A stretch of DNA of 64,000 nucleotides from Dictyostelium discoideum. Lineage: Eukaryota. The position numbers and the translations under genes are program-made. The notes under the pieces were generated by a model. It ran no database searches, was not told where the DNA came from, and saw nothing but the letters and a program-made list of their open reading frames with translations. Positions 1-64,000 of the stretch are shown piece after piece. The stretch covers positions 1,024,001-1,088,000 of the forward strand of contig CM000152.2 in the NCBI GenBank assembly GCA_000004695.1, read 5' to 3'. Numbering within the stretch: the stretch's first letter is position 1; the number at the start of each line of letters is the position of its first letter.

Positions 1-622
1 CAAATAATACAATCGATAGTGAGAGTGAAAAAAATTTTAACTCTAATTGTGCAACAGTATCCACTTCGGTAATTGATGACATTCAAAGTAATTTAGAGAG
101 TGAATGTTCAATATTTAGTAGAGAAGATGATGAATATGACGAGGAAACAGGTGATGTTATTTCACCACCATTCGATCAAGAATCAACCACAAGTAAATTT
201 AGTAATGTCAGTGGTGGAAGTAGTACTAGAAATTATCCTTCCCACTCTAGACACTCTTCAAATAATAGTTCAACAAGTAGTGGCTTTGATTTCAATTCAT
301 TTAGAGATATAAATAATTTATCTGCCAATATCAATAATAATAGTAGTAATAATAATAATAATTCAAATAACAATAATAATTTAGAACCAATTTATAGCGC
401 AAAACAACAAAACAGATCAACAAAACCAAATCAAAATAGACTAAAATCAAGTCCAATAAATAATCAAAAATCCTTACTTTCTAATAATAATAATAATAAT
501 ATCACAACCAAAAAATCCTCTGATAGCAGTATTATGAACTCATCTGGTAACTCTATAAATATTAATATTAGTATAAATAATAATAAAACAATAATTATAA
601 ATCAACCCACTCTTTCACAACC

Positions 623-671
<49 letters not shown>

Positions 672-749
672 CCACAACTTGAAAACTCTGTAAATATCAA
701 CAATAATAATATCACAAATAATGATAATGTAAATAATAATAATAATAAC

Positions 750-824
<75 letters not shown>

Positions 825-1121
825 TCAAAAAATGAAAAAGATAATACAACTACAACACTTGATAGTGATGAAGATACCAGTACATCTGTTGGAGAGATTT
901 TAGCAGTGATCGGAAAAAATATTTTAATCCCAAATTCTGAAAAATGTCATGATGTTGATGAAAATACTTTAAGCAATAACAAATTGAACGAAGAAATGGA
1001 AAAGAATGAACCACAAAATTCCTCTCCCTCTTCATCATCAACCACCACAACCACAACTACCACAACTACCACCACAACAACTATTTCTCAAACTGCTGGT
1101 ATAATCACAAATGATTGGTAG
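1..1121 (+). CDS. 3' part of a gene for a low-complexity poly-Q/poly-N/Thr-rich protein (5' end lies outside the window)
   Basis: Frame 3 is open from nt 3 to the stop at 1119-1121. It contains (CAA)n and (AAT)n codon runs, and the tracked ORF 534..1121 is its tail. Function unknown. Confidence 0.5.
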
Positions 1122-1238
1122 TTAAATCATACAAAAATATTCATCCATTCATTCATTCATTCATCCGCTCGCTCAGATTCATTAACAACTAATCAATCAC
1201 TCACTTGCTCATCACTCGAAAGCTTTTCTTTTTACACA

Positions 1239-1269
<31 letters not shown>

Positions 1270-1608
1270 GAAAACATCACAATTGTCCATATACGCTACC
1301 CCCTCATCCACAATCCAATTCAAATTAAAAATTTTTAATTTATATAATTTATTAAAACGGAATTATTGAATTATTATTTAATTTTAAATTGTTTAAACCA
1401 AAAAAAAAAAAAAGAAAAAAGAAAAAAAAAAAATATGTACTATCTATCTATATATCTCTCTCTTTTATTTTACTATCATCAATAAATAAATAAATAATAA
1501 TTAAAAAAAAAAAAAAAAAAAAAAAAATTAAAAAAAAAAAAAATTAAATATTATAAAAATTAAATATTATAAAAATTTACAGTTATAAAAGTTATTAAAT
1601 AGTTTATT

Positions 1609-2276
1609 TTAATTAATTTCTTTATTTTGATTACGAATATGATGATCTTTATCAAAACTGATATGAGATAAAAACATTCCCCAAAATATACTAATGATTG
1701 AACTATATAATACACGTAAATTAGGTGGTACTAATGAGAAATTAATTATTTGAGCAGCTGGCCATATAAGCCAATTAATTTTAACAGCATAAAATAATTC
1801 TTTTGTGAAATTCTCTAAATTCTTTAATTCACCTTTATTATTTATGAAATTGGTAACTGTCATAAAACCACCAATTGCAACTGGTGCGAAAAGTAATTGA
1901 TCGATTAACATCTTTTTAATTATAACTGATCTTCCTTCACCTTTGACCATAATATCTAATGATCTATACCAATAATGTAACATTGGTCCAGAATAAAATA
2001 TACCTACTGTTGACATTGTTGCAACTCTTTTATAATCTAATTTAAATTGGCTCTTTTCATCTTTAAATTTATGTTCTAATCTTTGTGCTAATATATCACC
2101 TGTTCCCATTAAAAATCCAGTTGATAATGATTTTGCTAAAATTTAAAAAAAGTGTTTAGTTAATTTTTTTTTTTTTTTTTTTTTTTTTTTTCCCCTTAAA
2201 AAATTAATTAAAAAACCATACTAACTAAAGGATGATTATCCAATAATCCCAAATATAATCCCCAAAGTTTTCTCAT
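1609..2276 (-). CDS. Mpv17/PMP22-family peroxisomal/mitochondrial inner-membrane protein, 2 exons (2222..2276, 1609..2135)
   Basis: ORF 1609..2109 (..LHYWYRSLD..NWLIWPAAQIINFSLVP..) is typical Mpv17/PMP22. Upstream exon is ATG 2276..2274 MRKLWGLYLGLLDNHPLV with donor GTATGG at 2221 and acceptor TTTTAG at 2136; phase 1 is consistent, giving about 193 aa. Confidence 0.65.
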
Positions 2277-2838
2277 TTTTATGTTTAATTTAATAAAAAA
2301 AAAAAAAAAAAAAAAAGATCACGAGTATCAAATTAATTTTGATTTTTTTTTTTTTTTTTTTTTAATTAAAAAAAAAAATAAAAAATGAAAATCAAAAAAA
2401 AAAAAAAAAAGATAAATCAAAACTAAAAAATGAAAAATAAAAAAAAAAATAAAATGTGATAAAACAAAAAAAAAAAAAAAATTTTTAACACAAGATAAAA
2501 TTAGAAATATTTTATTTTTCATTTCTGTTAAAATTCTAAATAATCTTGTGATATATGAAATTATTTAATTTTTTCTTTTTTTTTTTTTATAATTTTAAAT
2601 TAATTGATTAAAAAAAAAGTTAAAAAAAAAAAAAAAATAAAATAAAAATTGAATTTTTTTTGAGTATCACGACTACACCGGGCAATTATTTTTTTCATCA
2701 ATTTTTTTTTTTAGTTTTTTTTTTTTTCAATTTTTTTTATTTTTTTTTCGTCTCAGTCAAAATTTTTTTTTTCTCGCGACTATTATTTTTTTTCTTTTTT
2801 TTTGGTAGTTATAACTCATACACATACATATTTCCACT

Positions 2839-3169
2839 ATGTCTGAAATCAAAACTGAAGGTACATTGGAAAAAAAAAAAAAAAAAAAATAATAAAAAAA
2901 TTATATTTATTTTTTGTATAAACTCTCTTTCAAATAAATAAAAAAATAAACAAACAAACAGAATGAATAAATAAATAAATAATAATAATAATAAAAAAGA
3001 TGATCACAAAAAAAAAAAAAAAAAAAACCGAGAAAATAATAATAATAAAAAAAAAATAAAAAATAACAAAATAACAAAATTTAGAAATGAAACAGTAAAG
3101 AAAATAGAGATAATAATAGGATAAAAACAGTTTATAAATAAATTACAGATTTACAACCAAATCAGATGA

Positions 3170-3206
<37 letters not shown>

Positions 3207-3765
3207 GATTTATGACTAAAAAAAAAAAAAGAGATAGATATTTCAGAGAACAGATAAGAAAAATAACAACTTTATTTGATAAAATTGGACAAAAATGCAA
3301 CAAAACTATCGAATTTTTTTCATCCAAATTTTATTTGTTTTTGATAGGGGGAGAGAGTTTATGCAAAAAATAATAAATATAATATTGCGCACGCTGAAAA
3401 AAAAGATATTAACTTTTTTTTTTTTTTTTTTTTATTATTAATTAGAACTCGCTTGCATCTACTCCGGTCTTTTATTACAAGATGACGGTATTGAAATCAC
3501 CGCTGATAAAATCAAAACCTTATTAGAAGCTGCCAACATCACTGTTGCTTCTCACTGGCCAGGTCTCTATGCTCGTTCATTAGCCAAAGTTAACATTCCA
3601 GAATTATTATTAAATGCTGGTTCCTCAGGTGCCGCCGGTGCTGCCCCAGTTGCCGCTGCCACCAGCGCTGCTGCCCCAGCCGCCGCCGCCAAGAAAGAAA
3701 CTAAAAAGGAAGAAGTTAAAAAGGAAGAATCCGATGACGATATGGGTATGGGTTTATTCGACTAA
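2839..3765 (+). CDS. rplp1: 60S acidic ribosomal protein P1, 2 exons (2839..2860, 3446..3765)
   Basis: Exon 2 translates [80 protein letters not shown], the hallmark P-protein C terminus. Exon 1 is MSEIKTE plus donor GTACAT. The intron is about 585 bp, long for this genome, so the exon-1 assignment is less certain. Confidence 0.65.
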
Positions 3766-4304
3766 AAGAACCAACTAAAGCAAACTAATTTTCGAATGCT
3801 TATAGGAAGTTTCCTAGTTTAAAAAAAAATAAAAAAAAAATTAAAAAATATATAAAAAAAAAGTGTATTTTATTATTACTATTAAAATATTAAAAATTTA
3901 AAAAAAGAGAGGAGGTAAATAAATTAAGAATTTATATTGACAAACCTCAACATCACCGATATGAAAGAAGTTACTTAATTTTTTTTATTAAACAAAATTA
4001 TCAAAAAAATTATAAATTAATAATTTTTGTTTGTTTATTTTTTTCCATTTCCACCAATTTCCAATTTTTAATTTATAAATAGATAAATCCTGTCCAATTT
4101 AAAACGCATCACAAACTTAAATGTAACATTTTTTTTCCAATTTTTTAAATAATAGATTTATAAATAATTAAAAAATTAAAATTATTTTAAAGATAAACAC
4201 GTTCAAGATTAAAATACAGTATTTTATTTTTTAATTTATTCTTTTTTTTTTTTTTAAATAAATAAATAGTTTAATTTTTCATTTTTTTTTTATAAATAAA
4301 TAGT

Positions 4305-7300
4305 CTAATTTTTCATTTTTTTTAATTTTAAAGGTTTAATATTTCTAAGGTGATATTTATATTTTTTTGCCAAGAAAATGGAAATTGTAATTAAAATTGC
4401 ACAACCAACACATCCTAAAACAATTCCAATGATGGCACCAGTTGATAATTTATTTTCACTATTTTCTTTACAAATTGAATTTGCTGAATCACTATCTAAA
4501 AGAATACCAAAATCAGGGTCTAATTGAATTAAATTTTTATAATATGGTATTGATATTGCAATTAGAGATTCTGATGAATAGTATGTAGTACTATCATCAT
4601 CATCACTTTGACCATTTAGAATAATATTATTAATAGAATTTAAATTACCATCAACTATTGCTCTTTTAATAAATCTACCATATAAACTATTATCATTGAC
4701 TTTTAATTGTACATAATTTGAATTATCATTAACAGTTTCACCAAAATCTTTAGATGAGCATGAATTATAATCAATTTCATTTGAAATTGCTTTTGCTTGA
4801 ATAATTAATTGTAATGTATTTAATTGATTTTCAAATGGATATGTTGTAATGTTTATATTATATTTCAATGATGATGGGTTCATTATTAAATTTTGATTTG
4901 CAAATGTAATATTTGTTGTACTATTAAACCATTCTGTAATTACAGTTGTTGTACAATTTAGTTTTGTATTATTATTAAAAGAGGTTTCTAAATTTACTAT
5001 ATACTGATATCGATTATCTTTTAATTTTGTTTGAATCCATTTATCAAATTTATAAGTTTTAATTACATTATTTTTAAAATCTAATTCTCTTAATGATACA
5101 ATTGAAACTAGTGCAGTGAATGATAAATTATCGTCACTTCCATTTGAAGGTTTGGTTATATTTATTGATGGTTTAGTTTCATTTAATTTTGGTGGTGGTA
5201 CAATTACAACCTTTGATTGACATGATAAGCCAACCCATGGTGAATAACAAATACAACCAGTTGATGAGCAATAACCTTGTTTTGAACCACCACATTGGGG
5301 ATTACCTTTACATACTTGAGGACTATTTGTTGGAAGTGGAGTTTGAGTTTCCACTGGTGGTGGTGGTATGAATAAAATTGGGTTAATTAAATATTCATTT
5401 GATATAACACCTTCATATGAAATGATTTTAATAATAAATGGATATTCAGTTTCTTTAATTGCTATTGTAAATGCTCTTGAATATGTTGAAATTGAATCAA
5501 TTGCCTCGAATATATTACTATTAAATCCACCATTTAAATAATTTATATAAACTGTTTGATTTTGGTTAAAACCAATTCCATATAACCAAATTTTACCACC
5601 ATATGAATATACATCATCATGTGAAGTAATGATTGGATTATTTAATGAAAATGTTGTATTTAAATAGTGTTTATTATTTCCTACCAATAATAAATCAGAT
5701 GTTGGATAACCAGCAAAGTAACCATTTTTATATCGTAAACCATAAATTGAAATAAATATTGGACCAGGGTACCCAAAACCAATAGGAATTTCAGTTTCAC
5801 ATATATATCTAATACCACCTGCTATTATTTGATAAGTTGGTGCATCACATTCAATTAAATCTAATGTTGGACTTGTTAAATAAAAAATTGGAGTTAAATT
5901 ATAGTTGAAATTATTTTCATCTGTTAAATTAAATGTAGCACTTATTGTCACTGATCTATCTGTTAATTTACCAACATCAATAGTTTGAGTTGAAAGTTTT
6001 AAATCTATTATCACTGGTTTACCAGTTACTGTTGGATAACTTGAAGAACATGTAATTGGTAAACGTGTAACATTAATACCATCATTGTAAAAATTAATAA
6101 ATGGATTTGAAATTGATTTTTGGTTCTCTGAATAGATATTATAAATTGATGGTATTTTATTGGCATCTAATAAAGTAACATGGATAATTACAAATTCTTG
6201 TGAAATACATGTTTCATCAACTGGAATATCAATTTTATAAGTACCATTCCATTTATCACCATATAGTAAATCATTTAATGTTAAATTAAAATTATAAATT
6301 GAATTATCATTTGAACCCATTACTTTAATAAACCCACTTTCAAATCCATTATAATCATCTAAAATTCTAAATGTCCAACCAACAAAATCAGACCCACTTA
6401 TATTATCAATATTATTTTTTTTTATAATTAAACTTATTAACGGACCTTGATTATCTAAATATGTTTCATTTACTCTAAGTTGTGCTGAACTTGATAATAA
6501 ACTATTATAAATCTTTCCGGTTAATGAAAAAAATATAACATATGGTATTTCACCAAAAATATTATTTGATGGTATTATAAATTTGCATTCAAATGATTCA
6601 ATATCATCATTATAATTAATTGGATATCTAATATTTTCATTAATTGAAATTGAAACTGGATCTAATAACATTAATGACATTGGTACATCTCTTTTTAATG
6701 TATTTGATTTAATATACATAATATTATACCCAGTATTATTTAAAAGATTTAAATCATTAATTGAAAATGAAATATCATTAAAATCATTTAAATTAAATTC
6801 TATATATAAAAAAAAAAAAAAAAAAAAAAATTTTAATTTAATAAAGATTTTTTTTTTTTTTTTTTTTTTTTAAAAAATTAAATTAATAAATTAAAAATAA
6901 TACAAACTATATGAAATAAATGGTGAAGTAAATTTTGAAATTGGATTTAATGAAATAATATCAAAATTATTATATTCAACTTTGTTTCTAACTCTATCAA
7001 TTAATTGAATTTTATTAAGTGATCTGGTTGATAAAATTATTTCATAATCACCTTCAAAAAGATTACCACTTACAAATGATTCTAATCCAATTTTTTCGGT
7101 TGAACCAGAGTTTGTAAATGAATTTATTTGAAATAATTCATTTATTGAAACAATGTGAAGTTTTAATAAATACTTTAATGGTGATAATTGTAAAATTGTA
7201 AAATTTGTTAACTTTGGAGGAGTGGTATCACCTTTTTATTTTTTATTTTATTTTTATGATTAGTAAATTTTAGTATTTTTTTTTTTTTTTTTTTCAACAT

Positions 7301-8145
7301 ATTACGTACCTGAAATTATTGGAATCGTTGAGGAAAGAATAGTTGATGAAGTCACTGGTTTACATTGTAATACCATTTGTTCATTTTGAATTGTATTAAC
7401 AAAGCCTGAAACACAAATTTTAAAATTTGAGTTATAACCCGAATAAAATCCAAATGGAAATCCTTTAATTAATTGATTTTCATTTATTGAATAAATAAAT
7501 TCATTCAATTTGTAATTTGCATTAAAAACATTTAATGTAACAACATTATTATCCAATCCATGTACTAAACCTACTAATTCAGTTGGTAAATACTCTGCAA
7601 AGAAAAAATATATATACATATAAATTGTTAGTTTTTTTATATGTAAAGTTTTATTTTGTTTTTTTTTTTGTTTTGTTTTTATTTTTTATTTTTTTTTTCC
7701 TAAAATGTTAAACAATTATTATTATTATTATTATTATTTACATACTATTAATAATTAATGAATCATAATTAATTTGGGAACTATATGGACCAGCTGGTGA
7801 GTTTACTGTAAATTCAGTAGAATTTATACCATTAAATGGCTCATTTTCAATAAAACTACTGATAAAAACCATATCTTGTTTTTTACCACGTATTGGTGTT
7901 CCATAATATGATAGATTCCCATTACTAATAACAAAAAATGGTCTATTTGAATTTGAAAGTACCTCTCCAATTAATAAAGGTCCAAATCCAAATCCAAATT
8001 CATTTATTATTGAACTAATTTCCTTTGGTAAATAAACCACATTTTGAAAATGATTAGGTGGAGCTGGAACTAAAATTTAAAATTTTAAAAAAAAGTTAAA
8101 AAATATATTTAACATTTGAAAAAAAAATAAAAAAAAAAATAATAA

Positions 8146-8217
<72 letters not shown>

Positions 8218-8520
8218 TTACCATCATTATAAAAAGATTTTGTTTTAAAATAATTTCCACCAAAAGAATCAAAAATTTCAATTGACCATTCCCCTTTTAA
8301 ATGATCTGGTATATAGTATGGACTCCATTTGATTAAATAAAGATCAGAATTCTCTATTGATTCAATGATTCCAACAGTTTCATCAGTTAAAAAAGTTTTA
8401 GGTTTTACTCCATCAAATCCTTCAATTTTTAAAAATGAATGAAAATTTTCAAAATCATTATATCCTGGTCCATTACCAATAATTTCAGGTTTTGTTTTAT
8501 TAAAATCAATTTCTGGAAAT

Positions 8521-8582
<62 letters not shown>

Positions 8583-9049
8583 CACACAAACACATATGTC
8601 AAAAATTTTATTTTTTTTTTTCAAAGATATTATATTATATCTAAATAAATCTAATAATTACTATTACATGATAAATCTATGTTGAAAGATGTAAGTCCAT
8701 TTGCTGAATTAACATCTATTGAGAATTGAAAAGCATCAAATGATATTGATGTTGATAATATGAATTGATTTCCATTTAAACTGGTAATTTTAATTGAAGA
8801 AGTAGTTATTAAAGAACCTGGAGGAATTTCACCATTTGAATTTTCAAGTAATACCTTTAATTTGACATCGCAACTACTATCTTTTGATGATGTTGGATAC
8901 CATGAAAATTGATTCAATGGTTCAATTGCAGTTAATGATACTTCTTGTGGTCCACTAACATACTTTATTTGGCAATGAACAAAATTTTCAACATTACCTA
9001 AAATAAAAAATAATAATAAACATAAAAATATATAAACCCTTGAAAACAT
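4305..9049 (-). CDS. Large type-I membrane glycoprotein with signal peptide, EGF-like module and C-terminal TM (tiger/ComC-like architecture), 6 exons: 8662..9049, 8222..8512, 7746..8069, 7310..7594, 6908..7231, 4305..6799
   Basis: Signal peptide MFSRVYIFLCLLLFFILGNV in exon 1. The tracked ORFs (8651..9049, 8109..8624, 7738..8040, 7302..7619, 4305..6719) and an M-less open frame at 6908..7231 join with consistent phase-1 GT..AG junctions: donors GTAATT, GTAAAT, GTATGT, GTACGT and the weaker GTTTGT. This gives about 1368 aa with many N-x-S/T sites, CKGNPQCGGSKQGYCSSTGCICYSPWVGLSCQ, and the TM helix AIIGIVLGCVGCAILITISIF followed by a basic tail. Confidence 0.55.
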
Positions 9050-9062
9050 TTTTTTTATTAAA

Positions 9063-9094
<32 letters not shown>

Positions 9095-9169
9095 GGAATA
9101 TTAAAAAAAAAAAAAAAAAAAAAAATAAAAAGTAAAAAATAATAAGTATAAAATCACATCAAATCCAAA

Positions 9170-9204
<35 letters not shown>

Positions 9205-9807
9205 GTTGTGTATAAAAAAAATAAAAATAAAAAGAAAAAAAAAAAAAATAAAAATCGATAAAATATCTTTTTTTTTTTTTTTTTTTTTTTGAATTGAAAA
9301 GATTAAAAGATATTTTACGATTTTTATAAAATTATTGTAAAGAAGATTTAGATTTGGTAGGTGTTTGAATGAATTTATGATAAAAAAAAAAAAAATTAAA
9401 AAAAATAAAAAATAAAAGGGATTTCTGTCTAGTGATGGGGAAATTTTATGTTATTTAAATAATTTGATTTTGATTTGAACTTGAAAGTGTATTTTTTTTT
9501 TTATTTTTTATTTTTTATTTTTTTTTTTATTTATTTTGGATTATTTAAATATATTTATTAAATTATTTTTATTATTAGTATTTAATAATTTTAATATTTT
9601 TTCCAAATTTGGATTTAATTAATATTTTTTTTTTTTTTTACTTTTTTTGATTTTATAAATTATTAATTATTTTAAAATAAAGAATAGACCTACTAAAAAG
9701 AAATTAAATGATTTTTTAAAATACCATTTTATAATTTTAAATAATTTTATCCCTATCAAATATAATTAATTATAAAATCTTATCACGATCATCTAGATTT
9801 TATTTGG

Positions 9808-9841
<34 letters not shown>

Positions 9842-10524
9842 ATTTCCATAAAAAAAAATAATAAAATAGAAAAAGAATAAAAAATTTAACAAAGAAAAAA
9901 AAAAAAAAAAAAAAATAGAAAAATAATATAAATTAGGATTAACATATCTTTTAAAAATTTTAATAGTACCATTTTGATTTTGTCAATTTATTACTCTTTT
10001 ACTTTTAATTTATTCCACACTTTTGGAATTAACATATCTTTTTTTTTCCTTAAAAATTAAAAAAAAAAAAAAAAAATCCAAGTATTTGGAAATTAATAAA
10101 ATTGAAAATTATCATTATAAAAAAACAATTTAAATTTTAAATTATTTATATATTTATTTATTTTCGTTTTTATTTAATTATTTATTTATTTATTTCATTG
10201 ATAATTTTTTAATTTTAATTATTTCTAAAAATATTAATATTTTTCATTATAAATATTTATTTTTAATACCATCACATTTTGGAAAAAAAAAAAAAAAATA
10301 AAAAAAAAAAAAATAAAAAAAAATAAAAAAAAATAAATTTTTTTTTTTTAAAAAAATTAAAAAAATTAAAAAAAAAATAAAAAAAAAAAAAAAAAAAGCA
10401 CCAAAATAAAAAAAAAAAAAAAAAATTGCAATAATTAAAACCAACAATAGCAATAATAATTATAATAATAATAAATAATAATAATAATAATAACAATAAA
10501 ATAGTAACACCAATAAATAATAAT

Positions 10525-10564
<40 letters not shown>

Positions 10565-10706
10565 TAAAAAATATAATAATAATAATAGTAATAATAGTAA
10601 TAATAATAATAAAATAATAATAATAGAAATAATTTCAATTTAAAAAATAAATAAAATAAAAAAAGGAAAAAATAAAAAAAAAAATAAATTTTTTTTTTAA
10701 AAAATT

Positions 10707-10756
<50 letters not shown>

Positions 10757-10769
10757 CACACAAAAAGAT

Positions 10770-11876
10770 ATGAATAAAAGCTCATCAGCATCAACAGTTC
10801 CACCTCATTCAACCCCTCATACAGCACATTCAACATCCTCTTCATCTCTACCTCCATTATCATCTACACATCACACAAATACATCATCTACGTCGAATAA
10901 TAATAATAATAGTAATAATAACCACAACCACAACCATCATCACACTACAGCAGCTACAACAACAACATCAACAACAGGTACAGGTACTACAGCAGCAACA
11001 ACATCAACATCAACATCATCAACAATACCAATAAATACAGCAGGAATTCATACGAGTAATAGTAATTTAGCGACAGCAACAAATACACCATCATCATCAC
11101 CACAAGTTTCAACATCAGTAGAAAGAAGATTTTGGATGAACGACAGAGGCTCAAGAAGATCATCAACCTCATTAACACAACAACCATTAACTATGAATAG
11201 ATCATCAAATAAACTACATGCTGCCGTCTCAGCTAGAGATTTAACAAGACTAAAACAAAGATTATCACAACCACGTAAAGCAAAGATCGAATTGGCAGAA
11301 TATGATTCAATGGATCAAACTCCTCTTTGTGCTGCTTTAAGAAATGGTTCACATGATATAGTTAGAGAAATTTTATTTTTCTATCAATCAAATAAGTAAG
11401 TAAAAAAAAAAAAAAAATAACAAAAACAAAAAAAAAAAAAAATTAAATTAAATTAAATAATAATTGTATATACATATTTTTAAATTCTGTTTATTTATAT
11501 TAACTTTTTTTTTTATTTTTTTAAAAAATAAAATAATAAATTTAGAATGGATATTAATGATCAAGATAAAAGTGGTTATACACCATTACATGTTGCAGCA
11601 TCTCATTGTGATGATCAAATTCTAATGTTATTATTAAATTATGAAGGCATCAATGTAAATATAACAAATGAAGATAAAAATTCTGCACTTCATTACTTTT
11701 GTCAAAAGTTTAGATCACCAAATTGTCAAGAACCATTTTCAATATTTTTAAAGAAAGGTGTAAATGTAAATGCACAAAACAAAAATGGTGAAACCCCATT
11801 ACATAAATCAATTTTTAATAATACTGTTCGTTTACTTATGGTAAACATGTTATTAGATGTATGTATTATTACACAA

Positions 11877-11907
<31 letters not shown>

Positions 11908-12038
11908 CTATATATTACAATAATTTATAATCCTCATAATCATTTAAAAAAAGATAATAATATATATAAAAAAAGCATACATATACTAACATATATTCAA
12001 TTTTTTTTTATTTTTAATTTTTCTTTAAAATTGTGTGG

Positions 12039-12083
<45 letters not shown>

Positions 12084-13737
12084 TGTGAAAAAAAAAAAAA
12101 ACCCAAAAAATAATAATAATAATAATTAGGCAGGAGCAGAAGTAAATGTATTAAATTCAAGAGGTGAAAGTCCACTTCATTTTGCAGTTCGTCTTGGTAG
12201 AGAAGATTTAGTATCAGTTTTAGTTAAAGCAGGAGCAGATATTACAATTAAAGGAAATGAAAAGAAAACATGTTATGAGTTATCTTTAACGATTGGGAAT
12301 CAAAGAGTTATAAATTTTTTAAAGAATGTTCAAGATATTTTCAATTGGTTGAAATCAATAGATTTGGAACAATATTGGTTAAATTTTGTAAAGGAAGAGA
12401 TATTTATGGACTTACTATTGGATATTGATGAAAGAACATTGGATTCATTAGGTATCACCTATAGTGGTCATCGTTTAAAAATAATTAGAAATTGTAGAAT
12501 ATTAAGAGATCAACAACTATTGAGTACTGCCAATAGTAATGTTACCACAGGTAGTGGTAGTAGTGGTTCAACAACAACAACCACCACCACTACCACCACC
12601 ACCTCTGGTTGTGGTGGATTAAATGTACCAGAGAATAAAAAGGTAACACAATTATCAATCGAATCATTAAAATCAAATCCACCAAATAGTATGGATTCAA
12701 CTGGTAGTATTAGTTCAGATGATTTGAAAGAGTCATTGACAAATCTTGAACATTGGGTTATTGATCACTCAGAGTTGGAGTATACATTAAAATTGGGTAG
12801 TGGTAGTTCAGGTAAGGTTTATAAAGGTTTATATAAGGGTAAGGAAGTGGCAGTCAAAGTATTGAAATCAATCACCACTCAATCACAATTGGAGGAATTT
12901 AAAAAGGAATTTCAAATTATGGGTTCAATTCGTTCTCAATTTATGGTAACATTTTATGGTGCATGCATTGAACCAAAACTTTGTATGGTCATGGAGTATT
13001 GTAGTCGTGACTCATTGTATCATGTAATGAACACCAAAAAGTATGACATTGGTTGGGACAGATTCTTTCAATTCACCATGCAAATGACATTGGGTGTACA
13101 GTGTCTTCACAATTGGACACCTCAAATTGTACACAGAGACTTTAAGAGTTTAAATCTTTTGGTCAATGAAGATTGGGAATGCAAAGTTTCAGATTTTGGT
13201 CTTAGTCGTTTTAATACCGCCGATAATTTAGAAACACTCAGTAAGATTCGTGGTACCTTTGCCTATTGTTCACCTGAAGTCGCCGTAGGTAATGGTAGTC
13301 TCTACACTACCAAATCTGATATCTACAGTATTGGTATCGTCTTTTGGGAATTAGTAACTCGTGTTATCAATGGTGAATACTCTCGTCCCTACAGTGAATA
13401 TTCTCACATCAAAATGGACTTTCAAATCATGTTAAACTCAAAGGAAGGTTTAAGACCAACCTTACCTCAAAATACTCCACCTGGTCTTGAAGCACTCTAC
13501 AAACAATGTGTAAACCAAGAACAAACCTTAAGACCAAGTTGCGAAGAAATCATTGAAACTTTAAATCGATTGAGACATGAATATATGTCTTCAAAAACTA
13601 CTTGGGATTCTTTAATTAGAAAACTACCATCTTTATCACCACCACCTCAACCAACTACTACAACAACAACTACTACTTCTTCTTCCACTTCAACAAATAA
13701 TATAAATAATAACATAAATAATAACAATAATACTTAA
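10770..13737 (+). CDS. Ankyrin-repeat, SAM-domain, TKL-type protein kinase, 3 exons (10770..11395, 11546..11858, 12130..13737)
   Basis: The S/T/N-rich N terminus is followed by ANK repeats (DQTPLCAALRNGSHDIV, GYTPLHVAASHCDDQILMLLL, GETPLHKSIFNNTVRLLMVNMLLDAGAEVN, GESPLHFAVRLGREDLVSVLVKAGAD). Next come a SAM domain (LEQYWLNFVKEEIFMDLLLDIDERTLDSLGITYSGHRLKII) and a kinase domain (GSGSSGKVYKG..VAVK..HRDFKSLNLL..DFG). Donors are GTAAGT at 11396 and GTATGT at 11859; acceptors TTTAG at 11545 and AATTAG at 12129. About 848 aa. Confidence 0.7.
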
Positions 13738-14087
13738 TGTATTTATATGTCTAATAATAATAATAATAAATAATAAATAATAAAATATACTTTAAAAAAA
13801 ACAAATAAAAAAAAAATAAAAAATAAAAAAAAAATAAAAAAAAATAAAAAAAAGATAAATAAAACAAATAAATAAAGTTAATAATAAATAAAAAAAAAAT
13901 AAAAAAAAAATAAATAAAAAAAAAACATTTAAAAATAAATAATTTGTCTTTTTTTATGATTTATAGAAAGAATTTAATAGTTTTCCTAATTCCAACTTTT
14001 TTTTTTTTTTTCTAATATTAAAGTAATTAAATATTAATTAAAAATAAATTAATAATATAAATAATTATTTATTTATTTTTTTATTAA

Positions 14088-14630
14088 TTAATAAACTATT
14101 TTAAGGATTGGGAGGTTTGGAACAAATGCACCTTCAATAATGAAACCAAATGTATAAGTTGAATGAGCATTAATTGATTGTTGAATTGGTGGTAATGCTA
14201 AAATTCCATTTGGAATACGGACCATGTTCCAAAGAGATGTATCAGAGTTATCACGTAATCTGAATGAGCTGTCAGTACCAATGTTAATTTGTTTGATATT
14301 GTTATTTCCATTATTAACAATTGTAACATCATATTGAGAATAAGTTCTACCACCACGTGATCCATCTTGCCATACACCAATTTGTTTGATAATTAAGTAA
14401 ACTTGATTGGCATTATTTAATTGAACAATTGGTTGACATTGACAAATATCTCCTACCATGTGGCATGTTTCTCCTGATTTACAATTATCATTATATCCAC
14501 ATCTATATGGGTGGTGTGGGTAACGATACAATAATGATTCTGAAATTTCAGATTCTTGAATATTGGCTGATGTCAATGAAATTGATAATAAAATACCTAA
14601 AATTAAAGTTAAAAAAAATATAGTTTTCAT
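14088..14630 (-). CDS. Secreted CBM49-like carbohydrate(cellulose)-binding domain protein with an N-terminal Cys-rich segment, single exon
   Basis: Signal peptide MKTIFFLTLILGILLSISLTSA. The motifs YSQYDVTIVNNGNNNIKQINIG ... LWNMVRIPNGILALPP ... STYTFGFIIEG follow the CBM49 pattern (Y-x-Q-Y-D-V-T-I-x-N ... W-N ... TLP ... FGYI). Confidence 0.65.
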   Translation of the reverse strand: MKTIFFLTLILGILLSISLTSANIQESEISESLLYRYPHHPYRCGYNDNCKSGETCHMVGDICQCQPIVQLNNANQVYLIIKQIGVWQDGSRGGRTYSQYDVTIVNNGNNNIKQINIGTDSSFRLRDNSDTSLWNMVRIPNGILALPPIQQSINAHSTYTFGFIIEGAFVPNLPILKIVY

Positions 14631-14770
14631 TTTTTTTTTTTTGTTTTTTTAATCTTTTTGTTTTTGTTTCTGGAAAAAATAAAAAAAAAATATTGGATAT
14701 TTATAGTTTTTTTTTTTTTTTTTTTTATACTTACTTTATTTAATTTATAATTATATTTTTATATATAATA

Positions 14771-14804
<34 letters not shown>

Positions 14805-15560
14805 ATTATTATTATTATTATTTATTACTTATTTGGTATAATAGATTTATTTTAAAATTAAATTCATATGATCTATCATTCAATTGGTAGTTTTAAAAAA
14901 AAAAAAAAAAACAATATTTGGTAATTTAAGACTTTTTTTTAAAAATTGGAAAGTAGGGGTCCTAAAATACAATAAAATTATTGGTTTTTTTTTTTTTTTT
15001 TTTTCGTTATTAAATTATTTAGGAAATTAAAAAACTAATATTAAATAAAATTACAAGGGTCTTATGACTTTGAAATGTCATTTATTATATTAATAAATTC
15101 TAATAAAAACGTACCAAAATTAATTTTTTTTATTTAGAAAAAGTGTGGTTATAAATACTTCAATTATTATTTTTATTTTTATTTTTTATTTTGGCCTAAT
15201 AGATTTAAAAGCTTTTTTATTTTTTTGGGGATGAATTAGAAATATCTATAACTGACAAGTTAAACTAACCCAAATTTTTTTAACTTTCCAAAAGAGAAGT
15301 GAAAATATTTTCACACCCCAAACAACTTTTTCTTTGGAAATTAATATTTGGGTTTGAAAAAAAAAAAAAGAAAATTTTGGATATTTATTATTTGAAAAAG
15401 AAAAAGAATAATTTAAATATTTATTCAAAAAAAATCAATTTTTCAAAAAAAAAAAAAAACCTTATTGGTTAGATGTTAAAAAAAAATACAATTTTTTTTT
15501 TTTTTCAATTTAAAATTTTTTATTGTTTAAATTAAAAAAGCTTGAAAAAGAACAAGATGT

Positions 15561-16650
15561 TTAAAGACGAGCTTTGTATGAAGCTTTGATGGAAGCAACA
15601 CGAGCTTTCTTTTGTTTGAGGGTTCTCTTGCTGAGGTTCTTGGATTTGATATCTTTGTATGATTTGGTTGATTTGGCAGCTGGGGCTGGGTTGGCTCTGA
15701 TGGCTTTGTGAGCGTTGGCATAGATGGTTTCGATATCTTTTGGAGCAACACCGTTTTTGATGTATTGAGAGAAGATCTTTTTGTAGGCATCTTCGTCTTC
15801 AGTTTGTAATAAGGTCATGTAAGAGGCAACGTGTTTACCAAAGATGTAACCACGGAGAGTTTCAGCGTTTAATTTCTTGCTTTCAGCGTTGTAACCAGCG
15901 AAACGGGTTTCACCGTGTGGGACGTAGATACCACCGTCGACAGCACCTTTGAGGACAGCAAAGACTTTAGCACCAGTTGAGGTACGAGCGAGACCAACAT
16001 CGAGATTAGCTTTGAATGGTCTTGGTTTGTCGTCGACTGGTTTGACGAGGAAAACTTTACCGTCAACTTTTTCAGCACCTTTGTAGAGATCGGCTAATTT
16101 TAATTTGGCTAATAATCTACGAGCTAATAAGAGACCGGTAGCATAACATGAAGCATAGTTGGTGAGACCAACTTTGACACCGAATCTTGGTAATTCGTGA
16201 GCGTAAGCTGCACATAAGACGAAATCACCGACAATCTTAGAGTAGACAACTTGAGCAATAACATCAGTGTTGGTGATACGAGCAACAAGTCTGTATTTTG
16301 GTGAGTTGTACTTGTTCTTATCTTGAGTGATTAATCTGTGTCTTTGTTGATAATCAGTTTTACCTTCACGTCTTCTACGGAATTGGACTTGATATCTGCT
16401 GTAGTAAGCTTTAGTTTTAACGACTTTGACGAAACCCTTTTTTTAAAAAAAAAAAAAAAATATATTAATATTATTTTCATTTGTGTGTGTGGTGTGATTT
16501 ATTAATCAATCAAATTATTATTTTTTTTTTTTTATTTATTTATTTTATTTTATTTTATTTTATTTTATTTTATTTTATTCATTTTTTTTTTTTTTCAAGA
16601 CAAAAATAATTATTTGATTGATCAAAATTTTTTTATAACTTTCGTACCAT
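15561..16650 (-). CDS. rpl5: 60S ribosomal protein L5, 2 exons (16648..16650 ATG only; 15561..16436)
   Basis: Exon 2 reads [43 protein letters not shown]...[34 protein letters not shown]...[17 protein letters not shown]...[14 protein letters not shown]. The start codon ATG at 16650..16648 is followed immediately by donor GTACGA and an intron of about 210 bp ending AAAAAG; the spliced N terminus is MGFVKVVK, as in L5. 292 aa. Confidence 0.85.
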
Positions 16651-17011
16651 TTTGTATATGTATGTGTGCTGAGATTAACTGAAATAAAAAAAAAAATTTT
16701 TTTTTTTTTATGCTGTCAAAAAAAAAAAAAAAAAAAAAAAATTTAAAAAAAAAAAATTTAAAAAAAAAGAAAAAAAAAAAACCGAGTCTGATGAAAATAA
16801 ATGCCCGTGTGTCTTGATTTTTTTTTTTTTTTTTTTTTTTTTGAACTTTTTTATTTTAATTTATTTTAATTTCTGGAAAATTTTTTTACTATTTTCCCAT
16901 TTTTTACCAATCTAATTAAAGAATTAATTTTGTTTATTTTTTGATATATTTTTTTTTATATATTTTTTTTTAAATAATTTATTTTTTATTTTAATTTTTA
17001 TTTTTTTTATT

Positions 17012-18497
17012 TTAATTAGTTTTTTTTGTTGGTCTTGGAGTTGATCTTGGAGTTGGAAGAACAAATCTTAATAAAATAAAAGTAACGAATAAGATGATGA
17101 TTGGAATATAAGAAAAAGTATTCCAAAGATGAATTGAACGTTCAATATTTAAAAAGATGAAAGAAGCACCAAAGAAGGATAACCACCAAACACAACAAAT
17201 TGAACCAACGATATCGTAAACTGTTTTCAATGGAGTTTGGATTGCAACGTCACCATTTTGTTTGACGAAATATGGACGAATCTTACGACGCATATCTTTG
17301 GCAACCTCTGTGAGTAATGTACAGGCGACAAAGAAAATGTAATAACCTGGATAGAAACCATGCCAGAATGCAGAGATGGTATAGGTTGCAAGTGTTGCGA
17401 AAAAGGTTGGTTTGGCACCTGCTGGTGTTAAACGAAGGTAAACGTATCTCTTTAACCAATCGCTAGTACCAATATTCCAATTGTTTGAAACGTCTCTTAC
17501 ATTACTTGCCAACTCAACACTTAATGGATAAACATTGGTAATACGATCCCATTTCATTGTTACACCATCCTTTTCAAATCCATTAAATCCAATACCTGAT
17601 AATACTGCACTACCTTCTGACATATACCATCCGAAATAATATCTAAATCTTGATAATACTACAAAAATATGAAGTTTAATTAACCTTTTTTTTAAAAAAT
17701 AAAAATTAGTATTATAATTTATTATTATTATTATTTTTTTATTTTTTTTTTTTTACTTACTTATATAAAAGTGGTTCATATCTAAATTCATTAGTTGATA
17801 AATAGACAACTGGATATTGACCTGATAAAACTACGAATGGGAACATTAAGAGACCAAGACCTAAAGTTTTGAGAGCAGGTAAGAGGGATGATGGAGCTTT
17901 GCCATTTAATTGTCCAACTTGGAACATTTTACCAGAGGTATAATTGAGATAATCGGTGATTTCCAAGGTTGGACCAGCTAAAAAGGTTGGGAAAAAATAG
18001 ACGAAACCAAAGAATTCCAAGAGGGTTGGTAATTTCTTGATTGATCTTCTTTTTTGATCATCGGATAATTCATTATCTGCTTTTGAACCGTCATGTAAGT
18101 TCCAAGCAAAACTTGTCAACTTTAATGTGAGGATCATTTGTGGACCGGTGAAATCTAATGTCCAACCCATGTAATCTGTGTAGATACGATAGATGTGTGA
18201 GATTGATAAATAACCTAAACAAAATGCAAATACGATCAATTGGGGTTTGTAACGATTTGGAATAACCATTAATAATCCATAGGAAATTAATGAACTGATG
18301 AATGAATGTAACCAACTCCATTCTCCTAATGACCATGTACAATAGAAAACACCTAAACAAATGTTCATTATATGTTTGAGATTAGCATTTGGTAATTTCT
18401 TTAATATTGCTGCAAATGGGTATGACAATAATAAACAAATTACTGTTTTAACTTGATCCACAGGAAATCCTGTAGCTTCTAAATAAGAATCTATCAT
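17012..18497 (-). CDS. MBOAT-family lysophospholipid acyltransferase, 2 exons (17761..18497, 17012..17648)
   Basis: Multi-TM protein with the MBOAT signature ..TISAFWHGFYPGYYIFF... Donor GTAAGT at 17760 and acceptor ATCAAG at 17649 give a phase-2 junction (..EPLLYK|FRYYFGWYMSEG..). About 457 aa. Confidence 0.7.
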
Positions 18498-18565
18498 TTT
18501 ATTATTTTTATTATTATTATTTTATTACTATTTTTCCTATATCCCCTTTTAAAACGATAAATTTT

Positions 18566-18613
<48 letters not shown>

Positions 18614-19258
18614 AATTTAATTTTAAAAAATAAAAAATAATAAAAAAAAAAAAAATTAAAAAAAATAAAAATTAAATTAATATTTTAAAAAAATTAAAAA
18701 AAAAAACTTAAAAGGTTTGTGATCAAAATTGTTGATAATATCTTGTTTTATCGTCTTTTTATAATTTAAGATTCTAATTTCATTTTATATTTATTGTTTT
18801 CCTTTAAAGAGTTACAAAAAAAAAAAAAAAATAAAAAAAAAAGTCAACATCACAAAACATATGAAAATAAGAGTTATTGAAAAAAAAAAAATAAAAAAAA
18901 AAATAAAAACAAAATAAAATAAATAAATAAATAAAATAATAAAAATAATAGAAATAAATAAATAATAAAATTTTAAAATTGGAAATTTTTTTTTTAAAAA
19001 AAGTCTTTTATTTTAAAATAATCTGTTTACTGTTTTGGATCATGGCCAGTCATCACCATAAAATTTTTTTTTTAATTTAATTTTTTAATTTTTTTTTTTT
19101 AATTTCATTTTTTTTTTTTATTTTTATTTTTATTTTTTTTTTTTTTTTATGACTTGAAATAATTATTTTTTTTATTATTTATTTATTTATTTTATAACAA
19201 ACAAACGAAGAAAAAAAAAAAAATATATAGAAATAATAAAATATAAATAAAATAAAAA

Positions 19259-20326
19259 ATGAAAGATAGCGCAATATTAAATCAATTAAAAGTTGTTTTA
19301 CCACCACATATAATGGAAATAATATACTTTAGATATAATCAAATTGATACATATTTAAAACCATATAATTTACCAATTAAAACAGATGTTTTACTATTGG
19401 CTTTATTTACATTAATTTTTATCATTATAATTTCAAAGTGTAATTATAAATTATATATATATATATATAAATCATTTTCAACCTTTTTATTTAATTTTTT
19501 TTTTCATTTTTATTAATTAAAAATCCTATTATACATTTATATTTTTAATAAAAAATACTAGTATTTGGAAGTAGTGGTAATAAAACTAGAAGTGTTGGAG
19601 GTAGAACAAGTAATGATAAAAAAGTTAAGAGAGGAGTTAATATAGCTATATTAGGACTTTCAAATGCAGGTAAAACAGCATTACTTTTAAATTTAACAAA
19701 TGTTGATAAGAAAATTTCAACACACACAAGTATAACAACAAACAATGGTGTATATATCACTGAAAATAAAAAGAAATTACCAATTATCGATGTACCAGGT
19801 AATGGAAAGGCAAAAGCATCATTACCAAAAATTCTTTCAAATTCTGCTTGTATTATTTATGTAATTGATGGTACAACTTTTATTGATAACTCAACCCAGG
19901 AAGCTCAGTATGTAGTAATTTATTTTTATTTAATTTTAACTAAATTATTAATTAATTATTTTAATTATTTATTTATTTAGGTATTTATATGATATTTTAA
20001 CAAATGAATCAGTTTATCAAAAGAAGATACCAGTTTTAGTATTTAATAATAAAATGGATTTAGATTCAACAATTGATACAGAACAAGTTAAAAATATTTT
20101 AGAGAGAGAATTGGATGATTTAAGAAGAACTCGTGGTGCAACACCAATAGTTTTAGGTCAAGAGGAGGATAAAAAAGATATTTATTTGGGTATTGAAGGT
20201 ACACCATTCCAATTTGATCACCTCCCAAATGACGTTCAATTCTCTAATGGTTCCGCTTCACCTTCAAATGGTGAATTAAAAGAGATTGATGATATTAAAA
20301 ATTTCATTCAAACTACAACTCTTTAA
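19259..20326 (+). CDS. Signal recognition particle receptor beta subunit (SR-beta, Arf-like GTPase with N-terminal TM anchor), 3 exons (19259..19439, 19562..19907, 19981..20326)
   Basis: N-terminal TM LALFTLIFIIIIS, G1 motif ILGLSNAGKTALL, DVPG, and NKMD. Donors are GTAATT at 19440 and GTATGT at 19908; acceptors CTAG at 19561 and TTTAG at 19980, with phases consistent. About 290 aa. Confidence 0.7.
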
Positions 20327-20639
20327 TAACCTTTTGGAAAAAAAAAAAAAAAAAAAAAAAATAATAAAAATAAAAATAAAAATAGATTTTTTTTATTACA
20401 TTTTAAATTAGATTCTTCATATTGGCCAATAAATTCATTTTCATTTTCAGTTAGATTATTAAATATTAGATGACACAATTTTATTTGAATTGAAAATTCA
20501 GTTTGTAAATCATTGTGAATCAAATTAATCCAAATGATTTTGTTTTTTTCACTTAATTTAACACACCACCAATAATCTATTTAATATCATTTTTTTTCAA
20601 TTTTTAATGTTGGTAATTTACATTTAAATGATAATGGTA

Positions 20640-21200
20640 ATGGTGATGCAATTTTAATTTATTAAGGTACATGAGAGTGGGTTTATCATCATTAAATATT
20701 TTAAAATTGAAAGATATTAAATCATATATTTTCCCTACAGTTGGAGTCCAAAAGAGAAAGAGGAATATCTTATGAAAATACATATGGTAATTTTATCACC
20801 AGAATTTAATTAAGTAGAAATAGAATTTTTTTTTAAGAAATTGAATTGAGGTTAGCAGAATTGCATTTCAATCAAAAAGGGAGCAGATTTAAAAAAATAC
20901 ATTACTGTTTGACTTAATGGATTATAATATTATAAATGTATAGAAAAATGTCGTAGAATTTAAGATCAAGTGATTGTAAATTTTAATGAATACTCTCATT
21001 TTAAATATAACTGTGGTTACTTTAATGTTATACTATTTTCAATAAAAAAACGAAAACTATCTCAAAGTATCTCTGAGTTAACAAAAGGTATTTGGTGAAC
21101 CAATAATTTTCTAATAATCGAACTATCCAAACTTAATATTGGCTTTGAGATGACTTTAAAGCTTAATCAAAAAAAGATTTTATGTAATAAAAAAATTAAA
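20640..21200. mobile_element. Complex (non-AT-biased) non-coding island ending about 40-50 bp upstream of the tRNA-Asn gene; candidate remnant of a tRNA-gene-targeted retroelement (TRE5-type position)
   Basis: Composition is clearly different from the surrounding poly(A/T) intergenic DNA, with no ORF of 60 aa or more. It sits at the canonical distance upstream of a tRNA gene where TRE5 elements integrate in this genome. The sequence itself is not recognised from memory. Confidence 0.25.
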
Positions 21201-21239
21201 AAACGGTTTGGAGCAAAAAAACGAAATTTCATCAAAAAT

Positions 21240-21312
21240 GCCTGGATGGCTCAGTAGGCAGAGCGAGCGGCTGTTAACCGCTAGGTCCATGGTTCGATCC
21301 CATGTCTAGGCG
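21240..21312 (+). tRNA. tRNA-Asn (anticodon GTT)
   Basis: 73-nt cloverleaf. Acceptor stem GCCTGGA/TCTAGGC (one G-U pair), D stem GCTC/GAGC with an 8-nt loop, anticodon stem AGCGG/CCGCT, loop CTGTTAA (anticodon GTT at positions 34-36). T arm CATGG-TTCGATC-CCATG carries the B-box consensus GGTTCGATCC. Discriminator G, no intron. Confidence 0.85.
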
Positions 21313-21334
21313 ATAATTTTTCAATCACCAAAAT

Positions 21335-21360
21335 CTAGGCCAATGGTTCGAATCTCTTTT
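21335..21360 (+). promoter_or_regulatory. External B box (ex-B box, extra Pol III TFIIIC-binding element) downstream of tRNA-Asn
   Basis: CTAGGCCAATGGTTCGAATCTC lies about 25-45 bp 3' of the tRNA and duplicates the T-arm/B-box GGTTCGAATC. Ex-B boxes downstream of tRNA genes are a known feature of this genome. Confidence 0.55.
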
Positions 21361-21995
21361 AAATATTTTTTTCACTTATTGAGGGGTTATACGAGCACTA
21401 TAAACATGTTAAATGACCCATACCACAATTTATTTTTCTACCAAGACAAAATCTTTAAACACTACCAAACTTAAAGAATTCATCTTCAAATCAGCTAGTT
21501 ACAAGAAAGAACAGCTATAAATAATAAAACAAAATATTATAAAACAATTAACCCTCCAATATGAAAAAAGATCACCTATTAAACATACAATACAAGTAAA
21601 ATTCCCCAATGGTGTTATAGGCAATAAACTAAGACCTCACAATACCATTTAGTACAGAAATATATCGCTCTAATATTACACCAAGTATGGATATGGATTT
21701 GTAATAAAATCTACATTGATGATAAAATTCCAAAGAAACATTAGATTATGATAATATTCTCAAGAAATGGCATAAATTTACAACTTTGAATTGCATTAAC
21801 TATCATCAATTAAAAACTCACTCTTAATTTGTAATATAACTAATTAATACAAAAAAAAAAATTTAAGATATTAAAATTTACATTACCAAAGATTACTGTA
21901 TAACAAGATCGGCCTCACCAAATAGAATAATTGTAGATCAATTATCTAAATCTTTAATACCTTTAAAATAATTCCACAAAATAAAAAAAAAAAAA
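21360..21995. mobile_element. Complex non-coding island downstream of tRNA-Asn ending in an oligo(A) tract; candidate 5'-truncated TRE3-type (tRNA-downstream-targeting) non-LTR retroelement remnant
   Basis: About 640 bp of mixed-composition sequence with no ORF, starting about 50 bp 3' of the tRNA/ex-B box and ending in A20 at 21975-21995. Both position and 3' oligo(A) fit TRE3 integration behaviour. Identity is not confirmed. Confidence 0.3.
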
Positions 21996-22058
21996 AAAAA
22001 AATAATTATTAAAATCTCAACAAACATTTATTATTGACAAATCCTTTTAGGTTGGGAG

Positions 22059-22095
<37 letters not shown>

Positions 22096-22297
22096 ACACT
22101 ACTTTATTATTTCTGGATTTGTGTGAATAATAAATAGCCATTTTAAAAAAGTTACAAAATTAATTATTTTAAAAAAAAAAAAATCTGTAATACTATTTGT
22201 ACAATTTTATAAATTTTTTATTTTTTATTATTATTATGTGAATAATTTTTTTTTTAAATTCTAAATATTATTTACTTTTTTTTTTTTATTATTATTA

Positions 22298-25200
22298 TTA
22301 TAATGGACAATCATTATTTTCTTGAAGTTTTTCAAATTGTTGAGGATTATTTAAATTTTGTTGTTGCTCTTGATCAAAACACATTAACATTGAAATAAAG
22401 GTTAAAATCATTTTAGGTTTAACTTCAACGAGATCTTCCCAAACTACAAATATACAACAACCTATCTTTCTAGCAACATTAATGATGTATTGAGCATTTA
22501 ATTTCTTTTCTTCAAAAGTTTCACCTTTGGTAATGATAGAATAGTTTACAACACTTTGAATTGAATCTAATAGATCAATCAAAAAGATACCATTACCAAT
22601 GGATTGATCTTTGAAACCAGTGATACAAGTTGATTTACCATGTTTTAAAACCTTTTTATTTGCCCATTGAATAATTTCACCTTCATTAAAGAATGAAGAA
22701 GTTGAGGAGGTGGAGGAAGAACTTAGAGATAAATCACCACTTGAGGAATCCTTCAATAATGATAGACGTAAATTTGTCAATAAAGATAATAAATGATATT
22801 TACAAGCTTGCCAAATCAAAGCCAAAGTTAATTTACGATTACCATCATGAATATCTTTACCACCAATACCAACGAGAGAGAAACGTAATTGTTTTGCAAT
22901 GGATATCCCATAGTTGCAATTCTCCAATGCCATATATGCATTTGAAGGTGAAATATTAACCTCTTTCCAATTGACAGAGCCAGATTTAATTTTATCAAAC
23001 ATTTGTAAAATGACTAAACCATCTTGAAGATCCTGTTGTAAATTATTAACATAGGGTTTAATGTTCAAAGAGTTCATCCACATACAGAAAGCACGTTCTT
23101 CTCTTGTACCTTCAACATCTAAATTTACTTTTTCAACCAAAGCACGTTGTTCTTCGATTACTTTAGTCGAAGATTCCGAAGCTTTTATACCAATACCTTT
23201 CTCTGATTTGAAAATACTTGAAAGGAATAGATAAATTAATTTTTGATTTCTATTTTGAATTGATTCTAAATTTAACCATTGGAATATATTAAAAGTTTGT
23301 TTAGATTGTTCAATGATCCATTTGAATTCATCAGATTCTTTTGATTGTTGGTCCACTGATGATTGTTGTAATAGAGCTGTACCACCATTTGCTGCCAAAT
23401 CTTTCTCTAGCGATATGAATAGTTTAATTAAATTCGAAGGTGACGAAGCCAATTGATCCAATGATAGTTTTGTTTTATCTAAAGCTAAATGATAAATGAA
23501 CCAACGTAACAATAGTTTATTAGTTGATTGAACGATGAAATGTTTCATATCTTCATGAGTTTCTTTTAAAACCAATAGAGTTGGATAAGTGTTTATATTG
23601 ATTGAAGATGTTATTTGAACTTTAACCAATTCATATAATAGATTAACCATTTCTTTTGGATCAGATTTTAGAGTTGTAGGTGAGATAGTTGATGGTATAA
23701 CACAACCGATTGCCTTTGCAGAATTGAAAACCAAATTTAAATTTTGATCGATTTCAATGTTACTAGTTGGTTCAATGTTTAAAACTCTTTCATCGATTGT
23801 ACCATCACGTGCAAAATTAACCAATTTACAAAGTAATACACCATCATAGAATGAATGAATGATATGTTTAGTTGAATCTATTGGGAAAACATGTTTAATA
23901 TGTTTATCTACCAAGAGTTGTTCAATCGTATTGACATAGTTAATCAATGGTTCTTCCTCTTCAATATAATAATCTTTTGATTGAGTTGGTTTAACTACTC
24001 TATTGATTTGTTCTTGAATTTGTCTCTTTTTCTCTTGTTCCAATTCCTCTTGTTTCTTTGCATCCATTTGCATTGATAGCTCTCTCTTTAATACTTGATG
24101 TTTTCTAGTTTTCTCTTCAACTTTAACTTGTAATGCTTGATTTTCACTCTTTAATTGAGTTAATTCAATTTGAATAGAATCAAATTCCTCTTTTTTATCT
24201 AATAACTCTACAATTAATAATTCAGATTTCTCTTTATCTTGTTGATGTTGTGTAGTTAACTCTTGAATTTGTAATTTCAATTGTTCAATAATTTGTTCAA
24301 ATTCAATAGTTTGTAATAATAATCTTTTAATCTCTAAACATTTCTCTTTATAATTTTCACCCATTCTATTAAATTTCAATTGATAACACTCTAATGAATT
24401 ATTAAATGAATCTAATAAATCATTGAATCTATCATTTAAACCATTTGAAAGTAATAATAAATTTGAATCACATTTACTATGAATATCAGTGATTGTTGAA
24501 AATTTCAATTGTAATTCTACTAAACTATCATTTAATTGATCAGTTTGAATTTGTTTATCTTGTAATAATTTATCTTTTTCTTGTAATAATTGTAATCTTT
24601 GTTGTGATTCTAATTCTAATTGATTAAATTGTGACATTAACTTTTCCAGTTCTTTATTTAATTGATCTTGAGTTAATTTAGAATTTGAAAGATCAAAACG
24701 AATAGTTTCAATCTCTTTTTTCAATTGAATTATGATTTGATCTTTTTCAACAATTGAACTTTCAAATTGTTCAACTTTATTAATTGAAGAAGATTCCAAT
24801 GATCTAATGATTGATAATTTCTCTTCGATTGAATCTAATTTCTCTTTGATGATTTTATCTTTATCGTTTGTAACCGATTGAAGCTCATTAATTGAAGTGG
24901 TTTGATTAGTAATGATCTCAACTTTCTCTTGAATAGTTTGGTCACGATCTTTAATCAATTGTTGTTTCTCTTTAATTAGGTCATCTTTTTCTCTAATCAA
25001 TTGATCTTTAGTGGAGGATGTATTCTCCAACTCTATGATATCATTGGATTGACGTTGAATCAATTCCGATTTCTCTTTTATCAATTGATCCTTTTCGATT
25101 ATCGATGATTCAAACTCTAATATCAATTGATCCTTTTCATGTAACTGCTTAGTTTTAACTTTAATTTCTAAATCTTTTTCAATTAATTGATTCTCTTTAA

Positions 25201-26117
25201 CCTCTAATAACTCTTGAATGGAATGAATTGATTCAACATGTTTACCAATGACAAAATCTTTCTCATTAATTGATTGTTGAATAGACTCAATGATTTTATC
25301 TTTTTCATTTGATTTAAATTCACCAACCAATACCAATTGGTCCAACTCTTCAATACGTGTTAAATATTCTTTAATTAACTCTAATCTATCTGATAATAAT
25401 GTTTCCAAATCAACGATTTTAACTTGAAATTCAGATTTAATTTCAAAGATTTCTTTATCCTTATCTTGAATACTCTTTTGTTGTTGAATTGAAAATGATT
25501 GTAACTGTTTCTCCATCTCTTCTTTAATTAATTTAATCTCTTCTTCATGTTTTTGTTGTTTAATTTCTTGATTTTCAAATATATTTGATTGTCTTAATTC
25601 ATCTGCTAAACTACCAATAATTGTACAATTATCATTTGTATTATTATTATTACTATTGTTATTGGTAGTAGTATTATCACTACCATTACCGCCATTAATT
25701 AATTGTTGTTGTAATTGTATATTCTCTAATTGTAATTGATCGATTTGATCCTGTAATATTCTATTATGAGATTGAATTGATGAGAAATTATCTTGAAATT
25801 CTTGATTTAATTTATTCAATTCTTTAATTTTCATTAAAAGTTTCTTCTTTTCTTCTTCTTCTTCACCACTCAATTCTTTAAATCTTTTATTTGAATCATA
25901 TTTTGTATATTTATTAATTGAAATTATACAAATTAACATATATAATGCTGATTTTGAATCACTATTTGTATTAATTGATTCAAATGAATCATTTAAACCT
26001 GATAAAATTGAATTATTATTATTATTATTACCGCTAAAATTTGATTCTTTATTCAATTTTTCTAATAAATATTTTTTGAATTATTCTTATTATTATTAAT
26101 ATTATTATTATTATAAA

Positions 26118-26157
<40 letters not shown>

Positions 26158-28275
26158 ATTATTAATATCTTGAATTGTGGAATATAAATTATTGGTATTA
26201 TTATTATTATTATTATTACTTGAATAATTTAAAGATATTGAATTTGAATCATTTTCTAAAAATGAAATTAAAGTTGAAATTAAAGAACAATCATCTAAAT
26301 TTATAATTTCAGATTCTAAACGTGATAATAAAGAACGTGCATCAGAGAGTACTCTAAGATTTGTAATTTTTGGAGTTGATGAAATTAATTCTTCATTTCT
26401 AATTAAATCATTATAAGCAGATTTTAAAATTAATTCAGGATTTTTAAGTGATCTTGATTCTGGTGATAATTGAGTTTGTTCAACTTGAATTTGAAGTTGT
26501 TTATTTTTTTGACGTAAAAGTTTGACTTTACTCTTTAATTTTTCAAATTCACTCTCATCGATTTTTGTATCCAATTGATACTTTAGATCATGTACACTCG
26601 TTTGTAATGACTCATTTGCATTCAATAGTCTATCACGATTTTTTATTAATCTACCCTGAGACGATTGCAATCCCTCCACTGCCAATTTCAATTCCTCAAT
26701 CTCCTCTTTCTGTTGTTTAATGGTTTTAGTTTTCATTGGACTATTGAAATCAATGATTGATTTTAATTTACTATTCTTTTCATCCAATTGATTTGATAAT
26801 TCAAATTCTTTGAAAACCAATATCTCATTCTCTTGCTTGGCCGTCGAGACTTGGTTAGAGAGGAACGCATTCTCGTTCTTTAATTTATCAACCTGTTCAT
26901 TGAAAAGTTTTAAACTCTCATTCAAAGCCTCTTGCTCTTGTAGACGTTGTTTCAATGCTTTCATCTCCTCTTCCAAATCTTCATTCTTTTCCAATAATGA
27001 TTGACCAATCTCTGCTGCAACTCTTGTATCTTTTTCTTTCTCTTCCAATAGTTTCTCAGTTTGTTCTAAAATTACCTTATGATCCAATTTAAACATCATA
27101 GTATAGGATTTATTCTTTTGAACATTTAAATTTTTAAATGGTGTAAAATTTTGGAATTCTCTTTTAATTGTACTACCATTATCAATACTACCATTGTTAT
27201 TGCTATTGTTGCTATTCTCAATTTGTTGTGATCTCCTTCTACCAACAATTGATGAAATTGATTTAGTTCTTCTATAATTTGATCTATCAAATCCTTCATC
27301 ATTTTCTTGTTGATTTAATGGTGTCATTGGTGGTGACATACCAGTTGATGATGAAAGTGGTGATCCATTATTATTCTTTGGTGTTGTTGTTGTTGTTGTT
27401 GTTATTGTTGTTGAATTATTAAAATATACAGTACCACCATTAAATTGATTTGATTGTGGTGTTTGTTGTGGGGTTTGTTCAGATGTATGTGATTGTGATG
27501 GCTGTGATTGTGATTGTGGTGGTTGTGGGGTTTGTGGTGTTTGATTCATATACAATTGTTGTTGAGCTGGTGTTAATTTTGTACTTTGTCTATTTGATTT
27601 TTTATTATTATTATTTGTAAATTCAGAAGGTGAAATATTTGAAGGTGGTGATAAACTACCTTGTGGTGAAAATGTTGTACTCTTTCTATGAGGTGATTTA
27701 TTATCTTGTTGCATATGTGAAACTAATTTACTATTTAATTTACCATATTTAAATAATGGTTGAAATTCTTTTTGATTTAATTTCCTCTTCAGTCTAAGAT
27801 AGGATGTCTCCTTTTGATAATGTTCAACTGTTAAATTCTTAATTTCTTCTGCTGTTAAATATTCATTCTCTTCCAATGATAATTCATTAACGAATGAATC
27901 ATATCTTTGATTTCTTTGATTTCTATATGTTTCAATATCTTTATAATATTCATTCATCCATTTTTTCAATATAATTGTATTATTATTATTATTATTATTA
28001 CTATCTATTTTTGATTTTACATTTTTACTATTATTATTAGTATTAGTATTAGTATTGGTATTGGTATTGGTATTGGTATCTTCATCTGATGAAGAGTCAC
28101 TTTCAATTTCATCATCATCAAAATTATCATCAAATATTGTTACACCTGTAAATAATGACATATCAATTTCTTTGACGGCTGTTTGATTGCTTAAATTTGA
28201 TTGATCCATCGCTGTTGTTGTTGTTGCTGATGACGATGTCGTAGTGTTACTAGTCGCCGTTTCTGTTGTCTCCAT
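22298..28275 (-). CDS. Giant coiled-coil protein with C-terminal fimbrin-type 4xCH actin-binding region, proposed 2 exons (26220..28275, 22298..26061) with an (AAT)n-rich intron 26062..26219
   Basis: ORF 26062..28275 has an S/T/N/Q-rich N terminus followed by coiled coil. ORF 22298..26056 is +2-shifted and overlaps it, and really begins at a TTG that the track rendered as M. It has about 700 aa of heptad-rich coiled coil, then four calponin-homology domains (..DGVLLCKLVNFARDG.., ..EERAFCMWMNSLNI..DGLVILQMFDKI.., ..LTLALIWQ.., ..IIQWANKKV..ILTFISMLM). Donor TCA A|GTAATA at 26219 and acceptor TTATTAG at 26062 join them in frame (phase 1) to about 1939 aa. The alternative is a real or sequencing frameshift near 26060. 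Confidence 0.5.
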
Positions 28276-28757
28276 GAAATCGGTGTTATATTATATGTAT
28301 TTAAAAAAAATAAAAATTCAATTTATAAAAAAAAGATTTTTTTTTTTGTTTTTTTTTTTTTGTTTTTTTTTGTTTTTTTGGTTTTTATAAATATATTTTT
28401 TTTTTTTTTTTTTTTACTTTTTTTGTTGTTACACACCAAACAAGATTTGGAAAAAAAAAAAAAATTAAAAAAAAAAAAAATAAAAAAAAGAAAAAAATTA
28501 AATTTTTTTTTAGGCGGTTGGGGCATAACTGAAAAAAAAAAAAAAATTTTTTTTTTTTTTTTTTTAAATTTTTTTTAAGTGTTTTTTTTTTTTTTTTTTA
28601 AATTTTTTCTTTTTTTTTTTTTTTTCAAGATAAAATTTCCTTTATTATAAAATTTTATAAATCGATTCCCTTAATATTTAATTTCAGCTGATTTTCCTAA
28701 TTTAGCTTTTTTAATATTTTATTTTATTATTTTTTTTTTTTTTTTATTTTCATTTTT

Positions 28758-28792
<35 letters not shown>

Positions 28793-28855
28793 TTATTTTT
28801 TATTCCGCATCACATTAACAAAAATATTTTTATTTGTTTTTTTTTTCTTTAAAAA

Positions 28856-31569
28856 ATGGGACCAAAAAAAAACAATAGGAATAAATCCAAAAATAACACC
28901 AATACCACCAGTGTTAAGCCTAAAGTTGATGAAGAAATTTTATCACAAGATCCAGTTTCAACTGAAGATACACCAACTCTTTTATCACCTCCATCAGAAA
29001 TTACACCAGATGAACCATCTTCAATAGTTGAAGAGAATAAAAAACAAAATAATGATAATAATAATAATGAGAGAAAAGATAATATAGTTGAATCTGTTGA
29101 AGAAAAAGAATTAATTTGTAATAATAATAATAATGAAAATAAAGATGAAAATAATAATAATAAAACTACAACTGCTACTACCACTACCACTACCGCCACT
29201 ACAAATGTAAAATTAGAAAATAATAATAATAATAACAATAATATAAATAATGAAATTAAAGAAATTATTAATGAAGATGATGATGATAATAATAATAATA
29301 ATGAAATAAATAAAGATTGGAAAACATTATATTTTATAACAAGTAAACAAATGAATTTAGAAAGAATTAAAACTGAAACATTAGAAAGTTTAATTATTCA
29401 AAAGGATAAAGAGAATCAACAATTATTGGAACAAGTTACTAGATTAGAAACAGAATTATTAACTGAAAGAAGAAGAATCAATAGAACCGTTGGTACAATT
29501 AGACATGGTACAAGAAAACTTTTAAGTACTGTTAAATTTGATCATAATATTGATATCGCTTCAATCATTGATGATTTAAATAATATTGACTCCTCAATTT
29601 CTGCATCACCCTCATTCGCTGATGACTTAAATTTAACATCTGCTTCAATCCTAAATTCAAATAGTAATAGTTTCTCTGATTTCAGTTCTGATCAATTATT
29701 AAATAAATTGAATAGTTATCATAATTCATCTTCATCTTTAAATAGTAATACTAATAATAATAATAATAATAATAATAATAGTCATCACCATCATCATCAA
29801 AATAATAGTATTGAACGTTCAATTAATTTAAGTAATGGTCCTAGTATTGGTGGTACAATTAGATTATCAACATCAACTAATTCTGTTAATTCAATTAGTG
29901 TTGGTAGTGATTCCGGTAATAATGCAACCACTACTACTGCTACTACTACTGCAACCAATACCAATGCCAATGCTACATCAACAACATCAACATCATTATC
30001 AACAACAACAACAACAACAACTACAACAACAGCAACATCACCAACCATTACAATTAATCCACCACCATTACAAAGGGATTATATTGAATGTATTACAGTT
30101 GTACAATCATTAGTTAGAAGATGGTTAGCAAGAAAGAGATACAAGAAATTAAGAACCAAGAGAGCAATCGTTGAAGAATTATTTGAAACTGAATCAACCT
30201 ATGTCAATCATTTATCAAATCTTTTAAAGATTTTCATCAATCCATTAAAAGCTAAAAAAGGTGATTCAATCTTACCAGCTGATGATTTTGATCAAATCTT
30301 CTCTTCAATTCAAACAATCTATAAAACAAATTCTTACTTTTTAGATCAAGTTGATGAAATATTTAAAAAGTTTAATAAATGGTCATGTTTTGGTGAAAAA
30401 GTTTTAAAATTAGTACGTATATTTAATTTTTAAATAATAATAATAATTTAAAATATTAAATATTAATTTTTATATTTTTTTTTTGACTCTCTCTTACTTA
30501 GGTACCATTATTTAATTGTTATATAGATTATATTATAAACTTTGAATGTTCACAAAAATATTTAAAGAAAGCGTTAAGTAGTAATTCAACATTTGCAAAC
30601 TTTGTTAAACAAGGTAATGCCAAGAAAGAATTGGATGATTTAGATCTTGAAGATTTATTGATTATGCCAGTTCAAAGAATTCCACGTTATATTATGTTAT
30701 TCAAAGAGATTAGAAAGTTTACACCATTATATCATAACGATTTCAGTGGTATCGATAAGACATTGGAAGCATTCAAAGCATTTGCTCAAAAGGTAAACAC
30801 TCAATCTGGTTTCAGAAAAAAGGTTTTACAATTGGAAGATAGAATTTTAAATTATAAAGATGATATCACTTCAAACTCTAGAATCCTTTTAAGAGAGGGT
30901 CCTTTGAAATTTAAAAAATCAAGTGAATATGTATTTTTATTTAATGATATGATTTTAGTTTGTCATCCATCACATTCTAAAAAAAATAAATCAAAATTAT
31001 CATTAGGTACACCAGTAACTACTGTAAATAATAATAATAATAATAATAATAGTAATAATAATAGTAATAATAGTAATAATAATAATAGTAGTAGCAGTAA
31101 TAATAATAATAATAATAATAGTGGTAATGGTAATACACCAACATCAACAACACCAATTATTATATCAACAAATCCACCATCTTCACCACCAACTTTAAGA
31201 GAAACAACATCAAGTATGAATTTACTCGAAAACTCTCATTCATCAACTGTAGTTAATGTTTTAGGTTCAAGTAATGGAAGTAATCAATCATTGAACTCAT
31301 TGGTTGTTAATGAATTCCATAGTAGTAATGTTGATATTAATTTCAAATTCTTACAAAAATATCCATTAGATTCAAGAGTTAAAATCATTCAAGATTTAAC
31401 TGAACCAAAATTCACCGTTTTAGTACCAGACTCTTACAGTATTGACTTTTTCGCAACTACAATTGAAGAAAGACAAGTTTGGGTTTCTGAAATTAATAAA
31501 TTACTTACCGTAATTTCAAATAATTGTTTGGATAAAGCAAATTTAGATCTTATAAATTCTTTACAATAA
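28856..31569 (+). CDS. Rho/Rac guanine-nucleotide exchange factor (IQ motif + DH + PH), 2 exons (28856..30412, 30502..31569)
   Basis: IQ-like motif VVQSLVRRWLARKRYKKLR, then a DH domain RAIVEELFETESTYVNHLSNLLKIF...FGEKVLKL|VPLFNCYIDYIINFECSQKYL...LLIMPVQRIPRYIMLFKEI spanning the intron (donor GTACGT at 30413, acceptor CTTAG at 30501, phase 0). A PH-like region (LLREGPLKFKKSSEYVFLFNDMILVCH) follows. About 874 aa. Confidence 0.7.
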
Positions 31570-31725
31570 AAAATAGAGAAAAAAAAAAAAAAAAAAAAAA
31601 AAACTATAAATAAACAGATATATAGAAAAATTAGAATTATTTTCTTTTTAAATATATTTTTCCAAATTTACTTTTTTTTTAATACAAAATCAAAAACATA
31701 CTTGTTATTTAAAGTATTTTATAAT

Positions 31726-31766
<41 letters not shown>

Positions 31767-32076
31767 GAGGTGGAGAAAAAAAAAAAAGAATTATCTTTGA
31801 GGTCTTTCTTTTATTTTAAAATCACATTCTATAGAACATAATTAAAAAAAAAAAAAGATTTTTTTTTAAACAAATCATTTTAAATCCTTGAAAATAAAAA
31901 AATATGTATGAAATAATAAAATAATTATTGTTTAAAGAAAATAAAAAAAAAGATCTTTTTATTTATTATAAATTTAAATTATTATGTGAAATATATGACA
32001 ATAATAATAATAAATATTAATAAATAAATATAATAAATAAATAAATATGGAGTTTAAAGTGTATATATATATTATT

Positions 32077-33365
<1,289 letters not shown>

Positions 33366-34154
33366 TTTTATTTTATTTTATTTTATTTTATTTTATTTTA
33401 TTTTATTTTATTTTATTTTATTTTATTTTATTTTATTTTTTTATTTTATTTAACTATATATTTATTTAATTAATTTATTAGTTTTTATTTATTTATTTTT
33501 TTTTTTTCCCTGTTCGATGTGGTTTTATTAATAATAAAAAAAAAAAAATATAAAAAAAATAAAAGGTGTGTAAAATCAGTGTGTTTCAAAAAAAAAAAAC
33601 AAAAATAAAAATAAAAAAAATTAAAATAAATTAAAATATTTTGAAAAAAAAAAAAGTGTTAAATTTGTGTTTTGACGACTGCTTAAAATATTGAGAATCA
33701 ATAGCGATATATTTCTTATGTTCATAATTTCTTTTTATTTGAAATTTTAAATTATTAAAATAATTGGATAAAAAAAAAAAAAAATTGGTGAAATTATGAT
33801 TTCATGAAATCATCATTTAAATTAATTAATTAATTTTAATTTTTATTTATTTTTTTATTTTTTTATTTTTTTATTTTTTTATTTTTTTATTTTTTTTTGA
33901 TCAAACACTATGTTTATTTCTTTTTAATAATAATAATAATAAATAAAATTGTAAATTATTTTTAATTTTTTTTTTTTTTTTTTTTTTATTTAATTTATTT
34001 TTTTTTTTTTTTTATTATTTTTTTTATTTTTTATTTTTTTTATTATTTTTTTTTATTTTTTAATTTATTTATAATTAATGTGATGCTATTTATAGATTTT
34101 TATTGGTATTATTTTTTTTATTTTTTTTTTATTTTTTTTTATTTTTTTTTTTTA

Positions 34155-35071
34155 TTAATCTGAAAAAGAACCATTACCATTTGTATTTGTTAAAGATTCT
34201 TTATCTTTAATACCAGATGAGCCAGTACTATTATTACCATTTTGAGAGATATTTAAGCTATTTGCTAATTTTGATTGTATATTTAAGTGTTGTTGAATAT
34301 CTTTATCTTTGATAGAGGTACAGAGTAAAGTGAAATCCAATTGTTCCTTAATGATGGCCATAGACATTTTATCGATCTCTTTGGAGAGAAAACCAAAGAT
34401 ATTATGTTTTAAACGAGAGTCAACCTTTAACAAGGCCTCATAGACATATTTTGAGGAGCAAGTTTCCTTATCGATCTTTTTGTAAATCTGTTCTAAAATC
34501 TCCAACAAACTAAAGACCACTTGAAAGTAGTCCAAATCCTTTGCAATACTAATATTGAAAATCTTTAGAAACTCATAGACCACGGTGGTACCAATCTTTA
34601 CGATCTTTGATTTGATATGCTCATTCTCATTGACAACGGTATGAGTTGGCTGTTTCTTTGAGAGTAGCACTTTTACACCTTGCATAGCAGAACCCAACTC
34701 AAAATGATAATCGTACTCTTCCATCAACTGAACCAATGAACGAATGTATGCAGGACCCTTATCAGTGGCTATCAATGGTGCCAAACTAAATCCCAAACAA
34801 AACCAACCCAACAATCTCTTTTGTATCTCTTGACTCTTTTCAAAATCTTGTCTTTGTATCATCGTTACATTCATCCAATGCATATTCTGTTGATTAGAGT
34901 ATGGATTTGGTTCAATATGCTGTCCTACCGCTACCATTGCTCCTGCTCCACTATATAATTTATTTAAATTGTTACTACTATTATTTAAACTTGATATTGA
35001 TGATACTGATGTTGATGTTGATAATCCACTTGTTGATGCTGTAATATTATTTGTTGATGTTGATGTTGTAA

Positions 35072-35102
<31 letters not shown>

Positions 35103-35582
35103 ATTATTATTATTATTATTATTTGTTGTTGTTGATGATACATTTGTTCCGCTACTATTATTATTATTATTATTATTGCCATTTATATTTAATTTATTAT
35201 TTATATTACTATTATTACTATTATTACTATTATTACCCTGTGCCGTTATATTATTACTATTATTATTATTATTATTACCACTATTCCCATTACTCCCATT
35301 ATTATTTATATTATTTATATTATTATTATTTATATTATTTATATTATTATTATTGTTGTTGTTTGTTGTAGATGTTGTAGTTGTTGTAGTTGTAGTAGTA
35401 ATAGTATCATTTAATGATAATGATGATATTGAAGGTGTATTTGAAAAACCACTATTTACATAATATGCTGCTTCATGTATCCTTCTTATATAATCTATTA
35501 CCATTGTTCTTTTTTCGACAATGTTTGTTATTGATTTTTTTCTTTCGAGAGTTTCCTCCATTTTTGTTACAATCGCGTCCAT
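34155..35582 (-). CDS. Hypothetical protein with a long poly-N/T insert, single exon (475 aa)
   Basis: Continuous ORF with ordered N- and C-terminal parts (MDAIVTKMEETLERKK.., ..LLGWFCLGFSLAPLIATDKGPAYIRSLVQLMEEYDYHFELGSAMQG..) around a low-complexity region. No family recognised. Confidence 0.55.
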
Positions 35583-36234
35583 TTTTTAATTTTTAACTAC
35601 TATTTTTTTTATTTTTTTTTTTATTAAAATTTAAATTTGATACTAATTCTACTCTTTTTTTTTTTTTTATTTTTTTATTTTTTCCTTTTATTTTTCTTTT
35701 ATTTTTCTTTTATTTATCTGTTTTTAAAACAAATAAACTATAATATATTACAAATTTTATTACAAATACAACACTTTTTTTTTTATACGAGACAAAAATA
35801 AAATATAAAATAAAAAAAAAAATAAAATTCAAAAAAAAAATCTTTTTTTTTTTTTTTTTTTATTTTTTTATTTTTTTTTTTATTTTTTTTTTTTTTTATA
35901 ATAAACCCAAAAAATTTTTTATTTTCTCCAAAAGCAAATTAATTATTTATAACCATCAAAAAAAAATAAAAAAAAAAATAAAAAAAAAAAAAAAAGTAAA
36001 ATTTAAAATAACATATCTGAAAATTAAAAATATAAATAGATTAAATTAAAAAAAATAAAAAAAAAAGATTAAAATAATTAATTATTTAATTTTTTTAATC
36101 TTTTTTTTTTTTTTTTTTTTTTTGGAAAAATTGTGAATAAATAAAATTCCAAAAGTTGGAAATCTAAATTTTATAATTAAAATAAAATAAAATAAAATAA
36201 AATAAAAATAGAATTTCTATTTGTAAATATATAT

Positions 36235-36270
<36 letters not shown>

Positions 36271-36289
36271 AAAAAAAAAAATAATATTA

Positions 36290-38053
36290 TTAATTATTTT
36301 TATTTGGTATTGGATTTGGTGAAGATTTTGTAATTGTTGGAGAAGTTGCAATTATTTTTGGAGAAGGTGGTTGTGAAGTTGGAACATTAACATTGTTTGT
36401 TTGTTGTTGTATATGATCATTTCTTAATTTCTTTTCTTCATCACTATCTAAATAACCATCATCAGCAGCACCACCTTCACCAGCAAAACTATTCTCTGAC
36501 CAATACATTGAACGTTTGACAGCTCTTTCCCATCTCTTAAAGAGTTTTCTTTTGAGATCTTTATTCATTTTTGGATCAAAGATTTTAGAGCTATGTCTTA
36601 ATGAAGCCAATTCTTCTTTATTCTTCCAAATTCCAACTTCTAAACCAGCCAACATACAAACTCCACTTGCAGTCATTTCTGGATGAGCGGCACGATCAAT
36701 TTGAATACCACAAATATCACTAATGAATTGCATTACGAAATCGTTTTGACAAACACCACCATCGGCAACGACACGCCTGATGGGTTGATAGGCATCCGAG
36801 AGAATTGCATCGATCAATTCCTTGCAACGATAACCAAATGATTCCAATAGTGCCCTGACCACATGTTCCTTCTTTGTCGATGGTGACATACCAATGATGA
36901 GACCACGAGCACGTGGATCATTATGAGGCGGAGCTAAACCTGTGAAGGCCGGTACGAAAACCACACCTTGTGAATGTGGTACACTCGATGCCATTGCACT
37001 TGTTTCCCAAGGATCATTAAACATACCAAATGATTGAGCCCAATCGATGGCGGTACCAGCAGACATACCCTTACCCTCCATCACATAGGTGATATCATTC
37101 TTTATTTTCCAACCTACCAATGGATACATACCAAACCTTGAAGCTCTTGCTTGACTACCCGTATTGATATTTACAAAGCAACCAGTACCAATGGTTAATT
37201 TAGTATCACCCTCTGCGAAACAACATTCACCAAACATTGCCGATTGCTGGTCGCCACACAAGGCTGTGATTGGTATGGAGTGGCCAAACAACTCTGGAAT
37301 GCAATCACCGAAATGATGACTGGTGTCATAGATCTTTGGCATTATATGAGTGGGTATATTAAAGAGATAAAACACCACCGAGTTTAATTTCATTTCGAAT
37401 GGGTCAAACAACCCCGTGGCACTGACATTACTATAATCGGTTGCATGCTCTTTACCACCGGTCAAATTCCATAGCAACCATGTGTCAATGGTGCCAAATA
37501 GCATTTGCTCCTCTTTTGCCGCCTTCTTTGCTTCGGGTAAATTCTCCAACACCCATGCCAAACGAGTGCTAGAATGTGCCGTAGAGAAATCCAATTGACT
37601 CGCTGCTAAATAACGTGGTTTCCCTGTGAACAAATGAACAAATTTAGTCGCTCCATGTATACCCTTCACCGCCAAACTATTATTTGCATTCCTACAGATC
37701 TCACCGGACCTACCATCTTGCCATGTTATTAAATTATGAATGGGTCTGCCAGTATCCCTACGCCATGTTAAGAAACTACTTCTCTGATTGGTTATACCAA
37801 TGGATTTCACCATCTTTATATTATGCTTTGCTGGTGATGATGCTATTGCCTCCTTCATTGCATCCTTACATGCTTCCCATAACCTATCAGGATCTTGTTC
37901 AATATATCCTGGCTTATTATCATCTGTCATCAATGGTATAGTTTGAATTGATTTAGATATAATCGTTAAATTTCTATCAAATATAATCGCCCTTAAATTA
38001 GTTGTACCAACATCAACTGTTAATATTAATTCATCACTAACAGGTATTGGATG

Positions 38054-38131
<78 letters not shown>

Positions 38132-38231
38132 GTTTTCACCACATTCTTTCGCGTTTTCATTAATGTTTTGTGTTTCTTTTAAATTTGTAGTGGTGGTAGT
38201 TGTTGTGGTGGTGGTAGTTGTTGTTTTATTA

Positions 38232-38298
<67 letters not shown>

Positions 38299-38509
38299 TA
38301 TTATTATTATTATTATTATTATTACATTGTTGACGATCTTGACTATTATTTATATTTAGATGTTCAATATTATTTACATTATAATTCTCTTTCATAACTA
38401 TATTATCATGATTTTTTTCAATATATTCTTTAATTTTGTCTTCATCATCATCCTCCCTATTTTCATTATTATTGTTATTATAGTCGTTATTATTCTTGTA
38501 ATTATCCAT
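36290..38509 (-). CDS. FGGY-family carbohydrate kinase, glycerol kinase-like (GK5-like), with an N-terminal poly-N extension; single exon, 739 aa
   Basis: ..LTVDVGTTNLRAIIFD.., ..ITNQRSSFLTWR.., ..ALCGDQQSAMFGECCF.., ..VADGGVCQNDFVMQFISDICG.. are characteristic FGGY/glycerol-kinase motifs. Confidence 0.8.
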
Positions 38510-38526
38510 AGAGTGTATATCTAAAA

Positions 38527-38583
38527 CTTTTTATTTTTCTATTTTTCTATTTTTCTATTTTTCTATTTTTCTATTTTTCTATG
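38527..38583. repeat. Tandem 8-bp repeat (ATTTTTCT)x7 located 20-75 bp 5' of the glycerol-kinase-like gene ATG
   Basis: Direct reading of atttttctatttttctatttttct...; candidate promoter-proximal element or microsatellite. Confidence 0.8.
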
Positions 38584-39898
38584 TTTTTATTAATAATTTT
38601 TAATAAAATTCTAATATTGTTTTTTATTTTTTCTACTTTTTTTTATTTTTATTCTTCTATTTTACACAAAGAAATTCATAAAATTTAAATTAAAAAAAAA
38701 AAAACAAATTAGTGTTGACTAATAAATGAATAATAATTTTTCAATATAAAAATTATTATTATTATTATTATTATTATTATCTATATATATATATATATAT
38801 ATAAATATATAAAGATATGAATTGTTTATATTACTATAATGCTGTGTAATAAAAAATACTATATATGTACAAAACCCCTTTTTTTTTTTTTTTTTTTATA
38901 AATAAAATAATATAAAAAAAAAAAAAAAAAAAATGACAATAAAAAAAAAAAAAAATAAAAATAAAAAAAAAAAAAAAAAATAAAATTTGAAAAAATAAAA
39001 AAAAATAAAAAAATAAAAAATTAGTCATATAAATTTAAATAAATTGATCAAAATGTAAATCTTCCCAATTTAAAATCTAAGATTTTAAGCTTTAATTCTT
39101 CTTTAAAACATAAAAAAACAAATATTTAAAAAAAATTATTTTTAGTATGAAAAAAAAAAATATATATATTTAAATAAAATTATAATAAAAATATAATATT
39201 AATAATTATAATAATAATAATAATAAAAAAAAAAAAATGAAAAATGAAATAAAATTAAATAAAAATAAAAAATATATTATTTATAATTAAAACTACTTTT
39301 TTTTTTTTTTTTTTTTTTCTAAAATTATATTTTAAAAAAGCCCATTTATCTAAATTATTTATTTATAAAATATAATATAAACTGTTTTTTGGTTAAAAAA
39401 TAAAATATAATTGCAATATGGTTCCAATACTTTTTTACTTTTTTTTTATTCTTTTTTTTTTTTTTTACTGACAAATTATTGATTTTTTTGGAATTGGACT
39501 TAAATTAATTAATTAACCAATATGTCTCTTTTTTTCTTTTTTCTTTTTTTTTTTTTTTATTATAATTATATTTCAGGTACTTATTTGTTAAAAAAACTTT
39601 CTACAGTTTCACTGATTTTTAACTTTAATATTTATTTTTTTTTTAAAAAAAAATTAAATAAAATTAAATAAAATAAATAACTACTATATATATCTACAAT
39701 TATTATTTTATTTTATTTTTTTTTTTATTTATTTCATTTTATTTTTTTTTTTTTGAATTTTATTTTTTTTTATTTTTTATTTTTTTTTTATTTTTTTTTT
39801 TTTATCATTGAAAATCATAAATAAATTTTTTTTTTTTTTTTTTAATTTTTTTTTTTTTTTTTCCAAATTTTTTTTTTTTTTAGTCATCGAAAGAAAAT

Positions 39899-40209
39899 AT
39901 GTTAAGAGCAATTAATCAAAATAGTGCTAAAGTTGTAAAGTCCTTAAAACAACAATTAGTTGTCTTGGAAGCAACAAATGTAGTTGCATACACTGGTACT
40001 AAATCTTTCACCACAACAAAAACTTTCAACAATACTCAAACCAAACCAAAGATTTTCACCTCATCAAATGTTTTATCATTTTCATCACCATCATCATCAA
40101 ATGTTTTCAGCGAAATTTTAAACAAACGTTCTTATTCATCAAAAGGTAGGTCGAGCAAAAGTCAAATCAAATAAAATAAAATAATTTGCATATGTGTGTT
40201 AAGACAAAA

Positions 40210-40242
<33 letters not shown>

Positions 40243-40542
40243 ACACGAAACCACACACAAAAAAAAAAAAAAAAAAAAAACAAAAAAAAAACAAAAAAAA
40301 CTAATTTATAAAATGGATAAATAGGTAAAGAAATTACTATGCCAGCATTATCACCAAGTATGACTGAAGGTAATATTGTTCAATGGAAAAAGAAAGAAGG
40401 TGACCAAATTAAAGCAGGTGATGTCATTGCAGAAGTTGAAACTGATAAAGCAACTATGGATTTCCAATATGAAGATGGTAATGGTTATTTAGCTAAAATT
40501 TTAATCCCAGAAGGTACTAAAGGAATTGAAATTAATAAAGTA

Positions 40543-40602
<60 letters not shown>

Positions 40603-42276
40603 TATAAGCACAACATTGCAATGATATTAACCTACCACCAACCCCATTCATATCTTTATATATTATAAAATATTATATTTTTAATATATATATTTTTTTT
40701 TTTATATTTTATAGCCAATTGCAATCATTGTATCAAAGAAAGAAGATATTGAGTCAGCAGTTAAAAATTATAAACCAAGTTCACAAGCTTCATCAACTCC
40801 AGTTCAAGAAGAAGCACCAAAACCAAAACAAGAAGCACCAAAAAAATCAACTAAAACTTGTAAATAATTCATCATACATTTCTATCATATATATTTATAT
40901 GCATTTTGATAATACATTAAATTGATTTGATATTTTTGTTAACATTTCATTTTTTTTTTATATTTTTATTTTTAGACCCAGCTCATAAAGTTGTAGGTAT
41001 GCCAGCATTATCACCAAGTATGGAAACTGGTGGTATTGCATCATGGACAAAGAAAGAAGGTGATCAAATTAAAGCAGGTGATGCAATTGCTGAAGTTGAA
41101 ACTGATAAAGCAACTATGGATTTCCAATATGAAGATGGTAATGGTTATTTAGCAAAGATTTTAGTTCCAGGTGGTACATCTGGTATTCAAATTAATCAAC
41201 CAGTTTGTATTATAGTAAAGAACAAAGAAGATTGTGATAAATTTGCTGATTATTCAGTTGAAGAACAATCATCATCATCATCATCATCATCACAAGAATC
41301 AACTCCATCATCATCATCATCATCATCACAAGAATCAACACCATCACAATCATCATCACAACAAACTACACGTAAATCTGGTGAAAGAATTTTCGCTACA
41401 CCAGCAGCAAGATTTGAGGCATCATCAAAAGGATATGATCTTTCAGCAATCAATGGTACTGGTCCAAATAATAGAATTCTTAAAGCTGATGTTTTAGAAT
41501 TTGTACCACAAAAACAAGAAGTTGCTCAACAACAACAACAACAAACTACTACCACCACTAAAAAACCAACTACACCAACTTCATCAGGTGAATTCACTGA
41601 TATTCCACATAGTAATATTCGTAAGGTTACTGCAGCTCGTCTTACAGAATCAAAACAAACCATTCCACATTATTATCTCACAATGGAATGTCGTGTTGAT
41701 AAACTCTTAAAACTTCGTTCAGAATTGAATGCAATGAACACTGTTAAAATCTCTGTCAATGATTTCATTGTTAAAGCATCCGCTGCCGCCCTTCGTGATA
41801 ATCCAGTCGTAAATTCAACATGGACCGATCAATTCATTAGAAGATATCACAACATTGATATCAACGTTGCCGTCAATACACCACAAGGTTTATTCACTCC
41901 AATCGTTAGAGGTGTCGATATGAAAGGTCTCAACTCTATCTCAACCTCTGTTAAACAATTGGCTGAAAAAGCTCAAAATGGTAAATTACACCCATCCGAA
42001 TTTGAAAGTGGTACTTTCACTATCTCTAACTTGGGTATGCTCGGTATTAAACAATTCGCAGCAGTCATCAATCCACCACAAGCTGCTATCTTGGCCGTTG
42101 GTACCACAGAAACTCGTGTCGTTTTAAGCAATAAACCAGACTCACCATATGAAACCGCTACCATTTTATCCGTTACCTTAAGTTGTGATCATCGTGTTAT
42201 CGATGGTGCTGTAGGTGCTGAATGGTTAAAGAGCTTCAAAGATTATGTTGAAAATCCAATCAAATTAATCTTATAA
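39899..42276 (+). CDS. pdhC: Pyruvate dehydrogenase complex E2 (dihydrolipoyllysine-residue acetyltransferase), mitochondrial, 4 exons (39899..40145, 40325..40539, 40715..40859, 40976..42276)
   Basis: Mitochondrial presequence [19 protein letters not shown].. and two lipoyl domains ([43 protein letters not shown].. and [42 protein letters not shown]..). E3-binding domain [36 protein letters not shown]. Catalytic 2-oxoacid acyltransferase domain with DHRVIDGA. Donors are GTAGGT, GTAATG and GTAAAT; acceptors ATAG, TATAG and TTTAG, with phases consistent. About 635 aa. Confidence 0.8.
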
Positions 42277-42864
42277 ATAATTTAAATATAAATAAAAAAG
42301 CAACATATTAATAAAAAAAAATAAAATAAATCATATTTATATATATATATATATATATCATGATTTATAAAGTTAAAAATAAATTTCAGATTGTGTAATT
42401 TTGAATTGTTAATTAATAATATTATTGTTTTATTTTTATTATTATTTTATTATTATTATTTTCATTATCATTATTATTTTTATAAGAAAAGAAAAGAAAA
42501 GAAATGGAAAAAAAGGATATAAAAATAATAATAAAAAAACTTTACAAAAGATTCAAAAAAAAAAATATAGCATGCTGCAGAACTTAAACAATTAATAAAT
42601 AAAAACACAAAAATAAAAAAAGAATCATTAGAAAAGATAAATCATGTGAAAATAATAATAATAGTTATAAAATTTGCTTTTATAAAATTTTTTATTAAAT
42701 TTTAAAAAATTTATCATTTTTAAATTTAGTTTGGATTTTTCCTTTTATAAAAATTAAAAAAGACTTGTTTCAATTCAATCCATTTCGAATTTTTAGTTAC
42801 AATATAGTTGCTAGAGTTATGGCTGATTTTTTCTTGTTTAATTTTTTATTATAATAGTAGCTGC

Positions 42865-43006
42865 TTCAATTATTAAAATTGGCTGCATCAATTACAAAAT
42901 ATGGTTCATTTCTACCAGGAATGGTGAAATTAAAACCTGAGGAACTATTTATTTTAAAAATTTATTTGTAAGTAATGGTTTTTATTATTTTTTATTTTTT
43001 TATTAC

Positions 43007-43086
<80 letters not shown>

Positions 43087-43468
43087 TAAAATAAACTTAC
43101 CTGTTTTTTTCAATTTTTGGGAATTGTACATAAGTTGCTTTAGGATTTAACAAGTCTGGGATATCTGACGATATATCAAAAGCTTGGCCAATAGCTTTTG
43201 GATCAAAACCCATGTGGATATCTGTGGCAGTAGAATCCCCGTTGTTATGAACTTGAACTCCATATCTAGAAAAATGAGTTACACCCACATCCCATTCAGA
43301 TTGTTTGGTAGTTTCCACTGTCACTGCATTGAAATCAGAGGCTTTAACACACTTACATGAACCGTTTGATGTAACACTAACTTCCTTAGCACCACATGGA
43401 CTATTTTTACAACCATAAGCAAAAACAAAAGTGAAGATAAAAATACAAAGGACTGCCAAGAATTTCAT
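42865..43468 (-). CDS. Small secreted CBM49-like protein family member S1, 2 exons (43101..43468, 42865..42943), about 149 aa
   Basis: Signal peptide MKFLAVLCIFIFTFVFAYG and Cys-rich CKNSPCGAKEVSVTSNGSCKCV. Then SEWDVGVTHFSRYGVQVHNNG..KATYVQFPKIEKN, donor AAC AG|GTAAGT, and an intron packed with (AAT)n. Exon 2 reads SSGFNFTIPGRNEPYFVIDAANFNN*. Confidence 0.65.
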
Positions 43469-43659
43469 TTTGATGGTTTTTTTTTTTTTTTTAAAAATAT
43501 AGGTTTTTTTTGTTTTGAAAAAGATTAAATGTTTTATATTTGTTTATTATATATTTGTTTTGGTTTGGAAAATAAAAAAAAAAGACATTTTATTTATAAT
43601 TTTTTTTATATTTTTTTTATTTTTTTTATTTTTTTTTTTTTAACTCTGAATTAGTTTTT

Positions 43660-43900
43660 ATTAATTAAAAAAATTACAAAAATTAGAAATATCAATAAAA
43701 TTTGAAAAGAAATATATTGGGATAATTAATTTTTTAGGGAAATTTTCCATTTGTTAAATATACCCCTCAAAATTTCTTATTCGACCTTTAATTAATCTTA
43801 AATAATCTGGATTCTCTATAAATTATAACGGCATTATTAATATTCCATGCTCAAAAATTCTTTCTAGTTATTTTTCATATGAGTGGTTAATTATAATAAA
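43660..43900. repeat. Conserved upstream (promoter-region) block U of the small-secreted-protein family, copy 1
   Basis: It shares the motifs ..ggattctctataaattataacggcattat.. and ..tttcatatgagtggttaatt.. with 49790-50010, 51890-52130 and 52490-52720. Confidence 0.5.
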
Positions 43901-44094
43901 AATGAAATCATTCCAAAAAATTTTTTATTATTATAAAATTTTTTATAATTTTTATTTACACCAACTTTTCATTTTTACATAAAATTTATTATCTATAATA
44001 TCAGGTTCTAATCCAAAAGAATACAACATTAAATTTGGTTGAGTCATTTGCTTTTTTCTTGGTCAAGAGTTTACCATTTTTTTTTATTAAAAGT

Positions 44095-44210
44095 AGGAAA
44101 TAATTATGAATTTATTTCTATTTTTTTTTTATTGATAGAAGGAGATAATTATGAATTTTTTTTTTTTTTTATTAATAGAAGGAAATAATTATGAATTTGT
44201 TTATTTAATT
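44095..44210. repeat. 3 tandem copies of an imperfect 37-bp repeat (tagaaggaaataattatgaattt..)
   Basis: Direct reading: ..gtaggaaataattatgaatttatttct.. / ..tagaaggagataattatgaattttttt.. / ..tagaaggaaataattatgaatttgttt.. Confidence 0.7.
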
Positions 44211-44325
44211 AAAAAAACACAACTGAAAAAAAAAAATTTAAAGAAATATTTAACAACCCGATTAACATAATTAGTAAAAATAATAAAATTTTTTTTTTTT
44301 TCACAAGTCAAAAAATTATACCTAT

Positions 44326-44710
44326 TTAGTTTAATTTAATTTAATTTAATTTAATTTAATTTAATTTTTGATTTTAAAATGTTCATAAAGACAAAAGATT
44401 TCTGTGTAAATTTTTAAAATAATATTATTTTTCCAAAAATACATATTCTTTTTTACAATAATATGTTTTTTTTTTTTAAAAGAAAAAAATAAAAATAGCT
44501 TTACTTTTAAAATGAAATACGTATTTTTTAAGATTTTCTGGAAACTTCTAAATTTGAATGAAAAAAAAAAAATAATATTATTTTAAAAAAAAATATCTAT
44601 TTTTAGACAATAATATTACCATTAAAAACCACTCATTTTTTAAAATTAAATGAAAAAAAATTAAATTGAATTAAATTAAATTAAATTAAATTAAATTAAA
44701 TTAAATTAAA
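44326..44710. repeat. Inverted pair of pentanucleotide arrays: (TTTAA/ATTTA)n at 44326-44367 and its reverse complement (AAATT)n at 44655-44710, flanking about 290 bp
   Basis: tttaatttaatttaatttaattt... and ...aaattaaattaaattaaattaaat are exact reverse complements. Confidence 0.7.
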
Positions 44711-44879
44711 TAAAATAATTTAGTAAAATTACACCAAGTCCTAAATTATACAAAATGTAAAAAAAAAAAAAAATTATAAACAGAAAAAAAAAATAAAAAA
44801 TGTAAAAAATAAATAATGTTATTAATTAATAACGTTTTTTTTTATTTTTTTTTATGTTGACTCTCTTATATTGGAAACA

Positions 44880-45300
44880 ATATCTTCCAATGTATGAGAT
44901 ATGTGTTACTTTTCGTATTATTCCAAAAACATTTCAAAATCACTATAGTCAACCATTCATTCACTTTGAGTTGTATTTCCTTGTGAAATAATGGAAAAGA
45001 GATATGATAAACTTGTTATCATATCTCGATACGAATCAGTTGGCTTTTTAAAACATCCTTTATCTAATGTGCTTTATCGTGCAATTGCTGCTGAATCTAC
45101 CTCTATTGATATTGAAACTCCCACTGATTACGAAATCCAAAAAAAAAATACTATTCTGGTAAAAGCAAAGTCATGTGGTCAAATTTCATTGTGAGGTATG
45201 CACTAGATTATACAGATTATTGTTACTACATCCTGAGGGATTCCCAGGTTCCGTTCATGATCAAATATATACTATAAAAGACCAAAATAGAGAGCCATAA
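44880..45300 (+). mobile_element. Degenerate Harbinger/PIF-type (DDE_Tnp_4) transposase remnant, frameshifted and truncated
   Basis: Locally GC-richer island. Frame 0 gives DKLVIISRYESVGFLKHPLSNVLYRAIAAESTSIDIETP..YEIQKKNTILVKAKSCGQISL, and after a +1 shift near 45190 ..VCTRLYRLLLLHPEGFPGSVHDQIYTIKDQN* follows. PGSVHD and I-A-A-x-x-T-x-I-x-I-x-x-P correspond to the GWPGSVHD and IGAIDGTHIxIxxP motifs of Harbinger transposases. Confidence 0.4.
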
Positions 45301-45944
45301 TACTATAATAATGGTCAAATTATTCGTAAACATGATAGCTTTCCAATTATTTTAAATAACCAAATCTCTTACTTTTAATACTTTGTTATTAATTTTATTT
45401 TATTATTATTTTTTTTATTTTTTTTTTTTATTATTATTAAAATAATTATATTATTGGTATTTTTTATTTTTTATTATTTTATTATATATATATCTTCACC
45501 TAATTTTTTTTTTTTTTTTTTTGTTATCCCAGATTTTAATTTTTTATTCATCCTTTTTTATTATATTTTAGTTATTTTATTTAACAACAAACACTGTTCT
45601 TTTTCTTTTATTTCTTTAAGTTTATCTTTGTCGAATTCAATGCCAAAACCATCATTATATGTTTCTTCAAGATCAGCTAACATACAGAGTATTAAGACGA
45701 TTTAGTAAATGATCCAAATTTACTCAGTATGTTGAAATTATTTTAAAATGATTAATTTTTAAAAAAAAGTTTTCCACATACACACAGTTGGAGCTTACAA
45801 AAAAAATAAAAAAAAATAAAAAAATAAAAAAATAAAAATATTTACACCAACTTTTCATTTTTTCATAAAATTTAATAATAAAAAAAAAAAAAAATGAAAA
45901 AAAATAAAGTTTATTTCCAATCTTGGATTGTATATTTGGAAAAA

Positions 45945-45968
45945 AAGGGGTTATTAAAAAATAACCCC
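45945..45968. repeat. Perfect palindrome aggggttatt-aaaaa-aataacccct
   Basis: 10-bp arms read directly; potential hairpin. Confidence 0.8.
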
Positions 45969-46229
45969 TTTGCATTCAATGTTTTTTTAATAACTTCCAT
46001 ATTATAATATTTTTTCCATTTTTTTTTTTAATTAATCAGAGAAATTTTTTTTTTAATTATTTATAATTTATTATTAATTATGGGACACCCAATCCAAAAA
46101 AAAGACATTCTCCTTTTTTTCGCAAAAAAACATCTTTTTTTTCACAGGAATATAATTTTGAATTTAAATTGTTTATAAAAACTAAAATATTGGTAAAATA
46201 TGATGTGGAATTTTACATAATTCACTATA

Positions 46230-46620
46230 ATACAGATCTTGCCTTAAACCAGTTACCTAACTTTTTGGATTTGTTGGAATTATATATTTTTTAAAGAAAT
46301 ATTATTTTGGATATGTTTACATTTAAAAAAAAGAAAATATATTTTTTTAAATGTAAACATTAAACTATTAAAGCACTAATCCAGGACTTCATGGTCCAGT
46401 GGTTTATGTAAAGGATGTCGACATTTAAGATTTTTTTACTCATTAATATATATTTATTATTTTATTTAATACTTATAAGTTGAGCCTTTAAACCATCAGC
46501 ATTTGTATATGTATTTATAAGATCAGCTTTCCCGGTTAATTTACATAATTCCCCGCAAAGTGACAAAATCTTGCCATGAACCAGTTGTTGAACTGCTTGT
46601 TTTTTAAAATTTAATTTAAC
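46230..46620. pseudogene. Scrambled fragments of the C-type lysozyme gene (exon-3 piece in + orientation at 46391-46420, exon-2 pieces in - orientation at 46230-46270 and 46470-46620)
   Basis: catggtccagtggtttatgtaaaggatg is the sense exon-3 sequence of the intact lysozyme (52940..53754), here on the opposite strand. ..gagcctttaaaccatcagcatttgtat..ataagatcagctttcc..aaaatcttgccatgaaccagttgttgaactgcttg matches the antisense of lysozyme exon 2 with many substitutions. Confidence 0.45.
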
Positions 46621-47094
46621 ACAAGTACATATCTGAAAATTGTGGGGGGAAATTACAAATTTTAATAAAAAATTTAATTTAAAATGTTTATCAATTTGGA
46701 CATCTGTTTAATATAATAAAAATTAGTAGAGTTGGTACTTCTGTTTTAAACAAAAGTATTTAATTATAATAAAATTAATAAATTTTTATTATGACGATAA
46801 CTATTATAGTTTGAATTAATTATAACAAGATTTTATAACATATCTTGTTACGAAAAAAGATTAAAATTGGGTAGAGTGAAATAAAAAAATAAAAAAGTTC
46901 AAACAAATAATAACAAAGAAAAAAAAAAAAAAAAAAAAACTGCGACAAAATTGAAAATAAGTTCATTGCCCGATTTTTTTAGAACTAAAGTGGTAAGAAA
47001 AAAAATTGGAATCTTGGTACATATTTTTGAAAATAAAATTTTTTTTTGTTTTATTTTTTTTTTTTTTGCAGATATTTATATCAGTTTAAATGAA

Positions 47095-47825
47095 ACTTTT
47101 ATTTTATTTTTTTTTTTTTTTTGAGAAGGAGTAGTAGTTTTACTTTTTATTTTTAATAAGTAACTGCATAGATTGCTAAGTTTGGTTCATTGTGACCTGC
47201 AATAATTGCACCAAAACCAAAGGTACTATTATATTTTAATAATTTAAAATTAGTTTTACAAACAATTATTTTTATTATTATTTATTATTAATTTTAAAAA
47301 TATTAAACTTACGTGTTTCTTTCAATTGCTGGAATGTAAGTTGGGAGAGTAAGTTCACCATTTTCCATTCTTCTGATATTCCAAATTTGGACATAATCCT
47401 TTGCACCAATGTTTGGATTAACACCAATGAAGAGATTTGAGATATCAGTAACTAAATTATTATTTTTAATTTGGAAATCATATTGAGCAAAATGAGTTCC
47501 GTTTAAGTCCCATTCTGATTTTTTACTAGATTCTAATGTTACATCAAAGCATTTTGAAATTTCAATACAATTACAAGAACCCTTCATGGTATAGCAAATT
47601 CTACCGGCACCACATGGATTATTAGTATAACAACCATAATGATTTGCATAAGCAAAAGCAACTGTTAAGATAAAAATACATAAGACTGCTAAGAATTTCA
47701 TTTTGAAAGTTTAAATTATTGTTATTTTTTTATTATTAAAAAAAAGTTATTTAATTATTAAATATGTTAATTTGATTGTTAATGATTTTTTTTTATAAAA
47801 AAAAAATTTCTATTTATACATTTTC

Positions 47826-47861
<36 letters not shown>

Positions 47862-47990
47862 ATAACCCAATGTATTAATACATTTTTATATACTTTTTTT
47901 TTAATTTATTAAATTACAAAAAAATTTTATTACAAACAATTTTTAAAAAAAATAGTAGATCAAAATTATTTTAAAATTTGTAAATTCTTT
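47095..47990. repeat. About 0.9-kb duplicon copy 1 carrying family gene T1; near-identical copies at 54225-55090 and 55905-56780
   Basis: Coding and flanking sequence are nearly identical among the three copies: the shared 3' flank ..agtagttttacttttt..taataagtaactgcatagattgctaagtttgg.. and the shared 5' flank ..gttatttaattattaaatatgttaat..tagatcaaaattattttaaa.. Confidence 0.75.
47153..47701 (-). CDS. Small secreted CBM49-like protein family member T1, 2 exons (47313..47701, 47153..47225), 153 aa
   Basis: MKFLAVLCIFILTVAFAYANHYGCYTNNPCGAGRICYTMKGSCNCIEISKCFDVTLESSKKSEWDLNGTHFAQYDFQIKNNNLVTDISNLFIGVNPNIGAKDYVQIWNIRRMENGELTLPTYIPAIERNT | TFGFGAIIAGHNEPNLAIYAVTY*. Donor AAC AC|GTAAGT, acceptor AATATAATAG, phase 2. 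Confidence 0.7.
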
Positions 47991-48439
47991 TTTTTTTTTT
48001 TTTTTTTTTTTTTATGCAACTAAAAAATTAAATTTAAAAATAATAATTTTAAAAAATTGAGTGGTAATAAATATTAATTTTTTACTAAACATTTTTTTTT
48101 AATAAAAAATTAAAAAATAAAAAAATATATAAAAAGATTTAAATATATCTATTTTATTAAAAAAAAAAAAAAAAAATATGTTTTTAATAAAAAAATTAAA
48201 AATGAAATTCTTTGTAGTTATAAATTTTTTTTTTTTTTAATTATAAACCAATTCAAAAATACTTATTAATTTATAATAAAAATTATAAAAAAAAAAAAAG
48301 ATGAAATAATCAAATGAGCCATGTCAATGAAACAAATAATTTGAAATCCTTTTAGAGTATAGATTGTTGGATTAAATTTTTTTTTTTTTTATTTTTTATT
48401 TCAACTGCCCACATAAAAAAAAAGATACCGCCCCACACT

Positions 48440-48620
48440 TTTTTATATATTGTTTTTTTTTTTCTAAACAACTGGACCATGTATTACAAGGATTGAGCTT
48501 TTTGTAATTTAATGATAATTATTTAAGATTTTTTATTCATTAATATATATGTTATTTTTATTATTTTATTAAAAACTTTACCTTGAGCCTATAAAGTAGC
48601 AGCATCACATGTGGCAGTTA
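48440..48620 (-). pseudogene. Decayed fragment of the C-type lysozyme gene (parts of exons 3 and 2)
   Basis: ..aactggaccat..attgagcttt.. and ..ttaccttgagcctataaagtagcagcatcacatgtggcag.. parallel 53190-53220 and 53318-53360 of the intact copy, with many substitutions and indels. Confidence 0.4.
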
Positions 48621-48789
48621 AAAATAAATAAAAAAAAAATAAAAAAAAAAAAAAAAAAAAAAAAAGATCTAAAATTTAGAATTAAATAAATATAAAACAA
48701 AAATAATAAAACAAATCATATATATGATATTTAAAGTTAAATAAATTTAAGATTGTGTAAATTTGTTAATTAAATATAATAGCATATTT

Positions 48790-48950
<161 letters not shown>

Positions 48951-49056
48951 TTATTTCTTCTTTAATACAGCTTTTTTTAAATTAGATGTTGTAATTTAAT
49001 ATTTTTAATTCTTTATCATCGGCTGATTATTTTTTCATATTTACTTTTTTTTTTTT

Positions 49057-49184
49057 CTAAAAAGTAACTGCATCAAGGATTATATTTGGTTCATCAAAAC
49101 CAATTGTAGTGATAGCAAAACTATAGTCACTATTTATTTAAAAGTATTTTTGTAAGTAATGGTTTTTTATTATTATTATTATTA

Positions 49185-49234
<50 letters not shown>

Positions 49235-49252
49235 TAATTATTTTTATTTTTA

Positions 49253-49308
<56 letters not shown>

Positions 49309-49686
49309 TTAAAATTAAACTTACCTGTTTCTTTCAATTCTTGCAATGGGTCTTTTATAGGTGAGCATTTTTTCGGGATCATTGGATATCAAACTCAAAG
49401 AACTGTCAAGAACTCCTGAATCTATAGACATTATAACATTTGTTATAGGGAAATTACTCCAATTATGAACTTTAACTTTATATATATTAAAATGATTTTC
49501 ACCCATATCCCATTCTATTAATTTGGTAGTGTTTATTGTCACATCGGTGAAACCTTCAGCGTCAATACAATCACATAAAAAATATGAGGTAACACTAATT
49601 GTACCATTACCACATGGATTGTCATCACAACCATATGCAAAAGCAACAGAGAAGATAAAAATACATAGGACTGCTAAGAATTTCAT
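49057..49686 (-). CDS. Small secreted CBM49-like protein family member S2, 2 exons (49325..49686, 49057..49129), about 145 aa
   Basis: MKFLAVLCIFIFSVAFAYGCDDNPCGNGTISVTSYFLCDCIDAEGFTDVTINTTKLIEWDMGENHFNIYKVKVHNWSNFPITNV...KRPIARIERN | SDYSFAITTIGFDEPNIILDAVTF*. Donor AAC AG|GTAAGT, with an (AAT)n intron. Confidence 0.65.
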
Positions 49687-49789
49687 TTTGATAGTTTTTT
49701 TTTTTTTTTTTTTTTAGAAAAAACGATAATTTATAAATTATTTGTTTTTGATTTGGAATAAATAAAATGAAAAAAAATTTTAATTTATA

Positions 49790-50010
49790 GTTTTTTTTTT
49801 TTTTTAATTGAATATAGGGATTAATCTATGAATAATTTAAGCTTTAATTTTTTTATTTTTATTTTCCATATTTGTTTAAACTACTTCCAACTGGTATTTT
49901 CTCTTCTGATTTTAAATATATTATATTATTTGGAGATTCTCTATAATAATAACCACATTATATTACTCCTTTATTGAATTGTTTTTTTTTGTTTTTTTTC
50001 ATATGAGTGG
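49790..50010. repeat. Conserved upstream block U, copy 2
   Basis: ..ggagattctctataataataaccacattat..ttttcatatgagtggttaatt.. Confidence 0.5.
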
Positions 50011-50553
50011 TTAATTAAAAAAAAAAAAAAAAAATATATTATTCCACGCACTTTTTTTTGAAAGAAATATTATTTTGGAAATGTGGGCAGATAAAAAAAA
50101 AAAAAAAAAAAAAAGTAACACAACAATTTCAAAAAAGTACCAAAGTTAAATTTTATTAGAGAAAAAAAAAAGTTCACCCTTTTTTTAAAATATATACATA
50201 TATATTTTTTTTTTTACACATTAATTTAAACTTTTGGTGCTTTTTTGAAATTGTTGTGAATTCCACAAACATTTTTTCAAAGTTATAATTTCGTATTTTT
50301 TGTGGTCAAAAAAAAAAAAAAAAAAAAAAAAAACAATATAATAAAATAGAAATAAATAATAAAAACCAAAACATTGGAATTATATAATGTTTGAATTTTT
50401 CTTTTTCTGACCACAAATTGGAAAAAAAAATAAAGAATTTACTTTATAATAATTTTTAATTTATTATTTATTTTTACTATTTTTAATGTTGCCATATTTT
50501 TTAAATGAAAGTGGAGGAAAAAACATTTATTGTCCTGGTACATATTTTTGAAA

Positions 50554-50910
<357 letters not shown>

Positions 50911-51081
50911 AGTTTGCACACTTTTTGTAATTACAATAATATTTTTTTTTTTTTTTTAATTTTTTTTTTATATTATTACACTATTTTTTTTTTTTTTTTT
51001 TACTAAAAAACCACCATATTGATTAAATAATATTTTTAATTCTTTATCATTGGATGATTTTTTTTTCATGCAAACTTTTTT

Positions 51082-51724
<643 letters not shown>

Positions 51725-51889
51725 TTTGTTTTTTTTTTTTTTTTTTTTTAAAAAAAAAAGATATCTTTTTTTTATTATTGTCTAGGAAAAAAGCTAATAA
51801 TTTAATAATTTGTTTTTGATTCGGAAATAAATAGAATAAAAAACTTTCAATTTATAGTCTTTTTTTATTTATTTTTTATTAAGAGAATA

Positions 51890-52130
51890 AATTACAAAAA
51901 TTACAACAATTAAAAAATAAATAACAATTAAAGAATAAAATAGGTTATTAATTTTTATTTTTGTTTCCCACATTTGTTTAAAATACTACCAAATTGATAT
52001 TCCATATTTCGATTTTAAAAAGATTATATTATGTGGAGATTCTCATAAATTATAACGACATTATAAATAATAAACGTTCATTAAATTATTTTTGGTTTTT
52101 TTCATATTAGTGGTTATTTATAATAAAAAA
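51890..52130. repeat. Conserved upstream block U, copy 3
   Basis: ..ggagattctcataaattataacgacattat..tttcatattagtggttattt.. Confidence 0.5.
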
Positions 52131-52256
52131 AAAAAACAAGGATTTTACACAAACCTTTTTTTTTTAAAGAAAAATAATATTGAAATTTTTGTATATGTGG
52201 GCAGTTAAAAAAAAAGCATTTTACCCCACAATTTAAGATAAATGGGGAGATAAAAA

Positions 52257-52295
<39 letters not shown>

Positions 52296-52369
52296 AAATA
52301 TAATAAAATATAAATAATGAATAAAAACCAATATTGGTATTATATGATGTTGGGATTTTTACTTATTTA

Positions 52370-52440
52370 CTACAATGTGAATAAGATCTTGTCATAAACT
52401 AGTTGTTTGAAATGCTTGGATTTGTTTCTGTTAAATTCCA
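52370..52440 (-). pseudogene. Fragment of C-type lysozyme exon 2 (5' end)
   Basis: gtgaataagatcttgtcataaactagttgtttgaaatgcttggatttgtttctgttaaattccatc versus the intact copy gtgaagcaagatcttgccataaaccagttgctgaactgcttggatttgtagctgttggattccatc. Both are followed by a poly-T run. Confidence 0.45.
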
Positions 52441-52489
52441 TCTTTTTTTTTTTTTTTTTTTTTTTTTTTATTTTTTTTTTTTATTGATT

Positions 52490-52720
52490 AAATAAATTAC
52501 AAAAATTAGAAACATCAATAAAAATTAAAGAATATAATAGGTTATTAATTTTTTTTATTTTTGTTTTCCAAGTTTGTTTAATATACTACTCGATACTTCC
52601 TTTTTCAATTTTTAAAATATTATATTATGAGGAGATTGTTAAATAAATCGACATTTTAATCATTACACGTTCTTTAAATTGTTTTTTGTTTTTTTTAATA
52701 TGAGAGGTTAATAATAATAA
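52490..52720. repeat. Conserved upstream block U, copy 4 (orphan: no intact family gene downstream)
   Basis: ..gaggagattgttaaataaatcgacatttt..ttaatatgagaggttaataat.. Confidence 0.45.
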
Positions 52721-52939
52721 TAAAAAAAAGATTTTATACCACATCTTTTTCTTTATCTTTTTTTTCATCTTTTTTTAATTTCATTTTAATGGTATTAAAA
52801 TTTGATATTTTCTTTGCAGAGTTAATAATGAAAAAAAAAATAAAAAAATATTTTTTTCTTAAGGATCTTGAATTATCAAATTTATTTATTTTTATTTACA
52901 TTATAATTATTATTATTTTTATTATTACTATTATTATTT

Positions 52940-53479
52940 TTATTGTCTTGAAATAAATTCAAATTCAGTGACTGAACCTGAACCTGAACCACTACCTGAA
53001 CCTGATGAACCTGATGAACTTCCTGAACCTGATGAGCTTCCTGAACCTGATGAGCTTCCTGAACCTGATGAGCTTCCTGAGCCTGATGTTGAGCTTCCTG
53101 AACCTGATGTTGAGCTTGTTGTTGAGCTTACTGATGATGTTGATGTACCAGAAGCCATACATGTGTTCCATCCTTTACATAAACCACTGGACCAAGTAGT
53201 CCAAGCATTGAGCTTTAAATAATTTAAAAAAAAAAAAAAAATTAATATTAAATTATCGATAATATTAATTTTTTTTATTTTTTATTTTTTTTTTTTTTAA
53301 TTATTTTATTTAAAACTTACACCTTGAGCCTTTAAAATAGCAGCAGCGCATGCAGCATTTACATCTGGGTTCATAAGATCAGTTTTTCCTGTACATTTGC
53401 ATAATTCACCACAATGTGAAGCAAGATCTTGCCATAAACCAGTTGCTGAACTGCTTGGATTTGTAGCTGTTGGATTCCA

Positions 53480-53537
<58 letters not shown>

Positions 53538-53754
53538 TTAGTATTTTATTTCACCTGTCAAATTAAAAGAAAATTTAGAAAACTTACGATGATTCTTTTT
53601 GAGCAATACAAATCATATCAGTTTGGTATTCAGCTGGAAAATATTGAGCTGCTAAAGCTTGCATTTGTGCACAATCTAAATTGGCACCTTCAGTGCTTCC
53701 AATAAAAGCTAAATAAGCTGCAATTAATGAAATAATAACAGATTTTCCAAACAT
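52940..53754 (-). CDS. C-type (GH22, lysozyme C/alpha-lactalbumin family)-like lysozyme with signal peptide and Ser/Gly-rich C-terminal tail, 3 exons (53588..53754, 53321..53480, 52940..53212), 199 aa
   Basis: MFGKSVIISLIAAYLAFIGSTEG|ANLDCAQMQALAAQYFPAEYQTDMICIAQKESSWNPTATNPSSSATGLWQDLASHCGELCKCTGKTDLMNPDVNAACAAAILKAQGLNAWTTWSSGLCKGWNTCM.. aligns with hen lysozyme (..WVCAAKFESNFNTQATN..GILQINSRWWC..CAKKIV..GMNAWVAWRNRCKG..). Cys spacing and the catalytic Glu (KES) are kept; the second catalytic Asp is not obvious. Donors are GTAAGT (both introns); acceptors AAAAG and TTAAAG. The tail (SGS)n is encoded by 18-bp tandem repeats. Confidence 0.6.
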
Positions 53755-53825
53755 GTTTTTTTTTAATAAATAATTTAAATAATAATAAAATATACAAAAA
53801 AAGGTTAAATAGGGTAGAGGAAATG

Positions 53826-53858
<33 letters not shown>

Positions 53859-54224
53859 AAAAAGTAAAATAAAAAAAAAAAAGTAAAATGAAAAAAAAAA
53901 ACCTCTTTGTTATTAAACTGAAAATAAGTTTCGTTGCCCGATTTTTTTAAATTAAAGTGGGAAGAAAAAAAAAAAATATTCGGTATCCTGGTGCATATTT
54001 TTGTAAATAAAAAATTTTTTTGTTTTTTTTTTATTTTTTTTGCAGATATTTATAGCAGTTTGAAATGAAAAAAGAAAAGTTAATATAAAATTTTTATTGG
54101 GGCTAAAAAGATTTGTTGAGAAAAAAAAAAAAAAAAAATAAAAAAGATCTTATCAAACTATTTCCAATCAAACTTTTATTTTATTTTATTTTATTTTTTT
54201 TTTTTTTATTTTCTTGTTTTTTTA

Positions 54225-55080
54225 TTCGCTCTACCCTATTTTGAAGGAGGAGGAAGAGTAGTTTTACTTTTTTTTTTTTAATAAGTAACTGCATAGATTG
54301 CTAAGTTTGGTTCATTGTGACCTGCAATAATTGCACCAAAACCAAAGGTACTATTTTATTTTAATAATTTAAAATTAGTTTTACATACAATTATTATTTT
54401 TATTATTTATTATTATTAATTTTAAAAATATTAAACTTACGTGTTTCTTTCAATTGCTGGAATGTAAGTTGGGAGAGTAAGTTCACCATTTTCCATTCTT
54501 CTGATATTCCAAATTTGGACATAATCCTTTGCACCAATGTTTGGATTAACACCAATGAAGAGATTTGAGATATCAGTAACTAAATTATTATTTTTAATTT
54601 GGAAATCATATTGAGCAAAATGAGTTCCGTTTAAGTCCCATTCTGATTTTTTACTAGATTCTAATGTTACATCAAAGCATTTTGAAATTTCAATACAATT
54701 ACAAGAACCCTTCATGGTATAGCAAATTCTGCCAGCACCACATGGATTATTAGTATAACAACCATAATGATTAGCATAAGCAAAAGCAACTGTTAAGATA
54801 AAAATACATAAGACTGCTAAGAATTTCATTTTGATAGTTTTTAAATTATAATTATATTTTTTAAAATAAAAAAAGTTATTTAATTATTAAATATGTTAAT
54901 TTGTTGTTTTGATTGTTAATGATTGTTTTTTTTTTAAAAAAGAATTTCTATTTATAAATTTTTTTTTTACTGCATACATTTATTTACTCTTATTTAATTT
55001 ATAAAATTATAAAAAAAATTTAATTACAAACAATTTTTTAAAAAAAATAATAGATCAAAATTATTTTAAATTTTGTAAAA

Positions 55081-55090
<10 letters not shown>
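54225..55090. repeat. About 0.9-kb duplicon copy 2 (carries T2)
   Basis: See copy 1. Confidence 0.75.
54278..54829 (-). CDS. Small secreted CBM49-like protein family member T2 (protein identical to T1), 2 exons (54441..54829, 54278..54350)
   Basis: Exon-1 ORF is 100% identical in protein to 47309..47701, with a few synonymous nucleotide differences (for example tctaccggc vs tctgccagc). Same GTAAGT donor and same exon 2 TFGFGAIIAGHNEPNLAIYAVTY*. Confidence 0.7.
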
Positions 55091-55124
<34 letters not shown>

Positions 55125-55289
55125 CAGTTTTACAATTAAAAAAATTAAATAAAAACAAATCATAATTTTTAAAAATTATGTGGTAATAAAATATTAATTT
55201 TTTTTCCAAACATATTATTTAATATATAAATTAAATAAAAATAAAATATATAAAACGATTGAAATATCTTTTTTTTTTATACAGGAATC

Positions 55290-55500
55290 TCATTTATTTA
55301 TCTTCACTGTTGGTTTTGCTTAAGGTCGTGATAACAATCTATGTGGCACTTGTAGAATTAGTGTCACCTCAAATGGTTCGTGTAAATGTGTTGAAAACTC
55401 AAAATCCACTGATGTCACTATTGATACTACAAAACAATTTGAATTTGAAGGTTCTTGATGATGCTTACCAGGTAGGCGGAGGATATCAAAATACTAAGTT
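55290..55500 (+). pseudogene. Inverted (plus-strand) pseudogene fragment of the small-secreted-protein family
   Basis: Plus-strand frame reads ..FA*GRDNNLCGTCRISVTSNGSCKCVENSKSTDVTIDTTKQFEFEGS*, compared with S1 ..FAYGCKNSPCGAKEVSVTSNGSCKCVKASDFNAVTVETTKQSEWD.. It has an in-frame stop (TAT to TAA) and no ATG. Confidence 0.5.
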
Positions 55501-55904
55501 ATGGTAAAATTAAATAATTATTCAAAAAAAAATTAATTTAATTATATTATTACCCCAATTCAATAAAATAGAAATTATAATATTGTTGTTAAAAAAAAAA
55601 AAAAAGAAAAAAAAAATTATTTGTTTATTACTCAATCCAATAATATTGTTTTTAAAAAAAAAAAAAAAATTAAAAAGAAAAATTTAATTATTAACCAATT
55701 CAAAAATTTTAATTTATAATAACAAATATAAAAAAAAAATGTAATCATCAAATGAGCCATGTCAAGGACACAAAAATTTTGAAATTCCTTTTACAAGGTT
55801 AATAAATAAAAAAATGTTTTAAAAAATTTAAATGTTTTAATAATAACTATTTTTTTAATTATAAAATACTTAAAAAAAGATTTTATCAAATTATTTTCCA
55901 AACT

Positions 55905-56780
55905 TTTATTTTTTTTTTTTTTTCAAGGAGTAGTTTTACTTTTATTTTTTTTTTTTAATAAGTAACTGCATAGATTGCTAAGTTTGGTTCATTGTGACCT
56001 GCAATAATTGCACCAAAACCAAAGGTACTATTTTATATTAAAAATTTAAAATTAGTTTTACATACAATTATTATTATTATTATTATTTTCATTATTATTA
56101 TTGATTTAAAAAATATTAAACTTACGTGTTTCTTTCAATTGCTGGAATGTAAGTTGGGAGAGTAAGTTCACCATTTTCCATTCTTCTGATATTCCAAATT
56201 TGGACATAATCTTTTGCACCAATGTTTGGATTAACACCAATGAAGAGATTTGAGATATCAGTAACTAAATTATTATTTTTAATTTGGAAATCATATTGAG
56301 CAAAATGAGTTCCATTTAAGTCCCATTCTGATTTTTTACTAGATTCTAATGTTACATCAAAGCATTTTGAAATTTCAATACAATTACAAGAACCCTTCAT
56401 GGTATAGCAAATTCTACCGGCACCACATGGATTATTAGTATAACAACCATAATGATTTGCATAAGCAAAAGCAACTGTTAAGATAAAAATACATAAGACT
56501 GCTAAGAATTTCATTTTGATAGTTTTAATTTTAATTTATTTTTTTAAAAAAAAAAAGTTATTTAATTACTAAATATATGTTAATAAGTTTGATTGTTAAT
56601 GATTTTTTATTTTAAAAAAATTTCTATTTATACATTTTCCAATATTTTTTTTTTTTTTTTTTTTTTTTTAATAATAAATACTTTTATTTAATTTATAAAA
56701 AAGTAAAAAAATTTAATTACAAACAATTTTAAAAAAAAAAATAGTAGATCAAAATTATTTTAAATTTTGTAAAATCTTTT
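55905..56780. repeat. About 0.9-kb duplicon copy 3 (carries T3)
   Basis: See copy 1. Confidence 0.75.
55955..56514 (-). CDS. Small secreted CBM49-like protein family member T3 (protein identical to T1/T2), 2 exons (56126..56514, 55955..56027)
   Basis: Identical protein; synonymous differences from the other two copies (atcttttgc vs atcctttgc; ttccattt vs ttccgttt). Confidence 0.7.
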
Positions 56781-57008
56781 TTTTTTTTTTTTATACTATT
56801 AAAAAATTAAATAAAAAAAACAAATAATAATTTTTAAATTATGGTAATAAATATTAATTTTTTTTTTTTTTTCATTTAAAAACAAAGAACATATGTATTA
56901 TAAATTATTATTATTATTATTATACAAGTCATATTTATTTTATTTGTTTATTTATTTTATTTTATTTATTCTAATTTTTTTTTTTTTTTTTTTTTTTTTA
57001 TATCACTA

Positions 57009-57556
57009 TTAATACAAATGAAGTAAATCACTATTTTCAGATTGAGATAAAGATTTCTTTGCTTTCTTTAATAAATCCAATTTATAAATACATTCGTTTC
57101 TCTTGGCAACTACTAATTCGTTCTCTCTGAGTAATTGATCAACAGAGGATTGATCGTACAATGAATCTATTAATTCTTTTTGAAGGATATCCTTTGATTT
57201 ATCAATTAATAATAATGATACTAATTTCATAGTATTTTGTTGAAGATTAAATTGAGCTATATCATTATAAGCTAATAATAATCTTCTAAGTAAATAAATT
57301 TGTTTCTTTTCATCTTCTGTTATATCATTAAGTCCATATTGTTCTAATTTGAATTTATCATCAAATATTAAATTTTGTTTTTTTAAATGTTGTTGTTGTT
57401 GTTGTTGTTGTTGCTGCTGAATTTGAATTTCATGTGATTGTTGTTGTTTTGGTTGTGGTGGTGATGGTGGTGATGGTGGTGAAGATGATGAACCAAATAT
57501 TCTTGATAAGAAACCTGATTGTTGCTTTTGTTGTTGTTGTTGTTGTTGTTGATATG

Positions 57557-57587
<31 letters not shown>

Positions 57588-59539
57588 CTGCTGTTTAATT
57601 TGATTATCAATTGGATAAGAACGATCAATATTATAAGGATTTAAAGCATCGTTATAAGGATTAGAATTTTGTGGTAAAGGTAATGATGATGATGATGATG
57701 TTGGTGATGATGATGTTGATGATGTTGATTGAAAAGCACCTTGTGGTACCACAAAAGAGGATGAAGATGAAGAAAATAATAAATTATTTAATTGGTAAAG
57801 ATAATTTGGATGATTAGTATTAATAAAAGACATTTCAGCATCAACCATTTGAGAGATTGATTGATTACATTCTTTAACTAATTTTCTAAGTGCATTATTT
57901 GAAACTTCAACAATACGTTCTTTTAAAATTGGGAATCTTGATAAAACATGAGAATAATCAGCTTGAGTTAAAATTCTTATCAATTCATCTAAAATGATTT
58001 CAGATGTTTGAATTAATGGTTCTCTAACTCTTTCCAATTGTTTACGAATGAGTGAATCAAATATTTTTTGAGGTATAAACATTGTTGATCCTGAATTTCT
58101 AAGTGCAATTTTTAATTGTTGATCTGATAACCAACCAAAAGGCTCACCACCACCACTATTATCAGTTGATGTTGTTGCTGCTGCTGCTGTTGTCGATTGA
58201 AAAGCTTTTGAAAATATGTATCTTATACGAGCACCACCATTAAATTCATTTAAAATTAATTCTTCATTAGTGCCATCTAAATCAGCTCTGTATTTTCTTG
58301 AGAATTCATTTAGAATATCTAAGAGTAATCTTGATTTCTCAGCAGATCTAAGTGGTATTGGTTCACCATATTTCTCTAAATCTGATTCATACTTTTTAAT
58401 TAATTGTCTAATTTGATTCTTCACTGATGGAAAAGTGTCACGAATATGTTTAGTTAAGATTTTATTACATTTCTGAGCCAAATATTTAGTACCCAATTGA
58501 TTGGTAATTCTATGATAAACTGGATGTTGATCAAACCATTTCCATTCGTCAGCCAACATTTGTTCGATTGGTTTCCTATTGTTTATATCTTGTTGTGACC
58601 TATTTACAACACCGACGAAACCCAAACTCAATGGTATTGAATTACCTAATAGAATATCGATTGCATCGGTACCCTTATCCATTAGATCTAATTTTGTCAA
58701 TACACCAATGGTACGTTTACCTAATGGATCAACTTGTTGGGCTAACTTTAATGCATCCGATGTAACTATATCCTGATTGGCGGGTGTAATCGCTAAAATT
58801 ATTGAATTTGGGTTACTTATATAATCGATAATCATTGATTTAATCTTTTCCTCAATGTCAGGTGGTTGATCCTCAATTGCAACACGTGTTAAACCTGGTA
58901 AATCTACCAATGTCAATGGTACAACCTTTGGTGAATAAATCTTTAAAACTATGGGTTCTGATGATATATCTTTATTTGGTCCTGCAATTCTCTCTGTCTC
59001 TCTCTCAATCTCTTCTTTTATCTCTTGAAAATTAAATCTATTTGTTCCTGTATGTCCAAATTCTCCCCATTCCTCTAAACTATTATCATCATTATCATTA
59101 TCATAATAATTATCATCTTCATCTTCATCTTCATTTTCATTTACATTATTTCTACTAGTAGTAGTAGTTTGATATAATTGTAATACCAATGGTCTTCTTG
59201 TTACTAAACCACTACCTCTTGGTAAGAAATCACGACCGACCAAATTCTCTAAAACTGAACTTTTACCAGATGATTGTGATCCAACAACTATAATTTGTGG
59301 TAGAGTAATCTCTGACCCAATTAATGCTGCATTCTCTTGTAATTTATTTATAATTGGTAAAAGTGATGCTCCAACTGTTTCATTAAAAGTTTCATTATTT
59401 TTAAATAATTGTTGTTGTTGTTTAGCATAATTTAATTTTGTACTTGAATAGAAATGTCTCAAAACTTTTTTATCAATATTATTATTTTGAATGAAAAATT
59501 TACTAATATTATTATTATTATTATTATTATTTTTATTAA

Positions 59540-59578
<39 letters not shown>

Positions 59579-59771
59579 TATTATAGATTTTTAAATTTTT
59601 TTGAAATTCATTTTGGAATTGTATAGAGTATTTATATTGTGAGTAATATTTTTTATTTTTAATAGTATAATTTAAAGTTGATAATTTATTGATTATAATC
59701 GGATAAATATATTGTTGATAATTAATTGCGACATCACCTGATGCCTTTAATATTGCTGTTGAACTCAACAT
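57009..59771 (-). CDS. dymB: Dynamin B (dynamin-family large GTPase with N-terminal mitochondrial-type presequence and poly-N/poly-Q inserts), single exon, 920 aa
   Basis: GTPase domain with P-loop GSQSSGKSSVLENLVGRDFLPRGSGLVTRRPLVLQL, plus DLPGLT and TKLD motifs, followed by middle and GED regions. The long N-terminal extension MLSSTAILKAS.. and the 920-aa length match Dictyostelium dynamin B as recalled. Confidence 0.8.
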
Positions 59772-59775
59772 TGTA

Positions 59776-59851
<76 letters not shown>

Positions 59852-60781
59852 GTTTATTTTATTTTATTATTTTTTTATTTTTTATTTGATTATTATTATT
59901 TTTTTTATTTGATTTATTTAATTGTTGTTTGGATTTTTTTTTTTTTTTTTTTTTTAAAGAAAAAAAATAAATTAAAAAAAAATAAAAAAAAAATAAAAAA
60001 ATAAAAAAAAAATAAAAATCCAAACAACAATTTGTTGTTTTTCTTTGAAAATTGTGCCATAATAATTATCCTGCCCATTTTTTTGAATTTTATTAATAGT
60101 TTTAAAAAATAAATCATATTACTTATCAGAAAATAAAATAAAAATAGTTTTTTAATAATCATTTTTCATTTTAATAATATACAAAGAAAAAAAAAAAAAA
60201 AAAAAAATACAAAAACAGGAAAAAAAAAAAACTAAAGGAAAAAATAAATATAAAATTATATATTAAAAATTTAAGTTTTGTTTTATTTGATCTCAAATGG
60301 TTTTAAAAGAGTTTATTTAATTAAATTATCATTTGATTTGGAAACTGGTAACCTTGAAAAAACTAAATTCCCTATACAGTATTATAATAGATTTATATTA
60401 TCAATAATAAATTAAATAAATACATATATATAAAAAAAAATTTTTTTTTTCCAAACCTGGAAAAAATAATAATTTTAAATACACACAAGAGAAAAGTTCC
60501 TTTAATTTATGAGTCATAACTTGGGTTGTATAAATTTTTAAAAATTTAAAAAAAAAAAATAAAAAAAAAAAAAAAAAAAAAAAAAACTTTTTATTTTTGT
60601 TTCAAATTTTTTTTTTTTTTTTTTTAATGAAGTGGACCACCTATTTTTACATTAAATAATAACTTCTCAAAAAAAAAAAAAAAAATAGAATATTTAAAAC
60701 AAACAAATAAACTTCAATTGATATTATTGTAATTTTAAATAAATAAATAAATAAATATATAATAAAATATATTTAAAGTAT

Positions 60782-61461
60782 AATAAAAGATATGGAGTAT
60801 AATAAAGGAAATACAGGTTATAATTCAGGTGAAAATTACCCATCAATGGGTAAGTAGTAGTGATTATAAAATAGAAGGAGTAAAAATAAAAAATATAGGT
60901 GTTAATATTAATTTTTAAATATATATATATGTATATAGATCAATATAACTATGGTCAAGGTAATATGGGTAATATGGGTAATATGGGACAACAATATCAA
61001 CCACCACAACAACAACAACAACCACCACAACAACAACAACAACATAATAGCGGATTTGGTTTCCCATCACCAACACTTTATAATATGAACGCACAACAAC
61101 AACAACAACAACAACAACAACACCAACAACAACAACATCATAATCAACAAACATCACCAATGTATGGTAATAATGGTGGTTTCAATCAATTTAATAATAA
61201 TGATGTATGTTAAAAATAGAAATTTAAATAATGTAGATAATCATTAATGAAATACTCATTCTTTTATTTTATTTTAATATTTATATATATATATTTATTT
61301 AGAATTCACACTATTCACCACCACAACAAGGTGATATGTCAAGACAATTCATTTCACAAATTAGCGATAACCCATTAACACAAGCAGGTTTAACTTATGG
61401 GTTAAATTATGGTCAAACCTTATTTTCAGGTGGTAAACAATATGTAGATTCAAATGTGAGT

Positions 61462-61534
<73 letters not shown>

Positions 61535-62368
61535 AAAAAAAGAGAGTTAATATATTAATATATAAAAATATATTTCTTTTTTTTTTTTTTTTTTAAAAAT
61601 TTTTATTTTATAGTTTGGAAAATATTTTTCATTTTCAACATTAAAATCATATTTCAATGTAAACAATTCATATGTATTTAATAAAATAAAATTATTGATT
61701 TTCCCATATACTCAAAAGACATGGAAGAGAAGAATTGGTAGAACAAGTGATGTTGATAGTTATCTTCCACCAAGAGATGATATTAATGCACCAGATTTAT
61801 ATATTCCTTTGATGGCATTCATCACTTACTTTTTATTGTATGGTTTTCAAATGGGTATGGAAAAGAAATTCTCTCCAGATTATTTAGGTGCTTGTATCAC
61901 TAAAGGTATAGTTTTTTGGGCAATCGAATTATTGATCTTCAAATGTGGTTTCTTTTTTTCAAATTCAAATTCAATTCCATTCTATGATATGATATCTTAT
62001 TCTGGTTATAAATATGTTTTGTAAGTTTATTAATAATAATAATAATAATAATATCTTAATTTAATTATTTATTATATTACTAATAATTATTAATTATTTA
62101 TTAATTATTTTTTAATTATTATTATTTTAGAATGGTTATATTCCAAATTGCAACAATTTTACTTGGTAGTTATGTATCATACATTATAAAATGTGTATTA
62201 TCAGTATCAATTGCATTTTTCATGTTAAAAACATTAAGATTAGTTTTCTCCTCAGTTTCTGGTGCTCATGACCACATCTCACCAGATTATCATGAATCAG
62301 GTAAAATAAAAAATTACTTTGTATTTGGTTTTTCAGTTGCTCAAGCTTTATTATGTTTTTTAGTTTAA
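60782..62368 (+). CDS. Yif1-family (Yip1-interacting factor) Golgi membrane protein, 5 exons (60782..60839, 60939..61204, 61303..61455, 61614..62020, 62131..62368), about 373 aa
   Basis: Exon 4 reads ..FGKYFSFSTLKSYFNVNNSYVFNKIKLLIFPYTQKTWKRR...DDINAPDLYIPLMAFITYFLLYGFQMGMEKKFSPDYLGACI.. and exon 5 ..SYSGYKYVLMVIFQIATILLGSYV..FMLKTLRLV.., matching YIF1 (VNAPDLYIPAMAFITYVLV, RFSPDLLG, FLGYKYVGMI). Exon 2 is a Q/N/G-rich insertion. Donors are GTAAGT, GTATGT, GTGAGT and GTAAGT; all acceptors are T-rich ..AG, with phases consistent. Confidence 0.7.
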
Positions 62369-62801
62369 GATGAATAAAATATTTATATAAATAATAAAAA
62401 TAAAAAAAATAAAAAAATAAAAAAAAAAAAAATAAAAAAAAAAAAAAGAAAAATTAAAAATAGAATTTAAAAATAGAATTTTTATTTAAAGAAATAAAAT
62501 GTAAAACAAAAATTAAATTAATAAAGAAAACGAGAGAGATTTTTAAAAATTAAATAATAACATTTTATTTTATTTTATTTTTTTTTAATTTTTATTTTAT
62601 TTTATTTTTCTTTTTTTTTTTTTGATTCCTTTTCTTCACTTTCTTCTTTTCTTTCTTCGACTTACTATAATATATATATTATTGTTGTTTTTGTTTTTGT
62701 TTTTGTTTTTGTTTTGGTTTTTGTTTTTGTTTTGGTTGTTTTTTTAATTCTTTATTTTATTATTATTTTATTTTGTTTTTTTCTTTTCGAAATAATCTTA
62801 T

Positions 62802-63360
<559 letters not shown>

Positions 63361-63436
63361 TTATATAAATACAGAGAAAAAAAAGAGATAAATATAAATT
63401 TGATTTTATAAATTGCGAATATAAAAAAAAAAATTG

Positions 63437-63469
<33 letters not shown>

Positions 63470-63623
63470 ATTTTTCAAAATTAATTTTTTTCTTTTTTTT
63501 TCCATTTTTTTTTTTTTAATTTTTTTTTTTTTTTAATTAATTTTGAGTTGGTTTATGCCTTGTTTCTGATTCTTTTTTTTTTATTTATTTATTTATTATT
63601 TTTTTTTTTACAAATAGTTTTAT

Positions 63624-64000
63624 TTATTTTTTATTTGAATAGTCTCTTTCACCAAATATGGCACTACCAACACGAACGCTTGTTGAACCAAATTCAATCT
63701 GGAATTTAAAAAAAAAAATAATAAAAAAAATAAAAAAATTAAAAAATAATTAATATTTTTGGAAATTTCCACTAAAAAAAAGGATTTATTTTTGGAAAAA
63801 AAAAAAAAAAAAAAATACTTACAGCAGGTTCAAAATCGTGACTCATTCCCATTGATAATTCTATTGAATCCAATGGTATATTTAATTGTTTTGAAATATT
63901 ATTTTTACAATCTACTAAACATTTAAAATCTGGTTGATCAGGTGTGGCATTTGGATTACCAATTGTCATTAAACCTAAAAAGTTTAATGAATTTTTACAA
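63624..64000 (-). CDS. Pyridoxal-phosphate homeostasis protein (YggS/PROSC/PLPHP family), 3' part; 2 exons in window (63822..64000 continuing upstream, 63624..63698)
   Basis: ..[59 protein letters not shown]|[24 protein letters not shown] carries the conserved [23 protein letters not shown] motif of YggS/PROSC. Donor GTAAGT at 63821, acceptor TTCCAG at 63699. The 5' end runs past the window edge. Confidence 0.7.

Follow-up and report, generated by a model that had tools for sequence, protein, structure and literature searches.

The only non-LTR retrotransposons of Dictyostelium discoideum are seven related TREs, at least one of which lies at 61% of the tRNA genes of this organism, and a single tRNA gene can bear both a TRE5 and a TRE3 (PMC5391098). 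TRE5 elements are found 44-54 bp upstream of tRNA genes in the opposite orientation, and TRE3 elements 40-150 bp downstream in the same orientation (PMC5911963). The 64-kb stretch of AX4-type D. discoideum DNA analyzed here (hereafter, the window) contains a single tRNA gene, that for tRNA-Asn(GTT), on which ARAGORN and Rfam agree, and this gene is flanked on both sides by DNA of mixed composition. Are both of these flanking islands remnants of TREs, as their location suggests? The analysis described below answers for the two sides separately: very likely, the locus consists of an ordinary tRNA-Asn gene with internal A and B boxes and an external B box, an old, decayed remnant of a TRE3-clade element downstream, and a 480-bp insertion of the AX4 lineage upstream that does not come from TRE5.

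An open reading frame (ORF) of the window, at positions 14088-14630 on the minus strand, is an exact match to DDB_G0278537, and L001, a second D. discoideum assembly, is 99.7% identical to the window across the region. The tRNA gene is located within a 1.97-kb spacer that extends from the stop codon of the gene for the SRP receptor beta subunit (20326, plus strand) to that of a large gene encoding a CH-domain protein (approximately 22298, minus strand). The following segments can be delineated in this spacer, with the strand given where one applies:

20327-20657: ancestral intergenic DNA that follows the SRP-receptor-beta gene on its 3' side, aligning to the divergent D. discoideum strains L015 and L016 (86-96% identity) and, partly, to the 'D. 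cf. discoideum' genome L006
20658-21137: 480-bp insertion, apparently specific to the AX4 lineage and not TRE5, absent from the other lineages and 100% identical in L001
21138-21238, plus strand: ancestral 5' flank of the tRNA gene, aligning over the full length to L015 and L016, and from approximately 21194 to L006
21239-21313, plus strand: intact tRNA-Asn(GTT) gene (ARAGORN; Rfam RF00005, 64.3 bits, E = 6e-13)
21335-21354, plus strand: external (ex-)B box GGTTCGAATC within a partial copy of the T-arm region (pattern match and repeat comparison)
21374-21982, plus strand: body of a decayed, 5'-truncated non-LTR retrotransposon of the TRE3 clade (blastn, tblastx, tblastn and residue motifs)
21983-22002, plus strand: poly(A) tail (A20) of the TRE3 remnant, at the same place in the orthologs from L006, L015 and L016 and in the L008 reference element
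22003-22125: variable spacer that separates the TRE3 tail from the conserved sequence flanking the CH-domain gene on its 3' side, including an A30 run at 22063-22092

The preliminary description of this DNA placed the islands at 20640-21995, within approximately 20 bp of the bounds derived here (20658 and 22002), and its impression of mixed composition on both sides of the tRNA gene is borne out by the base counts. The non-coding stretch 20581-22300 has a GC content of 0.234, the highest value when the window's 27 non-coding segments of 300 bp or more are compared; the others lie between 0.06 and 0.20. Within the spacer, the values are 0.237 for the upstream block (20658-21137), 0.253 for the downstream block (21374-21982) and 0.129 for 22003-22297. 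The window contains 79 runs of A or T of at least 18 nt, so that the A20 run by itself is no evidence of a retroelement tail. When the two islands were compared by BLAST to the 64-kb window itself, only low-complexity matches appeared. Two local repeats were considered and rejected. A 13-nt direct repeat, TTTTTTTCACTTA, at 20543 and 21366, brackets the upstream island together with the tRNA gene, but about 0.7 such pairs per 2 kb are expected by chance, as estimated from the local base composition, and it was not accepted as a duplication signal. The segment 22036-22093 resembles a micro-insertion with a target-site duplication; however, the same 25-nt motif is present in L015 and L016, where it is followed by approximately 400 bp more, so that the segment is the remnant of an indel rather than a fresh mini-insertion.

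The tRNA gene shows all the features of an intact gene associated with an ex-B box, namely, a cloverleaf, an internal B box (GGTTCGATCC at 21291-21300), a downstream T run (T5 at 21319-21323) and a second B-box consensus in the 3' flank. The sequence of the mature tRNA (73 nt) is identical to that of a second D. discoideum tRNA-Asn copy in the L011 locus. In an Rfam search with permissive thresholds, this tRNA alone was found; the additional matches, with scores of 13-20 bits (a CRISPR repeat, a microRNA and the snoRNA DdR2), are noise. The pattern GGTTCGAWYC occurs exactly twice in the 64 kb, against 0.01 occurrences expected from shuffled sequences, and the second match is GGTTCGAATC at 21345-21354, 32 bp past the tRNA gene. 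Thus, both the identification of the gene as tRNA-Asn(GUU) and the claim of a duplicated B box 25-45 bp downstream of it, which had been made from inspection of the sequence, hold. The ex-B box is conserved in the form GGTTCGATTC in L006, L015 and L016. Such boxes are present at most D. discoideum tRNA genes and are an alternative landmark for TRE3 (PMC5911963). The one at this locus differs from those of other Dictyostelium tRNA genes with ex-B boxes in that it belongs to a 17-nt duplicate of T-arm sequence from the tRNA itself (21335-21351 compared to 21281-21297, 88% identity).

The downstream block contains no ORF longer than 43 amino acids, and the six-frame translation of both islands yielded nothing at E <= 10 when compared to 5.8 billion proteins. 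For the downstream island, this null result is misleading, given that the island can be detected only in a small search space. To obtain such a space, approximately 160 ORF2-type proteins were gathered through protein searches and exhaustive searches of representatives, with a TRE5-type ORF2 fragment located beside the orthologous tRNA gene in L006 as the seed. In tblastn comparisons, only the C-termini of the group distant from TRE5 (P0035, P0036 and P0038) matched the spacer, all on the plus strand and all within the downstream block or its L006 ortholog; the TRE5-type proteins showed no match to this block. A D. discoideum relative of P0035, P0173, pointed to an element in the L008 locus, and the 3' end of this element (13601-14155) aligns with 21489-22011 of the window at 66% identity over 570 bp, through the poly(A) (blastn, E = 2e-32). 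In tblastx, the downstream block and the L008 element share five colinear high-scoring segment pairs (E = 1.8e-22), and a match to an abundant TRE3 family is detected as well (E = 6e-12). When two C-terminal peptides of TRE3 ORF2 were used as tblastn queries, the score was 51.2 bits, compared to 16.8 +/- 2.2 bits (maximum 23.1) for 200 dinucleotide shuffles.

The similarity to TRE3 ORF2 can be read across three frames and runs to the very last residues of the protein, as the following correspondences show, with the window given before the TRE3 ORF2:

NDPYHNLFF in the window, DPYGHLFF in TRE3 ORF2
TKTKSLNTTKLKEFIFK in the window, TKTKSFINTTKLMGFIYK in TRE3 ORF2
PSNMKKDH in the window, PTNMKKDH in TRE3 ORF2
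YRNISL..ILHQVWIWICNKIY in the window, YKNLIALILHQVWIWICNQLY in TRE3 ORF2
LDYDNILKKWHKFTTL in the window, LDYDTILKKWYKAATL in TRE3 ORF2
YCITRSASPNRIIVDQ in the window, YCIPESSLPNIISFDQFI and then the stop in TRE3 ORF2

The last of these matches (YCITRSASPNRIIVDQ) is followed by approximately 40 nt and then by A20. Thus, the remnant comprises approximately 185 codons from the end of ORF2, beginning shortly before the zinc-finger motif ...NDPYxxLFF and continuing to the C-terminus, a short 3' untranslated region (UTR) and the poly(A), with a retained length of approximately 630 bp and a reading frame that is broken by multiple stop codons and frameshifts. Its composition is rich in A and C, with a GC content of approximately 0.25, which accounts for the downstream island.

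The reference elements are designated TRE3 on the basis of the clade to which they belong and of their geometry in the loci that were fetched. The abundant family encodes two ORFs, ORF1 of 417 amino acids and ORF2 of 1059 amino acids with an RVT_1 domain, for which the clusters at 90% identity hold 37 and 79 members. In four of the five loci, a called tRNA gene of the same orientation ends approximately 70-105 bp before the start of the element; in the fifth (L012), a tRNA-like sequence that was not called as a tRNA lies approximately 100 bp upstream. The element encoding P0036 starts approximately 80 bp after a tRNA-Val gene. ORF2 of the L008 element is 58% identical to that of the abundant family over 858 amino acids, compared to 28-35% for the TRE5-type ORF2s; this element is present in low copy number, its ORF1 cluster consisting of one member. 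The TRE5-type fragments in the fetched loci of the abundant family are located upstream of tRNA genes in the opposite orientation. Taken together, the start of the reference elements downstream of tRNA genes with matching orientation and the ORF2 identities agree with the published distinction between TRE3 and TRE5. The abundance of the two-ORF family suggests that it is, probably, TRE3-A.

The position of the remnant is that of a TRE3. The 5' junction is uncertain within about 40 bp (approximately 21357-21401), and a start at 21374-21401 is 61-88 bp past the end of the tRNA gene at 21313, inside the published window of 40-150 bp. The orientation is that of the tRNA gene, with all ORF2 matches on the plus strand and A20 at the distal end. 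The junction is approximately 85-110 bp from the internal B box and approximately 20-50 bp from the ex-B box, which suggests that, for this insertion, the internal box more likely served as the landmark. The search for a target-site duplication at the remnant produced a low-complexity candidate, ATAAAAAAT(A)TTAT, in the L015 ortholog only, which looks like a chance match in the A/T-rich flanks. The published data on this family suggest the following course of events. A TRE3-clade element would have inserted approximately 60-90 bp past the tRNA gene, in the orientation of the latter, by target-primed reverse transcription steered by the RNA polymerase III transcription complex assembled on the gene. 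Either an early stop of reverse transcription during integration or a later truncation of the copy would have left the 3'-terminal ~630 bp, which subsequently would have decayed neutrally into what is now, presumably, inert DNA.

The orthologous spacer was taken from eight related assemblies. Two divergent D. discoideum strains, L015 and L016, carry the remnant (BLAST identity 78%), as does one lineage of 'D. cf. discoideum' (L006; 71%), and in all three the tail occupies the position it has in the window. The remnant is absent from L002, L004 and L005 (D. firmibasis, D. citrinum and a second 'D. cf. discoideum' lineage). This distribution indicates that the insertion is older than the split between AX4-type D. 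discoideum, the two divergent strains and one of the 'D. cf. discoideum' lineages. In the comparison of L015 and L016 to the window, the flanking genes are 92-96% identical, in contrast to 78% for the remnant itself, which points to neutral decay in the absence of constraint. Neither this block nor the upstream one shows a sign of present function. The sharing of the island among several lineages, the lack of an intact ORF and the empty outcome of the large six-frame protein search at E <= 10 could also be taken as signs of a decayed host gene or of non-coding DNA that is unique and conserved, with a likeness to TRE3 that is due to chance or composition. However, colinear matches in three frames to the ORF2 C-termini of TRE3 from several species, which continue to the last residues and are followed by poly(A), the score of 51 bits against a maximum of 23 among the shuffles, and the DNA-level match with E = 2e-32 are hard to reconcile with that account, and an island that is less conserved than the flanks (78% compared to 95-96%) is not under constraint. 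The blastn, tblastx, tblastn and shuffle results refute this account of the downstream island, which we consider to be extremely improbable.

The upstream side of the tRNA gene is different. In L015 and L016, the alignment to the window breaks off after 20657 and resumes at 21138, the 480 bp in between being missing, so that the empty site reads GATGCAATTTTAA joined directly to ATTGGCTTT; the block is missing in L006, L005, L004 and L002 too. A global alignment of the upstream region to the reconstructed empty site of L006 is ambiguous in this A/T-rich DNA, and the bounds were settled only with L015 and L016. From these alignments, the upstream island appears to be composed of ancestral intergenic DNA and a 480-bp insertion confined to the AX4 lineage. 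The right junction of the block (21137/21138) is 101 bp upstream of the tRNA gene, and the DNA in between, 21138-21238, is ancestral flank that holds an empty TRE5 target site, the very site that is filled in L006 at -45. The right edge at -101 therefore falls outside both the TRE5 window (44-54 bp) and that of DGLT-A (13-33 bp). The left end of the block, where a TRE5 would need to have poly(T), reads TTTATTAAGGTACATGAG and contains no T run, and the minus strand lacks the A/C-rich composition of a sense strand. No ORF longer than 59 amino acids, no terminal poly(A) or poly(T) and no meaningful Rfam match were found in the block, and a search for inverted repeats detected neither terminal inverted repeats nor long internal ones.

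In tblastn, the block matched none of the ~160 ORF2-type proteins, and approximately 360 kb of Dictyostelium DNA, with several transposon-rich loci among them, contained neither a similar sequence nor a second copy. This set includes the 3'-terminal 1.8 kb of a TRE5-A-like element (the end of ORF2 and the entire 3' UTR), the 3' end of a P0030-type TRE5 and a possible A-module in L014, along with three TRE3 families, the internal part of an LTR element, and a DDE transposon; the UTRs of TRE5-B and TRE5-C as well as the non-coding parts of DGLT-A, Skipper, the DIRS terminal repeats, thug and DDT fall outside it. An LTR pair was sought within the L008 locus, and none was found there. A 23-mer of the block matched two bacterial metagenome contigs (47% GC) inside a protein-coding ORF, but there is no likeness beyond these 23 nucleotides, and the match was dismissed as chance. 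Genuine TRE5 copies do occur at this tRNA gene in sibling genomes: L006 carries one at -45 of the orthologous gene, flanked by a target-site duplication of 15 bp, AATAAAAAAA(A)CAGT; the copy in L005 is shorter. Because these copies were recognized, a true TRE5 in the window would have been recognizable as well.

The preliminary description took both islands for TRE remnants, the upstream one being a TRE5 located approximately 48 bp from the tRNA gene, within a general framework of TRE5 upstream and TRE3 downstream of the tRNA genes of this genome. The framework itself is sound, being consistent with the published windows (PMC5911963) and with the fetched loci, and so is the reading of the downstream island as a 5'-truncated non-LTR element that ends in A20, in view of the ORF2 homology to TRE3 (E = 2e-32 in blastn), the position, the orientation and the terminal poly(A). 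The upstream part does not survive. Some considerations speak in its favor: TREs are present at 61% of the tRNA genes and can occur as TRE5 and TRE3 together (PMC5391098), sibling genomes bear a TRE5 at -45 of this same tRNA gene, and the composition of the block is not that of intergenic DNA. However, the lineage-specific block stops at -101, with ancestral flank from -1 to -101; distal poly(T) and a minus strand with A/C-rich sense composition are both missing; no blastn or tblastx match was obtained to the 3'-terminal 1.8 kb of the TRE5-A-like element, the P0030-type 3' end or L014, with its possible A-module beside a tRNA gene; and neither the ~160 ORF2 proteins (tblastn) nor the six-frame search (E <= 10) produced a match. 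With the right edge at -101, no poly(T) and no similarity to TRE5 among the sampled sequences, the 480-bp insertion appears not to be a TRE5, and the combined model, with a TRE on each side, is very improbable.

Where, then, could the 480-bp block come from? It could be a non-coding fragment of a repeat family beyond our sample, such as a terminal repeat of DGLT-A, Skipper or DIRS, or a non-autonomous DNA element of the thug or DDT-S type, an origin that would fit the clean presence-absence pattern with sharp junctions, the GC content of 0.237, which is higher than that of ordinary intergenic DNA, a possible TTAA microhomology at the junctions, and the absence of a coding signal, as expected of the non-coding part of a repeat. 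Against this speak the lack of a second copy in the ~360 kb of Dictyostelium DNA, transposon-rich loci included, the failure to find terminal inverted repeats or long internal repeats, and the location at -101, which fits none of the published windows for tRNA-targeted elements; we entertain a repeat fragment tentatively, on the doubtful side of possible. The block might, instead, be non-mobile, that is, either DNA that the AX4 lineage acquired by capture or templating when a double-strand break was repaired, or ancestral DNA removed by deletion in the other lineages. It is unique among the ~360 kb compared and lacks transposon hallmarks, the junctions display short microhomology (TTAA/TAAT) of the kind typical of end-joining, and this intergenic region is highly prone to indels across species. 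The deletion version requires loss in the lineage of L015 and L016 and also in L006, L005, L004 and L002, perhaps more than once, depending on the branching order, and no donor locus was found in the ~360 kb compared, which is less than a whole genome. A non-mobile origin has a realistic chance of being correct, one only a little short of even. A more specific proposal, which we consider unlikely, is that the block is a copy of a non-autonomous mobile element missing from the catalogues, or else an insert made by templated repair, and that it came to lie beside a tRNA gene at a distance matching no known window of tRNA targeting, at a locus where the tRNA unit is inverted between sibling species. 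If true, this would hint at rearrangement mechanisms associated with tRNA genes beyond the integration of TRE or DGLT elements.

The remnant downstream of the tRNA gene resembles the known TRE3 elements of D. discoideum (TRE3-A to TRE3-D, which are L1-like, with an ORF2 that consists of APE, RT and zinc-finger domains) in the C-terminus of ORF2, the 3' end and the poly(A), as well as in the orientation relative to the tRNA gene, the distance of 61-88 bp and the 5' truncation that is typical of target-primed reverse transcription. It differs from them in retaining only ~630 bp, with stop codons and frameshifts, and the closest sampled element, that in L008, shows 66% nucleotide identity, with a still weaker match to the abundant family that is probably TRE3-A. 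As for TRE5 (TRE5-A, TRE5-B and TRE5-C), it targets this tRNA gene in the sibling genomes L006 and L005, but the window itself contains no TRE5 match. For each of the two flanks, the LTR retrotransposons DGLT-A and Skipper-2, tRNA-associated repeats that this genome also contains, were taken into account. Neither block lies in the range published for these elements, which is 13-33 bp upstream of the tRNA gene for DGLT-A and 8-23 bp downstream of it for Skipper-2; the downstream block has poly(A) and homology to a non-LTR ORF2, whereas the upstream block, at -101, shows no similarity to DGLT-A at the protein level, the comparison for this element being one of proteins and not of LTR nucleotide sequences.

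A tRNA gene flanked by a 5'-truncated TRE remnant is a known and common arrangement in D. discoideum. At the present locus, an island of distinct composition that ends in poly(A) beside a tRNA gene was correctly read as a TRE3 relic, although the copy is too decayed to be recovered in protein searches of large databases. Conversely, the upstream island, located beside the same gene, is apparently not a TRE, and adjacency to a tRNA gene is, therefore, insufficient evidence for such an element. The comparison of nine related genomes reveals fast turnover of this intergenic region, with independent TRE5 insertions, inversion of the tRNA unit between sibling species and the 480-bp insertion all observed at a single locus.

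The tRNA-Asn gene, its short 5' flank and its ex-B box can be followed across species as a single unit:

Window 21198-21357: tRNA unit, consisting of the tRNA-Asn gene together with its ex-B box and roughly 40 bp of 5' flanking DNA

In L006 (one 'D. cf. discoideum' lineage) and in the divergent D. discoideum strains L015 and L016, the unit has the same orientation as in the window; in L002, L004 and L005 (D. firmibasis, D. citrinum and one other 'D. cf. discoideum'), it is flipped relative to both flanking protein genes. The D. dimigraforme locus, L003, lacks the tRNA, and the neighbouring gene differs. The 3' flank of the SRP-receptor-beta gene in L006, L015 and L016 carries an additional block of approximately 140-170 bp that is missing from the window and directly precedes the sequence ATTAGATTCTTCATATTGGCCAAT (comparison region, window 20407-20436).

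On the other side of the unit, the TRE3 tail is followed by a variable region:

Window 22003-22125: variable spacer 3' of the TRE3 tail
Window 22063-22092: second long A run (A30), inside the variable spacer

The spacer motif ACAAATCC.TTTA.GTTGGGAGTAT is common to the window, L015 and L016 and is absent from L006. After this motif, L015 and L016 run on for about 456 bp that are absent from the window.

TRE3 elements lie next to tRNA genes or tRNA-like sequences at other loci as well. L011 holds a second D. discoideum tRNA-Asn(GTT) gene (5651-5725), identical to the window tRNA-Asn in its mature sequence and devoid of an ex-B box; about 75 bp downstream of it lies a full-length member of the abundant TRE3 family. 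In L008, the locus with the closest sampled TRE3-type element, a non-coding stretch of short repeats, about 770 bp long (12730-13499), splits the TRE3-type ORF2 and includes a tRNA-like sequence. A tRNA-like sequence near-identical to this one, with no ARAGORN call, is located at about 5660-5735 of L012, and about 100 bp downstream of it lies a full-length TRE3.

The annotated D. purpureum protein P0038 (DICPUDRAFT_86210), one of the ORF2 proteins with C-termini matching the TRE3 remnant or its L006 ortholog, ends in ...NAWMAQ. This string, also found in the window ORF 21150-21257, results when the opening bases of a tRNA-Asn gene are translated. The gene model apparently continues a TRE3-type ORF2 remnant into a tRNA gene.

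A trace of a TRE5-A-like copy was observed in D. firmibasis. In each of two sibling genomes, a 5'-truncated copy sits at position -45 relative to the orthologous tRNA and is oriented opposite to it (locus coordinates):

L006, about 1983-3560: TRE5-A-like copy
L005, about 2500-3250: TRE5-A-like copy

The L006 copy has a target-site duplication, AATAAAAAAA(A)CAGT, on either side. Because their truncation points differ, the L006 and L005 copies may represent independent insertions.

Follow-up and report, generated by a model that had tools for sequence, protein, structure and literature searches.

One missing adenine, probably a reference error, accounts for the broken reading frame of a long four-CH-domain gene in Dictyostelium discoideum

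Results and Discussion

Two long overlapping open reading frames on the minus strand of Dictyostelium discoideum chromosome 3 most probably belong to one intronless gene encoding a protein of about 1992 aa. The break between them can be put down to a single missing A, which is best explained as a base-calling or assembly error in the reference sequence (estimated probability around 80%). The A is present in two other genomes, in both of which the reading frame is continuous at this position, and protein homology extends across the segment that had been taken for an intron. The analysed sequence, referred to here as the window, comprises 64,000 nucleotides (contig CM000152.2, positions 1,024,001 to 1,088,000), and the features discussed are collected in Table 1.

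Reading frames in the window

The upstream frame, ORF1 (26062..28275(-), 737 aa), begins with the ATG at 28275-28273 and ends with the stop at 26064-26062. The downstream frame, ORF2 (22298..26056(-), 1252 aa), is listed from a TTG, a mechanical choice that does not represent a real start. A previous sequence-only reading had described the two frames as overlapping in different registers, with a TTG as the apparent start of the second, and both points were confirmed by the ORF list. The open frames share about 18 nt, that of ORF2 being open from about 26079.

The same reading had joined both frames by a 158-nt intron on the minus strand, with a GTAATA donor following TCA A (G at 26219) and an acceptor TTATTAG closing at 26062. 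The 158 nt do begin with GT (26219-26218) and end with AG (26063-26062), have a G+C content of 7% and consist for the most part of AAT repeats. Upon removal of 26219..26062 a single ORF of about the predicted length, 1939 aa, was indeed obtained, in which ...SLNYS is joined to KKLNKES....

A different mechanism is suggested by the comparisons described below. One A is absent at 26070/26071, where the (AAT)n tract that codes for a poly-Asn linker has its 3' end, and its absence shifts the frame and creates the TAG stop at 26064-26062. On this reading, Ser-Asn codons (AGT AAT) supply the GT at 26219 and Leu-Glu codons (TTA GAA) the AG at 26062, both resembling splice sites by chance.

Table 1. 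Features of the D. discoideum gene in the window and of the intron conserved in distant orthologues
Feature	Position	Strand	Basis or remark
5' part of the coding sequence: low-complexity N terminus and first coiled-coil block	26220..28275	-	ORF list, translation, collinear with D. firmibasis orthologue
HAP1_N-like motif EKDTRVAAEIGQSLLEKNEDLEEE..., ORF1 residues 407-447	26935..27057	-	Pfam PF04849
Alleged intron, read here as coding poly-Asn linker (SNNNNNNNTNNLYSTIQDINNYNNN...NSKN), ORF1 frame to 26071	26062..26219	-	
Frameshift site, one A absent beside 26070	26069..26071	-	DNA alignments
Three single-base differences from GCA_054883475.1	26117..26195	-	DNA alignment
3' part of the coding sequence, ORF2 frame, TTA 26068-26066 to stop 22300-22298	22298..26068	-	translation
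ATG starting the AX4 model XP_642432.1	25937..25939	-	exact look-up
Fimbrin-type core with four CH domains arranged as two actin-binding domains in tandem	22376..23959	-	1pxy/1rt8 match, PF00307
Conserved intron, D. purpureum	L005 8077-8165		GTATGT donor
Conserved intron, P. violaceum	L003 2442-2524		GTATGT donor
Conserved intron, A. subglobosum	L004 2373-2448		GTATGT donor

The reading frame in a second D. discoideum assembly

The D. discoideum assembly GCA_054883475.1 has the start of the gene at L002 17270, the position that matches window 28275, and an annotated product of 1992 aa. This equals 1939 + 53, the length expected from straight read-through of 158 + 1 nt. The 4138 nt of the gene that were compared, all but the last ~613 codons, make up a single open frame of 1379 codons that passes through the junction. 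This copy is a full-length, intronless version of the window gene, and it carries the A that is absent at 26070/26071. The earlier figure of about 1940 aa for the product falls short accordingly by the read-through segment; with the single missing A supplied, the full length would be about 1992 aa.

Both in the 372 nt aligned at the junction and in 4.1 kb of the gene, the assembly differed from the window by one extra A at 26070/26071 and three substitutions, and by nothing else. At the frameshift site the window reads AAAAAAT-ATTTATTAG and the assembly AAAAAATAATTTATTAG; in codons, AAT-A-T TTA TTA GAA in the window stands against AAT AAT TTA TT(A/G) GAA in GCA_054883475.1 and D. firmibasis. 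The substitutions (window/assembly) are C/A at 26195 (Thr/Asn), C/A at 26179 (Ser, synonymous) and T/A at 26117 (Ile/Asn). At 26179 and 26117 the base of D. firmibasis is that of GCA_054883475.1.

Over 21.4 kb, 23 differences between the window and the second assembly were counted. Nineteen are located in or beside A/T runs outside the long ORFs and mostly concern run length. The remaining four, the sole ones inside a long ORF, all fall in 26071-26195, within 125 nt of a low-complexity tract. Since the missing A sits together with three substitutions in 125 nt, while the rest of the 21 kb differs only at A/T runs, a base-calling or assembly error is inferred to be the likeliest origin of the gap, ahead of a true mutation. 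The possibility that the (AAT)n region contains a sequencing error had been named earlier as an alternative to splicing; with the A present in two other genomes, it is the account that best fits the evidence.

It is improbable, though by no means negligible, that the sequenced strain truly lacks this base, through a deletion in the AX3/AX4 lineage or as a natural polymorphism, and that the gene is broken there. Such a strain would make a 737-aa N-terminal fragment ending at the stop 26064-26062, and the fimbrin-like part, if produced, would come from an internal start, e.g. the ATG at 25939. The shift in the reference is seen both in the window and in the gene model of AX4, and repeat tracts are prone to slippage. 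Slippage of (AAT)n, however, alters whole units, whereas the lost base belongs to AATAATTTA, outside the pure repeat. The cluster of three more substitutions in 125 nt, with no other long-ORF substitution in 21.4 kb, looks like poor base calls. Moreover, neither the 737-aa nor the 1213-aa product is encoded in any other assembly on record, AX4 itself being apparently outside that index. The site in AX4 would read AATAATTTATTAG in the case of a reference error and AATATTTATTAG in the case of a real frameshift. The four differences could be natural polymorphism if the strain of GCA_054883475.1 is not an NC4-derived laboratory strain. A Nanopore plus Illumina assembly of AX2-214 was reported in 2025 (PMC12745789), which may or may not be GCA_054883475.1.

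Programmed ribosomal frameshifting was also considered as a cause of the break and was dropped, the two other genomes simply carrying the extra base.

The D. firmibasis orthologue

The D. firmibasis protein RB653_004525 (1977 aa) was found to be 81% identical over 100% of the query. Its gene (L001 3001-8934) occupies exactly 5934 nt and constitutes one uninterrupted ORF, and because the span is exactly 5934 nt the gene is intronless. The protein starts with METTETA and ORF1 is collinear with it. The annotation of D. firmibasis was derived from mRNA-seq transcripts with manual checking (PMC11193728), in a species other than that of the window.

The orthologue aligns across the alleged intron, including LISAIQDIS and NSKNNLLEKLSKES. 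In this segment D. discoideum LNYSSNNNNNNNNNNLYSTIQDINNY...NSKNNLLEKLNKES corresponds to LNYTS-NFNNNNSNQLISAIQDISGN...NSKNNLLEKLSKES in D. firmibasis. Compared with GCA_054883475.1, the D. firmibasis segment shows only whole-codon indels (of 1 and 4 codons), and both L(Y/I)S(T/A)IQDI and NSKNNLLEKL are kept between the two. From LLEKLNKES onward the window matches the D. firmibasis sequence starting at LLEKLSKES. The frame break thus falls between NSKN, which is read in the ORF1 frame, and LLEKL, which is read in the ORF2 frame, so that one base accounts for it. The D. firmibasis DNA reads AAT AAT TTA TTG GAA at this point, with the extra A. The gene is a full-length intronless form of the same gene and has the A that is absent from the window at 26070/26071.

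An intron is expected to be non-coding and to be untranslated in close relatives. The segment 26219..26062 is translated in D. firmibasis as well as in GCA_054883475.1. In addition, D. firmibasis has no AG at the alleged acceptor, as its codons at this point are TTG GAA instead of the TTA GAA of the window.

Distant orthologues and a conserved intron

In D. purpureum, P. violaceum and A. subglobosum both conserved blocks were found in one gene, joined by a linker of variable length. The conserved part of ORF1 ends with a DCSLISTL...FL(E/D) block, while ORF2 opens with an LN(D/E)SFES...SALYMLICIISINKYTKYD block, and the length of the linker between them varies widely among species. Since D. purpureum translates NNLLDLLK in a continuous ORF, the motif NNLL(E/D)xL that spans the alleged acceptor is conserved.

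No intron was detected at the position of 26219..26062 in the orthologues of D. purpureum, P. violaceum and A. subglobosum, and the position is accordingly not one common to the orthologues. These three species have an intron about 40 codons downstream of the alleged site, in phase 0 between SALY(M/L) and LIC (SALYM^LICI), which is absent in D. discoideum and D. firmibasis. The annotation of D. purpureum contains two genes that are split at this conserved intron (695 aa, labelled 'partial', and 1187 aa).

Splice-site likeness and chance

Read in the ORF1 frame, the 26219..26062 segment runs through 52 codons before it meets a stop, and that stop supplies the alleged acceptor. Among comparable non-coding stretches of the window (156 nt, G+C ≤10%) 3.6% are open in a given frame, and shuffled versions of the segment were open in 25 of 20,000 cases. 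The two introns inferred in neighbouring genes have three in-frame stops each. One of them, of 156 nt, also contains a long ATA/AAT repeat, so such a repeat is not diagnostic.

When one-base deletions were simulated in the long ORFs of the window, 97% (n = 1350) could be bridged by some GT..AG pair enclosing 50-300 nt. Just behind other coding tracts of very high A+T content, 49% of 146 positions, which are clustered and not independent, were bridged by a segment with G+C ≤10%, and the donor GTAATA, originating from AGT AAT (Ser-Asn) codons, was again frequent. A frame-restoring GT..AG pair is hence expected by chance after a one-base deletion and does not constitute evidence for an intron. 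The GTAATA donor lacks a G at +5, which is present in all five introns read here, a small sample (GTAAGT and GTACGT in neighbouring genes, GTATGT in the three orthologues). No usable paper on the splice-site consensus of Dictyostelium was found in the literature search. Other frame-restoring GT..AG pairs, 46 within about ±450 nt, were discarded because they would cut conserved sequence or have poor sites.

Taken at face value, 26219..26062 would be a genuine spliceosomal intron in the gene of a 1939-aa protein, and it could represent a recent intronisation compensating the frameshift. Its GT..AG ends, length of 158 nt and 7% G+C are typical for Dictyostelium introns, its removal restores the frame, it is the sole short frame-restoring pair that spares conserved sequence, and the neighbouring inferred intron of 156 nt has a long ATA/AAT repeat as well. 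Against this, D. firmibasis and GCA_054883475.1 have the segment as coding sequence, it is open over 52 codons in frame, the donor is without the +5 G of the few introns read, and the acceptor AG belongs to a stop made by the frameshift and is missing in D. firmibasis. Such pairs also arise readily by chance, and the protein collection has no entry for the 1939-aa product. The proposed intron is therefore very unlikely, and homology of the segment to translated sequence leaves the proposal unsupported.

In GCA_054883475.1 the same GT..AG pair spans 159 nt, a multiple of three, so that removal would be in frame there too. This would be compatible with an exitron, i.e. a segment optionally removed from the intact allele, which would give two hypothetical isoforms differing by 53 residues in the poly-Asn linker, whose length differs greatly among species. 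The donor is weak, however, D. firmibasis does not share the acceptor and poly-Asn tracts yield GT..AG pairs by chance, which makes an exitron hardly credible. Taken together, an exitron in the intact allele or a real frameshift of the AX4 lineage rescued by cryptic GT..AG splicing of the poly-Asn tract has a very low probability. The latter, if true, would mean that coding sequence had turned into an intron only very recently, in a laboratory strain.

With a missing base as the preferred explanation, the locus illustrates two cautions for AT-rich genomes: coding (AAT)n tracts for poly-Asn resemble introns, and a plausible GT..AG pair can be found to 'repair' nearly every error of a single base.

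The AX4 gene model

The window corresponds to D. discoideum chromosome 3 and agrees with the AX4 annotation; for instance, its ORF 34158-35582(-) is identical to AX4 XP_642436.1 (DDB_G0278705). Residue for residue, 25939..22301(-) equals the AX4 protein XP_642432.1 / EAL68445.1 / UniProt Q54XX0, an 'actin binding protein' of 1213 aa. AX4 thus has the downstream ORF annotated as a gene of its own that starts at the first ATG past the frame break. The shift caused by the missing base explains why only the last 1213 aa are annotated.

XP_642432.1 covers the C-terminal 61% of the full-length protein. It uses an internal Met as start, and the first ~779 residues, the HAP1_N-like motif among them, are absent from it. 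In the full-length protein the ATG at 25939 encodes this internal Met, which in the other dictyostelids is the last codon ahead of the conserved intron. The entry XP_642432.1 (1213 aa) would consequently need correction as a truncated piece of a protein of about 1992 aa. The missing ~779 N-terminal residues hold the sole motif of the HAP1/TRAK motor-adaptor-like type, and knockouts, tagging or expression designed on the reference model would be work with a fragment. The finding is an ordinary one with little that is new, as the newer D. discoideum assembly already annotates the 1992-aa product.

Neither the 1939-aa product nor the 737-aa ORF1 had an exact match in the protein collection, and the same was true for the 1992-aa reconstruction. 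In the last case the 3' part of the other assembly may differ beyond the codons read, or the product may lie outside the collection. The search for homologous proteins returned no D. discoideum protein although the collection contains at least three (P0006, P0007, P0008), and the search with the CH core missed close orthologues that an earlier search had recovered; absences from these homologue searches are for that reason uninformative. Q54XX0 was mentioned in no paper found by the literature search.

Domain architecture of the full-length protein

In the predicted full-length protein, the N terminus would be of low complexity and include a HAP1_N/TRAK-like motif, some 900 aa would be coiled-coil-like, and a fimbrin-type core of four CH domains would lie at the C terminus. 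Residues ~400-1300 are rich in E, K, Q and L and poor in P and G, and show a raised 3.5-residue hydrophobic periodicity, as judged by a crude test. Four CH stretches were recognised in the C-terminal 600 aa (PF00307, E 3e-43). The core matches residues 8-502 of 506 of 1pxy_A as one continuous alignment (E 3e-86) and residues 12-512 of 513 of 1rt8_A (E 2e-75), in agreement with the fimbrin arrangement of two tandem actin-binding domains with two CH domains each. Identity to canonical fimbrins was 33-38% over ~90% of the 600-aa query. The proposal made from the sequence, of one gene whose product joins a low-complexity N-terminal part and a long middle resembling a coiled coil to a fimbrin-type four-CH core at the C terminus, is supported.

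The four-CH core is common to this protein and to canonical fimbrin/plastin (1pxy from Arabidopsis, 1rt8 from S. pombe, 7r94 plastin-3), end to end in the cases of 1pxy and 1rt8. The canonical proteins have an EF-hand headpiece, in contrast to the ~1400 low-complexity and coiled-coil-like residues that occupy its place here. No EF-hand family was found anywhere in the protein, even at E ≤ 1, and the fimbrin headpiece is accordingly lacking; PF13499/PF00036 are carried by many of the canonical fimbrins retrieved, plant ones excepted. The core is indeed C-terminal, as had been noted. To call this placement atypical was an overstatement, as the core of ordinary fimbrins likewise lies C-terminal to the headpiece. 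By homology, the full-length protein is likely to dimerise by way of its coiled coil and to bind, cross-link or bundle F-actin with the fimbrin core.

ORF1 residues 407-447 matched PF04849 with an E value of 1.7e-7 and 31.2 bits, under the gathering score of 33.9, and the match spans profile positions 70-110 of 307 (~40 positions). The match is short and lies in the conserved portion of HAP1_N, the N-terminal region of HAP1/TRAK/Milton proteins; in contrast to these, the score is sub-threshold here and the Milt/TRAK domain is absent. The orthologues of A. subglobosum and D. purpureum are assigned to the same family in precomputed listings, where they are flagged as weak. The stretch AAEIGQSLLEKN is similar to the 'CC1 box' (AAxxG) known from dynein adaptors. 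When solved structures were searched with the HAP1_N-like/coiled-coil block, only generic coiled coils and no specific relative were retrieved. Motor-adaptor-like interactions may possibly be tied to the protein. Long fimbrin-like proteins with four CH domains, fimC and fimD, have already been listed for D. discoideum, and the two were reported as the best matches in the Dictyostelium proteome to TRAK1 and Milton (PMC5064798).

Conserved intron and gene models

The orthologues of the fimbrin-like gene in D. purpureum, P. violaceum and A. subglobosum share an intron in phase 0 that separates SALY(M/L) from LIC, with GTATGT as the donor in all three species. This intron is missing from the fimbrin-like genes of D. 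discoideum and D. firmibasis, suggesting that it was lost in the D. discoideum/D. firmibasis lineage. The start codon of the 1213-aa AX4 model (XP_642432.1) is the Met directly preceding the position of this intron. The D. purpureum gene is likewise broken into two models in its annotation, and the break falls at the conserved intron rather than at a frameshift.

Location of the introns and gene models
Feature	Species	Location
SALY(M/L)^LIC intron	D. purpureum	L005 8077-8165
SALY(M/L)^LIC intron	P. violaceum	L003 2442-2524
SALY(M/L)^LIC intron	A. subglobosum	L004 2373-2448
Site corresponding to the SALY(M/L)^LIC intron	D. discoideum	window 25936-25939
DICPUDRAFT_32303 'partial' (695 aa) and CH-domain protein (1187 aa)	D. 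purpureum	L005 6001-8088 and 8166-11808
Inferred 156-nt intron of the 148-aa gene	D. discoideum	L002 2491-2647, about window 42950-43100
L002, L003, L004 and L005: loci of GCA_054883475.1 and of the three orthologues.

Outside the present AX4 model lies EKDTRVAAEIGQSLLEKNEDLEEE (window 26935-27057, minus strand), a sub-threshold match to HAP1_N (PF04849). It resembles the 'CC1 box' (AAxxG) found in adaptors that activate dynein (TRAK, BICD, Spindly), a likeness which would hint at a fusion of the fimbrin core to a motor-adaptor-like module.

Repeats and assembly differences

The model of a neighbouring 148-aa gene contains an inferred intron (GTAAGT...AATAG, 5% G+C) with a long ATA/AAT repeat inside, which in the exon frame reads as Ile, stops included. 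AAT-type repeats thus do occur in real Dictyostelium introns.

Window 24139-45592 was compared with L002 over 21.4 kb. Besides the four differences at 26071-26195, 19 others separate the two, all in or beside intergenic or intronic A/T runs; most are run-length changes of at most 12 bases.

DDB_G0278705 (34155-35582, minus strand) is annotated as 475 aa in AX4 and 468 aa in GCA_054883475.1. Since the DNA of both assemblies is identical there, the discrepancy must lie in the gene models, probably through a different choice of start.

Two 200-nt segments (40338-40536 and 40998-41196) showed 86% identity. Both lie inside a gene encoding two Biotin_lipoyl domains, E3_binding and 2-oxoacid_dh, and the pair is consistent with a tandem lipoyl-domain duplication.

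Follow-up and report, generated by a model that had tools for sequence, protein, structure and literature searches.

A dead and rearranged transposon copy, very probably of a PIF/Harbinger family, in a tandem gene array of Dictyostelium discoideum

The stretch of DNA analyzed here, referred to as the window, comprises 64,000 nucleotides from Dictyostelium discoideum AX4 and is very AT-rich (22% GC overall). Within it, an island of higher GC content (30.3% over positions 44854-45375, against 9-15% in its flanks and 22% in the window) was noticed in a sequence-only reading, which took positions 44880-45300 for the relic of a Harbinger/PIF-type DDE_Tnp_4 transposase and suggested that such a fossil may have helped to seed rearrangements of the surrounding gene cluster. 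The island is real, and it occupies part of the first spacer in an array of seven tandemly arranged CBM49-like genes, all small and secreted (at 43100, 47315, 49324, 51380, 54443, 55294 and 56128); a flanking gene at 43097-43468 on the minus strand is 100% identical to DDB_G0278553 of D. discoideum AX4. The locus raises the question of what the island is a remnant of, how far that remnant extends, and whether it had any part in the formation of the array.

Translation of the three forward frames of 44780-45420 yielded motifs in the order expected for a DDE_Tnp_4 transposase, and the segment corresponds to the second exon of a three-exon gene described below. Its landmarks are as follows:

44857-45357, plus strand: exon-2 remnant, with an HTH-like segment, the first catalytic position (D->E), YYSGKSK, and the second catalytic D in PGSVHD
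44863-44889, plus strand: LLYWKQYLP
from 44991, plus strand: MEKRY...
45081-45107, plus strand: AIAAESTSI, the first catalytic position, D->E
45149-45169, plus strand: YYSGKSK
45244-45261, plus strand: PGSVHD, the second catalytic D
45298-45300, plus strand: TAA stop
45325-45345, plus strand: RKHDSFP

The LIALRY-like segment (LLYWKQYLP), the IGAIDGTHI-like block (AIAAESTSI) and the PGSVHD motif that had been picked out by eye are all present, as is the stop codon, at which relatives have CAA (Gln); the motifs are spread over three frames, however, rather than over two adjacent ones. When the frames were stitched, the resulting translation matched the Pfam profile PF13359, the check that the sequence-only reading had proposed, with 24.8 bits (E = 1.9e-5), a score equal to the gathering score of 24.8. 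The N-terminal fragment gave a weak match to HTH_Tnp_4 (PF13613; 14.5 bits, E = 0.028).

The frames were stitched with the expected motifs in mind, the stitched sequence is just at the gathering score, and single unstitched ORFs of the window gave no match to PF13359, all of which would be expected if the relic were a chance or compositional artefact of motif-guided stitching. Independent support comes from tblastn searches of the unstitched window with real proteins, and it leaves the artefact a negligible probability. A protein search with the relic found five Dictyostelium proteins, among them P0001 of D. discoideum and P0002 of D. firmibasis, to which the exon-2 remnant is 77% and 63% identical, respectively; both carry PF13359, and P0002 is named 'DDE Tnp4 domain-containing'. 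P0001 matched the window with an E value of 8.5e-43, and P0006, a member of a divergent subfamily, did so with 1.6e-21. At the DNA level, the window is 81-90% identical to other copies over 0.8-1.6 kb, and a base-by-base alignment of its exon 2 with the open copy in another D. discoideum locus (L002) resolved the differences as simple indels in an otherwise conserved ORF. The exon-2 lesions listed from this alignment are:

~44951: -1
~44976-44985: indels
45015-45029: in-frame +15
45138-45149: +2 in an A-run
45167: -1
45258: in-frame -15, LKIAD lost
45298-45300: CAA->TAA
~45345: -10
first catalytic residue: GAC->GAA (D->E)

Exon 2 of the window copy thus carries at least four frameshifts. The absence of an intact ORF had been recognized from the letters alone; the single frameshift then placed near 45190 gives way to frame-breaking indels at ~44951, ~44976-44985, 45138-45149 and 45167. 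We also considered whether the frame breaks might be introns and rejected this, as comparison with open copies shows them to be indels of 1-2 bp and a nonsense codon, and as exons 1 and 3 sit on the opposite strand. With regard to catalysis, the D-D-E triad of the window copy is not intact: the first D is E, the second D is kept in PGSVHD, and the catalytic E is kept in VYVENFF but on the minus strand (45783-45742), where the ORF is broken.

What an undamaged gene of this family looks like could be established from other loci. In D. firmibasis (L001), the gene has three exons on a single strand. By tblastn, this locus as well as L002 and a D. cf. discoideum locus (L003) encode an exon-3 stretch, LGDRAYISLPNFVVPHKRSK...HNNFVSSNRVYVENFFLKINHFK, that falls inside intron 2 of the public gene models; exon 3 is truncated in these models, and the catalytic glutamate is thereby concealed. 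Once exon 3 was restored, the conceptual proteins of L001 and L002 matched PF13359 at 73.2 and 80.0 bits, covering positions 2-157 of 158. The fuller relatives carry ILGDKAY...N..R..(I/V)E.FF..LK.FK, and the family triad consists of D (in AADSTSI), D (in PGSVHD) and E (in YVENFF). This triad is intact in L002, L003 and L008, a second D. cf. discoideum locus, and the D. firmibasis copy carries a K where the catalytic E would be. The transposase gene of L008 has GT..AG introns of 112 and 142 nt and an uninterrupted ORF of 327 aa, D-D-E included. P0001 scored 21.7 bits against HTH_Tnp_4 (PF13613), below the cutoff of 27, with the position and order of the segment as they should be; a sequence search of the transposase against PDB chains returned nothing relevant. 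Most family copies in D. discoideum are pseudogenes.

The family appears to be small. Among 1.84 billion representative proteins, a profile search recovered only 15 relatives, and all nine of those that were looked up and named by organism are dictyostelid; the hosts are the D. discoideum complex, D. purpureum, D. firmibasis and Polysphondylium violaceum. UniProt automatically labels a few dictyostelid proteins 'DDE Tnp4 domain-containing'.

The full-length relatives whose search had been suggested along with the profile check were found: four loci hold complete copies bounded by terminal inverted repeats (TIRs), two of them (L008 and L009) located by fetching two more loci of the partner gene described below.

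L002 (D. discoideum): TIRs at 7657-7689 and 11416-11448, a 3.79-kb element
L003 (D. cf. discoideum): TIRs at ~7438 and 11752
L008 (D. cf. discoideum): 2410-6987, 4578 bp, used here as the reference element
L009 (D. cf. discoideum): 2569-6987, 4419 bp

The parent element is thus 3.8-4.6 kb long, with 33-nt TIRs (AAATTTTATGAAAAAATGAAAAGTTGGTGTAAA) that adjoin T-rich subterminal tracts, and it contains two divergent genes, a three-exon gene for the 327-aa transposase and a gene for a partner of ~340-360 aa. Each of L008 and L009 contains the two genes between a pair of TIRs, and their identity to L003 is 93-98%; the 3.5 kb common to L002 and L003 likewise include the upstream, divergently transcribed gene. 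The partner gene is multi-copy and lies inside the TIRs in four of four complete copies. Its protein had no match in Pfam, and its AlphaFold model, with a mean pLDDT of 31.5, is unusable.

Several observations define the boundaries of the element. Similarity among the copies, which occupy non-syntenic loci, ends precisely at the tip of the TIR (AAATTTTATG), and the eight outer flanks bear no relation to one another; apparent homology past the tips was rejected as low-complexity poly-T/A matches. Immediately outside the tips, each of the four copies has a 3-bp direct repeat, AAT in L002, L003 and L008 and ATT in L009. A TAA register for these flanks fits three of the four elements only, and the AAT/ATT register fits all four. 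The repeats read A-W-T, and not the TWA that had been expected for a Harbinger element. All eight flanks fit A-W-T, with only the middle base separating a duplication from an extension of the repeat (four of four, p ~0.06); the 3-bp repeats are putative target-site duplications. By analogy with PIF/Harbinger elements, the transposase would bind the TIRs, excise the element and reinsert it at A-W-T sites, duplicating 3 bp, and the partner protein would probably assist it.

Comparison with these copies revealed that the window holds far more of the element than the stretch 44880-45300 first noticed. The relic occupies 43955-45873 (1.9 kb; 1.92 kb), and part of it is on the minus strand. Very probably, this segment represents a TIR-bounded class II transposon of the PIF/Harbinger superfamily in AX4, in a copy that is dead and has been rearranged internally. 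Besides the exon-2 remnant, it comprises:

43955-43987, plus strand: terminal repeat X1, solo, 33 nt, in 'right-end' orientation, with one mismatch to the TIR consensus
43991-44077, minus strand: exon-1 remnant, MVNS*PRKKQMTQPNLMLYSFGLEPDIID (tblastn with residues 1-34 of P0001, P0002 and P0004, mapping at 44077->43976, E down to 2e-10)
44074-44204: three ~42-nt tandem repeats (families D9/D11), within the inverted intergenic region
44078-44816, minus strand: inverted intergenic (divergent promoter) region of the element
44330-44364: (TTTAA)7 array, one arm of an inverted pair, element-internal
44671-44710: (TTAAA)8 array, the second arm of the inverted pair, element-internal
45358-45507, plus strand: intron-2 remnant and the first ~12 codons of exon 3 (...YISSPNF at 45487-45507)
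45508-45802, minus strand: inverted block, 3' part of exon 3 and ~75-130 nt of 3' flank (tblastn E 8e-18)
45798->45730, minus strand: VSSNCVYVENFFLKINHFKIIST with the catalytic E, exon 3, followed by a frameshift
45701->45582, minus strand: IVLILCMLADLEETYNDGF..., exon 3, the C-terminal 40 residues
45803-45840, plus strand: A-rich subterminal tract
45841-45873, plus strand: terminal repeat X2, 33 nt, in right-end orientation, with zero mismatches to the consensus, followed by AAT
absent from the window copy: the partner gene (reference 33-2058)
absent from the window copy: the end of exon 1, ~70 nt of exon 3 and ~330 nt of the 3' region

Relative to exon 2, on the plus strand, exon 1 and the 3' portion of exon 3 are thus inverted (minus strand), a block pattern, A'-B-C', that is seen against L001, L002, L003 and the L008 reference alike. 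Against L002, window 43966-44816 corresponds to 9224-10113 in inverted orientation (81%), comprising the upstream region and the first ~113 nt of exon 1; window 44752-45507 matches directly at 81%, from intron 1 through exon 2 and intron 2 to the start of exon 3, with 44760-45507 corresponding to L002 10176-10960; and window 45460-45802 matches 11032-11389, again inverted (86%). Against the reference element, the antisense matches are window 43975-44125 to 2906->2762 (exon 1), 44278-44813 to 2595->2058 (intergenic, 83%), and 45438-45802 to 4173->3810 (the rest of exon 3 and the 3' flank, 76%). The direct match extends from window 44760 to 45507 (reference 2977-3738, intron 1 to the start of exon 3), and ~45800-45873 matches 4504-4578 (87%) or, equally, 76->1 (90%).

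The individual junctions are also informative. The outer tip of X1 is fused straight to antisense exon 1 at about its nucleotide 113, with host spacer to the left; on the minus strand the joint reads ...GATAAT followed by AAATTTTATG, the same signature of AAT next to a TIR that marks genuine ends of the element. The exon-1 remnant itself has an in-frame stop at codon 5 and lacks its last ~20 codons, and the exon-3 start on the plus strand ends in a run of T residues at the start of the inverted block. The pentanucleotide arrays, which had been thought possibly unrelated to the transposase, belong to the element: the (TTTAA)7 array has equivalents at L003 9390, L002 9314 and L004 9352 (L004 being a second AX4 locus, described below), and the (TTAAA)8 array has one at L003 9697. 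No partner ORF had been noticed near the relic, and tblastn of the window with the partner protein indeed gave no match.

X1 and X2 are in the same orientation, i.e. direct and not inverted, so the window copy could not be mobilized in trans either. Taken with its broken transposase gene, it is an inert fossil, unable to transpose: an ordinary dead transposon, more extensive and more scrambled than it had seemed.

The scrambling is no artefact of assembly, since an independent assembly of a second strain, ACTFIT (L006), has the same structure, with 99.88% identity over 8.5 kb including the relic. A third strain, ACTFIW (L007), has the same CBM49-like array, with gene order unchanged and the 2-oxoacid dehydrogenase gene likewise at its flank, and the family element is missing there: there was no tblastn match and no TIR across 16.7 kb. 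Orthologous anchors bracket ~2.2 kb of extra DNA in the window relative to L007, and this extra DNA contains the 1.92-kb relic; the two were compared by anchors and length arithmetic, the spacer being too AT-rich and diverged for a base-level alignment of the empty site. Window 43650-43926 matches array spacers of L007 and is thus host DNA. Presence of the relic therefore varies among strains, being found in AX4 and ACTFIT and absent from the orthologous spacer of ACTFIW. These findings bear directly on the proposal that the fossil seeded the cluster, which we reject: the array of L007 stands without the element, and the array paralogues, at ~40% protein identity among themselves, are far older than the relic. 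What the relic, which lies between two members of the array, does account for is the extra ~2 kb of this spacer and its odd repeats.

An alternative identity for the sequence is that of a HARBI1-like gene domesticated by the host and now decaying in this copy, rather than the remains of a mobile element. The D. firmibasis locus lends it some appeal, with three open exons, no partner gene and one recognizable terminal repeat, and so does the tiny size of the family (15 matches among 1.84 billion representatives). A host gene would not be expected, however, in four copies with both TIRs, matching 3-bp flanks and unrelated surroundings, nor in non-syntenic copies that are 93-98% identical within one genome. 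Presence of the window copy in some strains and its absence from another, as well as the fact that most D. discoideum copies are pseudogenes, argue in the same direction, and the K in place of the catalytic E in D. firmibasis fits decay as well as it fits domestication. We consider a domesticated origin very improbable, although not to the degree of the stitching artefact, and retain the transposon as the identity of the relic.

How the transposon copy came to be scrambled is less certain. A second locus in the same genome (L004/L005), which adjoins TRAF and PKS genes, has 1.6 kb in common with the window at 89.7% identity. The two share derived characters, namely the A'/B junction, absence of LKIAD, E in place of the first catalytic D, and a deletion corresponding to L002 10962-11029. 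L004 retains, in addition, another exon-2 arm in inverted orientation, with a proper terminal repeat on its far side. It is therefore probable that both loci descend from one head-to-head composite (a long imperfect palindrome) of which copies reached two sites. In this reconstruction, two partial copies would have given rise to the composite, in which an inverted upstream region and exon 1 are joined to intron 1 and exon 2. The window copy would then have inverted its exon-3 block in place; the block's inner breakpoint (L002 11032) falls at the junction of the deletion that L004 also has (L002 10962/11029). Finally, the palindrome would have lost one of its arms, so that a solo TIR, flipped in orientation, became joined to exon 1 at an AAT site. 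The X1/exon-1 junction resembles a joint made by transposase and would fit either nested insertion or aberrant transposition. The order of these rearrangements is a reconstruction, and a nested insertion trimmed by deletion is equally possible.

A related account dispenses with any inversion of a single element and posits that members of the same family inserted two or three times independently, in opposite orientations and either nested or side by side, and were later trimmed by deletions. It would explain why the outer tip of X1 joins exon 1 at AAT as a genuine insertion end would, and it draws on L004, where two partial copies, one on each strand, face each other head to head and where the plus-strand copy is closer to window exon 2 (89.7%) than is the minus-strand copy (84.7%). 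Set against this, the 64-kb window contains no second exon 2, further TIR, second copy or MITE-like derivative, so that extensive deletions would be needed anyway, and the position of the exon-3 breakpoint at the shared deletion junction fits an in-place inversion within one copy. On balance we regard independent insertions as rather unlikely, though a serious contender, and favor the composite ancestor followed by inversion in place. The two accounts differ in the history of the relic only and not in the identity of its sequence.

The parent family is of broader interest than the relic. With a TIR-bounded family of PIF/Harbinger type, the Dictyostelium mobilome would gain a classical superfamily. 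What is added here is the definition of that family by its TIRs, flanks, two genes, corrected exon 3 and an apparently intact copy in D. cf. discoideum. The laboratory strain has only dead, scrambled copies, whereas its wild sibling D. cf. discoideum has an intact-looking one. The case for mobility in D. cf. discoideum is based on three full copies at 93-98% identity, one of which has a fully open, spliced transposase of 327 aa. From these observations we put forward, tentatively and as a possibility rather than as the probable outcome, that the family is a dictyostelid-restricted, uncatalogued PIF/Harbinger lineage that may still be mobile in D. cf. discoideum, duplicates A-W-T and employs a partner unrelated to the Myb-like ORF1, and that AX4 preserves aberrant junctions made by its transposase. 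Dictyostelium genetics relies on insertional mutagenesis, and the family would offer a candidate natural cut-and-paste system for Dictyostelium.

The PIF/Harbinger superfamily includes maize PIF, Arabidopsis Harbinger and zebrafish Harbinger3_DR; its canonical target duplication is TWA, and its ORF1 is typically Myb-like. On the criterion of its transposase, as judged from sequence, the Dictyostelium family is a member. It has in common with the superfamily the DDE_Tnp_4 domain, the D-D-E triad, an HTH-like segment in front (with an HTH_Tnp_4 score below the cutoff), TIRs, 3-bp flanking repeats with a central W, two genes, and decay into immobile fragments. Target-site duplications of typical Harbinger elements measure 2-3 bp (PMC3627910). 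The Dictyostelium family departs from the superfamily in that its flanks read A-W-T (AAT/ATT) rather than T-W-A, its second gene has no Myb, SANT or trihelix domain detectable in a Pfam search, its transposase is short (327 aa), and its distribution is apparently restricted to dictyostelids.

HARBI1, a domesticated gene derived from Harbinger, encodes a transposase-derived nuclease with a cellular function. It belongs to the same transposase fold family (PF13359), and the D. firmibasis copy resembles such an immobilized single gene. Unlike HARBI1, the Dictyostelium family is multi-copy, TIR-bounded, non-syntenic, polymorphic in its presence and mostly pseudogenized, with no sign of a conserved host function.

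The DNA transposons of D. discoideum have been assigned to three main families, Tdd, DDT and Thug, none of whose transposases is said to resemble a known one (PMC5633606), and Tdd-4 and Tdd-5 are described as encoding integrase-like enzymes of the Ginger type (PMC2836005). A full-text literature search for Harbinger/PIF elements in dictyostelids found no paper, and we provisionally regard the family as undescribed for Dictyostelium. It is set apart from these elements by its clear match to PF13359, a distinction drawn from the published descriptions of Tdd, DDT and thug. With Tdd-4/Tdd-5, DDT-A/B/S and thug-S/T it shares its host, its nature as a TIR-bearing class II element, its low copy number and its fragmentation.

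Exon 3 of the transposase is clipped in the public gene models of the Dictyostelium firmibasis locus (L001, protein P0002), the collinear D. discoideum copy (L002, P0001) and the complete copy L003 (P0004), which count about 55 codons (GDRAY...VENFF...FK) as intron. The stretch so called, also present in L003, lies as follows.

L001 10814-10988: part of exon 3 called intron
L002 10798-10924: part of exon 3 called intron

Clipping halves the Pfam match of the transposase, from 73-80 to 32-34 bits, and because of it the catalytic glutamate is hidden in these models.

The D. firmibasis copy itself (L001 10001-11375) has exons 1-3 all open, carries K in place of the catalytic E (AYVKNFF) and retains a recognisable terminal repeat on the right side alone; the partner gene, the second, divergent gene of complete elements, is absent from this copy. 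We regard it as either an early-stage fossil or else a candidate domesticated copy.

The genome of the window contains a second rearranged copy, seen in strain ACTFIT, adjoining TRAF/MATH and PKS genes. Exon 2 is duplicated there in inverted form around exon 1 and the upstream block, forming a palindrome with arms of about 730 nt and a spacer of about 950 nt, and in the annotation this copy appears as a divergent pair of 107-aa "genes", P0003 and P0005. Common to this copy and the relic are short tandem repeats.

L004 8168-10587 (= L005): second rearranged copy
Window 44074-44204: tandem array of three units of about 42 nt each, TTTTTTTTTATTAATAGAAGGAAATAATTATGAATTT, directly upstream of the transposase start codon in element orientation

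Being common to L004 and failing to align to the 4578-bp complete D. cf. discoideum element used as reference (L008), the window repeats look like a lineage-specific expansion within the transposase promoter region.

Around the relic, seven CBM49-like small secreted paralogues (including DDB_G0278553 and DDB_G0278559; protein identity about 40%) form a tandem array, also present in strain ACTFIW.

Window 43097-56505: tandem array, six genes on the minus strand
Window 55294-55524: array member, the sole exception to the minus strand

GC per kilobase is highest at window 37001-38000 (40%) and 41001-42000 (36%), the latter overlapping a 2-oxoacid dehydrogenase E2 gene also found at this locus in ACTFIT (L006) and ACTFIW (L007).

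A transposon-rich contig end in L002 carries hAT-like (Dimer_Tnp_hAT, ZBED1 RNase-like) and RVT genes, together with a second Harbinger-like gene (VLGDSAY...RRVYVEQFFGRL), a distant relative only, with internal stops.

L002 4185-5216: second Harbinger-like gene
L002 5284-5425 and 11484-11629: paired inverted repeat, about 145 nt

More divergent subfamilies of the relic's transposase, about 30-50% identical, are represented by P0006/P0019, P0011 (D. cf. discoideum) and P0013 (Polysphondylium violaceum). One such protein is identical at two different D. cf. discoideum loci, which hints that further relatives were recently mobile.

Follow-up and report, generated by a model that had tools for sequence, protein, structure and literature searches.

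C-type lysozymes are generally counted as a family of animal proteins, in which disulfide bonds join cysteines 6-127, 30-115, 64-80 and 76-94. Dictyostelium discoideum is a standard model phagocyte. Roughly 22 putative lysozymes have been counted in D. discoideum and are routinely assigned to C-, Entamoeba-, V- and Aly-type classes (PMC13399256), and its 'C-type lysozymes (LyCs)', lyC1-3, are recognized in the literature (PMC2443395, PMC5890168). Of these, lyC2 responds to E. coli with a 2- to 5-fold induction (PMC2443395), and the lyC2 knock-out grows poorly on capsule-less Klebsiella (PMC5890168), observations that may concern a paralogue of the gene analyzed here.

This gene lies in a stretch of 64,000 nucleotides of D. 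discoideum DNA (GCA_000004695.1, contig CM000152.2, positions 1,024,001 to 1,088,000), referred to below as the window, and is one of the 'lysozyme C-like' (LyC) paralogues of the organism. As the family is already annotated the gene is not new; what is noteworthy about this otherwise ordinary member is its SLT-like active site without the catalytic Asp. The paralogue DDB_G0291137 ('Lysozyme C-like protein', UniProt Q54F36) is 52% identical to the window protein over the domain and, like it, combines a leader, an eight-cysteine domain, a Ser/Thr/Gly-rich tail and an E/A/L active-site pattern. The intron after the ..QG of DDB_G0291137 corresponds to intron 2 of the window gene, whereas the position of the first intron differs, and its tail has TH[GA]S-type repeats in place of GSSSGS. 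It is located on a different chromosome, without neighboring genes for the cellulose-binding module CBM49.

Outside the Amoebozoa, several described groups invite comparison. The animal C-type lysozymes (GH22/PF00062; hen, human, Bombyx mori) are approximately 31% identical to the window protein, which compared with them scores below the PF00062 cut-off and has Ala in place of Asp52, Leu in place of Asn59, a shortened beta-hairpin and Trp62/63 loop, and an added Ser/Gly tail. Small bacterial SLT/SLT_3 proteins (PF01464 + PF18896), up to 48% identical to the window domain, carry a near-identical signature, ES..NP.A.NP.S.A.GL.QI[ML] ... DL.DP..N ... QG..AW..Y..G.C. Myxobacterial C-type-like lysozymes (Polyangiaceae, Labilithrix; PF00062 + PF18896) are 34-38% identical and share MVC.A..ES, GL.Q and KAQGLNAW with the window protein, but in contrast to it they keep Asp52 and Asn59 (116/116) and have four cysteines, a lipoprotein-type leader and no Ser/Gly tail. 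Finally, DslA of Bdellovibrio bacteriovorus (Bd0314; PDB 6ta9), deposited as an SLT domain-containing protein, is 19% identical and has neither the disulfide framework nor the tail; its specificity for deacetylated peptidoglycan is without known counterpart in the window protein.

Gene structure and protein features

The window contains a real, intact spliced gene for a secreted lysozyme-like protein (Table 1). Its spliced coding sequence comprises 600 nt. The reading frame that starts at the ATG runs for 56 codons up to a GTAAGT donor, and exon 2 is preceded by an AG acceptor and followed by a second GTAAGT. The three-exon structure, the GTAAGT donors and the product of 199 residues had been proposed in an earlier note made from the window alone, and they are borne out: the motifs quoted there (IAQKESSWNPTATN, GLNAWTTWSSGLCKGW) cross exon junctions and exist only after the proposed splicing, and the gene called independently in GCA_054883475.1, another D. 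discoideum assembly, agrees in start and stop and likewise yields 199 residues. GC content is 32-43% in the exons and 5-11% in the introns, compared with 22% for the whole window. Between the two assemblies, the sole difference in the DNA of the gene is a poly(A) run in intron 1, 47 nt long in the window and 12 nt shorter in GCA_054883475.1; the 18-bp coding repeat described below is unchanged. An 84-aa open reading frame on the plus strand (PEPDEL repeats) was rejected as a gene, being an antisense reading of the tail repeat.

The protein has eight cysteines, at residues 28, 49, 79, 83, 85, 100, 121 and 127. Exon 1 encodes a hydrophobic, signal-peptide-like leader (residues 1-23), consistent with the secretion that the note had claimed, followed by Cys28, Cys49 and Glu54, the putative catalytic residue. 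Exon 2 carries the SLT-like motif NPSSSATGLWQDL together with Cys79, Cys83, Cys85 and Cys100, and within it Ala68 and Leu75 occupy the positions of lysozyme Asp52 and Asn59. Exon 3 encodes the last part of the lysozyme-like domain (LNAWTTWSSGLCKGWNTC; Cys121 and Cys127), the tail and a C-terminal peptide.

The tail had been described as roughly 60 aa long, about 95% Ser/Gly and encoded by an 18-bp repeat, which is approximately right: its 61 residues are 87% Ser+Gly and 97% Ser+Gly+Thr, with 98% Ser/Gly in the inner 44 aa. The tandem repeat (Tandem Repeats Finder: period 18, 5.6 copies, 89% matches, score 167) covers part of the tail and its unit codes for GSSSGS on the minus strand, while the last 10 residues of the protein (VTEFEFISRQ) are non-repetitive. 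Tails rich in Ser/Thr/Gly, varying in length and sequence, are found C-terminal to the domain in many amoebozoan homologues, among them those of D. discoideum, D. citrinum, Tieghemostelium, Acytostelium and Stenamoeba. In the D. discoideum cysteine proteinase cprG, a Ser-rich domain reportedly bears GlcNAc-1-P (Ord et al. 1997, listed among the references of PMC4920372). By analogy, the tail of the window protein may be a disordered segment with heavy O-glycosylation or phosphoglycosylation (GlcNAc-1-P on Ser), which would shield the protein under the acidic, proteolytic conditions of the phagolysosome and might also influence where it is sorted.

Table 1. Features of the lysozyme-like gene and its surroundings (positions in the window)
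Feature	Position	Strand	Remarks
Whole gene, ATG to TAA	52940-53754	-	3 exons, 2 introns, 199-aa product; ATG at 53754, TAA stop at 52942-52940
Exon 1	53588-53754	-	residues 1-55 and two bases of the Ser56 codon
Hydrophobic leader	53686-53754	-	residues 1-23
Glu54 codon	53593-53595	-	GAA
Intron 1	53481-53587	-	107 nt, GTAAGT...AG, 11% GC
Homopolymer run in intron 1	53482-53528		47 nt
Exon 2	53321-53480	-	residues 56-109
Ala68 codon	53444-53446	-	position of lysozyme Asp52
Intron 2	53213-53320	-	108 nt, GTAAGT...AG, 5% GC
Exon 3	52940-53212	-	residues 110-199 and stop codon
Ser/Gly/Thr-rich tail	52973-53155	-	residues 129-189, 61 aa
18-bp tandem repeat	53006-53109	-	GSSSGS unit
Rejected open reading frame	52968-53222	+	84 aa, antisense to tail repeat
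CBM49 array	43097-56514	-	contains the gene
CBM49 first-exon ORFs	47309-47701, 54437-54829, 56122-56514	-	identical 130-aa peptides
More diverged CBM49 copies	43097, 49321, 51377	-	
Relic, exon 2 and intron 1	52357-52495	-	86% DNA identity to 53404-53534, in-frame stops
Relic, exon 2 end, intron 2 and exon 3 start	48465-48620	-	70% DNA identity, in-frame stop
Two exon-2 relics and inverted exon-3 fragment	46212-46599	-	relics 46212-46274 (in-frame stop) and 46453-46599; inverted fragment 46360-46417
Relic, start-codon region	55184-55255	-	MFGKKINILL, 80% identical to 53725-53799
E2 (acetyltransferase)-like flanking gene	40339-42276	+	at least 2 exons
Dynamin-like flanking gene	57009-59771	-	920 aa

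Genomic context

The gene is embedded in an array of tandemly repeated CBM49 genes, which encode small secreted cellulose-binding proteins and share its strand. Three of their first-exon reading frames encode identical peptides, with just ~87% DNA identity across the ~1-kb units around them, and more diverged copies are also present; the CBM49 products are called at 153 aa in public annotation. The window gene is the only intact lysozyme copy in this array, the others being decayed relics. The presence of decayed lysozyme pieces between the CBM49 copies indicates that the duplicated unit once included a lysozyme copy, of which one stayed intact. Next to the array, inspection of translations suggested a lipoyl-domain 2-oxoacid dehydrogenase E2 (acetyltransferase)-like gene on one side and, on the other, a dynamin-like GTPase containing long stretches of Asn and of Gln, whose open reading frame is identical in GCA_054883475.1.

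From this co-localization the earlier note had suggested a functional module with the carbohydrate-binding family. We found no CBM49 gene within 10 kb of the Acytostelium homologue, of one Tieghemostelium homologue or of the paralogue DDB_G0291137, so that the co-localization is a product of lineage-specific duplication and not evidence of a functional module. With none of the three relatives near a CBM49 gene, a conserved lysozyme-CBM49 module was rejected. A related explanation is that the protein is a matrix- or cell-wall-remodelling partner of the neighboring CBM49 proteins, acting in development on the polysaccharides of Dictyostelium itself and not on bacteria. We consider such a role highly improbable: the linkage is not conserved in the Acytostelium and Tieghemostelium homologues or the D. 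discoideum paralogue, the closest relatives in sequence and structure are peptidoglycan-active enzymes, and the decay of all but one lysozyme copy while the CBM49 copies are intact argues against obligate pairing.

Fold and domain assignment

The domain between leader and tail, of approximately 105 residues, contains the eight cysteines and has a C-type-lysozyme fold. An AlphaFold2 model of the domain, made on the 59%-identical Acytostelium homologue (P0117) and not on the window protein, reached a pLDDT of 93.3. Cys28, 49, 83, 100, 121 and 127 align with C-type lysozyme Cys 6, 30, 76, 94, 115 and 127, respectively, and Cys79 and Cys85 sit, by alignment only, in a gapped loop where lysozyme Cys 64 and 80 would fall. 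The fold is C-type and so, as far as can be judged from these alignments, is the cysteine framework; the disulfides may be paired accordingly, with 28-127, 49-121, 83-100 and 79-85 as the expected pairs.

Pfam profiles were compared at their curated gathering thresholds (27 bits for PF00062, 21.3 bits for PF01464). Against PF00062, the search that the earlier note had recommended, the match is below the cut-off, at 19.7 bits with the full protein and 22.5 bits when the domain is used alone; it spans residues 45-122. PF01464 (SLT, GH23-type) passes, with 38.4 and 40.2 bits, respectively, and residues 48-107 are aligned to profile positions 18-78 of 117. The alignment ends there, and the C-terminal part of SLT with its third conserved motif (PF01464 positions about 79-117) is not matched; instead, the C-terminal part of the domain has a QG..AW..W..C motif that is common to PF00062 and SLT_3.

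Solved structures point to the C-type scaffold. In a single-sequence search of the PDB the best matches were C-type lysozymes (E about 2e-3), with Slt70 at 0.3. When a profile of 20 amoebozoan members was used, the best 60 matches were all C-type lysozymes, the top one (8.7e-14) spanning positions 4-101, or 98 of the 106 profile positions. After the C-type lysozymes, the nearest solved structures are catalytically active lytic transglycosylases. A purely SLT (GH23) descent of the protein was rejected, since fold, cysteine framework and structure matches favor a C-type scaffold. The C-type label given in the earlier note thus holds for fold and cysteine framework, but not with respect to the PF00062 cut-off or the catalytic Asp.

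Relatives in Amoebozoa and bacteria

A single-sequence search of a collection of 5.8 billion proteins found nothing, and the exact window sequence is absent from that collection; scans of metagenome and viral contigs likewise gave no relative. From a scan of bacterial genomes we obtained two Polyangiaceae proteins (37-38% identity), both of which pass PF00062 (42-43 bits) and SLT_3. The follow-on profile search yielded 218 proteins, almost all of them with PF00062 + PF18896 and the few named ones myxobacterial (Labilithrix), as well as a protein of Acytostelium subglobosum that is 59% identical and has a Ser/Gly/Thr tail of its own. In this material, P0001-P0116 and two Polyangiaceae MAG loci (L001 2818-3576, L002 2791-3348) pass PF00062, retain Glu35, Asp52 and Asn59, and carry a leader of the lipoprotein type.

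For an exhaustive HMMER search, the Acytostelium homologue P0117 and the three window exon peptides, entered as separate alignment rows, served as the query. It returned 48 proteins below 1e-10, the named top matches being from D. discoideum (including DDB_G0291137), D. citrinum, Tieghemostelium lacteum, Soliformovum, Stenamoeba and transcriptome sources. The window protein conforms to the consensus of the LyC subfamily, C..mq.L...F...miCIa.yESSw.p.a.N.s.a.GLwQ...hcGe.gC...L.dp..NA.CA......qGl.aWttw..gdC..W..C, and is 38-58% identical to 19 of its members (Dictyostelium, Acytostelium, Tieghemostelium, Soliformovum, Stenamoeba and transcriptomes). Multi-domain proteins were also encountered, such as P0124 of the blowfly Calliphora vicina (XP_065358918.1, 2204 aa), whose ten lysozyme-like domains in tandem retain both Glu and Asp but have Ser at the Asn59 position; the search that gave P0124 also gave further multi-domain proteins (P0143, P0154, P0160 and P0168).

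A second large bacterial group passes SLT + SLT_3, and its consensus, ES.GNP.A.NP.SGA.GL.QIM...DL.DP..N...QGW.AW.PY..G.C, is strikingly similar to the window protein. In hhalign profile-profile comparisons, which are indicative only because the queries used to collect the two bacterial sets differed, the amoebozoan group gave 196 with this Glu-only SLT/SLT_3 group and 169 with the Asp-containing PF00062 group, and the two bacterial groups gave 140 with each other. Mean identity of the window domain is 38% with the Glu-only group, 36% with the Asp-containing group and 31% with the animal-type proteins, values that are indicative only for the same reason. On these figures, the amoebozoan group would be placed between the Asp-containing PF00062 and the Glu-only SLT/SLT_3 groups, an indicative position.

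Active site

Of the catalytic residues of C-type lysozyme, the window protein retains the general acid. This is E54, part of an E-S motif and aligned with Glu35; it is the catalytic Glu of the motif quoted in the earlier note and occupies a position that is invariant in the 20-member amoebozoan alignment. The nucleophile position of Asp52 is taken by Ala68, and the position of Asn59 by Leu75. The suspicion of the earlier note that the second catalytic Asp is not obviously conserved was therefore correct. Among aligned PF00062-type homologues, bacterial and other, all 116 of 116 keep Glu, Asp52 and Asn59. None of the amoebozoan relatives recovered has Asp at the Asp52 position, where A, C, N, Y, S or L is found.

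The motif of the window protein, ES...NP.S.A.GLWQ.L, is typical of Glu-only SLT-type (GH23-like) enzymes, with the SLT signature E54-S55 ... G70-L71-W72-Q73 and no catalytic Asp. E, G, L and Q are invariant in the 20-member alignment, in which the E-S motif and GL[WF]Q are conserved across distant amoebozoans, and 74 bacterial SLT/SLT_3-type domain matches show the same E/A/[LM] pattern.

These features bear on whether the protein could be a classical GH22 C-type lysozyme with a retaining two-carboxylate mechanism, in which another acid, for example Asp74 beside Gln73, replaces Asp52. Besides the C-type fold and cysteine framework, the paralogue DDB_G0291137 with its recorded PF00062 match speaks for this, as do 19 of the 20 subfamily members, in which PF00062 is found at E <= 0.01 (best 9.2e-11). 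Moreover, Malcolm and co-workers reportedly observed in 1989 that Asp52 mutants of hen lysozyme keep a few per cent of lytic activity. A substitute nucleophile is nevertheless very unlikely in our judgment, as the PF00062 match of the window protein is below the cut-off, the nucleophile position is Ala, Asp74 is replaced by I, V or L in relatives, and the invariant or near-invariant columns of the 20-member alignment hold no alternative conserved carboxylate.

The substrate cleft is altered as well. In addition to Asn59, Trp62 and Trp63 are missing: the 60-64 loop is shortened and contains no Trp. Compared with hen lysozyme, the 45-50 hairpin is short by 3 residues; of the cleft residues only the equivalents of Trp108 and Trp111 (NAWTTW) are retained. 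As Asp52, Asn59, the Trp62/63 loop and hairpin residues are missing or shortened, substrate binding could be impaired. The protein might be a non-catalytic lysozyme-like protein in the manner of alpha-lactalbumin, with a glycan-binding, membrane-active antibacterial or other role that does not involve glycosidic cleavage. This we regard as unlikely, though less so than a substitute nucleophile. Conservation of the E-S motif, of GL[WF]Q and of nearby residues across distant amoebozoans would be expected under selection for catalysis, the combination of Glu, no Asp and L/M at the Asn59 position recurs in the large bacterial SLT/SLT_3 group, and the nearest solved structures after the C-type lysozymes are active lytic transglycosylases.

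Relatives that do lack the catalytic Glu exist (P0134, P0136 and P0140), and these are degenerate copies to which the window protein does not belong. Two of them, the D. discoideum paralogues P0134 (403 aa) and P0136 (265 aa), have lost the Glu (FHSSGW) and bear long AAITGSGGVSG-type repeat tails, and are therefore probably pseudo-enzymes. P0165 (188 aa) is a fourth, more divergent D. discoideum copy.

Proposed mechanism and function

Taken as a whole, we think it fairly likely that the window gene encodes a phagolysosomal or secreted muramidase with a C-type scaffold, a GH23-like Glu-only mechanism and a glycosylated tail. After probable cleavage of the signal peptide, the protein may reach the phagosome and help to digest ingested bacteria. 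In the active site, Glu54 would protonate the glycosidic oxygen of the MurNAc-beta-1,4-GlcNAc bond. With no carboxylate nucleophile present, no covalent Asp intermediate can form, and the oxocarbenium ion would be stabilized by the 2-acetamido group of the substrate itself, as proposed for GH23. Water could resolve this ion, giving hydrolysis in the manner of goose-type lysozyme or Bdellovibrio DslA; if the C6-OH of MurNAc did so instead, lytic transglycosylation would produce 1,6-anhydroMurNAc. In the literature we found no paper that ties Dictyostelium LyC proteins to lytic transglycosylases.

Significance

For the window gene and all amoebozoan relatives recovered, the sequences indicate that the label 'C-type' is misleading with regard to mechanism, because they have no GH22 nucleophile and an active site that resembles that of Glu-only SLT enzymes. 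This bears on what to expect in studies of phagosomal killing with respect to substrates, inhibitors and products, the latter with reducing or with 1,6-anhydro ends, and the window protein could offer enzymology a compact natural 'D52A' lysozyme. More tentatively, the amoebozoan LyC proteins may represent a natural bridge between GH22 and GH23, in which a C-type fold with a complete four-disulfide framework is combined with a Glu-only SLT/SLT_3 signature; we regard this as a reasonable possibility, somewhat short of an even chance.

If so, the LyC proteins would act as muramidases or lytic transglycosylases without ever relying on an Asp nucleophile, and the C-type scaffold would support GH23-like chemistry across a whole eukaryotic lineage. 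The Dictyostelium 'C-type' group would then contradict the view that a Glu/Asp pair is common to all lysozyme families.
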